Shown piece after piece: positions 1 through 64,000 of a stretch of 64,000 nucleotides of DNA. The notes beneath the pieces were generated by a model that had not been told where the DNA came from, searched no databases, and saw only the letters and a program-made list of their open reading frames with translations. Each line of letters opens with the position of its first letter. Positions within the stretch are counted from its first letter, which is position 1. The stretch is from Armatimonadota bacterium (GTDB taxonomy: Bacteria; Armatimonadota; HRBIN16). Position numbers and translations under genes: made by a program. Location of the stretch: contig OY781964.1 of NCBI GenBank assembly GCA_963677485.1, forward strand, positions 4,992,001-5,056,000, read 5' to 3'.

Positions 1-26
1 GCGACCTGCTGTATGTCTCTACAAAT

Positions 27-728
27 ATGGAGTTCATTGAAGCGGACGACATCCGCTGTGGATATGAGGTGATGCTCGGTAACTGCTTTAGGCTTCTTGA
101 CGCGAATTACTACGCATGGCTGCGTGACGGAATGAACGGTGCGAAGAAGACATACGAGGCCGGGCAAACGAGCGAGGCAACATACAACGCCATTCGCAGC
201 AGATTCAACGTGATCCACGAATGGGCTGCAGAGCATATCGGGCAGAAGCAACTGCTTGATGCCACCAAGAATTTGAAGCCAGGTCGCTATCTACCCCCAT
301 CGAAGGGCTCTTTGAAGGCGTCAAGAATGCGTGAACACATGTCCTGTGTGCCTTCCGAGATTGAGAATGCTTTGCAACTTGAGCTCCCGATGCAGAGCGG
401 ACCAGAATACCTATTCCCGAAGGCAAGCAATCTGCCCTGCACGGCAAATGTGACACAGCAGGCATATGCCCAGGTGAATGCGATCCGCAGTAGAGCCATA
501 TCACTTGGTTGGACAGAGGCCAGCCTATTTCAGAACCGTGGTCAGTACCGCTTCCCTTACAGTCAGGACTACGGCCTGGTCTGTTTCCTAAGCTGCGGAG
601 GAGTGAAGCGAACCATAGGGGAGGTAAGCGCACAGGTGATCCAGATTGTTGAGAAGCAGCAGAACAGGAGCCACTGCTTCTACAACATGAACGTGCCTCA
701 GCCGTGGAACTCGAGGATAACGGAGTGA
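27..728 (+). CDS. Hypothetical protein, probably 5'-truncated by the window edge
   Basis: 233-aa ORF; frame is open back to base 3; no motif recognised. Confidence 0.65.
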   Translation: MEFIEADDIRCGYEVMLGNCFRLLDANYYAWLRDGMNGAKKTYEAGQTSEATYNAIRSRFNVIHEWAAEHIGQKQLLDATKNLKPGRYLPPSKGSLKASRMREHMSCVPSEIENALQLELPMQSGPEYLFPKASNLPCTANVTQQAYAQVNAIRSRAISLGWTEASLFQNRGQYRFPYSQDYGLVCFLSCGGVKRTIGEVSAQVIQIVEKQQNRSHCFYNMNVPQPWNSRITE

Positions 729-1085
729 GCGGGTGCACAGGGAAGGTCAGGCTGCGCATGTTTCATCTGGAAGAAGCAATGATGATCAAGGCCTTTTGTG
801 TGGTTAGTGGAAGATCCAAGCACGGACGCTGGGCACCCACCGTATTCCGGCACTGTTTCGCTCACGTTACGAAACCTGCGCGGTTGTTGCATGGGTGGGG
901 TTAGTTTACGCATCGGTGGCATGGGCGGCAAGCTAGCCGAAGCGAGCGATGCAAGTGGTCTAGGGTTTCAGATTCGGTGCAGTCAGTGCATCAACCATGC
1001 ACACAAAGCGAAGGGAGGAACAAAGCAGCCTGCAAGCCACGCCTTGCTCCCCCACTCAGCCGGTTAGAGTCGTGCCAATATCCGT

Positions 1086-1487
1086 TCAGTCAGTCTGGCA
1101 AGCGGCATCCACCGGCTCCGCATGATCAGTAGTGGAAACAGAATTACCACCACTCCTCCCGATGGGCACGTCTTTGGGAAGCGGTAGCTTTGCAATGTGG
1201 CCCTGATCTACGCACCACACAAGAAACATGCGCAGCACACGAATGGTCTTCGTCACGGTTGGCACGGCGCGATCACGTCCGCTGGGCAGTTTCAGGAGCG
1301 CGTCCGACTTCAGGAACTTGCCTACGTGCAGGGCCAGGATGGACGTCAGTTTACGCTCATCACCAAAGAAGGCTGTGATCTGCTTTGCGTCCTGCGAGTA
1401 AGTGTAAAGTGTCCGCTCGCTCTTGCCCTCTGTTTTCAGGTGCTCCAGGTAGCAGTTCATCGCCTGGCTTAGAATCATCTCCGACAT
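1086..1487 (-). CDS. Stand-alone phage-integrase N-terminal SAM-like (core-binding) domain protein
   Basis: YLEHLKTEGKSERTLYTY...AVPTVTKTIRVLRMFLVW pattern; GGAGG RBS; no catalytic domain. Confidence 0.75.
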   Translation of the reverse strand: MSEMILSQAMNCYLEHLKTEGKSERTLYTYSQDAKQITAFFGDERKLTSILALHVGKFLKSDALLKLPSGRDRAVPTVTKTIRVLRMFLVWCVDQGHIAKLPLPKDVPIGRSGGNSVSTTDHAEPVDAACQTD

Positions 1488-1672
1488 GTGGTGCCTCCAG
1501 TTATCTGTTTATGGTGCAGTCTGTTAATCCGCTGCGCATCACATTCATAGCTTCGTTCGAGGGATGAAAGCAAGTCGCGATGTAAGAATTTGTGGTATCA
1601 ACGCAATAACCACGCAAAACTACCTGGATGTCAAAAGAACTCGATAACTCTCCAAGGAACCGCCTCACAGCA

Positions 1673-1702
1673 CTTGATGTTCGCACGCAATAATGCGTTC
1701 AT
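1673..1702 (+). promoter_or_regulatory. Putative element-specific promoter CTTG-N18-GCGTTCAT
   Basis: Same ACTTGATGT start and 18-nt spacing recur at 9139-9168 and 21733-21762. Confidence 0.5.
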
Positions 1703-1750
1703 TCATGATGAGCACAGCACATACTGTTCAGCGTGCTCAGGAGGCGACCC

Positions 1751-2689
1751 TTGATAGACTTTCGAACCTTACGATTTGGAATCGAGATAGAGACAGTAGG
1801 TGCCACGCGCAGCTGTGTGGCCAGAGCTATACAGTCGGTAGTAGGCGGTGACGTGAAGCATGTAGGAGTGCCCACTGGCTACGACCCCTATGAGGTCACA
1901 GACTTCAAAAACCGCATCTGGAAAGTGGTGGCAGACAGCTCCCTCTCAGATACAGAATACGAAAAGCGGGCTGAGGTAGTGAGCCCGATCCTCTGCTACT
2001 GCGATCTGCCTGAACTCCAGGAAGTGATCCGTGCCGTTAGGCATTCAGGTGCAAAGTCCAGTGTGCAGTGTGGAGTCCACGTTCACCTTGACTGCAGTGA
2101 GTTCGACGGAAACAGCCTGATCAATCTCGCGAAGCTGTATCACAAACAGGAAGCGCTCATTGTGAAGGCGTTTAGCGTCAGCGAGCAGCGCATGATCCGA
2201 TACGCCAAACCCATGGATCCAAGGTTTATTGCCCGCATAGAGAAGTGCAAGAAACGCGACGTCAGCGCAATCAACTCGCTATGGTATGGCTATGAGAAGC
2301 CAAACCCAGGACGATATGACGTTGAACGCTACGCTGCAGTCAACTTTACATCTTACCTGGTTCGGCGTAGTGTGGAGTTCCGGCTGTTTGGATTTCCCAC
2401 CGAGAAGCTGCATGCAGGCATGGTAAAGGCCTGGGTGACCTTTATACTGGCACTCGGGGCACGAGCACTTAACTGCCGGTGCACATCGAGTCGCAGAAGG
2501 GAGTTTGATCCAGAGACGGCGCGCTATGATTTCAGGGTGTTTGCGGTGATTAACCTGGGCATCATGGGGCCTGAGTTTAGCAGTGTGCGACGTCATTTAC
2601 TGGCTAACCTGAGCGGTGACTGTGCATACAAGCATACAAGACCAAGCGTGGACACCTCGAAGAAGGAGGTGGTCGCATGTGCGGACTAA
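1751..2689 (+). CDS. Putative amidoligase (COOH-NH2 ligase, Amidoligase_2 type)
   Basis: FGIEIE, WKVVADSS, EVVSPIL, CGVHVH, VEFR motifs; AGGAGG precedes TTG at 1751. Confidence 0.85.
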   Translation: MIDFRTLRFGIEIETVGATRSCVARAIQSVVGGDVKHVGVPTGYDPYEVTDFKNRIWKVVADSSLSDTEYEKRAEVVSPILCYCDLPELQEVIRAVRHSGAKSSVQCGVHVHLDCSEFDGNSLINLAKLYHKQEALIVKAFSVSEQRMIRYAKPMDPRFIARIEKCKKRDVSAINSLWYGYEKPNPGRYDVERYAAVNFTSYLVRRSVEFRLFGFPTEKLHAGMVKAWVTFILALGARALNCRCTSSRRREFDPETARYDFRVFAVINLGIMGPEFSSVRRHLLANLSGDCAYKHTRPSVDTSKKEVVACAD

Positions 2690-3486
2690 CGGGGATTCTA
2701 AAGACGAGTGAGCGTAGAAGCCGGAGGGAGATCAATACGATCTCCAGTCTATTCACTCAGCTGCTCATTGGAAGTGAACACCGCGGCCCACATGCCACGG
2801 GTGCCGCGGTTGTCAGTGAGAGCGGTGAGTATGTTTTGTGCAAAGCTCCCCTGCCGGCATCCGAGTTTGTGTTAAGCGAGGGGTATTGCCAGCTCATATA
2901 CCAAGTGGCATGTGACACCACGCTACTCATGGGGCACACGCGCTGGCCTACTCGCGGAAGTCATCTGGATAACCGGTGTAACCATCCGCTGGTTGGTGAC
3001 GGCCACGGTAGTCACCAATGCATCGCCACGCACAACGGAGACATACCTAACCACATGGTGCTGTCTCGCCAGATGGATCTAAGGCGTGAACTGGAAGTAG
3101 ACAGTGAAGTCATTCTGCGGCTGGCCGAAAAGAATCTATGCAGCTCAGAGATAGACCCGGTGGGCCTCGCGGATGACATATCTCGCTGTCAAGGTCGGCT
3201 CTCCGCTGTGGTCATCGCGACGAGTGATCCAACGAAGACACTGCTTGTCAAAGGCAACCAGCCGCTCGAGCTGCGGTTTCACAAGAGACGTGGCCTGATC
3301 GCCTATGCTTCTGAAGCCGAGATACTTGACGAGGCGATCGGTAATGCCAGAGGCTGGACGGATATCGAGATCCCGGCATGGCACATCGCGGTGGTGGACA
3401 CGAGGTCACTCGTAATGCCGTTAACGCTCTACCCCATCCCGTCATTATGGGATGACATTGACTGGCGGCCAAGGCCATGTCGATGA
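2677..3486 (+). CDS. Class II (Ntn) glutamine amidotransferase
   Basis: N-terminal MCG, RGPHATG, GHTRWPT, NHP, HNG, VDSE. Confidence 0.9.
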   Translation: MCGLTGILKTSERRSRREINTISSLFTQLLIGSEHRGPHATGAAVVSESGEYVLCKAPLPASEFVLSEGYCQLIYQVACDTTLLMGHTRWPTRGSHLDNRCNHPLVGDGHGSHQCIATHNGDIPNHMVLSRQMDLRRELEVDSEVILRLAEKNLCSSEIDPVGLADDISRCQGRLSAVVIATSDPTKTLLVKGNQPLELRFHKRRGLIAYASEAEILDEAIGNARGWTDIEIPAWHIAVVDTRSLVMPLTLYPIPSLWDDIDWRPRPCR

Positions 3487-4112
3487 CACTTGTTCTTGAA
3501 ACGGACGGCGGCATCTCTGAGTTTGTGATGAAACCCATTGACAGGAAGAGCCGCCAGGCGACCACGAAGAGAGTGGCTGTGGACGCTCAAGGCCGGGAAT
3601 GCAGCCGGGCGCTACTCACACGCGATGAACTTCTCTTAGGATCTGGATCAGTGACAGACAACTATGAAGACAAAGACGGCAACAGTGTAGAGCACGGCGA
3701 GGTGATGCAGGTCGACGCGTGTGGTCATACGCTTCTAAACTTGCCAGCGACAATCGGTAGAACGCAGAGACCGGTGGGGCCTGTCGAGGTAGAGCTGCTG
3801 CTTGAGCACACGGTCATGAAAGCATATGTGCTCTTGTCGGCGGTGATTGCTAATGACCTGCGCGATTCGCTTGCGGCCTTAGACGTCTATCAAGTGGCAT
3901 TCAGACCCAGGGCGTCTGTCATAGACCACCCGGCATTCATGCTGGCGAATTCATCTGGCATATTCCTGCTTCAGTGTAGGCCCTGCCTCACACAGTTTAT
4001 ACGCCTTGACCAACCTGTGATACAGGACAGCGAGCTGGACGACGAAGAGGAACTCTGGGACGACTGGCAGATGAGTAGCCAAGCAGATTCCATCGGAGGT
4101 GACGCGTGGTAA
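3477..4112 (+). CDS. Hypothetical protein, possible divergent Ku core, acidic C-terminal tail
   Basis: Overlaps upstream stop; segments YEDKDGNSV, NLPATIGRT..VGPV, KAYVL resemble bacterial Ku spacing (by-eye inference). Confidence 0.6.
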   Translation: MSMTLVLETDGGISEFVMKPIDRKSRQATTKRVAVDAQGRECSRALLTRDELLLGSGSVTDNYEDKDGNSVEHGEVMQVDACGHTLLNLPATIGRTQRPVGPVEVELLLEHTVMKAYVLLSAVIANDLRDSLAALDVYQVAFRPRASVIDHPAFMLANSSGIFLLQCRPCLTQFIRLDQPVIQDSELDDEEELWDDWQMSSQADSIGGDAW

Positions 4113-4819
4113 AGATGCGAAGGATCCGGCTTGCTGACCACAAGGGACGTGACGCCACAGTGCTACTCGTGCCAGTTGGTGAGAGTGTGAAATACAAGCA
4201 TCAGGATACTAGCGGTAATCCCGTGCACTCCGTAAGGCGGGTTCGTGCAACGAGTAACACGTGTTCGGATGCGCTGTTTGCCAAATACTCAGACCCCGAC
4301 GAACTGTCGCGGGCGCTTATCGCGGGTGACCCAGATGTTGACTTTGAAATGACGGGGCGAGTGACTGGCCCCTGCGACAGAGTTCACATAGACGGTGACG
4401 GGCAGGTTCTTTACGCACCCTCAGTCATGCAGGTGCGCTGTGCCCCAGACGGGTTGGAATGTGAGCGAAGGCCAATCACCATCCGTGCATCTAACTTGGT
4501 CACCCCCACTGCTCCGGTTTGGTCAGGTGTGTTACTGCCGCGAGCTGAACTTGTCAGGAAATACGCACTCACTCGGGGCTATCAAGTGGTGCATTCTAAC
4601 GCCTTGGAGTTTGACTTCCTGTTTGGTATCGCGTCCTTTCTGGATGAACGAAAAGCTGCAGTCCAGGTCGGATCCGGCAGACGTGGTAACGGGCCATTAA
4701 TCTTTGAGCGTAACGGTCTATCCTTCCGCGGTTTCCTGGACGGCCGGGTACAGGCTGACGCGATGCGGCTGGTTCTGTATCTGGCGGCCTTCGATCTATC
4801 TGCGCAGGAGCAGCGATGA
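4106..4819 (+). CDS. Hypothetical protein, possible second divergent Ku core
   Basis: GGAGG RBS, overlaps upstream stop; LLPRAELVRKYALTRGYQV...FLFGIASFLDE resembles Ku core (by-eye inference). Confidence 0.6.
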   Translation: MVKMRRIRLADHKGRDATVLLVPVGESVKYKHQDTSGNPVHSVRRVRATSNTCSDALFAKYSDPDELSRALIAGDPDVDFEMTGRVTGPCDRVHIDGDGQVLYAPSVMQVRCAPDGLECERRPITIRASNLVTPTAPVWSGVLLPRAELVRKYALTRGYQVVHSNALEFDFLFGIASFLDERKAAVQVGSGRRGNGPLIFERNGLSFRGFLDGRVQADAMRLVLYLAAFDLSAQEQR

Positions 4820-7800
4820 TGGAGAACAATGCATTCGTCGTAGCCGCTGTTTCTAAACAAGGAGCTGCACTTGGCACTGGACGCATCTATCCGGCTGGCT
4901 CACTTCGTGATGCAGATCTGGCCACACTACTCTCACTATATAAATGTAATGTAGCCGGGGCATACACAAGCGTATCGCCAGACGCCATCGCCACGACTAT
5001 TCCGAGCGGGTGCCACATGGCATCCACCAAGATTGACGGTGAGCAGTGGTTTCTGTGCAGGAGTGATGCCTACACCTATCTGGCGTCCCCCGGTGGCAAG
5101 ATCATTACCGGTGTGCCCATCACGGCGGAAGCAGACATACTGCTTTCAGATTGGAACGGAGTGCTCGCTGGGGAGCTCTACGCCACTGTGGACACAGGCA
5201 GGCCAAGCGTATTCAGTCTGCATTCGGCTCTGGGTGGAGGGACTGATGCGCAGATAGAGCGGCTCAGATTTGCCGCGTTTGATATTCTGCGAGGCGGTGA
5301 CGGAGATTGTCAGCTGCTGCCATTTACGAATCGGGCACGACACATACAGGAAATGCTAACTGGCTCTGAGCTGCTTCATTCGGTTGACTTTACCGAAATA
5401 GATGGACCCCTCGAAACTCAGCGGTTCTTCGAAAGCAGAGTTCAGTCAGGCGCGGAAGGGATTGTTGTTCGCTGCGGTGATGGACGTATATTCAAACTGA
5501 AGCCGAGGATTATGATCGATGCGGTGGTGGTGGCCTACACAGAAACATCTCAGGGTGTCAGCGAACTGCTGCTTGCCTTGATGCCTGAAATGCAGCCCAG
5601 CGAAATGAAGCCCGGCGAAATACAGACCATGCAAATCATTGGCCGCGTGGATATTGGCTTCCGCACAAATGAAAGGCGCGAGCTTGCGGATCGCCTGAGC
5701 CAACTGAAATGCGAGTCTGCCATTAACTTGTCAAGCCGAAGTTCACATCCATATGTATGGGTGCGCCCGCAGATTGTTGTAGAGGTATGCTGCCACGAGA
5801 TTTTGTCTACCAGCAGTGACGGCGAACCAATCCGACGCTGGCGCGTGACTCACAACAACGATGGCTGGAAGTCCACCGGCAAGGCAGCAAGTATCAGCAT
5901 GCGCGATGCCGTCTTCATTCGTGTTCGAGAAGATAAGGTAGCGAAACTGCCGGATGTCCGCTGGTTACAGGTTGCTGACATTGTTGATATATCTGCTGCG
6001 AATATAGATCTCACAGATCTACCGAAATCCGAAGTGATCCGCCGCGAGGTCTACACGAAGGCCATCCGCCACTACGGGGTAGCCGTGCGGAAGGTCGCCG
6101 TCTGGAAAACTAACAAGGAAGATGCTGACCCGCGCTACCCGGCATACGCAGCCCTGTTCACAGACTACTCCCCTGCTCGTCAGGAACCCGTGCGGACTGA
6201 ACTGCGAGTGGCCTGTAGCGTGGAACGGATAATGGTAACTGCCGACAACTGGCTTGCAGTAAATGTGAAGCGCGGATGGCAGTGCGTGGCCACGATGAGT
6301 AATGTGGTTGCAACAGATATTGCGACAAGTAGTGAAGACACGATTCCTCCCCTTCATACCACTGCTAGCTCACATTCACTTTCTATTAGCTTTGCACGAA
6401 GCACGTCTCCCACATTCGCAGTCGTGCGTAGGAGGCTTGATGCACTCTCTGAACTGGGTGAGCTAAGCATCACAAAGGACGATGCAGGCAGGGAAGTCTG
6501 GTTTGAACTTCATGTTCGTGCTGGGCTTGTGGAGCATTACAGACGCATCACTAATCTGCTTACGCTGGTCAAACGCTGGAAGAGCATCGAAGTTGTGCTA
6601 GACGGTGAGACACTCGACCGGCATACACTCGATGATGTGCTAAACCGCATTGAAGAGATCCGGCAGTGCTGGAGCAGGCGTAAAGCCGCAGGCCCTGCAG
6701 GTTGCCGTCGTGACTGCACGCTCGGTTGCCGGAGCCTGCGTATTACGGCGTCTCACAGGTTCCTCGAGGGGGCGTTCATCACAGAGCCGCAGTGGTATAC
6801 CGTGGGTAAGTTCGAAAGCGGACAAGTGGTAGTTGACAAAGCAGGGCTAGTGGCTCAGTTAGACTGGCGTCGAAACAAGCTGGTTGACTGCTGTCCATGC
6901 TTTGATCAGGGCAGCGTGCTATCCGCTGTTGAATCATTACCGGAAGTCTTGTCGCCAGAAAACCCTAGCTACCAACTGGTATACAAGCGCGATGATGGAC
7001 TTGCAGCCTGGGTGTGGCCAGAACATGCACCGATGCCGTCGAGACTTGATGCTCACGGCGTGCAGATGCGCAGTCCACAATCGGGTGAGCAAAACTTCGG
7101 CGTCACAACATTAGCGTCGCCATCTACTCACTCGTCTCCATCTCGCCTAATTCCTGCGGCCAGCTACGCCGATGTATGCGGACAGGACGATGCAGTCCAA
7201 ACCGTGCGCGACCTAATAGAGCTACCAATGAGACATGCACATATGTTCGAAGCGGTTGGTGTATCGGCTAAACCCAGCGGTGTGATTCTCGCAGGCCCTC
7301 CTGGCACGGGTAAGACACTTCTAGCTCGTGCAGTTGCAGGTCAGTGCGGTGCTCACCTCGAGATAGTGTCAGGGCCAGAGTTATTGAGCCCGTATGTCGG
7401 TGCAACGGAGCAGGCACTACGCGAAGTATTCGAACGCGCCAGTCGTAACACGCCATCGCTTATTCTGTTTGATGAACTGGACAGCATTGCTCCGTCACGT
7501 GCAACTGCCGATGCTCATCACCAGCAAACGCTCGTGGCACAACTACTCACCCTACTCGACGGCATTGAAGGACGAAGTGGGATATCGGTGCTGGCGACAA
7601 CTAACCGTCCGAAATCCATAGATGCCGCACTGCGCAGACCGGGTCGGTTCGACCAAGTTGTCATGATGAAACTGCCCGACCTTCATGGCAGGTCTGGGAT
7701 ACTTCGGCATTACCTGAAGCCGCTCAAGCTGGATCCGTGTATTGATTTGGATCTACTCATCGGCGATCTCGCCACATTGATGGACGGCGCATCCGGTGCT

Positions 7801-7944
7801 GACCTGGAATATCTATGCCAGTCAGCAGCCCGTGCTTGTGTGAAAGAGGCAGTTGTTGCCGGACAGAGCGATTCAGAAACTATGATAGCGGAGCGTCATC
7901 TTCGCGTGGCTACTCTGGAATATGCATCGTCGCATAGTGTGTAG
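4816..7944 (+). CDS. ATP-dependent DNA ligase fused to a C-terminal Cdc48-like AAA+ ATPase
   Basis: Ligase motifs KIDG (K72), GELY, FAAFDIL, EGIVVR, KLKP and OB-fold end IRVREDK; AAA motifs GPPGTGKT, LFDELD, TNRPKSIDAALRRPGRFD. Confidence 0.9.
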   Translation: MMENNAFVVAAVSKQGAALGTGRIYPAGSLRDADLATLLSLYKCNVAGAYTSVSPDAIATTIPSGCHMASTKIDGEQWFLCRSDAYTYLASPGGKIITGVPITAEADILLSDWNGVLAGELYATVDTGRPSVFSLHSALGGGTDAQIERLRFAAFDILRGGDGDCQLLPFTNRARHIQEMLTGSELLHSVDFTEIDGPLETQRFFESRVQSGAEGIVVRCGDGRIFKLKPRIMIDAVVVAYTETSQGVSELLLALMPEMQPSEMKPGEIQTMQIIGRVDIGFRTNERRELADRLSQLKCESAINLSSRSSHPYVWVRPQIVVEVCCHEILSTSSDGEPIRRWRVTHNNDGWKSTGKAASISMRDAVFIRVREDKVAKLPDVRWLQVADIVDISAANIDLTDLPKSEVIRREVYTKAIRHYGVAVRKVAVWKTNKEDADPRYPAYAALFTDYSPARQEPVRTELRVACSVERIMVTADNWLAVNVKRGWQCVATMSNVVATDIATSSEDTIPPLHTTASSHSLSISFARSTSPTFAVVRRRLDALSELGELSITKDDAGREVWFELHVRAGLVEHYRRITNLLTLVKRWKSIEVVLDGETLDRHTLDDVLNRIEEIRQCWSRRKAAGPAGCRRDCTLGCRSLRITASHRFLEGAFITEPQWYTVGKFESGQVVVDKAGLVAQLDWRRNKLVDCCPCFDQGSVLSAVESLPEVLSPENPSYQLVYKRDDGLAAWVWPEHAPMPSRLDAHGVQMRSPQSGEQNFGVTTLASPSTHSSPSRLIPAASYADVCGQDDAVQTVRDLIELPMRHAHMFEAVGVSAKPSGVILAGPPGTGKTLLARAVAGQCGAHLEIVSGPELLSPYVGATEQALREVFERASRNTPSLILFDELDSIAPSRATADAHHQQTLVAQLLTLLDGIEGRSGISVLATTNRPKSIDAALRRPGRFDQVVMMKLPDLHGRSGILRHYLKPLKLDPCIDLDLLIGDLATLMDGASGADLEYLCQSAARACVKEAVVAGQSDSETMIAERHLRVATLEYASSHSV

Positions 7945-8154
7945 GGGCAGTGTGTATCCTGGATTTACTATGCCCCCCTGTATCCACGGCGGTGGTGAGA
8001 GAAATAACTAACGTAACGAAATACATGCTCTAACACAACCTATTCCTTGAGTGATGTTGAACCGCAACACATTACCATCTACACTTAGTGGATACACCAA
8101 GCTATGGTTGCCATAATCTATCATCCCCCCTAATTAGCCGTCCTCAAAGTCCTC

Positions 8155-8300
8155 CATCGAAATTTCGATGAACATTTTCCAGATATCAAAGCAATTTAGA
8201 ACGAATTTCAGACCCATGATTCTTACCATTCCACGCTCAGTCAACACACATATTACGCAAATCAGTGGTCATCCCCGTTAGTCTCCATCGAAATTTCGAC
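8155..8300. promoter_or_regulatory. Pair of palindromic operator-like sites
   Basis: Perfect CATCGAAATTTCGATG at 8155-8170 and near copy at 8286-8300; both retained at 21403-21420 and 21536-21550. Confidence 0.6.
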
Positions 8301-8377
8301 ATTCAGGTTGTATGGTTCGGCGAGAGCAACCCACAAGTTTTTGGGACACTCGAGAGCTGAACCGAGCAGGAGAACAA

Positions 8378-8965
8378 ATGCATACAACCAACTGTTTCGA
8401 AGCTCTGGATAGCTACTGTGTATCGCTCATACATCTGAAGGCCTGCCGCCTTATAGGCAACTACGGGTATACCAAATCCGACAAAGATGACATCGAGCAA
8501 GAGCTCGCCCTGCACCTGCGCCAAAGCCTTCCGAGATATAACCAAGCCCGTGGCACCCTGAAGACCTTCGTCAACTGCGTGCTGGGTAACAAGATCCGAA
8601 GCATGATCAGGGAACACGTAACCGATCAGTATGACAGCCGTAAGAATGGCCCATCACTAAGTGATCCCGTTGCGCAGGAATCGGGGGAACGCCTTAACCG
8701 GGTGGACATCATCGACTCAGATGACTACTTGATTCGCATGGGCAAGATATCGCGCAGGGAGTGCGAGTTAGTCGAACTGCGCATCGATGTGGAGCGTGTG
8801 GTATCGAGGCTGCCGGTGAATCTACAGGAACTCTGCGAACAGCTTAGCCGGCAGAGCATCGCTGATGTAGCTCGTGAGACCGGATGGAGCCGCGGCAAAA
8901 TCTATGACATGAAGCAGGTAATTCTTGACGCATTCATCGAAGGCGGACTGGACGAATGGGTATGA
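8378..8965 (+). CDS. Sigma-70/ECF-like sigma factor (phage/ICE type)
   Basis: Region 2-like DKDDIEQEL...YNQARGTLKTFV and region 4 HTH SIADVARETGWSRGKIY; AGGAG RBS before ATG 8378. Confidence 0.75.
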   Translation: MHTTNCFEALDSYCVSLIHLKACRLIGNYGYTKSDKDDIEQELALHLRQSLPRYNQARGTLKTFVNCVLGNKIRSMIREHVTDQYDSRKNGPSLSDPVAQESGERLNRVDIIDSDDYLIRMGKISRRECELVELRIDVERVVSRLPVNLQELCEQLSRQSIADVARETGWSRGKIYDMKQVILDAFIEGGLDEWV

Positions 8966-9204
8966 AGATGAAGCTAAGAGATACAAGGTGTAGCACAAAA
9001 CCTAACTCTCACACCAACTGGATAGCCCTATCACAACGCATCTGCACGGCGACAGAGATACTCGCCACTGGCATGATGCGCCATAAACTCCGGTGTCAGG
9101 CTGTGAAGAGAGGTGAATCACGCCACTCAGTAGAAAAACTTGATGTTTTCGCAAATTCATGCGTGAATGCAACAAACCGGATCCGAAGGGAGAGAAAACA
9201 ATGA
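8956..9204 (+). CDS. Small hypothetical protein
   Basis: 82-aa ORF overlapping the sigma stop. Confidence 0.35.
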   Translation: MGMKMKLRDTRCSTKPNSHTNWIALSQRICTATEILATGMMRHKLRCQAVKRGESRHSVEKLDVFANSCVNATNRIRRERKQ

Positions 9205-9350
9205 GTGCTTTTAGGAGAGGTCTGAAGGGCCAGTTTGAAACAGGGCTGGCTCAGCACGGCACTACAGTGTCCATGTCCTCCGGCTGCCCGTGTCCATCAA
9301 CATCAATATCACGAATGACGCATTTACAAACAACGGAGAAAAGATAACCT

Positions 9351-9857
9351 ATGAATCGCTCCACACTCAGACAGATCGCAGACCTACCCAATCTGACTAC
9401 CCCCGAACTCCAGGAACTCTGGAAGACCCTGAACGGCAAAGATGCACCGAGCTGCTCACGCGGCTACCTCATTAGAAGACTGGCTTACCGCATACAGGAG
9501 ATCGCCTTCGGTGGGCTGTCCACTCAGACCATGAAGCTCATGGGCAAGGTTCTCGAAACCTACGGCTACGATGAGAACGGATGCAGGATCAACAAGTCGA
9601 AGAAGGCAGGAAAGCGTGCCAACGGAATGCCGATCATCGGCACGCGTCTGCTTCGTGAATGGAAAGGCACCTCGTACGAAGTGGTGATTGTGAACGGCGG
9701 CTGTGAATATAAGGGCGTGAAGTTCAACTCCCTCACCGCTGTGGCCACATCAATCACAGGCACACACTGGAACGGACGTTCCTTCTTCGGGTTACAGAAG
9801 CTGTTTCGAAAGAAGGCTACCAAGAAGGTGAGTGCCGTTCAGAGTGACGACAATTGA
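9351..9857 (+). CDS. DUF2924 family protein
   Basis: RRLAYRIQEIAFGGLS, GTRLLREWKG, SLTAVATSITGTHWNGRSFFGL; directly upstream of a serine recombinase. Confidence 0.88.
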   Translation: MNRSTLRQIADLPNLTTPELQELWKTLNGKDAPSCSRGYLIRRLAYRIQEIAFGGLSTQTMKLMGKVLETYGYDENGCRINKSKKAGKRANGMPIIGTRLLREWKGTSYEVVIVNGGCEYKGVKFNSLTAVATSITGTHWNGRSFFGLQKLFRKKATKKVSAVQSDDN

Positions 9858-11515
9858 GCGGTAAGCCAGTCGATAAAAGAACAGCGAGTAGCAATACCTC
9901 TGTGGCCACACTGGGAAGAAGCAGCAAGAGCACAAGCAGCAAAACATCCATCAGGCCACCAGGCCCAGCACCTAAAGTGCGCTGCGCTGTCTACACCCGT
10001 AAGTCCACAGAGGAAGGCCTCGAGCAGGAGTTCAACAGCCTGGACGCCCAGCGCGAAGCGGGCACATCATACATCGCCAGTCAGAAACATGAAGGCTGGT
10101 ATTGCCTCGATCAGCTGTACGACGATGGTGGATTCTCAGGTGGTACCATGGACCGACCAGGGCTCGAACAGCTTCTGCGTGACATCGAGAACAACCGCAT
10201 CGACTGCGTGGTGGTCTACAAGGTAGACAGACTCTCACGCTCCCTACTCGACTTCTCAAAGATCATGGATGTGTTCGACCGGAACGGCGTCTCCTTTGTC
10301 TCAGTCACCCAGATGTTCAACACCAGCACATCCATGGGTAGACTGGTGCTTAACGTGCTGCTCAGCTTCGCGCAGTTCGAACGTGAGATCATCGGCGAAC
10401 GCATTCGTGACAAGATCGCGTCCTCCAAACAAAAAGGCCAGTATACGGGAGGCACTCCCCCACTTGGCTACAACGTCCATCCCGAAAAGACACAGCTCAT
10501 CGTAAACCCTGATGAGGCGATCACCGTGCAGACCATCTTCACACGCTACTGCGATACGAGTTCACCGCTTAGAGTAGCACTAGAGTTAAACGCGGCTGGC
10601 ATCACCACCAAAAGATGGGTCACCAAAGGTGGTATCCTGCATACCGGCCGGCCATGGGACAGAGGCCACATCTACCGCATCCTGCACAACCCGGTCTATG
10701 TCGGAAGAGTAAAGCACAGGGAGAACATATACCCCGGGGAGCATGAGGCGATCATCGAGGTTGATCTCTGGGACAGAGTGGTCGCCATGCTTAAAGAGAA
10801 TGCTCTACATGAAGAGGCGCAGAAGCGCTCTCTTGTTCCCTCTCTACTTAAGGGTATCATCAGCTGTGGTTACTGTAACAGGTCTATGTGCATGATCTCC
10901 ACAACGAAAGATGGAGCGAGGTTCAGATACTACAAATGTATCAAGGCGGTGAAGAGCGGATGCCAGGCCTGCAGCGTAGGAGCTGTTCCTGCCGGTGACA
11001 TCGAGGGGGCGGTGATCGCGCAGCTTCGTGCCGTCTTCAAGTCGCCAGAGATCGTGGCGAAGACCTTCCGATCGACCAGGGTGATTGAGACGAGTGAGAT
11101 AACCCGACTTGAAAGCGAGAAGGCGTGTCTGGAGCGGGGCATGAAGAGGCTGCAGGACAGTGCTGCCAAACTGATCAACGGTGACCTGTCCAGTAACGCA
11201 ACCAGCACGGAGGTGCTGCGTATCAACAGCGAGTTCATCCAGACGCAGCGCAGGCTTCAGGACACGAGCGAGGAGTTGTCCGAGATGCTGCTGGAGATGA
11301 CCACGGAGCAGAATGTGGCGAAGGCGCTTAGTGACCTTCACCCGATCTGGGATGAGCTCTACCCCTCTGAGCAGCACCGCATCATTCAGCTTCTTATTGA
11401 GCAGGTCACCATTAAGCTAGGTGGTATGGAGATACGCATGCGCACCGAGGGGGTTCACTCGCTGATCAGTGAGCTTCAGGAGACTGTAGACGCCAAGACA
11501 GAACGAAGTAGATAG
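9854..11515 (+). CDS. Large serine recombinase
   Basis: CAVYTRKS catalytic motif, SLDAQ, DRLSR, recombinase domain, Zn ribbon CGYC..YYKC..C, coiled coil. Confidence 0.95.
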   Translation: MSGKPVDKRTASSNTSVATLGRSSKSTSSKTSIRPPGPAPKVRCAVYTRKSTEEGLEQEFNSLDAQREAGTSYIASQKHEGWYCLDQLYDDGGFSGGTMDRPGLEQLLRDIENNRIDCVVVYKVDRLSRSLLDFSKIMDVFDRNGVSFVSVTQMFNTSTSMGRLVLNVLLSFAQFEREIIGERIRDKIASSKQKGQYTGGTPPLGYNVHPEKTQLIVNPDEAITVQTIFTRYCDTSSPLRVALELNAAGITTKRWVTKGGILHTGRPWDRGHIYRILHNPVYVGRVKHRENIYPGEHEAIIEVDLWDRVVAMLKENALHEEAQKRSLVPSLLKGIISCGYCNRSMCMISTTKDGARFRYYKCIKAVKSGCQACSVGAVPAGDIEGAVIAQLRAVFKSPEIVAKTFRSTRVIETSEITRLESEKACLERGMKRLQDSAAKLINGDLSSNATSTEVLRINSEFIQTQRRLQDTSEELSEMLLEMTTEQNVAKALSDLHPIWDELYPSEQHRIIQLLIEQVTIKLGGMEIRMRTEGVHSLISELQETVDAKTERSR

Positions 11516-11547
11516 GAGTAGATAGATATGAATAGGAGTAAACAGAT

Positions 11548-11961
11548 ATGAACAACGACGCATCTTATGACATCGATGATATCGGCATTGTGTTTACCGT
11601 ACCACTGGCGATAAAGCGCAGATCCGGTCGGAGGCAGGTGATCACGCCGCCTACCGGTGCCGGTGGTAAGGAGATCGTGCTGGCACACCAGGAGGCGATC
11701 GTGATCGCGATCGCCCGGGCGCACCGGTGGCGTAACCAGCTTGAGGACGGCACATATGAGTCTCTCACCGATCTGGCCACGCACATAAACCAGGATATCT
11801 CTTTCACCGCGAGGCTATTGCGACTCACGCAGCTTTCACCGCGAGTGATCGAGTCGATCTTCGCCGGCGAGGAGCCAGACGGTCTGTCACTCAATACGCT
11901 CACGAAGCTGTTACCTGTGATCTGGGAGGAGCAGGAGGCGGAGCTGGGGTTTCCGATGTAG
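11548..11961 (+). CDS. Recombinase-associated small HTH-like protein
   Basis: KRRSGRRQ...AIARAHRWRNQLEDG...RLLRLTQLSPRVIESI; typical third gene of DUF2924-recombinase modules. Confidence 0.75.
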   Translation: MNNDASYDIDDIGIVFTVPLAIKRRSGRRQVITPPTGAGGKEIVLAHQEAIVIAIARAHRWRNQLEDGTYESLTDLATHINQDISFTARLLRLTQLSPRVIESIFAGEEPDGLSLNTLTKLLPVIWEEQEAELGFPM

Positions 11962-12060
11962 GGTGCTGGTTCATTTTACTCTGGCTACAGGCCCGATCAT
12001 TGCAGGTATGTGCTGGTCGGGCCTTGTTGCGCGGATGTATGGCGAGTGGTCTGCATCGCT

Positions 12061-12111
12061 TGCGCACTCAGTGTGGCCACGGTGATGACTGCATGATTCC
12101 GCATTGACCCA
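12061..12111 (+). repeat. 51-bp direct repeat, partner at 14814-14864
   Basis: TGCGCACTCAGTGTGGCCACGGTGATGACTGCATGAT[T/C]CCGCATTGACCCA, one mismatch. Confidence 0.9.
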
Positions 12112-12212
12112 GCATCGGTAAATGGCAAGATGATAGAACTCGTCATCATACGTCGCTTTCGTCCTCATACAATATATCACCACAGGTCTCAGATCAACTT
12201 GCCCAACTGGCT

Positions 12213-12250
12213 AATTGCGCACTCGGAGATGGGCGGAGAAGGCTCTACTG
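12213..12250 (+). repeat. 38-bp junction motif, copy 1 of 4
   Basis: AATTGCGCACTCGGAGATGGGCGGAGAAGGCTCTACTG. Confidence 0.9.
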
Positions 12251-12297
12251 GGTGGGGCTGCAACTATGTCAGCCAGTGCAACACACCCATCGTCACA

Positions 12298-14031
12298 CTA
12301 CCCGTGCAGCCGCAAGCGCCAGTCGCCCTGCCAGGTTCTAGTAACCCCAAGCTGGTCGGTAAACCGCACATGCACATGCTTGCCGTCTGCCTTTGCGAAC
12401 TCCGCAGGAAGCTGCCAGGCATCCAGATAGTAGCTCCGGCCGTTTCGCAGTTTGATTTTCCAATCTGGCGACTTTTTGCCCTCCATCTCAATCCACACAG
12501 TAAGAGTGACGGGCTGATCATCAATGGCGGGCCAGGCGGCCCACAGCTCCAGCCAAGGCTTGCCCTTGAAGCTACGTAGTTTGCCCATGATGATAGGCTT
12601 CTGCTCGTATCGGTCGCCATCAGACTTATTCATTGCGATCACAGGCAGGTCGAACCAGCACCACTTGAATGGCCCTTCATGGATAGGATCTAAAGCACCA
12701 TATCGATGAGCGGATTTTACTATGTATTCAAGCACACCATGAGCGTTATATTTCCAATCTTTGGTGTAGTCTGCTCCTGGGGCTCCCGGTCTAGTATTCA
12801 GTTCAGAGGCCCACATCACATAGTTGTCGGCAGCGAATAGTGACATGCCTGTAAACAGTTCTATCTGCCAGCCAGGAAGCGGCCGGTCATTCTGTTGAAT
12901 ACCCTGAGTACCTTCATTGCAGATTCGCGTCCAGGCACCCACCTTTACATTGGATAGATAAGGCCGCCTGATGGTGCTGTCCGCGGGGTACTGGCCAGCG
13001 ATGCGGTGATGCATCAGGTAGAGCCTGATCGCCTGAACGTAGATGTCCTGCAGGCAATGCTCTGCCTCTCCAGGTTCCAGCGTCAGTGTATGGCCGTAGC
13101 ATTTCGTGGTGGTGAGATCACTAAACTCAGGAACACCTTGCTTTAGGATCAAGCGGCCATCTGAACCCCGTTTATAAAGCGGTTCGTTGCCCCATATAGC
13201 ACGCATATAACCATCGGTAGAAAGCACACCGTGGAACTCATTACATATCTTTAGGGTGGGGTCATTATCTCTCAAATAGTCTTTTTCAGGCAGCAGATAT
13301 TCGGGTAAACCCGACCCTCCCCAGCGTAAGGATGTGTAGAAGGCACCGACTTCAAAGGTGTATTGTCCATAGGTAATAGGGCAAACCCTGATGCCCGTCT
13401 CTTTCAACGCGGCTCTGGCGTAACCCTCATACAACCAACCGAAGCAGTCCCGCTGGTGCTCCCATCCGCCGGTGGCTTCGATGTCAAAGCACGGGTAGAG
13501 CACCCCTTTGCGTTTGTAGTCGGTGGGTTCCCTCTCGGCGTTCCAGGACAGTTCACCCAAGGTCAAGAAGGCCTCGCGGTTGTTGGAAAAGAGATGCTCT
13601 TTATGAAAAAGACGCAGGGCCGCAATACGGTCGTCTTTGGGGTTTTTCTGTTCCAGCTCATTGGCCAGCCTTTCAGCGTGTCCCCAGAAGAACGGGTCGC
13701 CCATCAGTTGGTGCTTCTGGGTATACGGCAGGTTCCGCACATCGGTGGGGGCAGTGCCAATGCGAAAGTTAGGCACCGCTTCCACGGAGGTGATGCCGCG
13801 CGTGAAATGCTGGTTATCGGCCCAAGTGTTATACCATGGCCCGGAGACATGAATATGGCGGTCACGCATACTAAACTTCGGGAATCTGGTGAATAATGCC
13901 ACACCCTGTGCGGTTTGCTCAGCGAAGGGATAGTCAATGCCGTATGGTGACGGCACTGTGCGGGTGGCAAACTTCAAATCGGGTGCCGATTGCGTCACCC
14001 ACGGTTGTCCTAAGTAATCTTTGCGAATCAT
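12298..14031 (-). CDS. Hypothetical cargo protein (577 aa)
   Basis: Long aromatic-rich ORF; no family recognised. Confidence 0.75.
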   Translation of the reverse strand: MIRKDYLGQPWVTQSAPDLKFATRTVPSPYGIDYPFAEQTAQGVALFTRFPKFSMRDRHIHVSGPWYNTWADNQHFTRGITSVEAVPNFRIGTAPTDVRNLPYTQKHQLMGDPFFWGHAERLANELEQKNPKDDRIAALRLFHKEHLFSNNREAFLTLGELSWNAEREPTDYKRKGVLYPCFDIEATGGWEHQRDCFGWLYEGYARAALKETGIRVCPITYGQYTFEVGAFYTSLRWGGSGLPEYLLPEKDYLRDNDPTLKICNEFHGVLSTDGYMRAIWGNEPLYKRGSDGRLILKQGVPEFSDLTTTKCYGHTLTLEPGEAEHCLQDIYVQAIRLYLMHHRIAGQYPADSTIRRPYLSNVKVGAWTRICNEGTQGIQQNDRPLPGWQIELFTGMSLFAADNYVMWASELNTRPGAPGADYTKDWKYNAHGVLEYIVKSAHRYGALDPIHEGPFKWCWFDLPVIAMNKSDGDRYEQKPIIMGKLRSFKGKPWLELWAAWPAIDDQPVTLTVWIEMEGKKSPDWKIKLRNGRSYYLDAWQLPAEFAKADGKHVHVRFTDQLGVTRTWQGDWRLRLHG

Positions 14032-14241
14032 ATCTCTGCTTCAACTCCCGTTTCTTTGTATTTAATGCAAGTAAACTGTGGTATCTGTAGCAATACGTAT
14101 TGCCGCTACCCTGAACCCTATAACGGCCTGACCAGAAATACACATACGATGAGTAGGACGAGTTAGGCGAGTAGGATGTTCCGGAGTGTCCTGTGACGAG
14201 TCTGGCGCCTACTGCTCTCCTGCTCTTCTATCTCCTCCCGC

Positions 14242-14468
14242 CTAACGCACCGTGATGCTGAGACCCCCAAGGTATAGGAAGTCACCACGGGTGATGTTGA
14301 CCCGATATACGCCTCGGCCATACTCCAGCTTCAAGCTGAACCGGTAGTTGCCGCCGCCCAGTGACTGCGGCTTTATCTTCGCACTGCCCACATAGTAGTT
14401 GCGAGAGTCAATGTAGTATTTCGCCTCAGCATCTGCAAACTGCACAGATACAAACAGCTCCGATGCGG
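14242..14468 (-). pseudogene. 3' gene fragment truncated by the IS remnant
   Basis: Protein-like frame (YYIDSRNYYVG...RFSLKLEY) whose 5' end runs into the IS terminus. Confidence 0.4.
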
Positions 14469-14805
14469 GTATCGCACCCGGTTGCACAGACACGGGTTAG
14501 TGTTAAGCAGCATTTGATGTGGAGTGCTCTTCAACAAAGCTCTGGCGGGTTTCAAGCGGCGTTTTGAATCCCATCTTCTCCAATCGCCATGAACGATTGT
14601 AAACTTGTTTGAAGTATATCACTGCTTCCCTCACGTCGTCAACGTTCTGAATCACATGTCTGCAAATGACCTGTTCATTTAGTGTCCGGTTGAACCGCTC
14701 CACCACTCCATTTGTCTGGGGCTGTTGCACGTAGCTGAATCTAGATGTGATCCCAGCCGCTTGATTTCATACTGGGATTGATCGTGTATCGGAGCAATTT
14801 GCGAA
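14469..14805 (-). mobile_element. IS481/IS3-like DDE transposase remnant with one terminal sequence
   Basis: Integrase core C-terminus QPQTNGVVERFNRTLNEQ...YN; downstream GTGTCTGTGCAACCGGGTGCGATAC resembles an IS end. Confidence 0.75.
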
Positions 14806-14813
14806 TCCGTTGC

Positions 14814-14864
14814 TGCGCACTCAGTGTGGCCACGGTGATGACTGCATGATCCCGCATTGACCCA
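14814..14864 (+). repeat. 51-bp direct repeat, partner at 12061-12111
   Basis: Direct sequence match. Confidence 0.9.
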
Positions 14865-15117
14865 CACTCGGTAGATGATATTCAGATAGCACCTGTCAAC
14901 TGATACACAGACTGGTCGGTATGCTGTCCGACACTTTTCAGATTTCGCCCGTATATATTAAGTGGAGGGTGTCACTATGCGACCTTGTATTTCTACTGAT
15001 GTCGCATGCACCGCGAACAGATGTGGACACTACATGCCACCACCATATTCAGTCCCGATATGATGCAACAAGAAGTCACTACTCAAACAATATGCGCAAC
15101 AACACAGGAGACAGTCC

Positions 15118-15858
15118 ATGATGTCACGAAATGAAACAGCACCAAACGCCAGCGAGGTTCTTCCTAAAGATTTGCTCAAGATTCTTCAAGGCTTCTGTTC
15201 TGGGGTTGTATACATTCCACCGAAACTGCTGCAGTCTCAAATCAGCAGAGAACAGATACGCGAATTACACGATAAAGGTATCACTCCTTCAGAGATCTCA
15301 CGCGAAACCACAATCTCCGTGAAGCATGTCCGGAGGATCATCAAACAAATAAGTGACGGTGTCATGCAAGAGCCGATCGACCGTCAGAAGATATATGGGG
15401 TGGTACCTGAAGATATTGTAGCGATGGTGCAGAGTTACGTGGAAGGTGTTTTGTATGTGCCACCAACTACGTCTTCAGTGGTACGGCGGTATTCGCGTGT
15501 AAAGAGGCTCCTTCGAGCAGGACACACCATTTTATCAGTCGCCAGTCTGACAGGGATGTCGACTCGTCGTGTCAGACAACTAAGGGACGAGTATGCGAGG
15601 GATGTCGCGCCTCCAAAGAAGGTAGTGGTACATAAGGATGTGCAGAATGGATCCTTCCAAAATATCGCCAATGAGGCTATGGGTCAAAGTCAGGATCCTG
15701 ATGAGATACCGCCAAGGCTCTGTCCGCTGTGTGGAACCCCGGTGGAACCGCATGAGAACACCTGCGTAGTATGCAGCAGACCAACCAAAGTTAAGGATGA
15801 TCCCGATGTCCTCGTTCTTAGCCATTTCCCATTCGCATACCTCGACCGTAAATTCTGA
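15118..15858 (+). CDS. Tandem CD3324/Mor-like HTH protein with C-terminal Zn ribbon
   Basis: Two units (VLPKDLLKILQGFCSGVVYIPP / VVPEDIVAMVQSYVEGVLYVPP) each followed by an HTH; CPLC...CVVC. Confidence 0.7.
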   Translation: MMSRNETAPNASEVLPKDLLKILQGFCSGVVYIPPKLLQSQISREQIRELHDKGITPSEISRETTISVKHVRRIIKQISDGVMQEPIDRQKIYGVVPEDIVAMVQSYVEGVLYVPPTTSSVVRRYSRVKRLLRAGHTILSVASLTGMSTRRVRQLRDEYARDVAPPKKVVVHKDVQNGSFQNIANEAMGQSQDPDEIPPRLCPLCGTPVEPHENTCVVCSRPTKVKDDPDVLVLSHFPFAYLDRKF

Positions 15859-16579
15859 CATGATGCTAATCCCCAGTTGCTAATCTCCGCAACACGGCTG
15901 CATCAACTGCACATCCGTGTGCACAATTTCAATACCCTGCAAATCATGATTCAGAAAGTGAAATTTTAAGTAAACAAATGTCCCTGTTTTTGGCATGTAG
16001 GATGCCAGATTGCATTTAGGCTGCAGGCCCGATTATCACAGACGCACGGTGGTCGGGTCTTGTTGCGCAGATGTGGGCGAGTAGTATGCAACGTCGCATC
16101 GTGTCTAGATGCAGAATTGATTCTGAATGCATCGCTTGTGCACTCCGTGTGGTCACAGTGATCGCGAAGGCAACACGAGGTAACTCATAACCTCCGTAAT
16201 CCGCAAGATTTCATCACTGAACTCACGTAGACGTCAGTAACAACTGAGGCTTGCGCTCTTGTTGCGAACTTGAATCGCATCTTTACGCATGTTGCAAATC
16301 CACGTACAAATCCGCGCAACACTGTTGCATAAACTGTGCATCAACTACACATCATGTACACATCCGTGTACACAAATTCAAAACACTGCAAAAACACGAT
16401 TCAGAAAGTGAAATTTTAAGTAAACAAATGTCCTTGTTTTTGACAGGCTTTTGCGGGTTTTAGGCAGAAATCCGCATCACTCTTTCCAAGATATGGGTGG
16501 TCTTCATGGTAGTGAAATGACCCATTTCGTGCTCAGAACGGTGTTTTTGGAGTCTTTTTGGGACAGAAACGGGGAGGTT

Positions 16580-16615
16580 AATTGCGCACTCGGAGATGGG
16601 GGGAGAAGGCTGTAC
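16580..16615 (+). repeat. Junction motif, copy 2 of 4
   Basis: AATTGCGCACTCGGAGATGGGGGGAGAAGGCTGTAC. Confidence 0.9.
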
Positions 16616-16621
16616 ATCCCT

Positions 16622-17338
16622 ATGGACACCTCGATAATCCGCCAGATCATTGGCCTGCCAGACCTGACTACCCCTGAGCTCCAGGAACTCTGGAAGACCT
16701 TAAACGGTAAAGAGCCGCCAGCCTTCTCACGCCTCTACCTCATCAAGAGGTTGGCCTACCGAATGCAGGAGATCGCTTTCGGCGGCTTGTCTACTTGCTC
16801 TATACAGCTCATGGATGAGATACTCGAATCATACGGATTCGACCGATACGGTCGTCTTGGTCCTAGACCGGTGAAGACTAGGAAGCGCACAGACGAAATA
16901 CATGACAGGCCGAACAAGACAATCATAAACAGCGATGCATCCACCATTACCGATGATATCGGCATCGTGGTTCATGTGCCCCTTACACTTAAACGCCGTT
17001 CCGGTCATACGCAGTTGGTGAGGCCAGCTACCGATGCCGATGATATAAACTTCCGACTGGCGCACCAGGAAGCGATCGTGATCGCCATCTCTCGTGCACA
17101 CCGGTGGCGTGACCAGCTTGAAGACGGAACCTACGACACCCTTTCTGCATTGGCCAAGCAGATATTTCAGGATATCTCCTTCACCTCAAGGCTGCTTAGG
17201 CTATCGCTGCTCTCGCCTCGGGTTATCGAGTCGATCCTTACAAGCCGGGAGCCGGACGGTCTGTCGCTACATGCGCTCACGAAGCTGCTACCAATGATAT
17301 GGGTGGATCAGGAGGCAGAGCTGGGATTCCCTATGTAG
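16622..17338 (+). CDS. DUF2924 N-half fused in frame to the recombinase-associated small protein (copy B)
   Basis: N-part matches 9351 ORF, C-part matches 11548 ORF; recombinase absent. Confidence 0.8.
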   Translation: MDTSIIRQIIGLPDLTTPELQELWKTLNGKEPPAFSRLYLIKRLAYRMQEIAFGGLSTCSIQLMDEILESYGFDRYGRLGPRPVKTRKRTDEIHDRPNKTIINSDASTITDDIGIVVHVPLTLKRRSGHTQLVRPATDADDINFRLAHQEAIVIAISRAHRWRDQLEDGTYDTLSALAKQIFQDISFTSRLLRLSLLSPRVIESILTSREPDGLSLHALTKLLPMIWVDQEAELGFPM

Positions 17339-17503
17339 GGAGGCACACGAGCCCGGTATTTAGGCTACAGGCCCGATCGATCGCTGGTATGTGATGGTCG
17401 GGCTTGCTTGCGCGAATGTGGGGCGAGTGGCGGCATCGTTCGGGCACTCCGCCTTCAAATCACAATTACATCACATGTCTACATATCATCTTGCATACCC
17501 GTC

Positions 17504-17541
17504 AATTGTGCACTCGGAGATGGGGGGAGATGGCTGTACTG
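17504..17541 (+). repeat. Junction motif, copy 3 of 4
   Basis: AATTGTGCACTCGGAGATGGGGGGAGATGGCTGTACTG. Confidence 0.9.
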
Positions 17542-17619
17542 CCACCATGAATGCATTCTGGACCAGCTTGCCTTCGCTGTTTATATCCTTGATCTTTATC
17601 CGCTTAACCCGATCTTCGA

Positions 17620-17886
17620 TCAGTCATAGATTTTGCTTCTGTGGCCTACAGCAAGAACCAGCACTACCACCTTATCGTCTTCTATGCGGCACAAAATCCG
17701 GTAGTCCCCGACGCGATAACGCCAGAGTCCCGACAAATCCGCAAGCAAAGGCTTTCCAAAGCGGCGAGGGTCTTCTTCAGTGTTAATACGCTCACGCAGA
17801 TAGCTGATGATGTTCTTTCGGGCCTGCGGATCAAGCTTGCGCGCATCACGTATGGCCCGCTCATCCCACTCAATCGTCCACGCCAA
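17620..17886 (-). CDS. relE: RelE/StbE family toxin
   Basis: DPRRFGKPL...LWRYRVGDYRILC...VLAVGHRSKIY. Confidence 0.93.
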   Translation of the reverse strand: MAWTIEWDERAIRDARKLDPQARKNIISYLRERINTEEDPRRFGKPLLADLSGLWRYRVGDYRILCRIEDDKVVVLVLAVGHRSKIYD

Positions 17887-18091
17887 GCTCTATCTCCGCT
17901 TCATTCATTGTCAGTCTTTTTCCGGGCTTTTCCAGCCGTTCTATCGCAATGTAGGTATCTTCCATATCGTCTATCAGCCGCAGGATCGCTTCTCTGGCGT
18001 AATAAGTCTTTGTCCGCCCTGTGCGTTTGGCTAGAGCTGTAAGTCTGTCGTCAATTTCGGCAGGGAGCCTAATGGCCATCATACTTTTCAT
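17870..18091 (-). CDS. relB: RelB/StbD-like ribbon-helix-helix antitoxin
   Basis: AIRLPAEIDDRLTALAKRTGRTKTYYAREAI; overlaps the toxin start. Confidence 0.88.
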   Translation of the reverse strand: MKSMMAIRLPAEIDDRLTALAKRTGRTKTYYAREAILRLIDDMEDTYIAIERLEKPGKRLTMNEAEIELGVDD

Positions 18092-18110
18092 TTTGGTTGA
18101 ACCTCCTGTT

Positions 18111-18152
18111 TGATATACATGTATATCATACCGCGAATACTACATAAGTCAA
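18111..18152 (-). promoter_or_regulatory. TA promoter and operator
   Basis: Perfect 18-bp palindrome TGATATACATGTATATCA (18111-18128) overlapping TTGACT-N16-TATGAT; palindrome repeated at 23029-23046. Confidence 0.7.
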
Positions 18153-18544
18153 TCCCGAAGATCATTTGATCGTCTTATTAAAATGATCTGTTAAATCGAC
18201 CGACCGTTGATTCTCGCCATTCGGCCTTGCCTGATTGGGAGCTATCGTGAAGTTAGAACACTCAAAAACCTAAATTGCCGGCATAATTCGACATTTACGG
18301 CACATTAGGCTTCTCTCTGCAAGAATCGACTAGTAAGAAAACAGGTCAAAACACCCCGTTTCGTGCTCAAAGTGTCTGTTTGGACTTTTCTCTATTCGTC
18401 CATAGGAAACAGAGAATAACGTGCAATAAAGAGACAAAACAGCTGAAAACGAGCCACACATGCCAAATGGCTCGTCCAAAACTATAGAGGCCGTAAATCG
18501 GCCGATAATGGGGATTGTGAGCACGTTATTAGTGCGTAAATGAG

Positions 18545-18578
18545 GAAAAGCCTAGAGCATACATTATCTAGGCTTTTC
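18545..18578. terminator. Hairpin beside the decayed tmRNA end
   Basis: GAAAAGCCTAGA...TCTAGGCTTTTC; counterpart at 23465-23498. Confidence 0.5.
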
Positions 18579-18605
18579 TCGAAGGTTGTAACGTTTATTA
18601 GTTAT

Positions 18606-18642
18606 TGGTGGAGCGTGAGGGATCTAAACTCTCATCCATGAT
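18606..18642 (-). other. Decayed copy of tmRNA 3' end (att-like)
   Basis: 27 of 37 positions match 23526-23562, including terminal CTCCACCA. Confidence 0.75.
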
Positions 18643-18935
18643 CGATGCAATTCGCATATCTTCGTTATCATTCTTATTGTTATTGTTAATAATAAATTCT
18701 CTCGTAACCATGTTCACATCTTGACTGTGAATTTCAGTACCGTGACTGCCATAGTCACCTCAGTAAATATAGTATCAGATACATGGGAATACGGTGATGA
18801 TAGCATGAATCAGAGAACACGTGGTTCAGGTAACGTAGTGGTATGCCTCATATGGCACTTGCTTATACATTCATTCGGGATAATCCGTATTTATCGCGAT
18901 TCTACAGAAATGAAAGTACATCGCGTTCGAACAGC

Positions 18936-19916
18936 TCAGACTCCGATCCGTAGTAAGATCTGCTCTGTGATGTTCTTGAAGTCGATGAAGCATTTAGTTA
19001 CAGCCACTGCATGGGCACCGATCGCGCCATCAGCGGGTGTCAATTTAAAGATCGGCTTACGCGCATCTTCAGCTAGCGGCATCAGGCTCTGATAGTTCTT
19101 GATCAATCCAATTCGGTTTGGATCCTTGTCAGGGTCATCAGCATACTGCGTTTCTTGCAATACATCATTCGCGTATACTTTCGGTATTTTGGATATCCAT
19201 CGTTGATAGGCTTTGACCGGTCGGCTTCTACGTTCTACATGTTGCATAACTACATATCCTGCAGGCTTCATGTCCCCTGCAGGCATAGGAATATCCATAT
19301 CCGAAGGCTTAGCGAGTAGTCGCTTGTGCCAATTCTCTCGCCATGTGTGCAAAGTTGGGCCCAAATTCCGAAGGCCCTGTAATGAGAAAAGACCTGGCGA
19401 GAGCGGCATCACAACGTAATCGGCTGCAATAAGTGAAGCACGGTTAATCGCACCCAGATTGGGTCCCACGTCCATCAGTATGATGTCTGCGTTAATCGAT
19501 TCACTCGCATAATGGATGATGCGATGAAATGCAGTGATGACCCGGAAAGCGGATTTATCACCATCCAGGCAGCGTGGCCAACTATCTGAAAGTTTGTCTT
19601 CAAACTGCGATAAACCTAGATCCCCGGGTAAAAGATGGATCTGAGGTTGAATCTGTTGCAGGGGTGCATTCGCGATATCTCCCAATCCATCGATGATCGG
19701 AGAGATGCAGGAAAGGATACTCTGGTGATGGCCATCCTCTGGCCAAATCATTTCCAAGGTTTCCTCGTCAAGAAACATAGTGGTTAGGTTCGCCTGCGGA
19801 TCAAGGTCTACTGCTAACACGCGTAGGCCGAGTTCAGCGCACATCCATGCCACATGATACACCATTGTTGTTTTGCCAACACCACTTTTATTATTAAAGA
19901 ACGTGATAGTTTTCAT
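18936..19916 (-). CDS. ParA/Soj-like ATPase
   Basis: FNNKSGVGKTT, VDLDPQANLT, DVGPNLGAINR. Confidence 0.9.
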   Translation of the reverse strand: MKTITFFNNKSGVGKTTMVYHVAWMCAELGLRVLAVDLDPQANLTTMFLDEETLEMIWPEDGHHQSILSCISPIIDGLGDIANAPLQQIQPQIHLLPGDLGLSQFEDKLSDSWPRCLDGDKSAFRVITAFHRIIHYASESINADIILMDVGPNLGAINRASLIAADYVVMPLSPGLFSLQGLRNLGPTLHTWRENWHKRLLAKPSDMDIPMPAGDMKPAGYVVMQHVERRSRPVKAYQRWISKIPKVYANDVLQETQYADDPDKDPNRIGLIKNYQSLMPLAEDARKPIFKLTPADGAIGAHAVAVTKCFIDFKNITEQILLRIGV

Positions 19917-21103
19917 GGAGCAACCTCCCTGATCGTGGCCAGGAAATACGCCGGTTCATCAATCGTGAACTCAGCAGGTGGGTTGCCGTTTTCGCGCAGA
20001 AATCGCTGGGTACGGGAAATACCGCGGCCAAAAGTATTCACATACCCGAGTATTTTCATGGCCTCGGCTATCTTGGGGTTCCGATAGTCGTTCTGATCGG
20101 GGAAAGTCGTCGAGGTCACTGCGCCGTAGAGTCCTCCTGCGTTTTGTATCTCGATGCGATCACGAAACCAGTAGAACCGAATAGGGGCATTGGACTGGTA
20201 GTCACGATGCATCACAGCGTTCATCAACAACTCTCGTATGCCCATCATGGGGTAAGGGGTGCGGCTAACTTCCGTAAGAGGAGAAATGGTCTCAGGTTGT
20301 GATGGAAATAGTGTTTTTAGGAAGTTATCGAGCTCACGGAGTACCGATATTAAATCCCCTTCAAAGCGCCTTTCATCCAGCACATCGGTGTCAAGAGCTT
20401 CCCCCTGGAACCGCACATATTGAATGGCTGCTCCCGGAAACCAGTTCGACGGTTCTTGCCCAAATAGTATAGCACCCGCATTAGTAGCGCACTCATCGGC
20501 AGAGCACCAGAACCCCAGCGACGCCATCTGTGTGAGCATATCCCGGTGGTTCTCTTGAAGGATCTCAGGTGCAATTGCTGCATTCCGATATGTGAGTTGG
20601 AATAGATCCAACACCAGATCATCACGCCCACATCCCCTGCACGGTCTGAGGTCAAACGTGCGTGCATGAGATGCTCTTTTTTCTGTCAGGATACGCTCTT
20701 CCTGTTCATTGGCGATCGCCTTTCGGGGGCCTCGGCGTATCCATACGCGTCCACGAAAACGTATGGGCGGCATATCGGAAGGAAGAACCTCTACTACAGC
20801 CACATCCCCTTCTGGCAATGATAGTTTATCAACCATGATGGTTGGTAGCGGAACTATCTGTCCTGAATCTGCGTAACTTGACAGCTGTTGCAACAATCTA
20901 TCGCTAACGTCCACACCCTCAATGGTGCCATTGTCTCGCGCGCCAATCACTAAAAACCCTGGAGAATTACTGCCCGGCATATCATTAGCGAACGCGCATA
21001 TGGCTTCACATATTTTGTCCGTATTTGATGTCGAAAGAGTTCGTTCCATCCGGGCCGATTCAACATCGGCTAGCAGTTGTCTCAGTTCCTGTTCGTTGAT
21101 CAT
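19913..21103 (-). CDS. AlbA_2 (Schlafen-like) domain protein with RecG-C/HATPase_c_4-type domain
   Basis: ICAFAND..GFLVIG..DNG; RELLMNAVMHRDY; RNPKIAEAM...FGRGI. Confidence 0.85.
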   Translation of the reverse strand: MINEQELRQLLADVESARMERTLSTSNTDKICEAICAFANDMPGSNSPGFLVIGARDNGTIEGVDVSDRLLQQLSSYADSGQIVPLPTIMVDKLSLPEGDVAVVEVLPSDMPPIRFRGRVWIRRGPRKAIANEQEERILTEKRASHARTFDLRPCRGCGRDDLVLDLFQLTYRNAAIAPEILQENHRDMLTQMASLGFWCSADECATNAGAILFGQEPSNWFPGAAIQYVRFQGEALDTDVLDERRFEGDLISVLRELDNFLKTLFPSQPETISPLTEVSRTPYPMMGIRELLMNAVMHRDYQSNAPIRFYWFRDRIEIQNAGGLYGAVTSTTFPDQNDYRNPKIAEAMKILGYVNTFGRGISRTQRFLRENGNPPAEFTIDEPAYFLATIREVAP

Positions 21104-21399
21104 CTTGGTTCCTCACCTTCAGCAATGAGCCAGTCGAAACACTAGTTTAGCTCACCGCACCCCGAATTGCTCAGAGCCTATTGTCCAATTATGGCCGTAT
21201 GCATACGCATTGATAACGATGAGCATCGTGTGCACTAAGCTCCGTCACGGCTGGCATATTACTGTGTGAGGTCTCTTATTGAACGGTTGCTCATCGGACA
21301 CCTCTACCTGGCAGTAAGTTGCCTGCTCTACATAGATTACTGTACTTTATATTCGCAATTTCCGCCGTAGTATAAGCACTCGTTTCGCCCTTTATCCAG

Positions 21400-21800
21400 C
21401 CTCCATCGAATTTTCGATGGACACTTTCGGGATATTCCATCAATTTCTAACGAGTTTCAGATCCATGATTCCCATTGTTTCATGCTCACTACACCCCGCA
21501 TCTTACGCCATTCAGTGGTCAACCCTGCTAGTCTCCATCGAAATTTCGACATTCAGGTTTTGTGGTTCATCCAGAAAAGCTCGCATACGTTAAGAGACCA
21601 TTCATAGCTAAGCCGAGAAGGAGGACCAAAGCTCATCGTCAGCTGTTTCGAGGCTTTGAGTAGCTACCTGATATAGCTCATCCCACGGTGAACCAATGAG
21701 CAGAGGGTGATCCGCGCCACTCTTCTGAGACACTTGATGTTTCCGAGAATTCATGGGTGAATGCAACAAGCCGCCACCGAAGGGAGAAAAGATAATGAGC
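21400..21800 (+). repeat. Deleted copy of 8150-8432 joined to 9110-9210
   Basis: Retains both palindromes, a decayed sigma gene start and the CTTG-N18 motif; sigma body missing. Confidence 0.8.
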
Positions 21801-21866
21801 ACACCAGTATGTGAAAGGGTCGACACCGGAAATGCACAGTCTACGAACAAAGGAGAAAGATACCCT

Positions 21867-22583
21867 ATGGACACTTCGATAATCCGCCAGATCATTGGCC
21901 TGCCAGACCTGACTACCCCTGAGCTCCAGGAACTCTGGAAGACCATAAACGGTAAAGAGACGCCAGCCTTTTCACGTCTCTACCTCATCAAGAGGTTGGC
22001 CTACCGAATGCAGGAGATCGCTTTCGGCGGCTTGTCTACTTGCTCTATACAGCTCATGGATGAGATACTCGAATCATACGGATTCGACCGATACGGTCGT
22101 CTTGGCCCTAGACCGGTGAAGACTAGGAAGCGCACAGACGAAATACATGACAGGCCGAACAAGACAATCATAAACAGCGATGCATCCACCATTACCGATG
22201 ATATCGGCATCGTGGTTCATGTGCCCCTTACACTTAAACGCCGTTCCGGTCATACGCAGTTAGTGGGGCCAGCTACCGATGCCGATGATCTAAATTTCCG
22301 ACTGGCGCACCAGGAGGCGATCGTGATCGCCATCTCTCGTGCACACCGGTGGCGTGACCAGCTTGAAGACGGAACCTACGACACCCTTTCTGCATTGGCC
22401 AAGCAGATATTTCAGGATATCTCCTTCACCTCAAGGCTGCTAAGGTTATCGCTGCTATCGCCTCGGGTTATCGAGTCGATCCTTACAAGCCAGGAGCCGG
22501 ATGGTCTGTCGCTTCACGCTCTCACGAAGCTGCTACCAATGATATGGGTGGATCAGGAGGCAGAGCTGGGATTCCCTATGTAG
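21867..22583 (+). CDS. DUF2924 N-half fusion protein (copy C)
   Basis: Near-identical to 16622-17338; AGGAGA RBS. Confidence 0.82.
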   Translation: MDTSIIRQIIGLPDLTTPELQELWKTINGKETPAFSRLYLIKRLAYRMQEIAFGGLSTCSIQLMDEILESYGFDRYGRLGPRPVKTRKRTDEIHDRPNKTIINSDASTITDDIGIVVHVPLTLKRRSGHTQLVGPATDADDLNFRLAHQEAIVIAISRAHRWRDQLEDGTYDTLSALAKQIFQDISFTSRLLRLSLLSPRVIESILTSQEPDGLSLHALTKLLPMIWVDQEAELGFPM

Positions 22584-22747
22584 GAAGGCACACGAGCCCG
22601 GTATTCGAGCTAAAGGCCCGATCATCGCATATGCGTGATGGTCGGGCCTGCTTGCGCGAATGTGGGGTGATTGGCGGCATCGTTCGCGCACTCCGCCTTC
22701 AATCACAATTACATCATATGTCTACATATCATCTTGCACAGCCAGGC

Positions 22748-22785
22748 AATTGCGTACTCGGAGATGGGGGGAGATGGCTCTACTG
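22748..22785 (+). repeat. Junction motif, copy 4 of 4
   Basis: AATTGCGTACTCGGAGATGGGGGGAGATGGCTCTACTG. Confidence 0.9.
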
Positions 22786-22787
22786 GA

Positions 22788-23009
22788 TCAATCGTCCACG
22801 CCAAGCTCTATCTCCGCTTCATTCATTGTCAGTCTTTTTCCGGGCTTTTCCAGCCGTTCTATCGCAATGTAGGTATCTTCCATATCGTCTATCAGCCGCA
22901 GGATCGCCTCTCTGGCGTAATAGGTCTTTGTCCGCCCTGTGCGTTTGGCTAGAGCTGTAAGTCTGTCGTCTATTTCGGCAGGGAGCCTAATGGCCATCAT
23001 GCTTTTCAT
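22788..23009 (-). CDS. relB: Orphan RelB-like antitoxin (toxin deleted)
   Basis: Protein identical to 17870-18091; only the first 17 nt of relE remain. Confidence 0.85.
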   Translation of the reverse strand: MKSMMAIRLPAEIDDRLTALAKRTGRTKTYYAREAILRLIDDMEDTYIAIERLEKPGKRLTMNEAEIELGVDD

Positions 23010-23525
23010 TTTGGTTGAACCTCCTGTTTGATATACATGTATATCATATCACGAATACTACAAAGGTCAATCCCAAAGCTCATTTTAATCGTCTTTTCAA
23101 ATGATCTGTATAATCGACCGACCGTTGATTCTCGCCATTCAGCACTGACGGTTTGGGAACTATAATGAAGTTAGCACACTCAAAAACCTAAATTGCCGGC
23201 GGTTTTTGACATTTACGCCACATTAGGCTTCTTTCTCTGTCGAAATGGGCTAGTTAGAAAACAGGTCATAACACCCCATTTCGTGCTCAAATGGTCTGTT
23301 TGGACTTTTCTCTATTCGTCTATAGGAAACAGAGAATAACGTGCAACAAAGAGACATAATATCTGAAAACGAGCCGCACATGCCATATGGCTAGTCCAAA
23401 ACTACAGAGGGCATGAATCGGCCGATTATGGGGCTAGTGAGCACGTTTTTAGTGCGTAAATGAGGAAAAGCCCAGATCATACATTATCTAGGCTTTTCTC
23501 GAAAATTGCAACGTTTATTTGTTGC

Positions 23526-23877
23526 TGGTGGAGGCGGAGGGACTCGAACCCTCGTCCAAGATGGGTTATATTAGGAGTCTACGAGTGTATCCGACAATTA
23601 TCTCTTATGTCGCACATGCCCATCGGCAGGCTTATTACGACACCAGTCCACCCTGAATTTCGCCATCAACGCGGTGAGCACTCAATGAAGGCTATTCGGC
23701 ATAATACACGCCCGAGGATCCACACGGCCGAAAGGTGTGGCTCGGACGGCTGCCTATTTAGGCAGCGAGAGCGTAATTGTTATTGGCTCTTATTGTTTTT
23801 GCCGCTTTTAACGAGGCCAGCGGCACCTCGACTCGCATCCGTAACACGCCCGCACCCTGTCAACACCACTCGCCCCC
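23526..23877 (-). ncRNA. ssrA: tmRNA
   Basis: Acceptor stem GGGGGCG/CGCCTCC-ACCA with G3:U pair, T-arm GGTTCGAGTCC, tag ANNNYALAA* at 23787-23758. Confidence 0.97.
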
Positions 23878-23990
23878 ATTTGGGAAAGCGGCACCAGTGC
23901 TTTGCTGTTGCCGGTATCTTATTATAGACGTTTGCGACCCTAAATAGCAAGGGGGCATCCAAGATACAACCGGCACCCCCAATCACTGAT

Positions 23991-26900
23991 CTATTCCATT
24001 CCGAAATCGAGCTTTAGATCGGTCACATTGCGCAGCTTCTCCACCCATATCCACCAGGCCTCCTTGCCGTTCCATGTGCCCGACCTATCGAGTCTCACGG
24101 TAGCGCCGTTCGGCTTCTTGCCTGTGTTCACGATGCGCTGAGCGGTTGATTGGTCGAACGGTCCAAGCCGAATGGCCAGTGACGGTATCGGACGGTCACT
24201 CGTCAGAGACAGTTGCCCCGGTCTCGCGAACTGGTACCCCACACGAGCCTTGGCCAGACCATCGGCACTGGGCACCAGCGTAAAGAAGTTTTGTATCTGA
24301 ATTCCCTTCAACGGCGCCGGCACCCTGGGCATGATCTTCACCAGTTTTGGATCAGCATCATCCACTCCCGCACACAGTTCCAAAGCATGCATGGCTGGAC
24401 CCTGGTTGGCTCCGTTAGACAGGTCACCGATTCTGTACCAGCGACCATCCGGCATGATGTTTGTTCCCTCAGGGATAATCCACAGGTTGGGCCGCCAATC
24501 TATCCCCCGCTTCGCATCCACATAGTCCATGTTCTTGTCATATGAGTATTTCGCCAGATTCGCCAGCAGACGCCCGGCGTTGTCCATATCGTCAAGTATC
24601 AATGCTGACTCGGTGATCCAACCCTGTCCGTAGCCCATACCCAACACAGGAGCATACCCGTATGGCTGGTTCAACTGACGCTTAAGAGTATTCCGCGTGA
24701 TCGGGGTCATCTCCGTATCCAGTTTGTTCGGGTCAAGACCGTCATAGTAGACCGAGAACCACGCCTGAACCAGTGAGTCCTGCAGACTGGGCAGCACACT
24801 GAAGGGACTGACCCGCCACATCAGATTGGTGCTGTCGCCCGTCTTCAATAACCGCAGCATACCCACACGGATGCGCTCAGCGTAAGCCAGCCACCTCTTG
24901 GCCGATGCTCGGTCACCTGCGGCTTCCGCCATTTGCGCGGAACACCTCAACGCGGTGAAGCAGGCGAAATTCGGATATGGTTCATACATATCAGCATTCG
25001 CATAGTTCTCTCGGATCTTTCCCATGTCGGTTTCGGCCATGATGTTCTTCCGAGTGAGCGTCTCCCCCCCACCCCAGCCGGTGGTCTCGCCTTCACTCCA
25101 TATCACGTCACGACCGGTGTAGTCCATAAACCAGCAGATAAACTCGGCACTGTCACGCGTGGCGTCCCAACGTGACTTGCAATAGACATCGGCACGAGGC
25201 TGCATCAGCCAGTCACCGGATGGCGCACCCATCAGCCGCCAGGCAATCCAGCGACCAACAATCGTCGCGCCGTGACCGTCCATCTCCTCGGTGCCCGAAA
25301 TCTCGTTCAGGTTGATGCTCATCGTGGCGTTGACCCCAAACGACCAATGAGGTGGCGCATCCTTCGGATACTTGGACACATCGAGTGCGGAGTTCTCAGG
25401 ACCCTTATCCGGGTCGTGATTCGGCCTATAGAAATACAGATATTTATCGCAGAAGTCCACGAAGTTCGCGGTCCGCATCGGGTCATTAATGCAGCGCATG
25501 GCCAATGTCGCATACGCTTCCGCACAGCGTCCATAGGCACCTCCGTAGTAGATGCCCAGCGGTCCCCAGGTGCCTACGCCGTTGTAGCCTCCATACCACG
25601 GAGATGTCTTGCTGGTTTCCATAAAGACGCCCGTGTTGCGGTCGAACTCTCCATCCATTTGTATCAGGTTTGCGACCCATATGTTCGAGAGCATGTCGCC
25701 GAGTATGCCACCCGTGAAGCGCACCCGGCTGGCATCTAGTGACTTGGGGAAGTCGATTAGCTCCACCTTCTTTGGGATATCAGCGTCACTGGTATAGAGC
25801 ACTTTGGATAGTGCCTTCAAATCAGCTGACCAGTTACCCGGGCTCGCGGATTTCACTCTGGGAGCCGCGTCATCCGCTGACAACACAACCTTGCCGAAGG
25901 GAATCAATTCCCCAGAAGGCTTATCGCTGGCTAATGTCACAGCTGATATAAGGGGTCGGCCTCGAAGATCGGGGTTGTCGTGGATTACGATAGACTTTAT
26001 CTTACCAGCCCGAGGCTTCACAGCGAGGTAGTAGTGGGAATGCCGGTTCTCTAGTGCCACACTCGGCTCATCGTCCTCACGTATTCGCAACGCCTTTCTC
26101 AAAACAGACATATATTCCGGCCGCGATGTAAACGGCTCCCTGACTGATGCGGCGACTCCATGGGTTGGACCGCCAGCCCATCCGGCGATGAACCATGCGG
26201 TGGCTCCAATAATGACTGGTATCCGGTCGCTCTTGCCGTCTGTGTAGCATATCTCGATCTCACCTATACGCGATCCGATCTGCACTTGATCATTGCGTTT
26301 AGTGCGCAGCTCAGGGTGTTCACCCCAGTGTGCCACTCCGTAATCCCAACCTTCATTAATCATTCCCAGAAAATAGATGGCAGATGCGGCGGATCCTACA
26401 GGGATACTCTCGTCAGATGCTGATATCAAACGGGTAGTTGATCCGCGGCTGTCTAGAGAAGCAGCTAGAAATGGCATCGAACGACTGAATATCACATCGG
26501 CATTCCTGTCAATCTTCAAGCCATACAGGTCGGAACGCGTGACCGCATGATCTACCACAGGCTGCACCTGGCTGTAGTCTGCAAAGGCTAACCAGGCAAA
26601 TCCACCGGCTCGAATGCCAGGGTTGTTGTCGACGACTTCCAGGTAGACCTTGCGGCCGATAATGTCTTGGGTAATCCACTTCATCGGAGCGAGCTTGTTC
26701 CCGCCGGGCGTATGGGCTTTGCGTAAAACTGCGCCATCAGGGTAGGATTTGAGATAAACGAAGTTGCGATCCCCTCCGTTGTTAGCCTCAGCATTGCCAT
26801 CCCAGCCCCCCAGGGTAAACTTTTGCAGCCGCGTCCTGATGGTAAACGGATCTGACCGCAATACTCCTAGATTTGCCTCACCCTTGTCAAGCGAGTTTAC

Positions 26901-27176
26901 TACATATCGCTTCGAGTCACCAGTGTTAGAGAACAGCTCCGGGTTGATGCCTATCGTCCAAGTAATCGCTCCCTCAACAGTCCAGCCTTCAAAAGTGCCT
27001 TTCGCAAATGAGAGGTTGACCTCCTCTGGAGGCAGAACCTGTGCTGGAGCCGGCTTAGCATCGCCAAGAGCCAATGCGTACCCACTAGCAAGAACCAATA
27101 CTGCGTACAGGTTTGAGATCACGCTTCTACCTAGGTTCAATTGTTGTCCCATCCTTCGCCGTAGCACAGCTACCAT
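23991..27176 (-). CDS. Large secreted protein, probable glycoside hydrolase-like C-terminal helical domain
   Basis: Signal-like N-terminus; paralogous to 27327-30485; fold call is tentative. Confidence 0.7.
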   Translation of the reverse strand: MVAVLRRRMGQQLNLGRSVISNLYAVLVLASGYALALGDAKPAPAQVLPPEEVNLSFAKGTFEGWTVEGAITWTIGINPELFSNTGDSKRYVVNSLDKGEANLGVLRSDPFTIRTRLQKFTLGGWDGNAEANNGGDRNFVYLKSYPDGAVLRKAHTPGGNKLAPMKWITQDIIGRKVYLEVVDNNPGIRAGGFAWLAFADYSQVQPVVDHAVTRSDLYGLKIDRNADVIFSRSMPFLAASLDSRGSTTRLISASDESIPVGSAASAIYFLGMINEGWDYGVAHWGEHPELRTKRNDQVQIGSRIGEIEICYTDGKSDRIPVIIGATAWFIAGWAGGPTHGVAASVREPFTSRPEYMSVLRKALRIREDDEPSVALENRHSHYYLAVKPRAGKIKSIVIHDNPDLRGRPLISAVTLASDKPSGELIPFGKVVLSADDAAPRVKSASPGNWSADLKALSKVLYTSDADIPKKVELIDFPKSLDASRVRFTGGILGDMLSNIWVANLIQMDGEFDRNTGVFMETSKTSPWYGGYNGVGTWGPLGIYYGGAYGRCAEAYATLAMRCINDPMRTANFVDFCDKYLYFYRPNHDPDKGPENSALDVSKYPKDAPPHWSFGVNATMSINLNEISGTEEMDGHGATIVGRWIAWRLMGAPSGDWLMQPRADVYCKSRWDATRDSAEFICWFMDYTGRDVIWSEGETTGWGGGETLTRKNIMAETDMGKIRENYANADMYEPYPNFACFTALRCSAQMAEAAGDRASAKRWLAYAERIRVGMLRLLKTGDSTNLMWRVSPFSVLPSLQDSLVQAWFSVYYDGLDPNKLDTEMTPITRNTLKRQLNQPYGYAPVLGMGYGQGWITESALILDDMDNAGRLLANLAKYSYDKNMDYVDAKRGIDWRPNLWIIPEGTNIMPDGRWYRIGDLSNGANQGPAMHALELCAGVDDADPKLVKIMPRVPAPLKGIQIQNFFTLVPSADGLAKARVGYQFARPGQLSLTSDRPIPSLAIRLGPFDQSTAQRIVNTGKKPNGATVRLDRSGTWNGKEAWWIWVEKLRNVTDLKLDFGME

Positions 27177-27326
27177 TATTTATTATGATTGCCTGCGGAT
27201 TTCGTGACTATATAGAAATATCGGCCACAGCATATTTACTGTAGCCGATTACTAATATCTCCGTATGCGACATCATATGACCGCCATTCGGTTAGGCATA
27301 TTTACCGTAAACGCAGTATTCACCGA

Positions 27327-30300
27327 TCACCTAGGCGCCAAACCAAATTCCAGCTTAAGCTCCGTCACATCACGCAGGCTCTCTACCCATATCCACCAGG
27401 CATCTTTGGACTTCCACGTACCCGACTTATCCAGCCTTACCGTAGCACCACTAGGCTTCATTCCCGCATCAACTATTCGCTCTGCGGTCGATTGATCGAA
27501 CGGTCCCAGCCGGACAGCCAACGCCGGAATCGGCCGATCACTCCGCAGAGACAAAACACCTGGACGATTGAACTCATATCCCACCCGAGCCTTGGCCAGA
27601 CCACCACCATCGGGTACTAGCGTGAAGAAATTCTGTATCTGGATTCCCTTCAATGGCTCCGGCACCCTGGGCATGATCTTGACCAGCTTCGGGTCCGAAT
27701 CATCAACGCCTGCACATATTTCCAATGCATGCATGGCTGGTCCCTGGTTGGCCCCATTGGTTAAATCGCCGATTCGATACCATCGGCCATCCGGCATGAT
27801 GTTTGTTCCCTCAGGAATCAGCCACAGGTTTGGCCGCCAGTCGATCCCTCGTTTGGCGTCTACATAGTCCATGTTCTTGTCATATGAGTATTTCGCGATG
27901 TTCGCAAGCAGAGGTCCTGCGCTGTCCATATCGTCAAGCATCAAAGCGGATTCGGTGATCCATCCTTGACCATAACCCATACCCAACACGGGAGCATAAC
28001 CGTAAGGTTGGCTCAACTGCCGTTTCAATGTATTCCGTGTGACCAGTGTCATCTCAGCATCCAACTTATTGGGGTCCAGCCCGTCTAGAAACATAGAGAA
28101 CCACGCCTGTACCAGTGAATCCTGCAAACTTGAAAATATACTGTATGAACTGACTCGCCACATAGGGTTGTTTCGATCACCCGTCTTTAACAGCCGCAGC
28201 ATCCCCGCGCGGATTCTCTCCGCATAACCAAGATACTTTTTCGCGGAGGCGCTATCACCTGCGGCTTCGGCCATCTGTGCCGAACACCTTAGCGCAGTGT
28301 AGCAGGCAAAGTTAGGATACACCTCGTACATATCAGCGTTTGCGTAGTTCGCCCTGATCTTCACCATATCTGTCTCATTAATGACATTCTTCCGAGTGAG
28401 CGTTTCTCCTGCACCCCAGCCGGTGGATTCGCCCTCACTCCATATCACATCGCGGTCGGTGTAGTCCATAAACCAGCAGATGAAATCAGCACTGTCGCGG
28501 GTAGAATCCCATCGGCTCTTTCCATAGACGCCACCGCGAGGCTTCATCAACCAGTCGCCAGACGGAGATCCCATCAGACGCCAGGCAATCCAGCGGCCAA
28601 CGCTTACCGAACCGTGGCCGTCCATTTCCTCAGTGCCAGATATTTCATTAAGATTTAAGCTCATTGAGCCGTCAATGCCAATGCCAAACGACCAATGTGG
28701 GGGAGCATCCTTGGGGTATTTGTTCAAATCCAAGCCGGAGTTCCACGGTCCCTTATCGGGGTCGTGGTTTGGCCTGTAGAAGTAGAGACACTTATCGCAA
28801 AAGTCTACGAAATTCGCAGTCCTCACAGGATCGTTGATACCACGCATTACTAGACTTGCAAAACCCTCAGCGCTGCGTCCGTATGCGCTTCCATAGTAGA
28901 TGCCAAACGGTCCCCAGGTTCCTATTCCGCTATATCCACCGTACCAGGGCATTGACTTGCCTGTTTACAAGAATTCACCAGTATCACGGTTAAACTTCCC
29001 TTCCATCTGGATCATGTTCGCCACCCAGATGTTGGAGAGCATATCACCAGTGATGCCACCCTTGAATGTATTGCGACTAGCATCTAGATTCTGAGGGAAG
29101 TCAATCAACTCCACCTTCTTGGGAAGGTCCGCTTCACTGGTATATAACACCTTGGAGAGGGCCTTGATATCTGCTGACCAGTTACCCGGGTTGGCCGAGT
29201 TCACCATGGGCTTGGCGTCAGCCGCCTCTACCGTCAAAGATCCGAACGAACGCAGCTTATCGAAAGGCTGTGCGCACGCCAAGGTCACAGCAGACAACAG
29301 CGGTCTGCCCCGAAGTTCGGGATTATCGCGGACTATTATCGACGTGATGACGCCAGCCCGTGGCTTGACTGCCAGATAGTATTGGGTATGTCTGTCATCC
29401 TGAGCCAACCCATCTTCGCTGTTTTCCCGAATCCTAAACGCCTTTCTCATCACCGCCATATACTCCGGCCTTGAGGCGAATGGCTCCCTGATCGTTGTCG
29501 ATATGCCGTTGGAAGGCCAGCCCACCCATTGCGTGACAAACCAGGCTGTGACGCCAATCACAATGGGGATCCGGTCGCTTTTCCCATCGGCATAGCGTAT
29601 CTCAACCTCGCCTATGCGGGAGCCAATCTGCACTTGATCGTCGCGTTTCGTGCGCAGCTCCGGGTGTTCAGCCCAGTGTGCCACACCATTATCCCAGCCT
29701 TCGTTGATCATACCCAGAAGGTAGAGAGCAGATGCGGAAACACCCACCGGTATCTGCTCTTCTGTAGCCGTGATTTTACGAGTGGTTTTCCCGCGATTGT
29801 CTGGCAAAGCAGCAAAAAATGGAAGTGAACGGCTGTAGACATTTTCGGCATTTTCGTCGATCTTTAGTCCATACAGATCCGTTCGCAACACCGGTTGCTT
29901 GATAACGGTCATTTCCTGGCGATAGTCCGAGAAGGCTATCCAGGCAAATCCGCCCGATTGAGATCCATCACTGTTGTCAACGACCTCCAAGTAGACTTTA
30001 CGGCCGATGATATCCTGCGTATTCCACCTGACAGGTGTCAGTTTAATTCCACCGGGTATATGGGTGTGACGCAGCACGGCCCCATCTGGGTATGACTTTA
30101 ATAACACGAAGTTGCCATAACCGGTAATGGAGGAATCCGCATTCCCGACCGAACCGGCTACGGCGAACTTCTGTAGACGCGTCCTAATGGTGAAAGGAAC
30201 AGACCGAAGCACGCTCGTGTTATTCTCGCCCTTGTCCAGTGAGTTCACTATGCAACGTTTCTGGTCTCCGGCGTACGTATAAAGTGTTGGATTGATACCA

Positions 30301-30485
30301 ATGGACCAGGCATTACTGCCCTCAACCGTCCACCCCTCAAAAGTGCCCTTGGAGAAGGAGAGATTCGCCTCCTCCTGAGGCAATATCTGCGTTGGCAATA
30401 GCTTGGCGTCATCTAGAGCATGGGCACATTGCGCTAACACCATCAGCAAAATGGACAGGCCTACCAGTCGGTTATGCAGGTTCAT
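27327..30485 (-). pseudogene. Paralogue of 23991-27176 interrupted by one in-frame TAA (28965-28967)
   Basis: Reads GEFL*TGKSMPWYGGY versus GVFMETSKTSPWYGGY in the intact copy; both ORF halves share a frame. Confidence 0.8.
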
Positions 30486-30529
30486 TGTCTATCCTATTCC
30501 TTCACCAAGGTATTCACTAAATCCCGCTT

Positions 30530-31765
30530 CTACTTCCGGCTCATCGCTCTGGGCTGCGGCGCAGGCCACAGGAAAAGCTTTAGCGTGCTGCCCGCTTTGC
30601 CCGTATACTTGCTCACCATGCCGTTGGCGATATCCACCACACACAGCACAGGCTTCTCGGCACTCTGACCGGCGATCATCACATATCGGTAGCTGATCAT
30701 ATCGTAGTCGCCCAGCTTCATATTAGGAATGGTGGTCAGCATGTCGCGCGTACCAGTAAACCACAGGTTCGCCACCTCCACTGTGGGCACGCCGTTGTTG
30801 TCGGCTTGCTGCACGTCCAGGTTCTGGCTCTTGTTCAGCACCGTGCTCACGAACCCAGGGAAGTCATCCACATCCATAGACTTCCACACTGCGGGTGTTT
30901 GCGACGGATCCACGCTGTAGCCACGCCGCATCTCGCCAGCCCACACCAGAATGTTCAGGCTCTTGTCCTTAAATGCGATACGGTCAGGCTTCACGCCAGC
31001 CGGTAGATCGATCTTGACAACATCACTCTTTTTGCCGATCGCCCCCACAGCAACCTGCCATCCCATGCCGACCATTGGCCGTATGAACGCCGCCCATCGA
31101 CCAGCCTTGGGCTCAACCGCGGCCCCACCGAAAGCGAAAGCTCCCGTCAGCGGTTTGACCACCGATGGCTTCTTCATATCGAAATAGGCCAGATCAAACC
31201 CAGACCGCGAGGTGCGCATGGTGAAGGCCACGAGGCCGTCATTCTGCGGAAACACCTGCGACACATCGCTGTTAAGCTTCACTCGGTTGCCGCCAAACAG
31301 CGAGACCTGGTAGAGGTCACCGTTCATGTTCGCATCCGACATACGCGGCTCCACGCACAGCACAGACAGGCTCCAGAGGTTCACCGCACCGATAAACCTA
31401 ACCGCCGTCGCGCCGGTATGGTAAAGATACTGCTCGCGTTTCGCTTCAAGCACTACCTTATATCCGGGTGTGATCACCTGCGCATACATCATGCCGGGCT
31501 GGGCCATCCCCAGCGATGTATCGGGCCACTGGACGGCCTCCGCCTTCTTCAACGTGATGTCACCTACGCTCATGCTCAAGCGTTTCGCAAGATCCTGTCG
31601 GCAGGACAGCACGGTCGCCTGTTCCCCTGAGCTCTTCTTAGGGGCTGAGTATGATAGCTGACTCATGAATAGCACTGCCATCGTCAACATCAAAATGATA
31701 TATCTAGCCTTGGTAATACCCAGATGACGATTAGTTCGTAAAACCACTGCATTTGGTTGCTTCAT
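30530..31765 (-). CDS. Secreted hypothetical protein
   Basis: Signal peptide; N-domain WPDTSLG...YAQVITPGY; beta-rich C-part. Confidence 0.75.
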   Translation of the reverse strand: MKQPNAVVLRTNRHLGITKARYIILMLTMAVLFMSQLSYSAPKKSSGEQATVLSCRQDLAKRLSMSVGDITLKKAEAVQWPDTSLGMAQPGMMYAQVITPGYKVVLEAKREQYLYHTGATAVRFIGAVNLWSLSVLCVEPRMSDANMNGDLYQVSLFGGNRVKLNSDVSQVFPQNDGLVAFTMRTSRSGFDLAYFDMKKPSVVKPLTGAFAFGGAAVEPKAGRWAAFIRPMVGMGWQVAVGAIGKKSDVVKIDLPAGVKPDRIAFKDKSLNILVWAGEMRRGYSVDPSQTPAVWKSMDVDDFPGFVSTVLNKSQNLDVQQADNNGVPTVEVANLWFTGTRDMLTTIPNMKLGDYDMISYRYVMIAGQSAEKPVLCVVDIANGMVSKYTGKAGSTLKLFLWPAPQPRAMSRK

Positions 31766-31910
31766 AGACTTCTCTCCCTGGATTGATATTTGCATCACAA
31801 CGTGCAATGCCTTCTCCTGCTCATTAAGAGCATCATATTACACATTATAGACTTGATGAACCGGCGAGAGGATATCAATGCCAGGCACAATATCCTCTCG
31901 CCGTTTCGGA

Positions 31911-34184
31911 TTACTTCACATCAGCCACGAAACTGACGACTCCTTTGGGGTTCGTCCACTTCAGCCCGCTGCCGTCCTGAAGCACCACTGCTTTGGAATC
32001 GGCATTTACGGACTTCAGAACCAGCCCTTGAGGCAGCCTGACATGCAGAACACACCATGGCAGCGATTCTCTCTCAGGAAAGCTGATCATACCGGTGATC
32101 TGCTTTGTCGCTTGGTTATATTTCATACCGTAGGTGACATCGCCATAATGGGTAGGAGCGTTCTTTACTCCCACCTCATTGCCATCATTGAGCCACTGCC
32201 TGGCGGTACCAAGTGCCAAATGCAGCCCACCGTCGTTCTCCATCACCATACAATCCCTGACAGCTCGTACCACTGCGGCTGGTGTCCACAGATGCTGGCG
32301 GTCACCGGAGGTTTTGTCCGTCCCCGGTTCCTGACCACGCTCTTCGCACCAAGTATACAACGGCGTGCCGTGGTTCAGCGTCGCATAGAGTAACCGGGCG
32401 GCCTCGTCCCCATTACCACGCATCAGCTCTGCTTCCGCCACGTTGTCTAGTGACATCGCCACCCACATCCCGTCTGCCATCCAACCGGTATGAAGCTGTA
32501 ACCCGCCCATACTTAAGTGCTGGTTCATATATCTCAGCGTGCCGGTGATCAACTCGTCATCCGCCAGTAATACCTCGCATGGGAAGGCCGTGTTGAGTGC
32601 GCCCCAGCGGCTGCCGGAAGGATTTGCTGGTGAACCAGGGATCCACTTGTAACCATCTTCCTGTATAGCACCACGCCTCAGCACCGTCACGATATCTGTA
32701 TGTGCCTGATCGTAGATCGCCTGACATTCTTTGATGTCATTGGCCTTCCCCAGAATCCGGGATGCCTCCAGAGTCAGCTTGTCGCAGTATACAGCCCATA
32801 CGTTGTGAGGAATGAAATAGCCATACCAGCCATCTCCGGCATCGAGTCCGCAGTCACCCTGACCACGCGGCATCATGCCGAAATACAACGGCTTCACTCC
32901 GTCTACCAGTACCCTGGTCCGCTGACGCTGCTTTTCTTGCCAGCGAGAGCAGGCCAGCATCTTGGGATACACCTTCTCAAGGTAACCACGGTCACCCGTC
33001 AGCTTGAAGTGCTCCATCGCAGCCCATGCCTTGAAACCGGCCATACCCCAGGCACTGTGTGACCATCCCGTCGGATCATCCCAGTCGCCATTCTTGCCCT
33101 GGATATCCAGCGATACCTGGTATCCGAGCGCGGATTCCTTATGTAGACCTGCTTGATCGAGCCCGACAGCCGCCATACTGGCTTCCCCGGAGTTCGGGCA
33201 CCTGTAGCCCTCAGTTCCTGGTGAACAGGCGATGTAACCCTTAGCTACCGGCTCGCGCATGATGAAGATATCACCAAGACTGGCGTAGTACGCATTACGT
33301 ACGCCAACATCCGGAATTTGGTATTGCACGGAGCGGTCCATCAGCTTGCGCCAGACCTGCTTTCCTTGCTCAAACTCCTTAGCCCAATCGTACGCCCGCA
33401 ACTTCGGCACATCTTCCTCGTATGCTTTGTAGGGTCGCACGAGCCATCCAGAGCCAATCTCACCTGGCTTCAGCTCCCATTCAAGCGCTATGGTCTTGGC
33501 AGCGGTATCTTTACGCAACGGGGTGTGGGCACCAGCAGCATACACGAGCACGCGGTCAGCCCGATCGAGCCATCCCGCACGCATGAAGTCTTGAGGATCA
33601 CCGGCGTTGATGTAGCCCGGCACCTCACCAAACGCCCCATTCATGGAAAAGACTACAGTATACCGATGAGGTGTGTTTGAACTGTTAGTCACTTTGACGC
33701 AGGTAATGGCCGCAGTCTTGCCGCCGACCACCTCCATGTCGAACGAACCATCCTGGTCACCATAGTTTGTGGCTAAGACCGGCAGGATCCCTTCCGCTCG
33801 CTGGTATCCGGGCTTACCCAGCCGTCGTCCATCAATCTCCGGCCATACATTCGCTGACCAGTTACAGTTCAATGGGGAAAACGCACCCAGAGGAATGCTC
33901 TTCAGATTGCCGTAGGTCCAGCGGAACTCCATTCTATCGGCAAACACATCGACCAGCGTCTTATCACTGCTGTCCGGAAGTGCCATCGTCATGCGATGTG
34001 GCAACCCAAATGAATAGGCGAAATCAACTTTCATATCTGTCATACCGGGCTTGGCTCCTTCTTGAATCTCCGCACATTGTGCTAAGAGTGACAGTCCCAC
34101 ACACGCTGCTGCCATGACAGGTTTGAGGAGATGGCTGCGTAACTTCGAATTGTCCGATGATCGAATATCCAGCGTCTCCATCAT
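31911..34184 (-). CDS. Putative six-hairpin glycoside hydrolase, secreted
   Basis: Signal-like N-terminus; helical catalytic region with WCEERG; NAPTHYGDV tail; paralogue of next gene. Confidence 0.65.
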   Translation of the reverse strand: MMETLDIRSSDNSKLRSHLLKPVMAAACVGLSLLAQCAEIQEGAKPGMTDMKVDFAYSFGLPHRMTMALPDSSDKTLVDVFADRMEFRWTYGNLKSIPLGAFSPLNCNWSANVWPEIDGRRLGKPGYQRAEGILPVLATNYGDQDGSFDMEVVGGKTAAITCVKVTNSSNTPHRYTVVFSMNGAFGEVPGYINAGDPQDFMRAGWLDRADRVLVYAAGAHTPLRKDTAAKTIALEWELKPGEIGSGWLVRPYKAYEEDVPKLRAYDWAKEFEQGKQVWRKLMDRSVQYQIPDVGVRNAYYASLGDIFIMREPVAKGYIACSPGTEGYRCPNSGEASMAAVGLDQAGLHKESALGYQVSLDIQGKNGDWDDPTGWSHSAWGMAGFKAWAAMEHFKLTGDRGYLEKVYPKMLACSRWQEKQRQRTRVLVDGVKPLYFGMMPRGQGDCGLDAGDGWYGYFIPHNVWAVYCDKLTLEASRILGKANDIKECQAIYDQAHTDIVTVLRRGAIQEDGYKWIPGSPANPSGSRWGALNTAFPCEVLLADDELITGTLRYMNQHLSMGGLQLHTGWMADGMWVAMSLDNVAEAELMRGNGDEAARLLYATLNHGTPLYTWCEERGQEPGTDKTSGDRQHLWTPAAVVRAVRDCMVMENDGGLHLALGTARQWLNDGNEVGVKNAPTHYGDVTYGMKYNQATKQITGMISFPERESLPWCVLHVRLPQGLVLKSVNADSKAVVLQDGSGLKWTNPKGVVSFVADVK

Positions 34185-36349
34185 AAAGCTCCCGCTTCCA
34201 TTGACTTAGGTTGACGTGGTGAGACACCCATTAGAATATCGATTTCCCCTAGTGGGTTCTGCCACTCAAGCGCAGACCCATCGGCATGAATAATGGCTCC
34301 AGATTCGGCGTTCACGGTGGTGATACACAGCCCTTCCGGTAGTCGGACATGCAGCACACAGCAAGGCACGGTCTGCCTGGATGGGAACTGGATATGCGCA
34401 GCCACCTGTGCTGTAGCCACATCATATTTCAGACTGTAGCTCACGCAGCCCCAATGCGTCGGCGCATTTTCTATCCCGAGCTCGCATCCGCTGCCCAGCC
34501 ACTGCCTGCCTGTACCGAGGGCCAAATGCAGCCCTCCATCTTTTTCCATCACCATACAGTCGCGGACCGCTCGCACCACAGCGGCGGGAGTCCACAGATG
34601 TTGAATGTCGCCCGAGATCTGCGCTGTACCGGGCTCTTGACCGCGCTCTTCGCACCATGAGTATAGCGGCGTGCCATGATTTAGCGTGGCATATAACAAC
34701 CGAACCGCTTCATCACCATTACCGCGCATCAGCTCCACTTCCGCCACGTTGTCAAGTGACATTGCCACCCACATACCATCGACCATCCAACCGGTATGAA
34801 TCTGAAGTCCGCCTGGGCTGAGCTGCTTGTTCATATACTTCAATGTGCCCGTGATGAGCTCATGATCAGCAGGAAGCACTTCACAAGGGAACGCCGTGTT
34901 GAGAGCACCCCAGCGGCTTCCTACCGGGTTCGATGGCGACCCAGGTATCCACCGATACCCATCTTCCTGAATGGCCCCTCGCTCCATGACGGCAACCAGT
35001 TCGGTGTGGGCTTGGTTGTATATCGCCTCGCACTCTTTCACGTCGTCTGCACGGCCGAGAATAACGGCGGCTTCCAGCGTGATTTTGTCGCAATAGACCG
35101 CCCACACGTTATGCGGGATGAAATAGCCATACAAGCCGTCTCCTGCATCAAGGCCGCAGTCCCCTTGTCCACGCGGCATCATGCCATAATGCAGTGGTTT
35201 CTCGCCGTCGACCAGCACCCTTGTGCGTTGACGCTGGCTCTCCTGCCAGTGGGAGCAGGCCAGCATCCGCGGATAAACCGCCTCCAGATACGCTGTGTCA
35301 CCGGTCAGCTTGTAGTGTTCCATCGCAGCCCATGCCTTGAATCCGGCCATCCCCCAGGCACTATGCGACCAGCCAGCGGGGTCATTCCAGTCCCCGTTCT
35401 CGCCTTGCATGTCGATTGATATTTGGTATCCGATGGCCGATTCGTGGTGCAATCCGGCTTGATCCAGCCCCACGGCAGCCATACTGGCTTCACCAGAGTT
35501 TGGACATCGGTAGCACTCCGTGCCCGGCGAACAGGCTATGTAGCCATCAGCCACCGGCTCACGCATGATGAAAATGTCCGCTAATCCGGCGTAATAAGCG
35601 TTCCGCACACCCGTGTCAGGAATGGTGTATTTGACCGCCTTGCTTATCAGCTCACGCCAGGCCTGTTTCCCCTGCTCAAACTCGGGTGACCAGTCCTTGG
35701 CCCGCAGGCTCTGAGTGTCGCTCACACACGCCCGGTAAGGTCGGACCAGCCAGCCGGAGGCGGTCTCACCCGGAGCCAGGTTCCATTCGACCGCGAATGT
35801 CTTCGCGGGTGTGTCACGCCTTCGCGGATTGGCACCGCCTTCCGCCATCATCAAAACACGATCGGCACGCTCGTTCCAGCCTGCCAGCGCGTAATCCAAA
35901 TCATCGCCATCGTTGATGTATCCAGGCACTTCACCAAAGGGGCCGTTGATGGAACAAACCACCGTGTATCGGTGATCTTGGTCTGATGAGTTAGCGACTG
36001 TGATGCGCGTGAGAGCAGCACTCTCACCGCCCACGGCCTCCATGTCAATCCGACCGTCGGATCCACCGTAATGGACGGACAGAACCGGAAGATAGCCTTC
36101 TGAACGCTGATAACTCGGTGCCTTGATCTTCTCGCCGTCCACCTCAACCCACACCTTGGCCGACCAGTTGCAGTTGAGGGGCATGAAGGCACCCAGCGGG
36201 GTGCTCTTCAGATCGCTATATGTCCATCGGAATTCCAGCCGGTCGTCGAACACGTCGATCAGCGTCTTGTCGCTGCTGTCAGGAAGGGCCACTGTCATAC
36301 GATGCGGTAACCCGAAAGCATACGAAAAATCTACTACCATATCATTCAT
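34181..36349 (-). CDS. Putative six-hairpin glycoside hydrolase, no signal peptide
   Basis: Collinear paralogue of 31911-34184. Confidence 0.65.
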   Translation of the reverse strand: MNDMVVDFSYAFGLPHRMTVALPDSSDKTLIDVFDDRLEFRWTYSDLKSTPLGAFMPLNCNWSAKVWVEVDGEKIKAPSYQRSEGYLPVLSVHYGGSDGRIDMEAVGGESAALTRITVANSSDQDHRYTVVCSINGPFGEVPGYINDGDDLDYALAGWNERADRVLMMAEGGANPRRRDTPAKTFAVEWNLAPGETASGWLVRPYRACVSDTQSLRAKDWSPEFEQGKQAWRELISKAVKYTIPDTGVRNAYYAGLADIFIMREPVADGYIACSPGTECYRCPNSGEASMAAVGLDQAGLHHESAIGYQISIDMQGENGDWNDPAGWSHSAWGMAGFKAWAAMEHYKLTGDTAYLEAVYPRMLACSHWQESQRQRTRVLVDGEKPLHYGMMPRGQGDCGLDAGDGLYGYFIPHNVWAVYCDKITLEAAVILGRADDVKECEAIYNQAHTELVAVMERGAIQEDGYRWIPGSPSNPVGSRWGALNTAFPCEVLPADHELITGTLKYMNKQLSPGGLQIHTGWMVDGMWVAMSLDNVAEVELMRGNGDEAVRLLYATLNHGTPLYSWCEERGQEPGTAQISGDIQHLWTPAAVVRAVRDCMVMEKDGGLHLALGTGRQWLGSGCELGIENAPTHWGCVSYSLKYDVATAQVAAHIQFPSRQTVPCCVLHVRLPEGLCITTVNAESGAIIHADGSALEWQNPLGEIDILMGVSPRQPKSMEAGAL

Positions 36350-36604
36350 TATCGTGAGACTCCTTCACATCTGCGCACGGGCATTGCCTATATGCGCATT
36401 TACACTGCAATAGATTTCCCGCTCGATCTGCCAATTCCTGCATTTCTATCGATGCGGAACAAATCATACAGCAGCGGGTGATTCTGTCTCGGCTCAGCTC
36501 GCTTTTCCACAAGTCGAAACCCTGGCACTAAGTTGACATCAACTGTATAGTCATGAATACTGCAATCCATAGATGAGACATACAAACAAAACAGGCGGTG
36601 TTAC

Positions 36605-37678
36605 GTGAATAGAATGATGACAGGAATTCTTCTTCTCGCACTCGCCCTCATATCATGCCTTGGTTGTTCTGCAGATACTCTGAAGGGTGAGGAAAACAGC
36701 TCCAAAGTGTGGATGATCCCGCCGCCCTGGTCGGAGGGTGCTTGCCTGAAGGAGCTGGTGAAATACGAGGGCCAATGGAAGCAGACCCGCGCACGGGTTG
36801 ACGGCATCGGATACTACCTGTGGCTTCTGAACCACCAGTTTTCGGACGTGGAACTCAATGCACTTTTCCACAAGGTGAATGATTGGGGGCTGGAGTTCTC
36901 ACTTGAAGTGCCAGTGTTGAAAGGGGCGGACTGGGGTTTCAAGGATCCATTGGACGCCGACACAGCATTCGCCAAATACCAGCAACTCACCAAGCGGTTT
37001 GAAGCCGATGGCATGAAGTCTGTCGATGTCGTCAGCTTTGATGAGCCGGTATTCGCCTCTGCTCATCCGATCCCCGCACAGCTCGCGCAGGGTCTGCTGC
37101 CAAAGGATACAGGACTGCCCAGCCAGGCTCTGACCGTCAAGGAGAGGATGACCTACGGTATAGCTCAGACCGCGGCTTTCATCGGGATGATGCGGAAGAG
37201 TTATCCGAAAACCATGCTGGGTGACATTGAGCCCTACCCCACCCTCAGCTACGATGAGATCACATACGCCATCGATGGAATTCAGAAAGCCTGCCTCGAT
37301 AAGGGTATCAAGGGGTTGGAGTTCTTTCGGCTCGATTTCGACTGGGCCAGTATGTCCACGAGCAACCGTGGCTCCTGGAGCGAGGTGAAGAAGATTGAGG
37401 AGTTCTGCCATTCCAAGGGCATCAGGTTTGGCATGATCTACTGGGCACCCGACCACGAGTTTCTGATGCTCAAAGGCATTAACAACCCGATGGCATGGTA
37501 TGTTGGCATGATGCACCAAGGCGGTGCCTACGCGCTGGTCAATGGCAAGCCTGATGAGTATGTGCTGCAAAGCTGGATGCACATACCCGTCCACGCCGTG
37601 CCAGAGAGCGACATCACCACCTTCTCCCGTTCCGTGCTGGATTTCTGCAAGAGCTTTGTGGATAAGAAGAGCAAGTAA
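36605..37678 (+). CDS. Secreted or lipoprotein hypothetical protein
   Basis: Hydrophobic leader ending LISCLGC; 357 aa. Confidence 0.7.
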   Translation: MNRMMTGILLLALALISCLGCSADTLKGEENSSKVWMIPPPWSEGACLKELVKYEGQWKQTRARVDGIGYYLWLLNHQFSDVELNALFHKVNDWGLEFSLEVPVLKGADWGFKDPLDADTAFAKYQQLTKRFEADGMKSVDVVSFDEPVFASAHPIPAQLAQGLLPKDTGLPSQALTVKERMTYGIAQTAAFIGMMRKSYPKTMLGDIEPYPTLSYDEITYAIDGIQKACLDKGIKGLEFFRLDFDWASMSTSNRGSWSEVKKIEEFCHSKGIRFGMIYWAPDHEFLMLKGINNPMAWYVGMMHQGGAYALVNGKPDEYVLQSWMHIPVHAVPESDITTFSRSVLDFCKSFVDKKSK

Positions 37679-37691
37679 TGAGATTTGTCAG

Positions 37692-37819
37692 AACCACGGA
37701 TCACACGGATGACACGGATTGACAGGATGGAGAGGCGAAACCACCTTTGCGTTTCTTGCCCCTTTGCGTCTTTGCGTTGGATTCCGTTCCCCTTCGCGCC
37801 TTCGCGTCTTCGCGTGAGA
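37692..37819. repeat. Short intergenic tandem units (ACACGGAT; TTCGCGYC / TTTGCGTC)
   Basis: Seen directly between convergent genes. Confidence 0.6.
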
Positions 37820-37833
37820 CAATCCCCTACCGC

Positions 37834-39849
37834 TCAAAACCTCAATGCCACATACGAAAAGGCCGGCACCAGGACGTCCATCTCGTATCGCCCGTATACC
37901 AACTTCGACTGATACCCCTTCGGAGCATATGGCGTGCGCACCGTCACGGATTGGGCCGAATCGGTGTTGTTATACACGATGTTGGCACTGATGGAGACTT
38001 GCTCCATATGGTCGCCCAGGAACGGCACCATCGTCCGAAGCTTGGGAGAACGCACACGGTAATCTACATGGGCGTGGTCCAGTATCCCTTTGAAAAGTGC
38101 ATAACTGAAGGCGTTATCGGGATGCTGCGCATCATAGGGTCCCCACATATCGACCTCATTCGCCGAGACATCCGCGGATCCGCTCTGCTCCGGTGGCACG
38201 CGCTTCGGATTGTAGCAGCAAGCTGCAAACAGGTCACCATGCAGAAATAGCCATCTACCGTACCCACTTAACACCGCTTCACCGCCACATGTGATGGTGC
38301 TCTTCATCCCGGCAGGTGCCCGCTCAAACCGGAAGCTTTCGTTCAGTTTCACAGACACCGACAAGCCGCGTAGGTTTGTGGTGATCTGGCTCACACCCAG
38401 CAGCGACAGCGGGCCCGCCACCCCATCCTGGTAACTCATCACCATATCGTTCCATCTGGTGGTCTGACCTGGCTCCACCAGATCACCATCCAGGGCTCTG
38501 GCAAACTGACCAGTGAATAACACCGTCGCGGTGCATTTGCGCAACTTCTCGATGGTCTCTCGCATCACATACGAAGCCGAGGGCACTATGATCAGCTTGA
38601 ACTGGTTCATTTCACGGATGCTCATCTTGTCCAGCCGCGGAGAGGCGTATCGAGCCATCTGGCAGCCGTACATCCGCAGCATCACATCCATCAGCGCGGC
38701 ATCAACAAAATGGGAGGGTGACTCACTGAGTGTGGCCGCCGCATAAGTGGGAAACACCAGCAGCACATCGCGCTTCACGGCTTCCAGCGGCTCATTATGA
38801 AGCCTCTTAATGCTGGGCGTGAAGTAGTCTTCCCACCTGTCAAACTGCATCCTCGCAGCTTGCTCTTCACTCCATCCGTAGTTCTTCGCGTAGTCATTGG
38901 TAAGCTGACAGCTCACAAACCGCTGGCCCTCACCCCGCTTGCGGGCACACAACGGGAGGTAGTAGTTGCGGTAATCGCGCCATGACTTGCACCGGTAGCG
39001 AAAACCCATCGTCTCGCCCAGCGACTTCTCCGGGTGGTGATTGGTCTGGAACGGGAAGCAGCTTTCATATAGCGCGAAATCGGCTGATGGCAGCTCCACC
39101 ATGGTCCATAGGTAACCGATGACCGGATAGAGCTCCTGCCAGCTCCCCACTGGCCGACCGTTCGCCAGTTGCTTCAACCGCTTGATGACGGCATCAAAGT
39201 GCTGTTCCATATAGAGATATCGGAATCTGATGAAGTGATTGTAGTCTGTATTCGGTCCATATTTCCGTGTGGGCAGTGCCTCAAGCGGTCGCAGCTTTCG
39301 TTCTACCCGCCACTCATTGAAGCAAGCCAGCGCATGTTCGCTGCGGCCAGCCTCAAATGAGGTGAAACCCGCCTCACCGTATATACCCCAAGTCGGCGCA
39401 AAAGCAACCACCTTGGGATCATCACGGTAGTGCTTGATCACCTCAGAGTGGTACCACTCGTACCGCTGCATCGCATCTGGCCAGAAGGGGTCAAGCTGGT
39501 TCGGTATCCGCTTCCCGCCCTCATCAACATCCCAGAACTGGCCATCACCCAGACCGACCCAGCCCAGTATCGCCATGACGATACTGAAGCCCTTCACTTT
39601 TGCTTGGGCTACCTGCCGGTCGGTCTCAGCAAAATCTATAGTTTTCCCATCAGCCGACACGCCCGGATGCACCTTCAAGAATATCGCGGTATTACCGGCG
39701 CGGAGGGCATCATCCATCTGGTCTGGCGTGACACCGGTCATGGGCATCCAAATCTGGTATTTCGCCAGCGGGTTCAAGTCCTGGCATTCGCACCGACGAT
39801 GACACAATAATAACACCCCAAAAACCATGATAATCGGCCATACCAGCAT
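37834..39849 (-). CDS. Putative secreted glycoside hydrolase (GH42-like TIM barrel plus trimerisation-like domain)
   Basis: Signal peptide from ATG 39849 with GAGG RBS; IDFAETDRQV..AKVKG, YGEAG. Confidence 0.55.
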   Translation of the reverse strand: MLVWPIIMVFGVLLLCHRRCECQDLNPLAKYQIWMPMTGVTPDQMDDALRAGNTAIFLKVHPGVSADGKTIDFAETDRQVAQAKVKGFSIVMAILGWVGLGDGQFWDVDEGGKRIPNQLDPFWPDAMQRYEWYHSEVIKHYRDDPKVVAFAPTWGIYGEAGFTSFEAGRSEHALACFNEWRVERKLRPLEALPTRKYGPNTDYNHFIRFRYLYMEQHFDAVIKRLKQLANGRPVGSWQELYPVIGYLWTMVELPSADFALYESCFPFQTNHHPEKSLGETMGFRYRCKSWRDYRNYYLPLCARKRGEGQRFVSCQLTNDYAKNYGWSEEQAARMQFDRWEDYFTPSIKRLHNEPLEAVKRDVLLVFPTYAAATLSESPSHFVDAALMDVMLRMYGCQMARYASPRLDKMSIREMNQFKLIIVPSASYVMRETIEKLRKCTATVLFTGQFARALDGDLVEPGQTTRWNDMVMSYQDGVAGPLSLLGVSQITTNLRGLSVSVKLNESFRFERAPAGMKSTITCGGEAVLSGYGRWLFLHGDLFAACCYNPKRVPPEQSGSADVSANEVDMWGPYDAQHPDNAFSYALFKGILDHAHVDYRVRSPKLRTMVPFLGDHMEQVSISANIVYNNTDSAQSVTVRTPYAPKGYQSKLVYGRYEMDVLVPAFSYVALRF

Positions 39850-39986
39850 GATAAGAACCTCACCTGAACGATTGTAATAAGTCACCGCAGCGCTTCTATT
39901 ATGGCCATTGGCTAGCGGTGTGTCAACCAGGTTTTGACGAACACCCCCACCAGCCGGTATAATAGCTGATGTGCGCCATACGATCT

Positions 39987-40075
39987 GGAGAGGTCGCATA
40001 GCTGGTCTAGTGCGCCCGCCTCGAAAGCGGGTATCCCTCACGGGATCGCGGGTTCGAATCCCGCCCTCTCCGCCA
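39987..40075 (+). tRNA. tRNA-Ser(CGA)
   Basis: GGAGAGG/CCTCTCC-GCCA stem, anticodon arm CCCGC-CTCGAAA-GCGGG, long variable arm, GGTTCGAATCC. Confidence 0.97.
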
Positions 40076-40153
40076 CCCCCACCCCGTATTATTTCTGCGT
40101 GACCTCTACGTGCCTGAAACTGTATAATGAGTTGGAAGGTCCCATAGGTTTAT

Positions 40154-41185
40154 ATGAGCAGTTCATTTACAGAACCCCTGACAAATCAAACATTTGAAGC
40201 CCTTCAGAAGTCACTTCCTGAGGGCGTTTCTGTAATTCGCGATCACCCACTGGCCCCGATGACCACATTTCACACCGGTGGAACGGCCAAGTGGTTCATC
40301 GACGCTGTAGACAGCGACACGCTTGCTTCCGCGAGTCTGTCCGCACAGAGGTTGTCAATCCCCTACGTGGTGATAGGCAGCGGAAGTAATTTGCTGATCA
40401 GCGATGAGGGCATCCCTTCACTGGTGATCCGGAACCGCTCCGCGGCCTGCCAGATGGGCGAACTCACCATAGCGGACACTGGGGTCAGCCTCTCACGCCT
40501 ATTCGCACTCAGCCGCCGCGCGGCGCTGTCCGGGCTAGAGTTCGCGGTGGGCATTCCTGGCACCCTGGGCGGCGCACTGGTCTCCAACGCGGGGGCATAC
40601 AGACAGAACATCAGTGACGTGGTCAAGCGGGTTGAGGTGGTCACCCAAGGCGAACAGGCCTGGTATGACGCCGACTGGATGCGGTTCAGCTACCGCCACA
40701 GCATACTACGTGATTCACAGGCACCTGACGCCGTGCTGATTAAAGCGGAAATCGCATTGAAACACGATGATCCCTACGCCATCGCAGCCAGGTCACTGGA
40801 ATTTCAACAGCAGCGAAAAGGCAAGCAACCGCTGGAGCGTTCCGCGGGTTCGTTCTTTAAAAATGTGATCAACCCAGAGCTGGCTGCCAGCTTCCCCGGC
40901 CTGTCTGATGCGCTGCGGCAGTCAGGCGTCATCCCGGCCGGTGCCATCGTGGAAGCCGCCGGGCTCAAGGGCATCAGACTCGGCGATGCTCAGATATCGC
41001 CAAAGCACGCCAACTTCATTGTCAACAATGCACATGCGACATCTACTCAGATACGCAGTCTTGCCAACTATGTCAAGAGACGTGTGTATGACCGCTTCGG
41101 TGTAATGCTGGAGGAAGAGGTCTTGCAGATCGGCGATTGGAGCCATTATAAACCCATCCCATGGGAGGATATATCTAACTTATGA
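40154..41185 (+). CDS. murB: UDP-N-acetylmuramate dehydrogenase
   Basis: GSGSNLL, GIPGTLGGA..NAGAY, FSYRHS, SAGSFFKN, KHANF. Confidence 0.96.
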   Translation: MSSSFTEPLTNQTFEALQKSLPEGVSVIRDHPLAPMTTFHTGGTAKWFIDAVDSDTLASASLSAQRLSIPYVVIGSGSNLLISDEGIPSLVIRNRSAACQMGELTIADTGVSLSRLFALSRRAALSGLEFAVGIPGTLGGALVSNAGAYRQNISDVVKRVEVVTQGEQAWYDADWMRFSYRHSILRDSQAPDAVLIKAEIALKHDDPYAIAARSLEFQQQRKGKQPLERSAGSFFKNVINPELAASFPGLSDALRQSGVIPAGAIVEAAGLKGIRLGDAQISPKHANFIVNNAHATSTQIRSLANYVKRRVYDRFGVMLEEEVLQIGDWSHYKPIPWEDISNL

Positions 41186-42081
41186 GCTTTCAGGTAGCGA
41201 TTGGGCAAATCAGCCCGCGTAAAGCGGACGTGAAGGGTAATCTCGACCGTATCGTCGAGATGGTCACCTCTTTATGCCAAAGCGACACGCCTCCAGACCT
41301 TGTGGTTTTTCCCGAAACCGCCAACAGCGGCTACTTTCTGCAAGGAGGTGTCCGTGAGGTGGCTCTGAGCAGTGAAGATCTCTGTTCTGAGTTGACCCAG
41401 CGGTTTGTCTCCAGTGGCATCACACGCGAGGTCGATGTCGCCCTAGGGTTCTATGAGCTCTGGGAAGGGAATATCTACAACTCGGCCGCTTACCTGAATT
41501 TCAACCCTGAAGACCCAGCGTGTGGCACTCTCATTCATACCCATCGCAAGTTTTTCTTGCCCACCTATGGCGTATTTGATGAGGCCAGGTTTGTAGCACG
41601 CGGGCGCAGTATCAACAGCTTCCAAACCCGCTTTGGCAAGATGACCATTCTGGTATGTGAAGACGCCTGGCACAGCATCACCCCCACCCTGGCGGCCCTG
41701 CAGGGGGCTGAGATGCTGCTGGTTCTATCCGCATCACCTGGCCGCGGCTTCCAGACCGACCGCCCCAGCAATGTGGAGAAATGGCAGCGGCTTCTTCAAG
41801 CCATCGCTGAGGAACACGGCGTCTGGGTGATCAACTCCAGTCTGGTCGGATTTGAGGGTGGTAAAGGCTTCGTGGGTAGTTCGATGATCATCGGCCCCTT
41901 CGGTAACCTGGTGGGACAAGCCCCCCTGCTGACCGAATGTGTGCTGACCGGCACCATCGACCCGGAGGACATCCCTGTGGCACGGGCGAACTCACCCTAT
42001 CTGGCCGACCTGCGTGCGGCCATGCCCGATATACTAAACCAGATTGAAGACATTCTGGCCAACCTCAGGAGGAACAGTTGA
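41182..42081 (+). CDS. Carbon-nitrogen hydrolase (glutaminase subunit of split NAD synthetase)
   Basis: FPE, HRKFFLPTYGVFDE, VCEDAW triad; coupled to nadE. Confidence 0.88.
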   Translation: MSFQVAIGQISPRKADVKGNLDRIVEMVTSLCQSDTPPDLVVFPETANSGYFLQGGVREVALSSEDLCSELTQRFVSSGITREVDVALGFYELWEGNIYNSAAYLNFNPEDPACGTLIHTHRKFFLPTYGVFDEARFVARGRSINSFQTRFGKMTILVCEDAWHSITPTLAALQGAEMLLVLSASPGRGFQTDRPSNVEKWQRLLQAIAEEHGVWVINSSLVGFEGGKGFVGSSMIIGPFGNLVGQAPLLTECVLTGTIDPEDIPVARANSPYLADLRAAMPDILNQIEDILANLRRNS

Positions 42082-42944
42082 TGAGCGCGCTTAACATCCC
42101 CATCATCCCTTCCCTCTCCAGGGACCCGCACTCGATTTTAGATATGGATATGGAGCTGGCCACCAAATGGCTGATCGCCTTTCTGCGCGATGAGCTGATC
42201 CGCCGTCGCGGCTTTTCCAAAGCCGTGATCGGATTATCGGGCGGCGTCGACTCCGCGCTTTCTACCGCGTTGTGCAGCCTGGCACTCGGACCCGAGAATG
42301 TGTATACCGTGCGTATGCCCTACAAGACAAGCAGTCAGGACAGTCTGGACCATGCGGAGGCATGTGCCAGGCACTTCGGAGTTCACATGGACACTGTGGA
42401 GATCACTGACGCCGTTGATGGCTATCTGGCTTTCGCACCTGAGGCAGATGGTCGCCGTCGGGGCAATGTGATGGCCCGTATGCGTATGATCGTGCTGTTT
42501 GACCAGAGCGAACGATACAAAGCCCTGCCCATTGGTACCGGTAACAAGACGGAGCGGCTGTTTGGATACTACACCTGGCACGCTGACGATGCACCGGCAG
42601 TGAACCCTCTGGGCGACCTGTTCAAAACGCAGGTCTGGAAGTTATCCGAGCACCTTGGTGTACCCGATGAGATCGTGGAGAAAGCCCCCAGTGCCGACCT
42701 GGTAGTTGGCCAGACCGATGAGGCCGATCTCGGCATCAGCTACGAGCTGGCGGATATGATCCTGGCGCATATCCTGGCGGGCTACGACAGATCACGGATC
42801 ATATCGCTCGGCTTCTCAGCACACGATGTCGACCTGGTGTGGAAGCGGCTGAACAGCACGCACTGGAAGCGCCATACACCCACCTCGGCCATGCTCAGTG
42901 CCACCAGCATCAACGACTACTACCTGCGCCCGGTGGATTTTTAG
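42081..42944 (+). CDS. nadE: NAD+ synthetase
   Basis: GLSGGVDS, GNVMARMRM, GTGNKTE, APSADL..GQTDE. Confidence 0.95.
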   Translation: MSALNIPIIPSLSRDPHSILDMDMELATKWLIAFLRDELIRRRGFSKAVIGLSGGVDSALSTALCSLALGPENVYTVRMPYKTSSQDSLDHAEACARHFGVHMDTVEITDAVDGYLAFAPEADGRRRGNVMARMRMIVLFDQSERYKALPIGTGNKTERLFGYYTWHADDAPAVNPLGDLFKTQVWKLSEHLGVPDEIVEKAPSADLVVGQTDEADLGISYELADMILAHILAGYDRSRIISLGFSAHDVDLVWKRLNSTHWKRHTPTSAMLSATSINDYYLRPVDF

Positions 42945-42954
42945 TCTGTTTTTC

Positions 42955-43151
42955 GTAGGGATGAGCCTGGCGGTCGTCTGATGTTGCGCATGGCTCGCAC
43001 CGATGACCCTGGCGGTTGTCTGATGTTGCGCGTGGCTCGCACCGATGACCCTGGCGGTTGTCTGATGTTGCGCATGGTTCGTACGGATGACCCTGGCGGT
43101 TGTCTGATATCGCGCATGGTTCGTCGGGACGGCCCTTGTGGCCGTCCCTAC
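42955..43151. repeat. REP/BIME-like cluster, about four 42-bp units
   Basis: Unit CCTGGCGGTTGTCTGATGTTGCGCATGGCTCGCACCGATGAC; bounded by GTAGGG...CCCTAC with terminal hairpin GGGACGGCC..GGCCGTCCC. Confidence 0.8.
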
Positions 43152-43183
43152 GTGCATGGAATCATCGTACCGCGGGGCGAATA

Positions 43184-43780
43184 CTAAATCTCTCGCCGCC
43201 ACTCCAATGCCGAGACAAGCGTAGCGTGGTCGGCGTAGTCCAGCTCGGTGCCGCTGGGCATTCCCTGCGCCAGCTTGGTCACGCGTATCTCCAGGGGCTT
43301 CAACATCCTGGCGATATACAGCGAGGTTGTCTCGCCCTCCACAGTGGGTGGTAAGGCCAATATCACCTCAGTCACCGTACCGTCGGCACAGCGTTGCAGA
43401 AGCTCGCGCAGTTTGAGCTGCTCTGGCCCCACATTCTCCAGGGGCGAAATGACCCCATGCAGCACATGGTAATAACCGTGATATTCCGAGGTTCGTTCAA
43501 TCGCCATCATATCGCGAGGGTCCGCAATCGCACAGATGGTCTTCTCATCACGGTTGGGGTTCGCGCAGACCGGGCACAGGTCCTGTTCGCTGATGTTGCA
43601 GCAACGCTGACACATCTTCGTCTGCAGCGTCGCCTGCATGACGGCATCCGACAACTCCTTCACACGCTCAACCGGCATCTTCAGGATATGCAGAGCCAGT
43701 CGCTGCGCGCTCCGCGGCCCGATACCGGGCAACATACCCAACTGCCGGATCAAGTTAGCTACCGGACGTGCAAACTCCAT
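43184..43780 (-). CDS. recR: Recombination mediator RecR
   Basis: LPGIGPRSAQRLA, C4 Zn finger, Toprim. Confidence 0.97.
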   Translation of the reverse strand: MEFARPVANLIRQLGMLPGIGPRSAQRLALHILKMPVERVKELSDAVMQATLQTKMCQRCCNISEQDLCPVCANPNRDEKTICAIADPRDMMAIERTSEYHGYYHVLHGVISPLENVGPEQLKLRELLQRCADGTVTEVILALPPTVEGETTSLYIARMLKPLEIRVTKLAQGMPSGTELDYADHATLVSALEWRREI

Positions 43781-43786
43781 AGATCG

Positions 43787-44128
43787 CTACATAAGCCCTG
43801 GGATATTCATGCCGCCGGTAAGCCCACCCATAGCGGATGAAGCGGATTCTTTGGCTTTCGCTGCCGCGTCATTCACAGCGGTGATGATCAGGTCCTGAAG
43901 CATCTCGACATCGGATGGGTCCACGGCGATAGGGTCGATCTGCAGGTCTTTCAACTCGCCATGACCGTCCACGATCGCTTTGACCACTCCGCCGCCGACG
44001 GAAGATTCGAACCGCAGGTCCTTCATCTCTTCCTGCATCTTGTTCATGGACTGCATCGCTTCATCCATCATTCGTTGAATGTTGGCAGGATTCATGCCGC
44101 CACCACCAAACGGGCTTTTCATTTTCAT
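43787..44128 (-). CDS. ybaB: YbaB/EbfC nucleoid-associated protein
   Basis: GGGVVKA...DVEMLQDLIITAVNDA; between dnaX and recR. Confidence 0.95.
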   Translation of the reverse strand: MKMKSPFGGGGMNPANIQRMMDEAMQSMNKMQEEMKDLRFESSVGGGVVKAIVDGHGELKDLQIDPIAVDPSDVEMLQDLIITAVNDAAAKAKESASSAMGGLTGGMNIPGLM

Positions 44129-44147
44129 TGTAGGGTTCTCCTTGTTA

Positions 44148-45788
44148 TTAGTCTTCTATTGTGCCGTCAAGTTCACGGGCGACTTCAGCGACGAAATCCA
44201 CCTCGTTGCTACCGCCCATGACGCAATCTAACTTGATCGAATCAGCTCCACACACACTGGCTATGATCTGCTGCACGAACAGCTTACGTTTTTCGGCTTG
44301 CAACAGGTTCATGGACGAGGGGTCACTGAACTCCAACCGTAATACGCCACTCTCCGAGCAACTTACTGGCCGCGCCTTCTGAAGCACTTTGGCTCCCCCG
44401 ATGCTCTGCTGGGAAACAGCACGAATGACTTCCTGCCACCTGCGCATGATCACATCAAACAACTGGCTTCCGCCTCCAGCTGCTTTGGGTGTTGCCGCCT
44501 TCGGCCTGACTGCCGACGGTGATGGAGTTGCTGCTGGGGCTGGCACTGGGGCCGAAGGAGGCTCCGCTTTAGGAGCAGACCTTCGAGGTTCTGCTGGCTC
44601 AGGTCGTGGTGTCGGTGACATGGACGGGTTGGTCCGTGCTGGGGGTGCGGCTTGTGCATGAAATCCTTCAGACGCCATTGGTGCGGCAGCGGGTGCAGCT
44701 GCGGGCTCAACACCCGTGGCTAGCCTGATTGTCAGCAGATCAAGAAGAACCCGATGGTCTCGGACGATCTTCATGCGTGCCTGCTGCTGCACTGTCGCTT
44801 CCAGCATTCCCGCAAGCTTGCCAGGCGTGAACTGGTTGGCCATAAACTTCAAAGCGGTCTGATCAGCCACGCTGGCGTTTTCGCCAAAAACACCGGCTGA
44901 GGCATATGTGATGTCACGTATTTTGCGGCATAAAGAATCAAACACAGACTGGACCATCGCCCCGTTCACGATCATCTGGTTCACAGCCTGGACAGCTTTC
45001 GCCATGTCTTGCTTTGCGATGGCCCCGATGAGCACGCCGATCTCCACATCATCCACCACCCCAAGAACCCGCCGGGCGATCTCTGCAGAGATGGGGCCGT
45101 CGCTGAACGCAATCACTTGCTCCAACAGACTGAGTGAATCGCGGAAGCTGCCATCAGCCGCCTGAGCTACCAGGCTGACCGCCTCAGCATCGGCCTTAAT
45201 GCCTTCAGCGTCAAGCACCGACTGTATGCGCTTGTGAAGATCGTCAAGCGTCGCACGGCGGAAGTCAAATCGCATACACCGCGAGCGAATGGTGATAGGC
45301 ACTTTATGGAACTCCGTGGTGGCCAGCACGAATACGACGTGTGCCGGTGGTTCCTCTAGCGTTTTGAGCAGCGCATCAAAGGCCTTTGGGCTAAGGTCAT
45401 GGACTTCGTCAACAATGTAGACCTTATAGCGGCTCTCCTGAGGCATATACTGTGCATTTTCGATGATCGTCTCACGCACATCGTCAATACCGGTCTCAGA
45501 GGCCGCGTCCATCTCCACGACGTCCACAGCGTGTCCTTCGCGAATGGCCACGCAGCTTCGGCACTCGTCGCACGGTTCCTCAGTGATCCCCCGCTCGCAA
45601 TTCAATGCCTTGGCCAGCAAGCGCGCAGTGGTAGTCTTACCCGTACCGCGTGGTCCGCAAAACAAATAGGCATGTGTGATCTTGCCAGAGCGCAAAGCGT
45701 TCTGTATGGTCTTGGTGACATGCTCCTGCCCCATCACATCACTGAAGGTTTGCGAGCGGTATTTCCGATATAAAGCTACATGTGCCAT
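44148..45788 (-). CDS. dnaX: DNA polymerase III gamma/tau
   Basis: ALYRKYRSQTF, GPRGTGKTT, DEVHDL, SRC; start reset to MAHVALY. Confidence 0.96.
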   Translation of the reverse strand: MAHVALYRKYRSQTFSDVMGQEHVTKTIQNALRSGKITHAYLFCGPRGTGKTTTARLLAKALNCERGITEEPCDECRSCVAIREGHAVDVVEMDAASETGIDDVRETIIENAQYMPQESRYKVYIVDEVHDLSPKAFDALLKTLEEPPAHVVFVLATTEFHKVPITIRSRCMRFDFRRATLDDLHKRIQSVLDAEGIKADAEAVSLVAQAADGSFRDSLSLLEQVIAFSDGPISAEIARRVLGVVDDVEIGVLIGAIAKQDMAKAVQAVNQMIVNGAMVQSVFDSLCRKIRDITYASAGVFGENASVADQTALKFMANQFTPGKLAGMLEATVQQQARMKIVRDHRVLLDLLTIRLATGVEPAAAPAAAPMASEGFHAQAAPPARTNPSMSPTPRPEPAEPRRSAPKAEPPSAPVPAPAATPSPSAVRPKAATPKAAGGGSQLFDVIMRRWQEVIRAVSQQSIGGAKVLQKARPVSCSESGVLRLEFSDPSSMNLLQAEKRKLFVQQIIASVCGADSIKLDCVMGGSNEVDFVAEVARELDGTIED

Positions 45789-45792
45789 TAGT

Positions 45793-46833
45793 CTATTTGA
45801 GACCTTTGATCCAGGAAGAGATGAGTCGTGCGAGCTCTTTACTATATTGAGGTGCCTGCGATACAGAAGAGGCCAGCTCCATTGTGGTGCTCTTGCTGCC
45901 GCCCGCGTTCGCCGTTTTCGCAAGGGTATCGGCTTCGGCCATCGTATATATGGTTTGGCGTGACACCGCAAACAACGACGGCACTTTAAGTCCCTGAGCA
46001 TAGGCTAACGGATCTATCTTGAAAAGTTGTTGCTGATAGTTTTGGTTTTGGTGGAATAGAGCTTCACCCACCTCAGGATGCAGTGCCGGAACTTGGTTAT
46101 TGTTGATAATCGCGTACACGCCTTGCACAAACTCCTCATGGAAGCCGTTAATCTTGGCGTCTGTCAAACCTTGTTTCCGAAAAGCTGTTTCCATTTGACG
46201 CCATAACCATAACCATGGCGTTGAGCTGGGAATATCTATACATATGATCCCGCTGACGAGTTTCGGGGCTTGCCATGCCACGCTGAGAGCAAGCAAACCA
46301 CCCTCTGAACGCCCGCAGGCATAGACGGGTAGACCTGCGAAGGGCTTTTGCCCTCTGGCCCATATCAACGCTGAAGTGGCGTCCTGCGCGAACCGGCGAA
46401 GATCGCTTCTGCCTAAATCGCCAGGATGTCGAAGGCTCTTTCCGACACCAAATTTGTCATATCGCACTACCGCTATTCCAATAGCAGCCAGTTCCTGTGC
46501 CGTTTTCGCTGTTGGCTGAGACGGCTTGCCATCAAGCAAACCATTCTTATCCTCATCACCGGCGCCAGGAATAATCACGACAACTGCCGTTGGTTTACCC
46601 GACGACGGCATGTCCACCGTAGCCGACAGGTTCCAGTTTTCGTTGACTAATCTGTCATCTGTCGTTTTGACTTGTATTACAGTTTTGATCAACGCGGGGT
46701 ATTGGCTTGTGGTTGGGTTAGCACTTGGCGTAACGGGCGATACCGCCTCCTGTGAGTAGCTGACACCAGCCATCGTAATGATGGCTCCGATAGCAAGGCA
46801 GCTTGCCAACGGATAGAAAAATCGACATGTCAT
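45793..46833 (-). CDS. Secreted alpha/beta hydrolase
   Basis: VRYDKFGVGKS, nucleophile elbow GRSEGG; signal peptide; AGGAG RBS. Confidence 0.8.
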   Translation of the reverse strand: MTCRFFYPLASCLAIGAIITMAGVSYSQEAVSPVTPSANPTTSQYPALIKTVIQVKTTDDRLVNENWNLSATVDMPSSGKPTAVVVIIPGAGDEDKNGLLDGKPSQPTAKTAQELAAIGIAVVRYDKFGVGKSLRHPGDLGRSDLRRFAQDATSALIWARGQKPFAGLPVYACGRSEGGLLALSVAWQAPKLVSGIICIDIPSSTPWLWLWRQMETAFRKQGLTDAKINGFHEEFVQGVYAIINNNQVPALHPEVGEALFHQNQNYQQQLFKIDPLAYAQGLKVPSLFAVSRQTIYTMAEADTLAKTANAGGSKSTTMELASSVSQAPQYSKELARLISSWIKGLK

Positions 46834-46901
46834 ATATGGTCTCCTACAGGCACTGATGCGATTTGGTTTCACAGGCCAAATATAAGCCAAAACCCCTGAA
46901 C

Positions 46902-46998
46902 AGGCCGGGGATAAAACGCACGCGGCAATTACGCGGACCGCTGCTTTCTTCCGAACCTGACGGGGTTAACGCATACACCGCTGCGTTCCCCCCGGCCT
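46902..46998 (-). ncRNA. ffs: Small SRP RNA (4.5S)
   Basis: Domain IV CCGTCAGGTTCGGAAGAAAGCAGCGG inside a long hairpin; upstream of dnaX. Confidence 0.92.
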
Positions 46999-47099
46999 AT
47001 TCAGGGGTCTATAACAGCGAAGTGCTGTTAATCGTAAAGGATGGCCGAGATTGGTCGGCCATCCATACACATTACATTGTAACCAAAACAGGCACCAGG

Positions 47100-48452
47100 T
47101 TACAGTGGCCGAGCTTCGCCCTGACCTGATAGCAACTGTTCTCGTGTGAGTTCAAACCGCTTGATCACTCTGCGAACTGGAGCAGTATAGATTTTACCTG
47201 ACCTGTCTTTGACTTTTACCGTCTCCGTAATCAGGTTCTTATCTGTCATGCCTTCACCACGCCAGCCGATACGGTCTTGAGTGGATGCGGGTGAATAGAG
47301 CGGACAGAACCTTAGGGTGACGATATACTTTTTCGCCTTGAAATTGTACATCATGGGATCCTGGCTCATGTCCATTTTGCGTTTAAACTTGCCATCCATA
47401 ATGCCAGCCATGTCTTGCATCACCAGCACATCAGGCAGGTCCAGGGTAAACGGCACTTGCTTCCATTCTTTTTCCGCTTGACTGTCACTATCGGGTAATA
47501 GCATGTTGTGGTAGTCATCCTGACGCATCACAATGTGCATGCGCCCACCCCGTTTAGTGATGCGGTCGTATTGAGGATCCAGGTATGTTCCTAGATCAAA
47601 GGTTCCGCTGACTTGAATCTTCTTAACACCAATCACTTTAACTTGGGCGGTGAATTTGGTGTCTTGCATTGGTTTGGTGTCAGGATTCGGTTTTTCGTAG
47701 CGATTATATTGCCGAGACTCCGTCAGCGACAGGTTACGGATGCTGGTATCATTCATGCTTCGCATTGTGAAGTCTTTGGGGTTATAAACAGGCGAGGTCT
47801 CATGCTGCTTGATCACTTCACCCCAGGCAATAGCACACATATCGGATTGTCCAGATCGTTCCCAAGAATGCGGCAGCATGTGCCGTCTTGCTGGCGGGAT
47901 CCCAGGTAAGTTTTCGTCGAGGCGGTCCGGGAAGCGGTTTGCTTCCTGGAACCAATGCACCCCATTTTCGGCCATCTTCACCTTGTCGAACCACATCCAG
48001 CCGGCTTCGAAATACATATCGTAGACGTCACGGTTGTTGTCAACACCCTCTTCCAGCAGATGAATAGCTGTTCCAAGGTATCGACGGTCACTGCGCTGTT
48101 CTGTATCGGTAAAGTTGTAGCCAATGTGCCACGCACCGGTACTGTAGGCATCAAGGTTATGGGTGTCAAGCCATGTTACCAGCCGTATGATAGGCAGGAT
48201 CGCATCGTAGTTGCCCGAATGAAAGAACTCATCAGCCCGTACCCATAATGCACCGGCAACGACTTCTCGGAAACCCAGCAGGGTACCGAATATGTATTCG
48301 GTGGGAAGGCCAGTGACTTTACCGACAAGTCCCTTTGTTTTAGGTTCAAACTGAGGCCGGTATGTATCAGCGACTTTGTTCTGTAGAACGACGGTCGTCA
48401 GGAATGCCAAGCCAGTGAGAGCCCATAATATACCGCGTTTATTACGAGGCAT
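47100..48452 (-). CDS. Membrane-anchored TPR-like protein linked to the ABC transporter
   Basis: N-terminal TM helix and helical repeats; operonic with permease. Confidence 0.65.
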   Translation of the reverse strand: MPRNKRGILWALTGLAFLTTVVLQNKVADTYRPQFEPKTKGLVGKVTGLPTEYIFGTLLGFREVVAGALWVRADEFFHSGNYDAILPIIRLVTWLDTHNLDAYSTGAWHIGYNFTDTEQRSDRRYLGTAIHLLEEGVDNNRDVYDMYFEAGWMWFDKVKMAENGVHWFQEANRFPDRLDENLPGIPPARRHMLPHSWERSGQSDMCAIAWGEVIKQHETSPVYNPKDFTMRSMNDTSIRNLSLTESRQYNRYEKPNPDTKPMQDTKFTAQVKVIGVKKIQVSGTFDLGTYLDPQYDRITKRGGRMHIVMRQDDYHNMLLPDSDSQAEKEWKQVPFTLDLPDVLVMQDMAGIMDGKFKRKMDMSQDPMMYNFKAKKYIVTLRFCPLYSPASTQDRIGWRGEGMTDKNLITETVKVKDRSGKIYTAPVRRVIKRFELTREQLLSGQGEARPL

Positions 48453-48456
48453 GCAA

Positions 48457-49236
48457 CTACACCTCACGCCTATCGAAAATCACATGCGCTATGCTCAATA
48501 AAACGGCAATCCAGATCACTGCATAGAAGATGTTGTTCAGATAGACTATGGCTTCGTTGACGATGGCGGTTTCGGGATGGATGACCTTGCTCTGGATGTT
48601 GAAATTACCAAATTGCGGAATGCAGTAATGCATCACCCATGCGATAGTCCGAGTCGCCATAGACTTATTCGGGTCCATCATCCCGCCCGTGGTCGTGGAC
48701 GCCAGTCCGATGATGTACATGGCCAGTGTCAGGAAGAAGTTCACAAACGGGGTGGAAAACACGCTGAAGAAGATCGCCACACATGCCAGCACACTCATCT
48801 GAAGGAATATCATCAATAATCCCTTCCACACGTTAGCCACGGCAGGCATGCCGCCTTTCATCATCAACACGGCGTAGAATAGCGCACCCATGACCACTAC
48901 ATTGAGCAGTACAGTCAGAACGCCGCCAAGGAACTTCCCGAAGATAAATTGATAACGCTGCACAGGCTTACTAAGCACAGTGTAGATGGTTCGTCTTTCA
49001 ATTTCGTTCGGTATCAGCGAAATACCCATGAAGATGCAGATCAACATAGAGGCAACCTGGATGATGCCCAGCCCCAGGCTCTTGATCATCGTCATCTCTT
49101 CACGTGCCTGCAGGAACGAAAACAGCGGAGCCATGACGAGTAAGATAGCGGCACCTAATATCAAAAGAAGGATAAGCCGTCTGCTCATCGCCTCCTTTAC
49201 TGTATTAGATGCAATGACCATGCTAGGTCCCATCAT
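48457..49236 (-). CDS. ABC-2 type permease
   Basis: EIERRTIYTVLSKPVQRYQFIFGKFLG; several TM segments. Confidence 0.9.
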   Translation of the reverse strand: MMGPSMVIASNTVKEAMSRRLILLLILGAAILLVMAPLFSFLQAREEMTMIKSLGLGIIQVASMLICIFMGISLIPNEIERRTIYTVLSKPVQRYQFIFGKFLGGVLTVLLNVVVMGALFYAVLMMKGGMPAVANVWKGLLMIFLQMSVLACVAIFFSVFSTPFVNFFLTLAMYIIGLASTTTGGMMDPNKSMATRTIAWVMHYCIPQFGNFNIQSKVIHPETAIVNEAIVYLNNIFYAVIWIAVLLSIAHVIFDRREV

Positions 49237-50159
49237 TTGGATTCTCCCTCAATGGTGTCGACAAACAACTGTTCAAGACTGCGTCGTTGTTGAGTCACAC
49301 TCTTAATCGATCCACCTTGCTTACGAATGACATCTATGGCCTTATCAACAGTCACATCCAGTGGAACACTGGCTATAAGCAGTCCATCGTGATCAGTCTC
49401 CAGCTCTGCGCCCAGTGCTCTTAACTCTGGCTCTACGGACTTCGCGACTGAGGTCACAATCTGCATTTTGCCGCTGGGTAACAGCTCTTCCAGTTTGCCC
49501 TGTCTCAGCAGCTTACCTTTGTTGAGAATGGAGATACGGTCACATGTCACCTCCACTTCGAGAAGCTGATGTGAACTGAGGAATACCGTCTTGCCCATGG
49601 CTTTCAAACTCATGATCGTATCACGAATTTCCAACCGAGCGAGCGGGTCTAAACCAGATGTTGGTTCGTCAAGGAATAATACTTGAGGATCATTGATCAG
49701 CGCTTGAGCGATGCCTATGCGCTGTTGCATACCCTTCGAGTAGCTCCTGAGCAGCTTGTCGCCATCGCGGGCTAAGCCCACTTGCTCCAACAGCTTGTCC
49801 ACCAGTGAACGTAGTTCTTTGCCTCGAATTCCAAACAGTTTCCCGTAGAATTCCAGTACCTGGCGACCTGTGAGATAGTCGTAAAAATACGGACTCTCAG
49901 GAAGATAGGCAACCTGTTTGCGAACCGCAGACTCACCGATTGGCTTACCTAATATAAATGCATCGCCTTTGTCTGGGAATATAAGTCCTAATAGCATCTT
50001 GATGGTCGTAGTTTTACCAGCACCATTCGGTCCAAGGAACCCGAATATCTCGCCGGCAAAGACTTCAAGATGGAGATCGTCTACAGCAGCGACTTTGGCG
50101 CCGGTCGTTTTGTTGAGATATGACTTTGTTAAGCCCTCAATCCGAATGGCTGAATCCAT
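49233..50159 (-). CDS. ABC transporter ATP-binding protein
   Basis: GPNGAGKTT, YSKGMQQR, FLDEPTSGLD. Confidence 0.95.
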   Translation of the reverse strand: MDSAIRIEGLTKSYLNKTTGAKVAAVDDLHLEVFAGEIFGFLGPNGAGKTTTIKMLLGLIFPDKGDAFILGKPIGESAVRKQVAYLPESPYFYDYLTGRQVLEFYGKLFGIRGKELRSLVDKLLEQVGLARDGDKLLRSYSKGMQQRIGIAQALINDPQVLFLDEPTSGLDPLARLEIRDTIMSLKAMGKTVFLSSHQLLEVEVTCDRISILNKGKLLRQGKLEELLPSGKMQIVTSVAKSVEPELRALGAELETDHDGLLIASVPLDVTVDKAIDVIRKQGGSIKSVTQQRRSLEQLFVDTIEGESK

Positions 50160-50409
50160 TCAGTCCGTCTCCTTACAATACCTAAAATGGAACGGTTTAC
50201 CGGCAGTGCCGGCCCGATGGTAGTATATCTGTTGACGATGAACAGTGTCAACAGTTATAAATACTGGCTGTTCTGGCGTCGCCGTTCCCAGATACAATGT
50301 GCAAGATGAATTCCGTGTCATTGTGTATGATAGTATATGAGGTATGCTTGTTGAATCGGCCTTTTGGGGCGCGTAACATGGACAAGCATAACTGTCAGGA
50401 GAATGCATC

Positions 50410-50874
50410 ATGAATGTAGTAATCTTAGGTTGCGGGAGAACGGGTTCCGCTTTAGCCTACATGCTTTCTGCTGCTAATCACAAGGTCAGTATAATAGAGT
50501 GGAAACCTGGTTCTTTGCGACGGCTGGATCCAAGATTTCATGGTCAAACCATCATAGGAAGCGGTTTGGATCAAGATATCCTGGAGCGAGCCGGAATCAA
50601 GGATGCAGACCTTTTTGCAGCACTAACAGAAGGCGACAACCGCAACTTAATGGCCGCACAGATAGCCAAACACAAGTATGGTGTTAAGAATATCGTGGCG
50701 AAAGTCAACGACCCCTTCAGGGCCGAGCGATATCGCAGTGAGGACATCTACACCATCTGTTACGGAGTGATCGGCGCATCAATGATTAAATCTGTGTTAA
50801 GTGGAGAAGATCCAGGTAATGTTCAGGAACTGAACTTACTGACTAGTATCTTCAACATTAGCGAAGATGAATAG
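50410..50874 (+). CDS. TrkA-N (RCK) domain protein
   Basis: GCGRTG Rossmann motif, LERAGI, TEGDNRN. Confidence 0.88.
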   Translation: MNVVILGCGRTGSALAYMLSAANHKVSIIEWKPGSLRRLDPRFHGQTIIGSGLDQDILERAGIKDADLFAALTEGDNRNLMAAQIAKHKYGVKNIVAKVNDPFRAERYRSEDIYTICYGVIGASMIKSVLSGEDPGNVQELNLLTSIFNISEDE

Positions 50875-50889
50875 AGGAGTACCTCAAAG

Positions 50890-51558
50890 ATGTATGTGAT
50901 AGTAGTAGGCGGCGGTAATGTTGGGTTTTACCTGGCAAAAGCACTGATGGCCGCCAGGCACGAAGTCATGACCATTGAGTGTGACTCTACAAGATACAAT
51001 TTTCTCAAAGCAGAGCTCGGTGACCAGGTCATCCACGGCCGCGGCGATGAATACCGCGTGCTTGAGGAAGCTGGAGCAACACGCTGCGAGGTCGTTGTGG
51101 CATGCACAGGTGACGATGAAGACAACCTGATCATCTGCCAGATGGCCAAGAACTTCTTCGGTGTGATCCGCTCGCTTGCTAGAGTCAATGACCCAAGAAA
51201 CGAAGAAATCTTCCAGCAACTCGGGATTGACGCCGCTGTCAGTAGTACCCGGATCATTTACCAGCTCATTGAGCAGGAGATTTCCGTCGATGATATCATC
51301 CCTCTGGCGGCTCTGAAACGTGGTGATCTTGAGATCGTAGATATTGAGATCAGCGAGCAGTCACCGGTACTGGGTAAATCATTGTCTGACCTTAACCTTC
51401 CGGGCGAAGCACTGATCATCAGTGTGATTCGGAATGATGCTGCCATGCTGGCTCATGGAACAACACTGCTGCAACTGGGTGATAGCGTGATCGCTTTAGT
51501 CCGGCACAGCGTGGAGCAAGCCATCAGGGAGTTCTTTGCACCTGTATACATCGGGTAG
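50890..51558 (+). CDS. trkA: TrkA family K+ uptake regulator (RCK N+C)
   Basis: GGGNVG, TGDDEDN, ARVNDPRN, TrkA-C domain. Confidence 0.9.
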   Translation: MYVIVVGGGNVGFYLAKALMAARHEVMTIECDSTRYNFLKAELGDQVIHGRGDEYRVLEEAGATRCEVVVACTGDDEDNLIICQMAKNFFGVIRSLARVNDPRNEEIFQQLGIDAAVSSTRIIYQLIEQEISVDDIIPLAALKRGDLEIVDIEISEQSPVLGKSLSDLNLPGEALIISVIRNDAAMLAHGTTLLQLGDSVIALVRHSVEQAIREFFAPVYIG

Positions 51559-51629
51559 GCTATTGATTCGTGTCATCGCATTCTGTCATACTTGGAATGC
51601 ATCAACGAAATAACCTGGGAGTGTGTAAT

Positions 51630-52130
51630 ATGGAGCCTCTGCTAATCATCCTTAGCATCGCTGCAATAGCGGCATTGGTGTACCTGATCAAAACATTGAT
51701 ATCAATAAGGCAGCTCGCATTAACTGCCGAGTTGAGAATCAGGCATACGACAGAACGACTCGAAAATTCACTTGATGGTGTTGATGTTCTGACTGCCAAT
51801 GCGACTGCCCTTGTCATGGAGCTGAACGACAAGCTGCCTGATGTATTACGTCGTACCGATGAGATGCTGGATCGGACCCAGAACGAGTTGATACCGGCAC
51901 TGCGCCACGCTAATGAAGCCACCGAAGCGCTCAGCGAAATGACCCATACCATCAGTGTGAGGGTCTCTTCGCTAGACAAGGTATTTTCCTGGCTGCAGGT
52001 AGCGAATTTGTTCAAAGCCAGTAGTAATCCTAAGACGAAACTGGGTATACTTGGTTCAGTAGTTCAAACGGCGGTTCAAATTGGGTTACCATGGTTTAAG
52101 GCGAAACAAAAAAACGCCAATGCCGAGTAA
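51630..52130 (+). CDS. DUF948-like membrane coiled-coil protein
   Basis: N-terminal TM helix then heptads; precedes YtxH. Confidence 0.6.
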   Translation: MEPLLIILSIAAIAALVYLIKTLISIRQLALTAELRIRHTTERLENSLDGVDVLTANATALVMELNDKLPDVLRRTDEMLDRTQNELIPALRHANEATEALSEMTHTISVRVSSLDKVFSWLQVANLFKASSNPKTKLGILGSVVQTAVQIGLPWFKAKQKNANAE

Positions 52131-52170
52131 TATATACGAACCCTTCCAAACTAACCGGAGGTAATTGATC

Positions 52171-52479
52171 ATGAGTTCCCACGAAGACGATCGCAGCGTA
52201 TTAGTGAATATCCTGACCGGCATCGGAATCGGTGCTGTAGTAGGAGCGGTGGCCGGTATTCTACTCGCCCCAAAATCGGGATCCGAAACACGGGATTCCA
52301 TCTCGAAGTCCCTGGATTCGCTCAAAGAGTCTGTGGGTGAGTACGTCGCCAAAGCCGGTGAAGTGATTCCTCAGAAGATCAACGAGGTCGTCAAGGGTGT
52401 CAAAAAAGCCGGAGACGAACTCAAAGAAGAAACGAAGGAAGTTGTCGAAGCTGCCAACGAGCAGTTGGCCGAAGCTTAG
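52171..52479 (+). CDS. YtxH domain protein
   Basis: GIGIGAVVGAVAGILLAPKSGSETR. Confidence 0.9.
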   Translation: MSSHEDDRSVLVNILTGIGIGAVVGAVAGILLAPKSGSETRDSISKSLDSLKESVGEYVAKAGEVIPQKINEVVKGVKKAGDELKEETKEVVEAANEQLAEA

Positions 52480-52484
52480 GACTG

Positions 52485-52527
52485 AAACCTGTATGGGGCT
52501 GGCTGGTGTTGAGCCCCATACAGGTTT
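52485..52527 (+). terminator. Hairpin / probable intrinsic terminator
   Basis: AAACCTGTATGGGGCT...AGCCCCATACAGGTTT. Confidence 0.7.
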
Positions 52528-52538
52528 CTTAATATTTG

Positions 52539-53726
52539 ATGAGACTAGTCCATCCTACGCGTCCTTTAAAAAAGAATAACTGGCGTTCCTCGCTGCTTAA
52601 AGTCATTTGCCTTCTATTTGGTGCCTACATCATCTGGAGAACCAGTCAGGCACTCTTGCCTATCTGCATTTGTTTCATCGTTGCCATGATGCTGGACGGC
52701 TTATTGACAAAATGGCAGAGATACGGCATCACACGCCTCATCGGCTCCACAATCATCGCCTCTTTATTGATACTCTTTGTCGTATTCTTGGTACTGGGAC
52801 TTGCTCCAACGCTCGTAGCCCAACTGTCTGGATTTATAGATAGCATACCTCGTTACAGTAATGAGATCAATTCGGTCATGATCCCATATGCTGAACGGTT
52901 CATGGATAGGCACCATGAATTGTTATCACGCATGCATCTACCTACCGATTTCCAAGTTATCATCGATCAAGCCTCTACATACACCAGCAATACCTTAAAG
53001 AACATCGCAGGCAATATATTCGTTTATCTATCGCAGGCAGCCAGTTTTTCACTTTGGCTGATCATCGGCCCCATCATTACCCTTTTCGCGTTAGGCGACA
53101 TGCCCTACATCCGCAGACGCATCCACCAAATGCTGCCATCACGACACTCTTCGACCATTATTCATATGATCGGTGCTATTGGTAAAGTATGGACCGGATA
53201 TATGAAGGGGATGTTCACTGTGTCGCTCATCTATGGCATCATCATCGCATGCATCGCTGCACTATTAGGTGTGTCCTACCCACTCGTCATCGGCTGTATG
53301 ACGGCCATACTGTATCTAGTTCCTTATATCGGGTTTATTACGGCGGCCATCATTGCGGGATCCCTGGCGTATTTGACTCCTGCCCACGAAGTGCTCTGGG
53401 CCTTTCATGTGGCTGACAGGAGCCTGCCGTTTACGGTGACTATGGTGGCCACTCTGTTCTTGATGAACTTTACATTTGATCAGGCCATCACCCCAAGGAT
53501 TGCTGGAGAGAGTGCCGGTTTACGCCCCTTCGCCAGCGTCGTGGCCATGATACTGGGGGCCAGCCTGCTGGGAGTATGGGGGATGATCATCGCCATTCCT
53601 GTGGCAGCCAGCGGATGGATACTGCTCACTACGCTGTTCCCAAACCTGGCGGCCCCCGCTACTGAGCGGAAATCGCCAAAGAATCAAACCCAACGGAAGT
53701 CAAAGACTACACCAGTGCTTCGCTAG
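52539..53726 (+). CDS. AI-2E family transporter
   Basis: LVPYIG, ITPRIAGESAGL, GVWGMIIAIP. Confidence 0.88.
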   Translation: MRLVHPTRPLKKNNWRSSLLKVICLLFGAYIIWRTSQALLPICICFIVAMMLDGLLTKWQRYGITRLIGSTIIASLLILFVVFLVLGLAPTLVAQLSGFIDSIPRYSNEINSVMIPYAERFMDRHHELLSRMHLPTDFQVIIDQASTYTSNTLKNIAGNIFVYLSQAASFSLWLIIGPIITLFALGDMPYIRRRIHQMLPSRHSSTIIHMIGAIGKVWTGYMKGMFTVSLIYGIIIACIAALLGVSYPLVIGCMTAILYLVPYIGFITAAIIAGSLAYLTPAHEVLWAFHVADRSLPFTVTMVATLFLMNFTFDQAITPRIAGESAGLRPFASVVAMILGASLLGVWGMIIAIPVAASGWILLTTLFPNLAAPATERKSPKNQTQRKSKTTPVLR

Positions 53727-54696
53727 CAATCGCATCGAAGCTTAAATCATCTGCGCCTTTATCCAAGTACTGCCTGTATCCGGCAACAGCGATCATAGCC
53801 GCATTGTCAGTACACATGATCGGGCGAGGAACCACAACATGGATACCACGTTGATGCCCCTCCTCGATCAACCGCTCTTTCAGCCGACTGTTAGCGGCCA
53901 CGCCCCCACACACACCAAACCTCTTGCAGCCCGTGCGGAAGCAAGCCTCCATGCTCTTGGATACTAGAACATCCACCACCGCTTCACGGAAACTGGCCGC
54001 ATAGTCAGCCTGGGAGATTTCGGTTCCTGACTTTTGGAGCTCCCGAAGCAGGGCCGTCTTCAACCCGCTAAAGCTGAAATCCAGACTGTCTTCCAACTTG
54101 GCCCGCGGTAGTTTGATCCGCTTAGGATCTCCGGTCGCGGCACATCGGTCGATGACCGGTCCACCCGGATATCCCAGGTTAAGTAAACGAGCCGCCTTGT
54201 CGAAGGCTTCACCCGCCGCATCATCGCGTGTACGCCCTAACGGAACTCGCTCGCTCCAGCTCTTCACCAGATGCAGTTCAGTGTGCCCACCAGACACCAC
54301 CAGACAGACAAAAGGGAACTCTACCGGCTCAGCGATGTCCACAGCGGCGATATGACCTGTGAGGTGGTGTACGGCGACGATTGGCTTACGTAACTGCCAG
54401 GCCAGTGTCTTGGCGGCGGTCACCCCTACCATCAAGGCACCGATGAGCCCTGGCCGGTTGGTGACAGCGATCAGATCGATGTCAGACAACCCGCATTTCG
54501 CTTCCACTAGAGCTTCAGTAAGCAGCAGTGTGAATTTCTCAGCGTGTTTACGCGCGGCGATTTCAGGCACCACGCCCCCCGTGAGGGCATGGATATCGAT
54601 TTGGGAGGAGATGAGGTTGGCCTCTATCTGACGGCCGTCATTCACGATGGCGATGGAGGTGTCGTCGCAGCTACTTTCAATTCCTAAAACGCGCAT
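53707..54696 (-). CDS. tsaD: tRNA t6A synthase TsaD
   Basis: LGIESSCDDT, GGVVPE, HHLTGH, DDAAGEAFDK, CTDNAAMI. Confidence 0.97.
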   Translation of the reverse strand: MRVLGIESSCDDTSIAIVNDGRQIEANLISSQIDIHALTGGVVPEIAARKHAEKFTLLLTEALVEAKCGLSDIDLIAVTNRPGLIGALMVGVTAAKTLAWQLRKPIVAVHHLTGHIAAVDIAEPVEFPFVCLVVSGGHTELHLVKSWSERVPLGRTRDDAAGEAFDKAARLLNLGYPGGPVIDRCAATGDPKRIKLPRAKLEDSLDFSFSGLKTALLRELQKSGTEISQADYAASFREAVVDVLVSKSMEACFRTGCKRFGVCGGVAANSRLKERLIEEGHQRGIHVVVPRPIMCTDNAAMIAVAGYRQYLDKGADDLSFDAIASEALV

Positions 54697-54720
54697 GATA
54701 TCAGCACAGTGCCCCTTATT

Positions 54721-55188
54721 TCATGTTGCAGTGAGGTTACGGTTCCACATGATCAAGGCATCTTCTCCGTTATCATCATAATACCCTTTACGTATGCCTT
54801 CTGACACAAACCCCAGCTTTTCGTAGAGTTTGACCGCTGAGTTATTAGTGGTCCTGACCTCGAGTGTTGCAGCGGTCGCGCCAAGGCGTACGGCATCATC
54901 CATCAAGTGGTTTAGCAGCAACCATCCTACACCCTGCCCGCGATGTCCAGCGCAGACGGCCAAACGGTTAACTGTCGCCTCATCGAATATCAGCCACATG
55001 CCAGCAAACCCAATGACCGTACCTTGATATTCGGCCACGTAATAATGGGCATTATTGTGTCGAAGCTCCCCTGCATACGAAGATTCTGACCATGCGGTGG
55101 TAAAGCACTCACTGTCAAGACGCGACACGACTGCTATATCAGCGGGAACCATATGACGAACGGTGATGATAGGAGGTTGTGAGTCCAC
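54721..55188 (-). CDS. rimI: Ribosomal protein N-acetyltransferase RimI
   Basis: RGQGVG, TLEVR..N..A..LY, RKGYY...EDALIM. Confidence 0.92.
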   Translation of the reverse strand: MDSQPPIITVRHMVPADIAVVSRLDSECFTTAWSESSYAGELRHNNAHYYVAEYQGTVIGFAGMWLIFDEATVNRLAVCAGHRGQGVGWLLLNHLMDDAVRLGATAATLEVRTTNNSAVKLYEKLGFVSEGIRKGYYDDNGEDALIMWNRNLTAT

Positions 55189-55246
55189 AGTTAGATTCTA
55201 CCGCAACAGCGGGGATGAGCCTAAACTCATCCCCATGACATTGAGG

Positions 55247-56563
55247 TTAACGCTCGATGACATTGGCCACTGTAGAGAAATGGGCCGGATTTTGAGATAT
55301 CTGCTGATACACATCGGCATACCAGCCCACGTATTTTCCGGCTGGTACAGGTATAGAGGCCTCAAACTTGCCAGATTTGCTGACAGCCTCGGCCACAACG
55401 AACTTCGCCTGACGGAAATCCCGGATCGGACTGACAGCAACCCAAACCTCAACCTTACCAGCAGGCCCAGTTGTGGTTCCAGCGATGGTCAGCTTGTTTC
55501 CAACCATTCGGCCCTTAGCTGAAATGTCTGCCAGCGCTAAACCGTCAGATACACTCTTGTAGAAGCCAGATATCGTGCGTAATACCCTCTCGCGATCATC
55601 CAGGCCATGACCCGAATTCGGTGCGTAGATAATCCGCTTAGTACCGCTCAGCTTGTTGAAGTAAAGTGAAGCACTATCGAATACCCAGTATGGATCATTA
55701 GAGCCGTTCACGATTAGCTTGGGCATCGTATACCTCTTGCGGTAGTTGAACGGATCTACAATCTCGACAAGGGTTTTGCCCTTGTCGGTAGTCAGCAGAT
55801 CAATCAGACCAAGTTTGGTATAGGCTTCAATCTGCACGCTTTCCTTGCCGTAACTAGATTTCTGTAATGCCATCTGCCGCGGAAGGTCCAGGTTGTCGTA
55901 TACCATAGGTGCGATCGCAGCCACGCGGTCGTCCACAGCTGCTGTCAGCCAAGTCGTCCAGCCGCGTTTACTGCCGCCGGTGACCAGGAACTTTTCGATC
56001 CCCATCCCCCACTGCTGTTTAGCGGCGGCCTGTGCGGCTGTCATCGCGCATACCGCCGACTTTGTCATAGGGATCAGCAGCGGCCACTCTTCGTTCTTGG
56101 TCTGGTCGTATTTCTGGAAAGTCATGGCGATCAGATCATCTTCTGTGAGTCCATCGTATAGGGGCTGGTTCGGGATACCACCCAGTGCCACCACCACTGC
56201 CTGTGAGTTGCGGGCCATCACAGCCATCATGATCCGCTCTGGATCCGAGATTTCTCCACCAGTAATATAAAGAACAGCGATCTTGGGGTTAGGCACCTCA
56301 GACGGACGGATCAGAACCACTTTATGTGTCCACGGCTTATCCATCCATACCTGCGATGTCATGTCCAGCTCCAGGAACTGGGTACCCAGGATTGTCTTTT
56401 CAGACGCCACACTCCACTTGAAATCCGGGTTTGGCTTCGAAATATAGCGGTCTAGTGCAGTTTGAGGGCTATTAGTCACCTGCTTGCTTCCAGCCTTGGC
56501 ACAGAATGCTTGCGTTGTGGAAAGCAGGATCGCGATACTGAGTGGTAAAATCCATCGGTTCAT
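55247..56563 (-). CDS. PqaA family (PhoPQ-activated) alpha/beta hydrolase-like protein
   Basis: PNQP...EDDLIA, GGSKRGWTTWL, DPF.Y. Confidence 0.85.
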   Translation of the reverse strand: MNRWILPLSIAILLSTTQAFCAKAGSKQVTNSPQTALDRYISKPNPDFKWSVASEKTILGTQFLELDMTSQVWMDKPWTHKVVLIRPSEVPNPKIAVLYITGGEISDPERIMMAVMARNSQAVVVALGGIPNQPLYDGLTEDDLIAMTFQKYDQTKNEEWPLLIPMTKSAVCAMTAAQAAAKQQWGMGIEKFLVTGGSKRGWTTWLTAAVDDRVAAIAPMVYDNLDLPRQMALQKSSYGKESVQIEAYTKLGLIDLLTTDKGKTLVEIVDPFNYRKRYTMPKLIVNGSNDPYWVFDSASLYFNKLSGTKRIIYAPNSGHGLDDRERVLRTISGFYKSVSDGLALADISAKGRMVGNKLTIAGTTTGPAGKVEVWVAVSPIRDFRQAKFVVAEAVSKSGKFEASIPVPAGKYVGWYADVYQQISQNPAHFSTVANVIER

Positions 56564-56682
56564 CTAGGGCCCCTTTCGAATGGTTCGTTTCTAATATTAT
56601 GACCGAATTTGCCGTACAAGTGTGACTAGACACACGAGCTATACCAAAAGGCCAGTTCACCAATCAGGCTCCGGAATCTGCC

Positions 56683-56711
56683 TTGACAGCCCTTATTGAT
56701 AAGCGTATAAA
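56683..56711 (+). promoter_or_regulatory. Sigma70-type promoter
   Basis: TTGACA-N17-TATAAA upstream of 56781. Confidence 0.6.
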
Positions 56712-56780
56712 CATATCTGAGCGTAACAGGAAGCAATTGATTCTCAACTCATGATACATGAGCACAGAAAGGTGATGTCG

Positions 56781-59597
56781 ATGAAAGCAACCATCAGATT
56801 TATGACGATCTTTGCGGCACTAGCACTCACAGCGATGGCACAGATGGCCTCGGCGACGGATTACTATGTCAGCCATTCGGCAGGCAATGACCGTATCGAC
56901 GGTCTGTCAGCGAAGCCCTCAGGAGTGCATGGGCCGTGGAAGACTCTTGCCAAAGCCTCGGAGGTTACATATCATCCTGGCGATCGCCTTTTGTTGAAAT
57001 GCGGCGATGTATGGAACGAAATGCTCACACTCAAGGGCAACGGTACGGCTGCGAACCCCATCACCGTAGCCTCCTACGGCGCCGGTGACAGGCCTTACAT
57101 CAAACGCAACCTAGGTAAGGATCAGGAGTGCATTCTCATCAATTTATCCGACGGCAATGCACGTAACTACACCTTCCGCGATCTGGAAATCGGCAACGCC
57201 CTGAACGGCGTTCATGTGCAGCTCAAGGCAAATGGCCAGACTGATAGTGGGGAGTATCGCTTTGAGAACTGTTTCTTCCACGACCTCAAAAACCCCACAT
57301 TCCCAAAGAATGCGGGAGCATGGGGCTGGGCACTTTTGTGGGATGGATCAGGCGCACCACGGGTCATCAGCATCGTGCATACCATTGGGTTGCGAACCCA
57401 AGGCTTTTTATGTAACTCGATGAAGGGAAAAGTGCTGCTCGACGGCGATACGATCTCCCACGGCAGCTTGAACCAGGTCTGCCAGACATACTCCACAGGC
57501 TTTGACATCACCAACTGTACATTCGTATATAACTACCCCTGGCTATATGACAAATGGGGCACCACCCAGGTGATGGCGGGAATCCTGAAGGGTGCGCCAG
57601 GAATACGCAACCATGTAGAGAACAACGAGTTCGGCTGGCCAGGTGACTACCCTGGATCGCCTGATGGATGCGGTTACGACTTTGAAGTCGGCACCGATGA
57701 CGTCACGTTCAAGAACAACTACGTGCATGACAGCTATGGAGAAGCCGTACTGTTCATGGGAAACACGATCCATAACGGCCTCGTGTTCGATAACAATGTC
57801 TTTCGTGGCAACGTTCGCTTTAGTCCGAGGTGGAGTTGTACCATCTCGCTGCCCATGAATGTGACTGGTAGCGGGACCTTCAACAACAACGTGTTCTACC
57901 TCTGGCCTGGCAAATCGGCGTTTGGCACCAAGGATCCACTCATGAAGCCAACCAGCTTTACCTACAAAAATAACAATGAACACCCCACCAAACCATTCGT
58001 GGCCATGCCGCTGGTGACTAAAATTGGCTACAACAACGGTTCTCGTGTATATACTTTGTCCTCTGCCACGCCTGGTGCGGTCATACGATACACCACGGAC
58101 GCCAGCCTGCCATCACCCTCCAGTCCGATCTACCGTAAGCCGATTGTAATGAAGCGGTCAGGTGTTTTGAATGCCAAGGCGTTCAAAAATGACAGTTATC
58201 CCAGCTATGTCAACTCGCTCGCTGTGGAACTGCGCAACCCGAAATCGAGCGCACCATCCGCGTGGTGGAAGCTGAATGAGAGCCGCGGCAAGACGGTTAA
58301 AGATTCAACGGGTAAGAGTAATGGGGTGCTCACTAACGCCGTATGGGCACCTGGTAAAGCCAGCGATGGATTGGCGTTCAACGGCAAGAACGCTTCGGTG
58401 AAACTGACCAACAGCAACCTATCCATAATATCCAACACCTTCACGATCGCCTTTTGGGCGAAACCCACGAAGAATCGAGCGGCCACACCAACGGCTGGCA
58501 GCGGGATAGGGCTGACAGGTACTGCTTGGTGGAAGATGAACGAGGGATCCGGCGAAAGCCTGGGCGATTCGGCAGGAGGAACGTTGGGAAGCCTCAGCGG
58601 ATGCAGCTGGACGAAGGGGAAATTCGGCAATGCGCTTCTCTTTAACGCCGACAAAGCCTCCGTTTCGCTTACCAACTACGGAACCGGGTTATCTTCGTGC
58701 TCCAATACCTTCAGCATCTCCTTCTGGGTGAATCCAGATGCTCCACGCGCGGTCACCCCAGAGGCGCGCACGGGCATCTCTGGACTGACTGGACAGCGAT
58801 ATGCTCTATACCCGCAGCAATATGGCGGCACAACCAACGAAGCCGGTGTTGGCCTCTCAGTTGGCACCAACGGCATCAGCGTATTCGAGCTAGCCGACAG
58901 TCATATGCCATCGCCGCTGGTATACGACCATACCATTACCGGTTGGAACTGTATCACTCTGGTCTACCGCGACAAGAAACCAAGCCTCTATATTAACGGC
59001 CAGCTCGTGAAGGAGGGGTTGAAGAGCAGCAAGACACTGCATCCGGCTTTTAGCCTTGGCGGCAGTACCGATAACTGGTATCAGGGTAAGCTCGATGACC
59101 TGCGCGTCTACCCCTATGCTCTCGCAGATGCCCAGATTAACGAGCTTGTGAACAAAGGCGAAGCGGCGATGCTCCCATGGAGCGTTGGCACGAATGCCGG
59201 TACAAGTTGACTACCTTATGCTCTTGCTCCTGTGATGAGAGGAGGAGGAAAGAGCGTTCAAGATGCGGGTGTCGGCGTTGCGGTCGGCGTGAACGGCATC
59301 AGCGTTTGCGAATCCTCTGACGCCTACTTGCCCTCCGTGCTGGTCGATACTCTGCCGTTGAAAGGCTGGAACCATGTGGCGGTAGTCTATCAAGATGGAC
59401 AGCCAACCCTCTACCTTAACGGCGTCTTTGAGACCGTCGGTTGCCGCAGCGAGAAAGTGGTGCACCCCGTGTTCAACCTGGGGGGCGGCGGTACTCTGGG
59501 GTGGTATGGCGGTTATCTCGCCGATGTGCGAGTTTACAAAACGGCTCTCACAGATGCCGAGGTGCAGGAAGTCGCTTCAGTCAAGAATAGACACTGA
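56781..59597 (+). CDS. Secreted beta-helix + chitobiase/FN3-associated + two LamG domains; interrupted by in-frame TGA at 59208-59210
   Basis: YYVS..GND, PWKTL, PGDRLLLKCG; IRYTTDASLP; LamG motifs; the 59232 ORF is in the same frame. Confidence 0.75.
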
Positions 59598-59640
59598 AAT
59601 CCAGTAAAGCATTACCTGGGTAGATTAACTATAAAACATC

Positions 59641-59677
59641 GTCTGTTCCGAAGAAGAATCTAAGCTTCGGAACAGAC
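59641..59677. terminator. Hairpin
   Basis: GTCTGTTCCGAAG...CTTCGGAACAGAC. Confidence 0.6.
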
Positions 59678-59815
59678 AATTGATTTTAGTGACGGGAAGT
59701 CCGGCCAGGACCAAGCCGGCTAAATACTTCGGTATCATAGACTTCATTAATCCGATGTTAATAGAGGCATCCTGTAGAATATACTTGAAACTGGAATACA
59801 AAGAGGTTCAATGCT

Positions 59816-61978
59816 ATGTCAAAATGCCGATCTATTCTCACCGCGTTGGTGCTTGCCTTATCTACATCCGCCGTAATGGCCGCGCCGTTCTTGGAGCCTG
59901 TGCCCACATCGCAAAAGGAGATCGCTCTCCACTGGTCCGAGATAGATGCCAAGGCATTGTCAGTGAAGCTCTTCCGCAACGACGCCTTCATCGGGGAGTT
60001 CCCAGCCACCAGCCGCACTTACCGCGACCAGTCGGTGGATCCAGGCACTCGATACACATACCGTCTGACAGCCGCTCTACCGGACGGTAAAGAGCAAAGC
60101 GTCAGTGAGACAGTGACCAGCCTTCGCGATGTGCTTCCCACCCGGAACTACCAGTTGGTGGTTATAGGGGGAACAGCCTCGGGAGTTGGTGCCGCGGTAT
60201 CGGCAGCTCGGCAAGGGGTTCATGTGGCACTGATTGAACCATCGGATCGCCTTGGCGGCATGATCACTAACGGTGTCTCCGCCACTGACATGCGGAAGCC
60301 AGCCCGCAGCAACGGCTTGTTTGATGAGATCCGCCAGCGCGTCCAGAGCTATTACGGAACTGGCAACGGCTTAAGCTACGAACCCAAGCTCACATGGAAG
60401 ATCGTCCGCAGTCTAGTAGACGAACAGCCGCTGATCGATGTGTTCTCCCGCATGAGCTACCACAGTGCTAAGCACCAGGGTCGTACGGTCACCTCCATCA
60501 CATGCAAGGACCTCAGCACGGGTAAACTCACCCGGTTCACCGCAGATCAGTTCGTAGATGCCACCATTGAAGGCGATATGCTGGATGATCTTGGGGTATC
60601 CAACCGAGTGGGACGAGAGGCACGAAGCCAAGAAGAGCCCCATGCAGGTTTCATTCACTACGACCGGTTCAAGGATGAGATCACTCCACCCAGCACAGGA
60701 AAAGCCGACAAGACGATCCAAGCTTACAGCTTCCTGCTGCCTTTGAAGGACTACGGTGCCGGTGCTGATAAAAGCATCCCAGAACCTCCGTTCTATGATA
60801 AAGCAAACTACCAGCACACGACCGCATGGAAAGAGACCTGGGCCTATATGTACGGACGGTTCCCTGGCGGTAAGTTTGAGATGAATCAACACCCTCAAGG
60901 CAACGACCTTCAGGAGATCAACTTCAGATACCCCTGGATGTCAGAGAAACAACGGGCGGGCATGACCGACCGCTTCCGATGGCATGCGCTGGGATATCTT
61001 TACTACCTGCAGACCGAACAGGGACTCAAGCAACTCGGCCTGGCCGATGATGAGTATCCTGAGAATGGCCACATCCCAAACAGCCTGTATGTCCGTGAGG
61101 CCAGGCGTATCGTGGGCGACTTCATGTTAAACGAGACTGACGTTGCGGACGCCAGAAAGCGGCTGCGCCCCGACACAATAGGTATCGGCGACTACCCCAT
61201 GGACTCCCATGCTATTCACAAGAAGACCGACTGGAGCACGACCGATCTTGGCGAGGGCGAATATTGGCTGTACCGCCAAACCCCTTGGTACCAAATTCCA
61301 TTTGGTGTGATGCTGCCCCGAGAGCTGGATAACCTGATGGTCACATCCGCCGTATCCGCCACCCATGTGGGATATGGAACCTTGCGCATGGAACCCGTCA
61401 GGATGGCCATGGGACAGGCGGCAGGCATCTCCACTGCAATGGCGATTAACGGCGGCAGGAAACCGGCTGAGGTCTCGTTAGAGCAGCTTCAGCGTAAGCT
61501 GGTCGAAGCCGGTGTGTATATGGGTTGGTTCAGCGATGTGACCGCAGAAACTCCGCGTTTCTGGGCGATTCAGGAGCTGGCCGCTAAAACCGTGTTGACG
61601 GATGAGGAGTTAAAGCCACAGCAGCCGTTAGTATATGAAGAGATGATCCGATGCTTATACAAAGCGATGGGTTTCGGGTATGAAAAACAAGCCAGAGGTT
61701 ATCTACAACCTAAGGATGACATCTTGCCTGAACAAGAGTCTCAGCTCATGTCGCTCTTCACAGGCCCCATCTTGAAGTCCGATACTTACAGCTCTGCGCA
61801 GCTTGTCCCCATCATGAGGCGGGCCGCTAAAGCGAAAGGTCTGAGCGCGAAGGCGACCGACTGGGCACTGATGCCGATAGCCACATCGGAGGGAGTCATC
61901 ACGAAAGAGCAGTTCTACGCCAGCCTCGCGCTGATTTTACGAGGAACAAACAGCGGGGCTATCTACCCTCAGAAGTGA
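59816..61978 (+). CDS. Secreted FAD-dependent oxidoreductase with N-terminal Fn3-like domain
   Basis: VIGGTASG, VDATIEGD, YVREARRI, YQIPF, GTLRMEP. Confidence 0.85.
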   Translation: MSKCRSILTALVLALSTSAVMAAPFLEPVPTSQKEIALHWSEIDAKALSVKLFRNDAFIGEFPATSRTYRDQSVDPGTRYTYRLTAALPDGKEQSVSETVTSLRDVLPTRNYQLVVIGGTASGVGAAVSAARQGVHVALIEPSDRLGGMITNGVSATDMRKPARSNGLFDEIRQRVQSYYGTGNGLSYEPKLTWKIVRSLVDEQPLIDVFSRMSYHSAKHQGRTVTSITCKDLSTGKLTRFTADQFVDATIEGDMLDDLGVSNRVGREARSQEEPHAGFIHYDRFKDEITPPSTGKADKTIQAYSFLLPLKDYGAGADKSIPEPPFYDKANYQHTTAWKETWAYMYGRFPGGKFEMNQHPQGNDLQEINFRYPWMSEKQRAGMTDRFRWHALGYLYYLQTEQGLKQLGLADDEYPENGHIPNSLYVREARRIVGDFMLNETDVADARKRLRPDTIGIGDYPMDSHAIHKKTDWSTTDLGEGEYWLYRQTPWYQIPFGVMLPRELDNLMVTSAVSATHVGYGTLRMEPVRMAMGQAAGISTAMAINGGRKPAEVSLEQLQRKLVEAGVYMGWFSDVTAETPRFWAIQELAAKTVLTDEELKPQQPLVYEEMIRCLYKAMGFGYEKQARGYLQPKDDILPEQESQLMSLFTGPILKSDTYSSAQLVPIMRRAAKAKGLSAKATDWALMPIATSEGVITKEQFYASLALILRGTNSGAIYPQK

Positions 61979-63806
61979 TGCGGTAGACTGCGTTCTTGCC
62001 GAACCGGGCCTGCTCTTGCAGCAGGCCCTCTTTTTTGGCCTGCTCCAGCAACTGCCGCCATCGCTCCGTATGGCTTTCATTCACCACCAGGCGCTCATTC
62101 TGCCACACCCACTGGTAACCGTGCTGTAGGAGCCACTGACAGAGCTCAGAGGGCTGTTTCATATCATCGTAGGGTATCAAAGTGTGGTGCCCAGGATTCG
62201 CCCAGATCAGTTTGCGGTTCAGATAGAATACACGGGTCTCATCATACACCGCCACACCGTCATGTTCTGGGGTGTTACTATCTATCCACTCGCACGCTTT
62301 GAAAGTACCTCCCCCATATTGCTGAAGGTAGCTGTCGATAGAGCTTTGGTTTGTCAGCACGAGGATTGACGCGGCCAGTTTGGGCATGATGCCCCCAATG
62401 AACACCAACATCTGAGATAGAACTATAACCGGCATCAGCCAGCGTATCAGCCCTCGCTCGGTATCATGCACCTTGACGGCAGCCAGTATCACCGCAGGGA
62501 ACAAGAACACAAGATACCGTATCTGCTGCATCTGGAAAAACCAGGCCACCCAGTTGAGGCCAATGAACAGCCAAACCGCTCTGCCCGCGGTATTCCAATG
62601 CTTCCAAAACACCAGCGTGAATAGAACCAGCAGACCAAACAACCCCGAACTGCCCACCAAAGGCATGGGATCGATAAAACGGTCATAGTCGGTCACTAGC
62701 CTGATCGGCGAAAGCACAAAGTCGAGGGCAGACCGTCCAAAGCCGAACGCCTCCTGTGCCTGCCTGTATAGGAGGGCGTTCTGAGCACTCCAGTCATGCC
62801 CGCCAAAAATGCCGTAGAAATACGGGTAGAACGGGTTGCCTGTGTAGATCAGCGTTTTGAGGTACCATCCCCCACCAATCAGCACTGAGAGCCCAACGGC
62901 TCCACCAAGCCATCGCCATCGATCTTTCCACGTAAGGCAAGTACAGCCCAGCATCAACGAGATAGCGGTGATGGGCAGAATGCTCACAGCGGTCATCTTG
63001 ATTCCCAGTGCAATGCCTGCCACGACTCCACTCAACACGGTCCAGATGAGGCGCTCGCGTGCGTCGCTCTGTAGAGCTAGATATCCTGTGATCGCAAACC
63101 AGCAGATCGCCAGGCAAAAAGCGATGTCCAGATAGGCCACACCAGCTTCCCATGCAAACAGCGGGATGGAACCTAACAGCAGTCCACTCATCATCTGTGC
63201 CACGGGGCTTAGCTTCATACGTCGCGCCACTACCCAGATCGTGTATACGCAGAGCAGCCCACAAAACCAGTGAAACAGCTTGGCTCCGATCGCACCGGCA
63301 CCGACTCCCAACGACCACAGGTACCACATCTCTACTGTGAATGGGAAGTTGCTGTGATGGTCATACGGCACGTAGTGGATGATTCCGGAACGTAGAAACT
63401 CAAGCGGTATGGCCAGATGGTAACTGAGACCATCCCAGTCATCGCCAATCGGCATCATCAACACGATGGGCAAGATAAGGAGAAGAGGCAGTAGACCCGC
63501 CAGTAATGGCCAATAGCCGCGCCAGCCGACCGAATCCGATTTGACGCCATCAGACCGGCGCAGCCACAGCACGTTCGGCACCGAGAATACGCCCACTACC
63601 AGCCACAAAGCCGCTGCGGACAACTGACCGCACAACCCCATCACTAGTACCACCAGGCTGAAAATCCCTGCGGTACACAGCCAGGCTATAGGGAGCAGTT
63701 CATAGAGGCGGGTCGTTTTGAAGTGATAAGATCGCAGGATGGCCATCCCGCTGAGTGCGAAAACCAGTATTGGTATCAGCGCAAGCAGTGGATGCCCTAT
63801 ACTCAC
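61959..63806 (-). CDS. Polytopic membrane protein, GT-C/GT39-like glycosyltransferase
   Basis: WDGLSYHLAIP loop, many TM helices, TGNPFYP. Confidence 0.7.
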   Translation of the reverse strand: MSIGHPLLALIPILVFALSGMAILRSYHFKTTRLYELLPIAWLCTAGIFSLVVLVMGLCGQLSAAALWLVVGVFSVPNVLWLRRSDGVKSDSVGWRGYWPLLAGLLPLLLILPIVLMMPIGDDWDGLSYHLAIPLEFLRSGIIHYVPYDHHSNFPFTVEMWYLWSLGVGAGAIGAKLFHWFCGLLCVYTIWVVARRMKLSPVAQMMSGLLLGSIPLFAWEAGVAYLDIAFCLAICWFAITGYLALQSDARERLIWTVLSGVVAGIALGIKMTAVSILPITAISLMLGCTCLTWKDRWRWLGGAVGLSVLIGGGWYLKTLIYTGNPFYPYFYGIFGGHDWSAQNALLYRQAQEAFGFGRSALDFVLSPIRLVTDYDRFIDPMPLVGSSGLFGLLVLFTLVFWKHWNTAGRAVWLFIGLNWVAWFFQMQQIRYLVFLFPAVILAAVKVHDTERGLIRWLMPVIVLSQMLVFIGGIMPKLAASILVLTNQSSIDSYLQQYGGGTFKACEWIDSNTPEHDGVAVYDETRVFYLNRKLIWANPGHHTLIPYDDMKQPSELCQWLLQHGYQWVWQNERLVVNESHTERWRQLLEQAKKEGLLQEQARFGKNAVYRITSEGR

Positions 63807-64000
63807 AGCTCGGTATCCTTCACCCGTCGGCAGCTCCAGCTCACGATTTCGAGACGGTCGGTATCATAATCTAGAATGCCCAGGTGCTGTCCATACTTGC
63901 CGGTGTGTAGTATATAACTGCTGCCGACCTCTATGGGCTCCGAGCTCATCGTGTGGTCGTGACCACCTAAAACTAAATCGACACCCAGTTGCGCCACAGC
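63803..64000 (-). CDS. Metallophosphoesterase / 5'-nucleotidase C-terminal part (runs off the window)
   Basis: GVDLVLGGHDH, HTGKYGQHLG. Confidence 0.75.
   Translation of the reverse strand, partial: AVAQLGVDLVLGGHDHTMSSEPIEVGSSYILHTGKYGQHLGILDYDTDRLEIVSWSCRRVKDTEL

Follow-up and report, generated by a model that had tools for sequence, protein, structure and literature searches.

Organization of the recombinase module and its derivatives

The window, that is the whole stretch of 64,000 nt analysed here, comes from an Armatimonadota bacterium with a genome of 5.2 Mb (G000; GCA_963677485.1, contig OY781964.1, positions 4,992,001-5,056,000 of the forward strand). Its intact recombinase module (module A) has a core of three genes, upstream of which lies a sigma-70-like gene (8312..8965, +; 217 aa) conserved in 8 of 16 relatives' loci. 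The first core gene encodes a DUF2924 protein of 168 aa (9351..9857, +; PF11149, E 4.6e-41); DUF2924 is rarely mentioned in the literature searched. The second encodes a large serine recombinase (LSR) of 553 aa (9854..11515, +; sequence ..AVYTRKSTEEGL..), in which the Resolvase catalytic domain (PF00239, E 2.3e-38), the Recombinase domain (PF07508, E 5.9e-16) and the zinc beta-ribbon (PF13408, E 5.2e-11) follow each other in the order of that class. Its closest solved relative is the catalytic domain of the TP901-1 integrase (E 4.9e-27), and its best NCBIfam match is CcrB, at 193 bits far under the 900-bit cut-off. The LSR gene is intact and is the sole Resolvase-domain gene of the whole genome; no tyrosine integrase (PF00589) exists in the window, the nearest being about 284 kb away. 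The last gene, small137 (11548..11961, +; 137 aa), occurs in one relative as a fusion with the LSR, and the helical part of its product resembles the HTH DNA-binding domains of ParB, Noc and KorB, a weak likeness with Foldseek E-values of 0.16 or worse. A passage in PMC11342252 connects DUF2924 with the RAMA DNA-binding domain, and both DUF2924 and small137 look like DNA binders.

Module A ends in a non-coding tail (11962..12208, +) composed of a hairpin (11977-12049) that was not called in a terminator scan, a repeat segment (12052-12145) and a stretch leading up to the site described below. Two copies of a tail segment, at 14805-14898 and 16128-16162, flank a gene for an HTH protein (15118..15858, +; 246 aa). 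The homology between modules A and C is limited on the left by the palindrome CCTCCATCGAAATTTCGATGAAC (8151..8173); its second copy (21400..21422) is the left limit of module C and has a left flank, but not a right flank, in common with the congener G001. This candidate left end is unrelated to the site, and no target duplication was found at the two module copies. Modules B and C lack the LSR and carry in its place fusion ORFs that join the N-terminal half of DUF2924 to small137 (fusion ORF B, 16622..17338, +; fusion ORF C, 21867..22583, +, start possibly at 21753), with a pN/pS of 0.11 between them.

A tandem island array at the tmRNA gene

The array is anchored by the tmRNA gene (ssrA; 23526..23877, -). 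Positions 17870-18642 and 22788-23562 are 89.8% identical over a span that includes the last 37 nt of this gene, and the resulting degenerate repeat (18606..18642; 27 of 37 nt identical by eye) forms the boundary of two islands. What the earlier note called a cassette-array-like structure is better described as tandem islands downstream of ssrA with a 3'-end repeat as boundary; one such repeat was found, and a search for a second gave none. Modules B and C, both without the LSR, point towards ssrA or its repeat from a distance of 0.9-1.3 kb, and no ssrA repeat lies near the intact module A. Relatives of the module are convergent to tmRNA genes in five genomes (G229, G271, G021, G203 and G297) and lie near tRNA genes in others. 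Because the tmRNA-proximal island is bounded by the tmRNA repeat and not by the site, the integration site of the LSR may be in ssrA, with the motif serving another role.

The 40-nt site

The site makes up the last ~40 nt, at the outer side, of the module's non-coding tail. A degenerate 36-mer matches the window without mismatch to the pattern at 12213, 16580, 17504 and 22748, all on the forward strand, as reported earlier, against a mean of 0.00 matches in 100 shuffles. When the whole genome was searched on both strands for the 24-nt core with at most two mismatches, the same four copies and none on the reverse strand were retrieved; a profile search added one diverged, solitary copy (G000:C1:3881402-3881443, -; E 1.9e-8), whose common stretch with the window copies is just 39-44 nt. 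The genome thus holds five copies, four close ones in the window and the diverged one, and the motif is not scattered genome-wide.

The core of the 36-38 bp originally described was confirmed, while the true extent is greater, about 39-43 nt, with a weak GGYT at the left and TGG at the right, the latter present in three of the four window copies and most copies elsewhere. Two direct GGAGAWGG boxes, read from the sequence, lie 10 nt apart within the site and resemble a protein-binding array. Internal dyad symmetry was not found in the site, nor an inverted partner in the window, and the plasmid and phage collections gave no match beyond chance. Copy A (GGCT, 36-mer and TGG; 12209..12251, +) ends the tail of the intact module A, and copies B (17500..17541, +) and C (22744..22786, +) end the tails of the LSR-less modules B and C; these three of the five copies in the genome close a tail 200-290 nt past small137 or a fusion ORF. 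Copy II (16576..16615, +), which lacks the TGG, has a different 'type II' left context (16307..16575, +) that is common to G001 and the metagenome contig L015 and follows directly after small137 in one contig of the lake run X1 (joint 11966->16024). The left unit occurs within the genus in three unrelated forms, the module tail, type II and that of the solitary fifth copy, which have only the 40 nt in common.

Rearrangement junctions at the right edge of the site

All four window copies have a unique right flank, each as first described. The right edge of copy A lies 47 nt past the stop of a 577-aa cargo ORF (12298..14031, -). The copy at 16580 stops 6 nt short of the ATG (16622) with which fusion ORF B begins, displacing a ribosome-binding site that is present in copy C of the ORF. 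After copy B, 78 nt precede the stop of a ParE/RelE-family toxin gene (17620..17886, -), and the first copy of an RHH antitoxin gene is at 17870..18091 (-); after copy C, the toxin gene is missing and the stop of the second antitoxin gene copy (22788..23009, -) follows after 4 nt. The toxin gene presents a nested series anchored at the site, being intact after copy B, truncated in a contig of run X3 and gone after copy C.

The homology break claimed near the motif end holds in both window cases that can be compared: homology between B and C is lost 2-4 nt past ..TAC, and that between the 16580 copy and the start of C 0-2 nt past ..TAC. All copies with a comparison partner break at about 0-4 nt from the right edge. 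The partner DNA at six junctions has no common sequence. In four cases (B in the window, X1, and contigs C64 and C100 of the distant genome G337) the DNA to the right of the site is a module that is 5'-truncated or has no promoter. For two of these junctions the parental partner sequence can be inspected; it contains no copy of the site, which excludes homologous exchange within the site as their cause. Rearrangement junctions are thus anchored at the site, which behaves like the end of a unit. To this extent the idea of a recombination site or element end that captures or deletes adjacent DNA is upheld; much of the pattern reads less as cassette capture than as site-anchored deletion.

The site in other genomes and metagenomes

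Junctions in relatives are likewise tied to the site. The congener G001 has three copies, each with a constant left and a unique right side, among them those at the inner ends of an inverted repeat (842 bp, 96.8% identity) that begins at a tRNA-Pro gene. Near these three sites no small137, DUF2924 or LSR gene was found, and the only Resolvase-domain ORF of G001 is about 1.7 Mb from them. The contig L015 follows the same pattern of a constant left and a different right side. G337, a distant genome of the same phylum with an LSR ~60% identical to that of the window, has eight diverged copies, which have in common a left unit of 165-320 nt followed by eight different right flanks, and the break falls after ..ATTTGG in 8 of 8. 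In three modules, small137 is followed at a distance of 0.4-2.8 kb by the diverged homologue of the site, and five of the eight copies are on four contigs without a small137 match. One contig (C41) bears two units 115 nt apart, and some modules of this genome carry a 155-aa Resolvase-domain ORF.

Logan contigs from metagenome runs (the lake run X1, X3, X20 and X21) were compared with the window at 90% likeness. The alternative junctions that the earlier note had suggested seeking are present in two other metagenomes, where three further junctions fall at the same edge: 12251+C->18694; 22783+CGAT->17746, within the toxin gene; and 12244+GTTTGGA->9081, back to the module start. Each is a single contig of low depth (2.8-6.6), with strain mixing possible. 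The contigs of the near-identical runs X20 and X21 contain no alternative joint at the site, and such contigs drop rare forms.

Comparison with known recombination systems

The attachment sites of LSRs span ~40-50 bp with an imperfect dyad around a central crossover dinucleotide, and the partners share the dinucleotide and a half-site. The site described here is unlike a classical att site in that it has no dyad, contains direct boxes and is broken at its edge rather than its centre; it is also unlike a classical attP/attB pair in that six partner sequences have no common motif and the TGG is on the constant side. Terminal repeats of insertion sequences occur in many copies across a genome and stand inverted at the two ends of a transposase gene, whereas this genome has five copies in total, of which the four in the window are co-oriented and without an inverted partner. 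The structured, conserved RNA with covariation of a guide-RNA scaffold (TnpB/IscB or bridge-RNA type) was not found either.

Integrons employ a tyrosine recombinase (IntI) and attC sites that fold as imperfect hairpins. The system here is similarly one-sided, with a conserved site at the 3' end of each unit, a crossover at the outer edge, variable DNA beyond and a platform recombinase beside the first site. It is not an integron: there is no IntI or other PF00589 match in the window and no fold signal or hairpin symmetry in the site, and its units are not single promoter-less ORFs, several junctions being deletions into neighbouring genes. Elements of the staphylococcal cassette type (SCC; CcrAB/CcrC) have a single defined integration site within the 3' end of a conserved gene, with the repeat present in both partners. 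As in SCC, we see tandem elements, some without recombinase genes, separated by short direct repeats of the integration site, and CcrB is the best NCBIfam match; in contrast to SCC, the partner DNA here is unrelated and the sequence after the site differs each time. Serine-recombinase transposons (the IS607 family; Tn4451/Tn5397 with TnpX/TndX) have asymmetric ends, sub-terminal repeats and little target specificity. Our system seems to share these traits with them, as well as nested deletions anchored at an element end, whereas here the palindrome proposed as left end has no relation to the site, copies per genome are few and the module contains two extra putative DNA-binding proteins.

A close parallel in arrangement is with the ssrA islands of Dehalococcoides, whose integration module includes the CcrB-like serine integrase DsiB according to PMC3146451. 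Like those described there, our islands are in tandem downstream of a single tmRNA gene, some islands lack a functional module and adjoin others that have one, the module includes a putative ParB-type protein, and the discontinuity between module and cargo is sharp. The Dehalococcoides module, with its serine recombinase of ~540 aa, is located by the edge closest to ssrA and on the strand opposite to it; here modules B and C face ssrA or its repeat but have no LSR. The boundary repeat in Dehalococcoides is the last 20 bp of ssrA (PMC3146451), whereas the 40-nt junction site here is unrelated to it and is found either at 0.7-1.1 kb from the ssrA repeat or a long way off. The present module differs further in having DUF2924 and a 137-aa protein; there is no counterpart of DsiA, the second, small serine recombinase, in this genome with its one Resolvase-domain gene, and the intact module A does not adjoin ssrA.

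Proposed mechanism and alternative explanations

The exact-point, repeated swaps and deletions at the site suggest that it is probably the module's own recombination site. We propose, with the scales about evenly balanced, that it is the cis-acting end at which the LSR and two DNA-binding partners exchange strands, giving one-sided captures and nested deletions. The module is read as a mobile integration unit made up of the sigma-like gene, DUF2924, the LSR and the ParB-like 137-aa protein, its tail closed by the site. The LSR would be positioned by DUF2924 and small137 bound to the tandem GGAGAWGG boxes and to others deeper in the tail, and would exchange strands just 3' of ..GGCT-NNNN-TGG, a presumed cut position. 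Either foreign DNA would be joined to the right edge of the site, or a deletion would extend rightward over a variable distance, reaching for instance the toxin gene or the 5' region of the following module; the products would be one-sided because only the site's side of the reaction is sequence-defined. Islands of this family accumulate beside the tmRNA gene, and the LSR-less derivatives B and C retain the site. While the site itself, its place relative to the module, its rarity and the sharp one-sided junctions of several genomes are established, we infer both the action of the LSR at the site and the split between capture and deletion. Arguing against the LSR as the enzyme are G001, with three sites but no module, the five of eight G337 sites on contigs without a small137 match, and the scatter of the breaks over 0-4 nt; serine recombinases cut at one fixed dinucleotide.

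That scatter would suit a rival explanation, in our estimation rather unlikely, in which the site is an internal element of tmRNA/tRNA-targeting islands, such as a binding site of the ParB-like or DUF2924 protein for regulation, segregation or excision control. The LSR would recombine at the tmRNA 3' end, and the junctions would stem from illegitimate or short-homology recombination, with selection keeping the module and its last functional element. The paired direct boxes, the 37-nt tmRNA repeat at the end of the tmRNA-proximal island and the relatives convergent to tmRNA genes in five genomes, as in the Dehalococcoides islands of PMC3146451, all speak for it. However, the comparable junctions (two in the window, three in run contigs, and those of G001, L015 and G337) all lie within about 4 nt of the edge, which argues against it since random breaks filtered by selection should spread wider, and orphan copies are kept without a module in G001 and G337.

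These orphan copies, the three unrelated left units, the paired units on C41 and the start of the G001 repeat at a tRNA-Pro gene would instead be expected if the site terminated a small non-autonomous repeat (165-840 nt), moved by another enzyme or used as a landing pad by other elements, with the LSR module being one context of several. We regard this as distinctly unlikely: no transposase or second recombinase is consistently adjacent (Pfam searches of 10 ORFs in G001 found none, and the window has no tyrosine integrase), an inverted terminal partner is lacking, as is a target duplication at the two module copies, and the same type of site follows small137 in two distant genomes. Very improbable is an RNA encoded by the unit with its 3' end at the site, the variable DNA beyond being a guide or target-derived part as in TnpB right-end RNAs. 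Its topology would fit, since a recombinase element here ends in an invariant stretch of 165-320 nt that resembles a scaffold and has unique sequence after it, but no Rfam match was obtained even at E up to 1, and folding energies were not better than those of shuffles (z -1.0 to +1.5, both strands). The alignment of the eight G337 copies gave -12 kcal/mol with a covariation term of +0.5, and its sole long-range helix is broken in C100; the three left contexts have only the 40 nt in common, and the hairpin after small137 lies upstream of the site.

A bolder form of the proposal that the LSR acts at the site, possible though doubtful, is an undescribed one-sided system in which the LSR, a RAMA-like DUF2924 protein and a ParB-like protein join an asymmetric 40-nt end to near-arbitrary DNA. 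Cargo beside the module would thereby be swapped or shed, a neighbouring toxin gene deleted or a rival module decapitated, and LSR-less derivatives would keep a selected DUF2924::ParB-like fusion and act as parasites or regulators of the reaction. The value of large serine recombinases lies in precise integration between two sites. If true, an LSR that works from a single defined end, accepts undefined partner DNA and has two dedicated DNA-binding helpers would widen this enzyme class and provide a mechanism for the sharp module/cargo boundaries known in tmRNA-associated islands. Even if read more cautiously, the site offers a practical way to locate where these islands end, and the three-gene module becomes a defined, testable unit with a DUF2924 family so little covered in the literature searched.

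Cargo genes of the islands

The 577-aa cargo ORF next to copy A is without a family match; it has zero cover in the lake run X1 and is skipped in the X3 contig. The cargo of the tmRNA-proximal island (18936..21103, -) encodes a ParA-like ATPase and a Schlafen/AlbA_2 protein. Many islands bear defence-type genes of this sort; besides the pair of ParA and Schlafen-type protein, an example is the AbiEii-like ATPase that accompanies RloB in G001.

Occurrence and sequence of the repeated site

The site is found four times in the window, at 12213 (copy A), 16580, 17504 (copy B) and 22748 (copy C). All four are on the forward strand and match a degenerate 36-mer without mismatch, and this pattern gave no match in 100 dinucleotide-preserving shuffles, which bears out the four same-orientation copies claimed in the earlier note. 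A search of the whole 5.22-Mb single-contig genome with the 24-nt core at up to two mismatches returned the same four copies and nothing else, and a profile made from eight instances added a fifth, diverged copy at G000:C1:3881402-3881443 on the reverse strand (E 1.9e-8). The 39-44 nt of the site are the sole sequence that this copy has in common with the window copies, and a stretch of ~3.3 kb around it is missing from G001, a genome of the same genus, where the flanks are conserved. No module or tRNA lies near the solitary copy; it is situated in an intergenic gap among unannotated ORFs (locus L054, 9403-9444), with an IS110-family transposase gene 5 kb away. With five copies in the genome, the site is not an IS end scattered genome-wide, the possibility that the earlier note had set against its own reading, and BLAST of the site against plasmid and phage collections gave nothing beyond E = 1.

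Alignment of all instances gives a site of ~39-43 nt, composed of a weak GGYT, AATTGYGYACTCGGAGATGGGSGGAGAWGGCT, four variable bases and TGG. Two direct GGAGAWGG boxes, 10 nt apart, can be read in the sequence, and the ATCACARTTACATC box is named beside them, and beside a palindrome described below, as a candidate protein-binding sequence. The site as read has no dyad symmetry, and an inverted-repeat search likewise found none in it.

The distribution was surveyed in 61 genomes including that of the window, mostly from the genus and family with others from the phylum; among the other 60, real copies were found in G001 only. A motif scan gave three stretches in genome contigs (two from the G001 record and one, in L013, judged a chance match as it covers the core only), one real contig among metagenome contigs, and five stretches in viral contigs that were all put down to chance. 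Matches in G006 (three mismatches) and a second one in G001 (five mismatches) were likewise put down to chance, and a motif-like stretch noticed by eye beside the tmRNA terminator of locus L037 was unsupported by the profile search.

Junctions at the right edge of the site

Copies B and C have their left side and the site in common and diverge 2-4 nt past ..TAC, in agreement with the homology break near the motif end described in the earlier note. To the right of B, 78 nt precede a toxin gene, and to the right of C, TGGA is followed by the stop codon of an antitoxin gene. The genes had been labelled relE and relB; their toxin-antitoxin nature holds, and the family names are refined to ParE/RelE-family toxin and RHH antitoxins. 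The copy at 16580 has a left context of its own (type II, 16307-16575) and is joined 6 nt upstream of the ATG of fusion ORF B; at the matching place C has an ordinary RBS and no site copy.

Metagenome runs containing part of the stretch were compared over 8000-24000 at 90% likeness using Logan contigs, from which only presence is readable. In run X3, 12251 is followed by C and then 18694 (the module A site, then the ParA region), and 22783 by CGAT and then 17746 (a C-type site, then a truncated toxin gene); in run X1, 12244 is followed by GTTTGGA and then 9081 (the site, then the module start region), representing a tandem or else a circular arrangement. Each of these three junctions at the right edge of the site is a single contig with a depth of 2.8-6.6, and they are leads rather than proof. 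Further joints in X1 and X3 show that the array is variable: X1 joins 11966 to 16024, placing the 137-aa protein gene directly before the hairpin and type II context, and 18241 to 23160, a single-island form, and lacks the Schlafen-type gene. In the near-identical runs X20 and X21 (0.94-0.95 of sampled words) the contigs end at repeats without a site joint, and such contigs cannot reveal rare forms.

A diverged yet alignable version, AATTGTG..GCGCTTTGCCGAGATGGNNGGAGAAGAC.GATTTGG, occurs in G337, a genome of the same phylum but another family whose large serine recombinase (LSR) is ~60% identical. The pattern had seven matches in G337, none in a reversed control and none in that family's 27 remaining genomes, and BLAST found an eighth copy. 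All eight have a left unit of 165-320 nt in common and no two right flanks are alike, the break falling after ..ATTTGG or 1-2 nt before. Three copies are located 0.4, 2.1 and 2.8 kb downstream of the 137-aa protein gene of a complete module, and two of these run on the right into a second, 5ˊ-truncated module (from about LSR codon 30 in contig C64, and deep in the LSR gene in C100); the other five are on contigs without a match to the 137-aa protein. Outside G337 and the window's own genus, neither profile search nor regular expression found site homologues downstream of this gene. In G337 contigs C80, C91 and C102, an extra 155-aa Resolvase-domain ORF, in two cases with an in-frame stop, is present just upstream of the DUF2924 gene, recalling the small DsiA recombinase of Dehalococcoides islands.

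G001 has three copies of the site, each with type II context and none near genes for the 137-aa protein, DUF2924 or the LSR. Two of them are the inner ends of an inverted repeat (842 bp, 96.8% identical) that flanks 11.6 kb of cargo, among it an AbiEii-like ATPase gene with RloB, and they part ways exactly at the end of the site. The repeat begins at a tRNA-Pro(GGG) gene (L008 7446-8289, with the inverted copy across contig ends); by eye, the second tRNA-Pro copy lacks the anticodon arm. Upstream of tRNA-Pro, L008 1291-7379 has five successive ORFs of 299-452 aa with short repeats at their junctions, and the one ORF scanned had no Pfam match. In metagenome contig L015 the type II context and the site lead into a further, different right-hand sequence. 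A protein-coding type II context was rejected, as the reading frame is shifted by a 1-nt indel that distinguishes the window from G001 (by eye).

The recombinase module and its derivatives

The intact module A (9351-11961) encodes DUF2924 (168 aa), the LSR (553 aa; Resolvase, Recombinase and zinc-ribbon domains) and the 137-aa protein, which belongs to no Pfam family; a sigma-70-like gene (8312-8965) is upstream of this core. Apart from the LSR gene, the genome has no Resolvase-domain gene, and none of its six tyrosine integrase genes lies in the window. Module C (21400-22786) is LSR-less and resembles A at 8151-8430, 9107-9205, 9325-9571 and 11574-12069 (~72-79% identity over matching segments), and the LSR-less module B (16618-17541) shares 95% identity with C. 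Both encode the N-terminal half of DUF2924 fused in frame to the 137-aa protein (B, 16622-17338; C, 21867-22583). Between the two fusion ORFs there are 14 synonymous and five non-synonymous changes, and this pN/pS of 0.11 makes them look functional and under selection rather than decayed debris.

The LSR neighbours look like DNA binders. The 137-aa protein was modelled with a mean pLDDT of 74.5, and the top Foldseek matches of its helical part are solely ParB/Noc/KorB/SopB-type DNA-binding domains, at E 0.16 or worse. For DUF2924, a partial match to the RAMA DNA-binding domain is reported in PMC11342252. A PDB sequence search with either protein gave nothing useful. In G342 (L038:163-1902, forward strand) the LSR and the 137-aa protein form a single 580-aa ORF, which argues that they act together. 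Of 401 genomes sampled from the phylum, 42 encode the 137-aa protein, frequently in multiple copies and alongside DUF2924 and the LSR; a collection of viral contigs yielded no relatives.

Modules A, B and C each close with a non-coding tail of 200-290 nt comprising a hairpin, a variable stretch and the site. A tail segment of 35-94 nt recurs at 12052-12145, 14805-14898 and 16128-16162, flanking 66-aa and 246-aa HTH genes, and an X3 contig joins 12038 to 14815, leaving out the 577-aa gene along with site copy A; here rearrangement seems to have a second layer, based on homology.

At the left, a perfect or near-perfect palindrome, CCTCCATCGAAWTTTCGATGGA (TCCATCGAA-WTT-TTCGATGGA), is found at 8151-8173 and 21400-21422, exactly where the likeness of A and C begins. 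G001 (joined coordinate 18962) shares C's left flank and the palindrome and not the sequence that follows; the palindrome marks a three-way junction at the module's left limit. At up to three mismatches it is unique to these two places genome-wide, save two half-palindromes ~130 nt further in (near 8283 and 21533), and the flanks examined at relatives' loci had no equivalents. The palindrome could be the unit's left end, or else serve the ParB-like protein as an operator.

Proposed role of the site

The same pattern recurs, as independent events, in no fewer than four genomes or populations: the left side is constant, the right side is unique to each copy, and the break falls within ~4 nt of one edge of the site. 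The observation made in the earlier note is real, on evidence stronger than its reader could know. Homologous exchange within the site is excluded by the two junctions at which the parental partner sequences could be inspected, since these have no site copy. Selection-filtered random breaks are disfavoured, as their breakpoints would be more widely spread. A classical LSR att site was rejected, since dyad symmetry is lacking and nothing is common to the partner DNA of six junctions; similarity of the site to the tmRNA 3ˊ end, judged by eye, is no better than chance. There was no sign of an RNA at the site either: Rfam at the gathering threshold found only tmRNA, SRP RNA and one tRNA in the window, and nothing in 11900-17650 at E up to 1; fold z-scores were -1.0 to +1.5 on both strands; and the alignment of the eight G337 copies had no covariation, with a predicted long-range helix broken in one copy in which the site is retained. 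An enzyme that acts at the edge of the site fits the pattern.

We propose that the LSR would act at this edge, assisted by its putative DNA-binding partners. The toxin gene present intact, truncated or deleted, and the truncated module that lies to the right of a site in four cases, are best read as deletions anchored at the site in tandem arrays; the 577-aa gene and the ParA region that alternatively follow the module A site could reflect capture or deletion. As enzyme, the LSR is the obvious candidate, being linked in cis to the site in two distant genomes in which the site has diverged along with it, being the sole serine recombinase of the window's genome, and having two neighbours that look like DNA binders. 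However, its role is weakened by the orphan site copies in G001 and G337, by the 0-4 nt scatter of the breaks, by the lack of a partner site, and by the island insertion at ssrA, for which another site must be used. The best reading of these sequences at present is a recombination site or element end that anchors junctions, with action by the LSR evenly balanced. The anchoring of junctions proposed in the earlier note stands, and the LSR is a candidate for the enzyme. Such a one-sided site is unusual within serine-recombinase islands at tmRNA and tRNA genes.

Islands at ssrA and known systems

An Rfam search placed the tmRNA gene at 23526-23877 on the reverse strand. The 776 bp at its 3ˊ side (22788-23562, including its last 37 nt) are repeated at 17870-18642 with 89.8% identity, the tmRNA portion being identical at 27 of 37 positions (counted by eye). 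On this basis, 18643-23562 is a single island inserted at ssrA, beside an older related island. SCC composite islands, integron arrays and serine transposons are each partly alike in behaviour, and each fails at least one defining feature.

The ssrA islands of Dehalococcoides are the closest described system. As described in PMC3146451, they are tandem at ssrA, with a CcrB-like serine integrase in an ssrA-facing module, a ParB-type protein, module-less islands and a sharp discontinuity between module and cargo. Consistent with this likeness, module relatives are convergent to a tmRNA gene at 0.3-3 kb in five other genomes, and several more are near tRNA genes. In contrast to the Dehalococcoides islands, the module content here differs, and the second recurrent site is unrelated to ssrA. 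Among the papers searched, those that mention DUF2924 do not treat this module, and the nearest on tandem serine-recombinase arrays and tmRNA was this Dehalococcoides paper.

Directly to the left of module A, a 1042-aa ORF (4816-7944, forward strand) carries ATP-dependent DNA ligase domains together with an AAA ATPase at its C-terminal end, an unusual architecture that is possibly defence-related cargo. Two adjacent paralogous ORFs of ~1060 aa (23991-27176 on the reverse strand, and ~27343-29999), which have no Pfam match, are 74% identical in DNA sequence across 2.66 kb.
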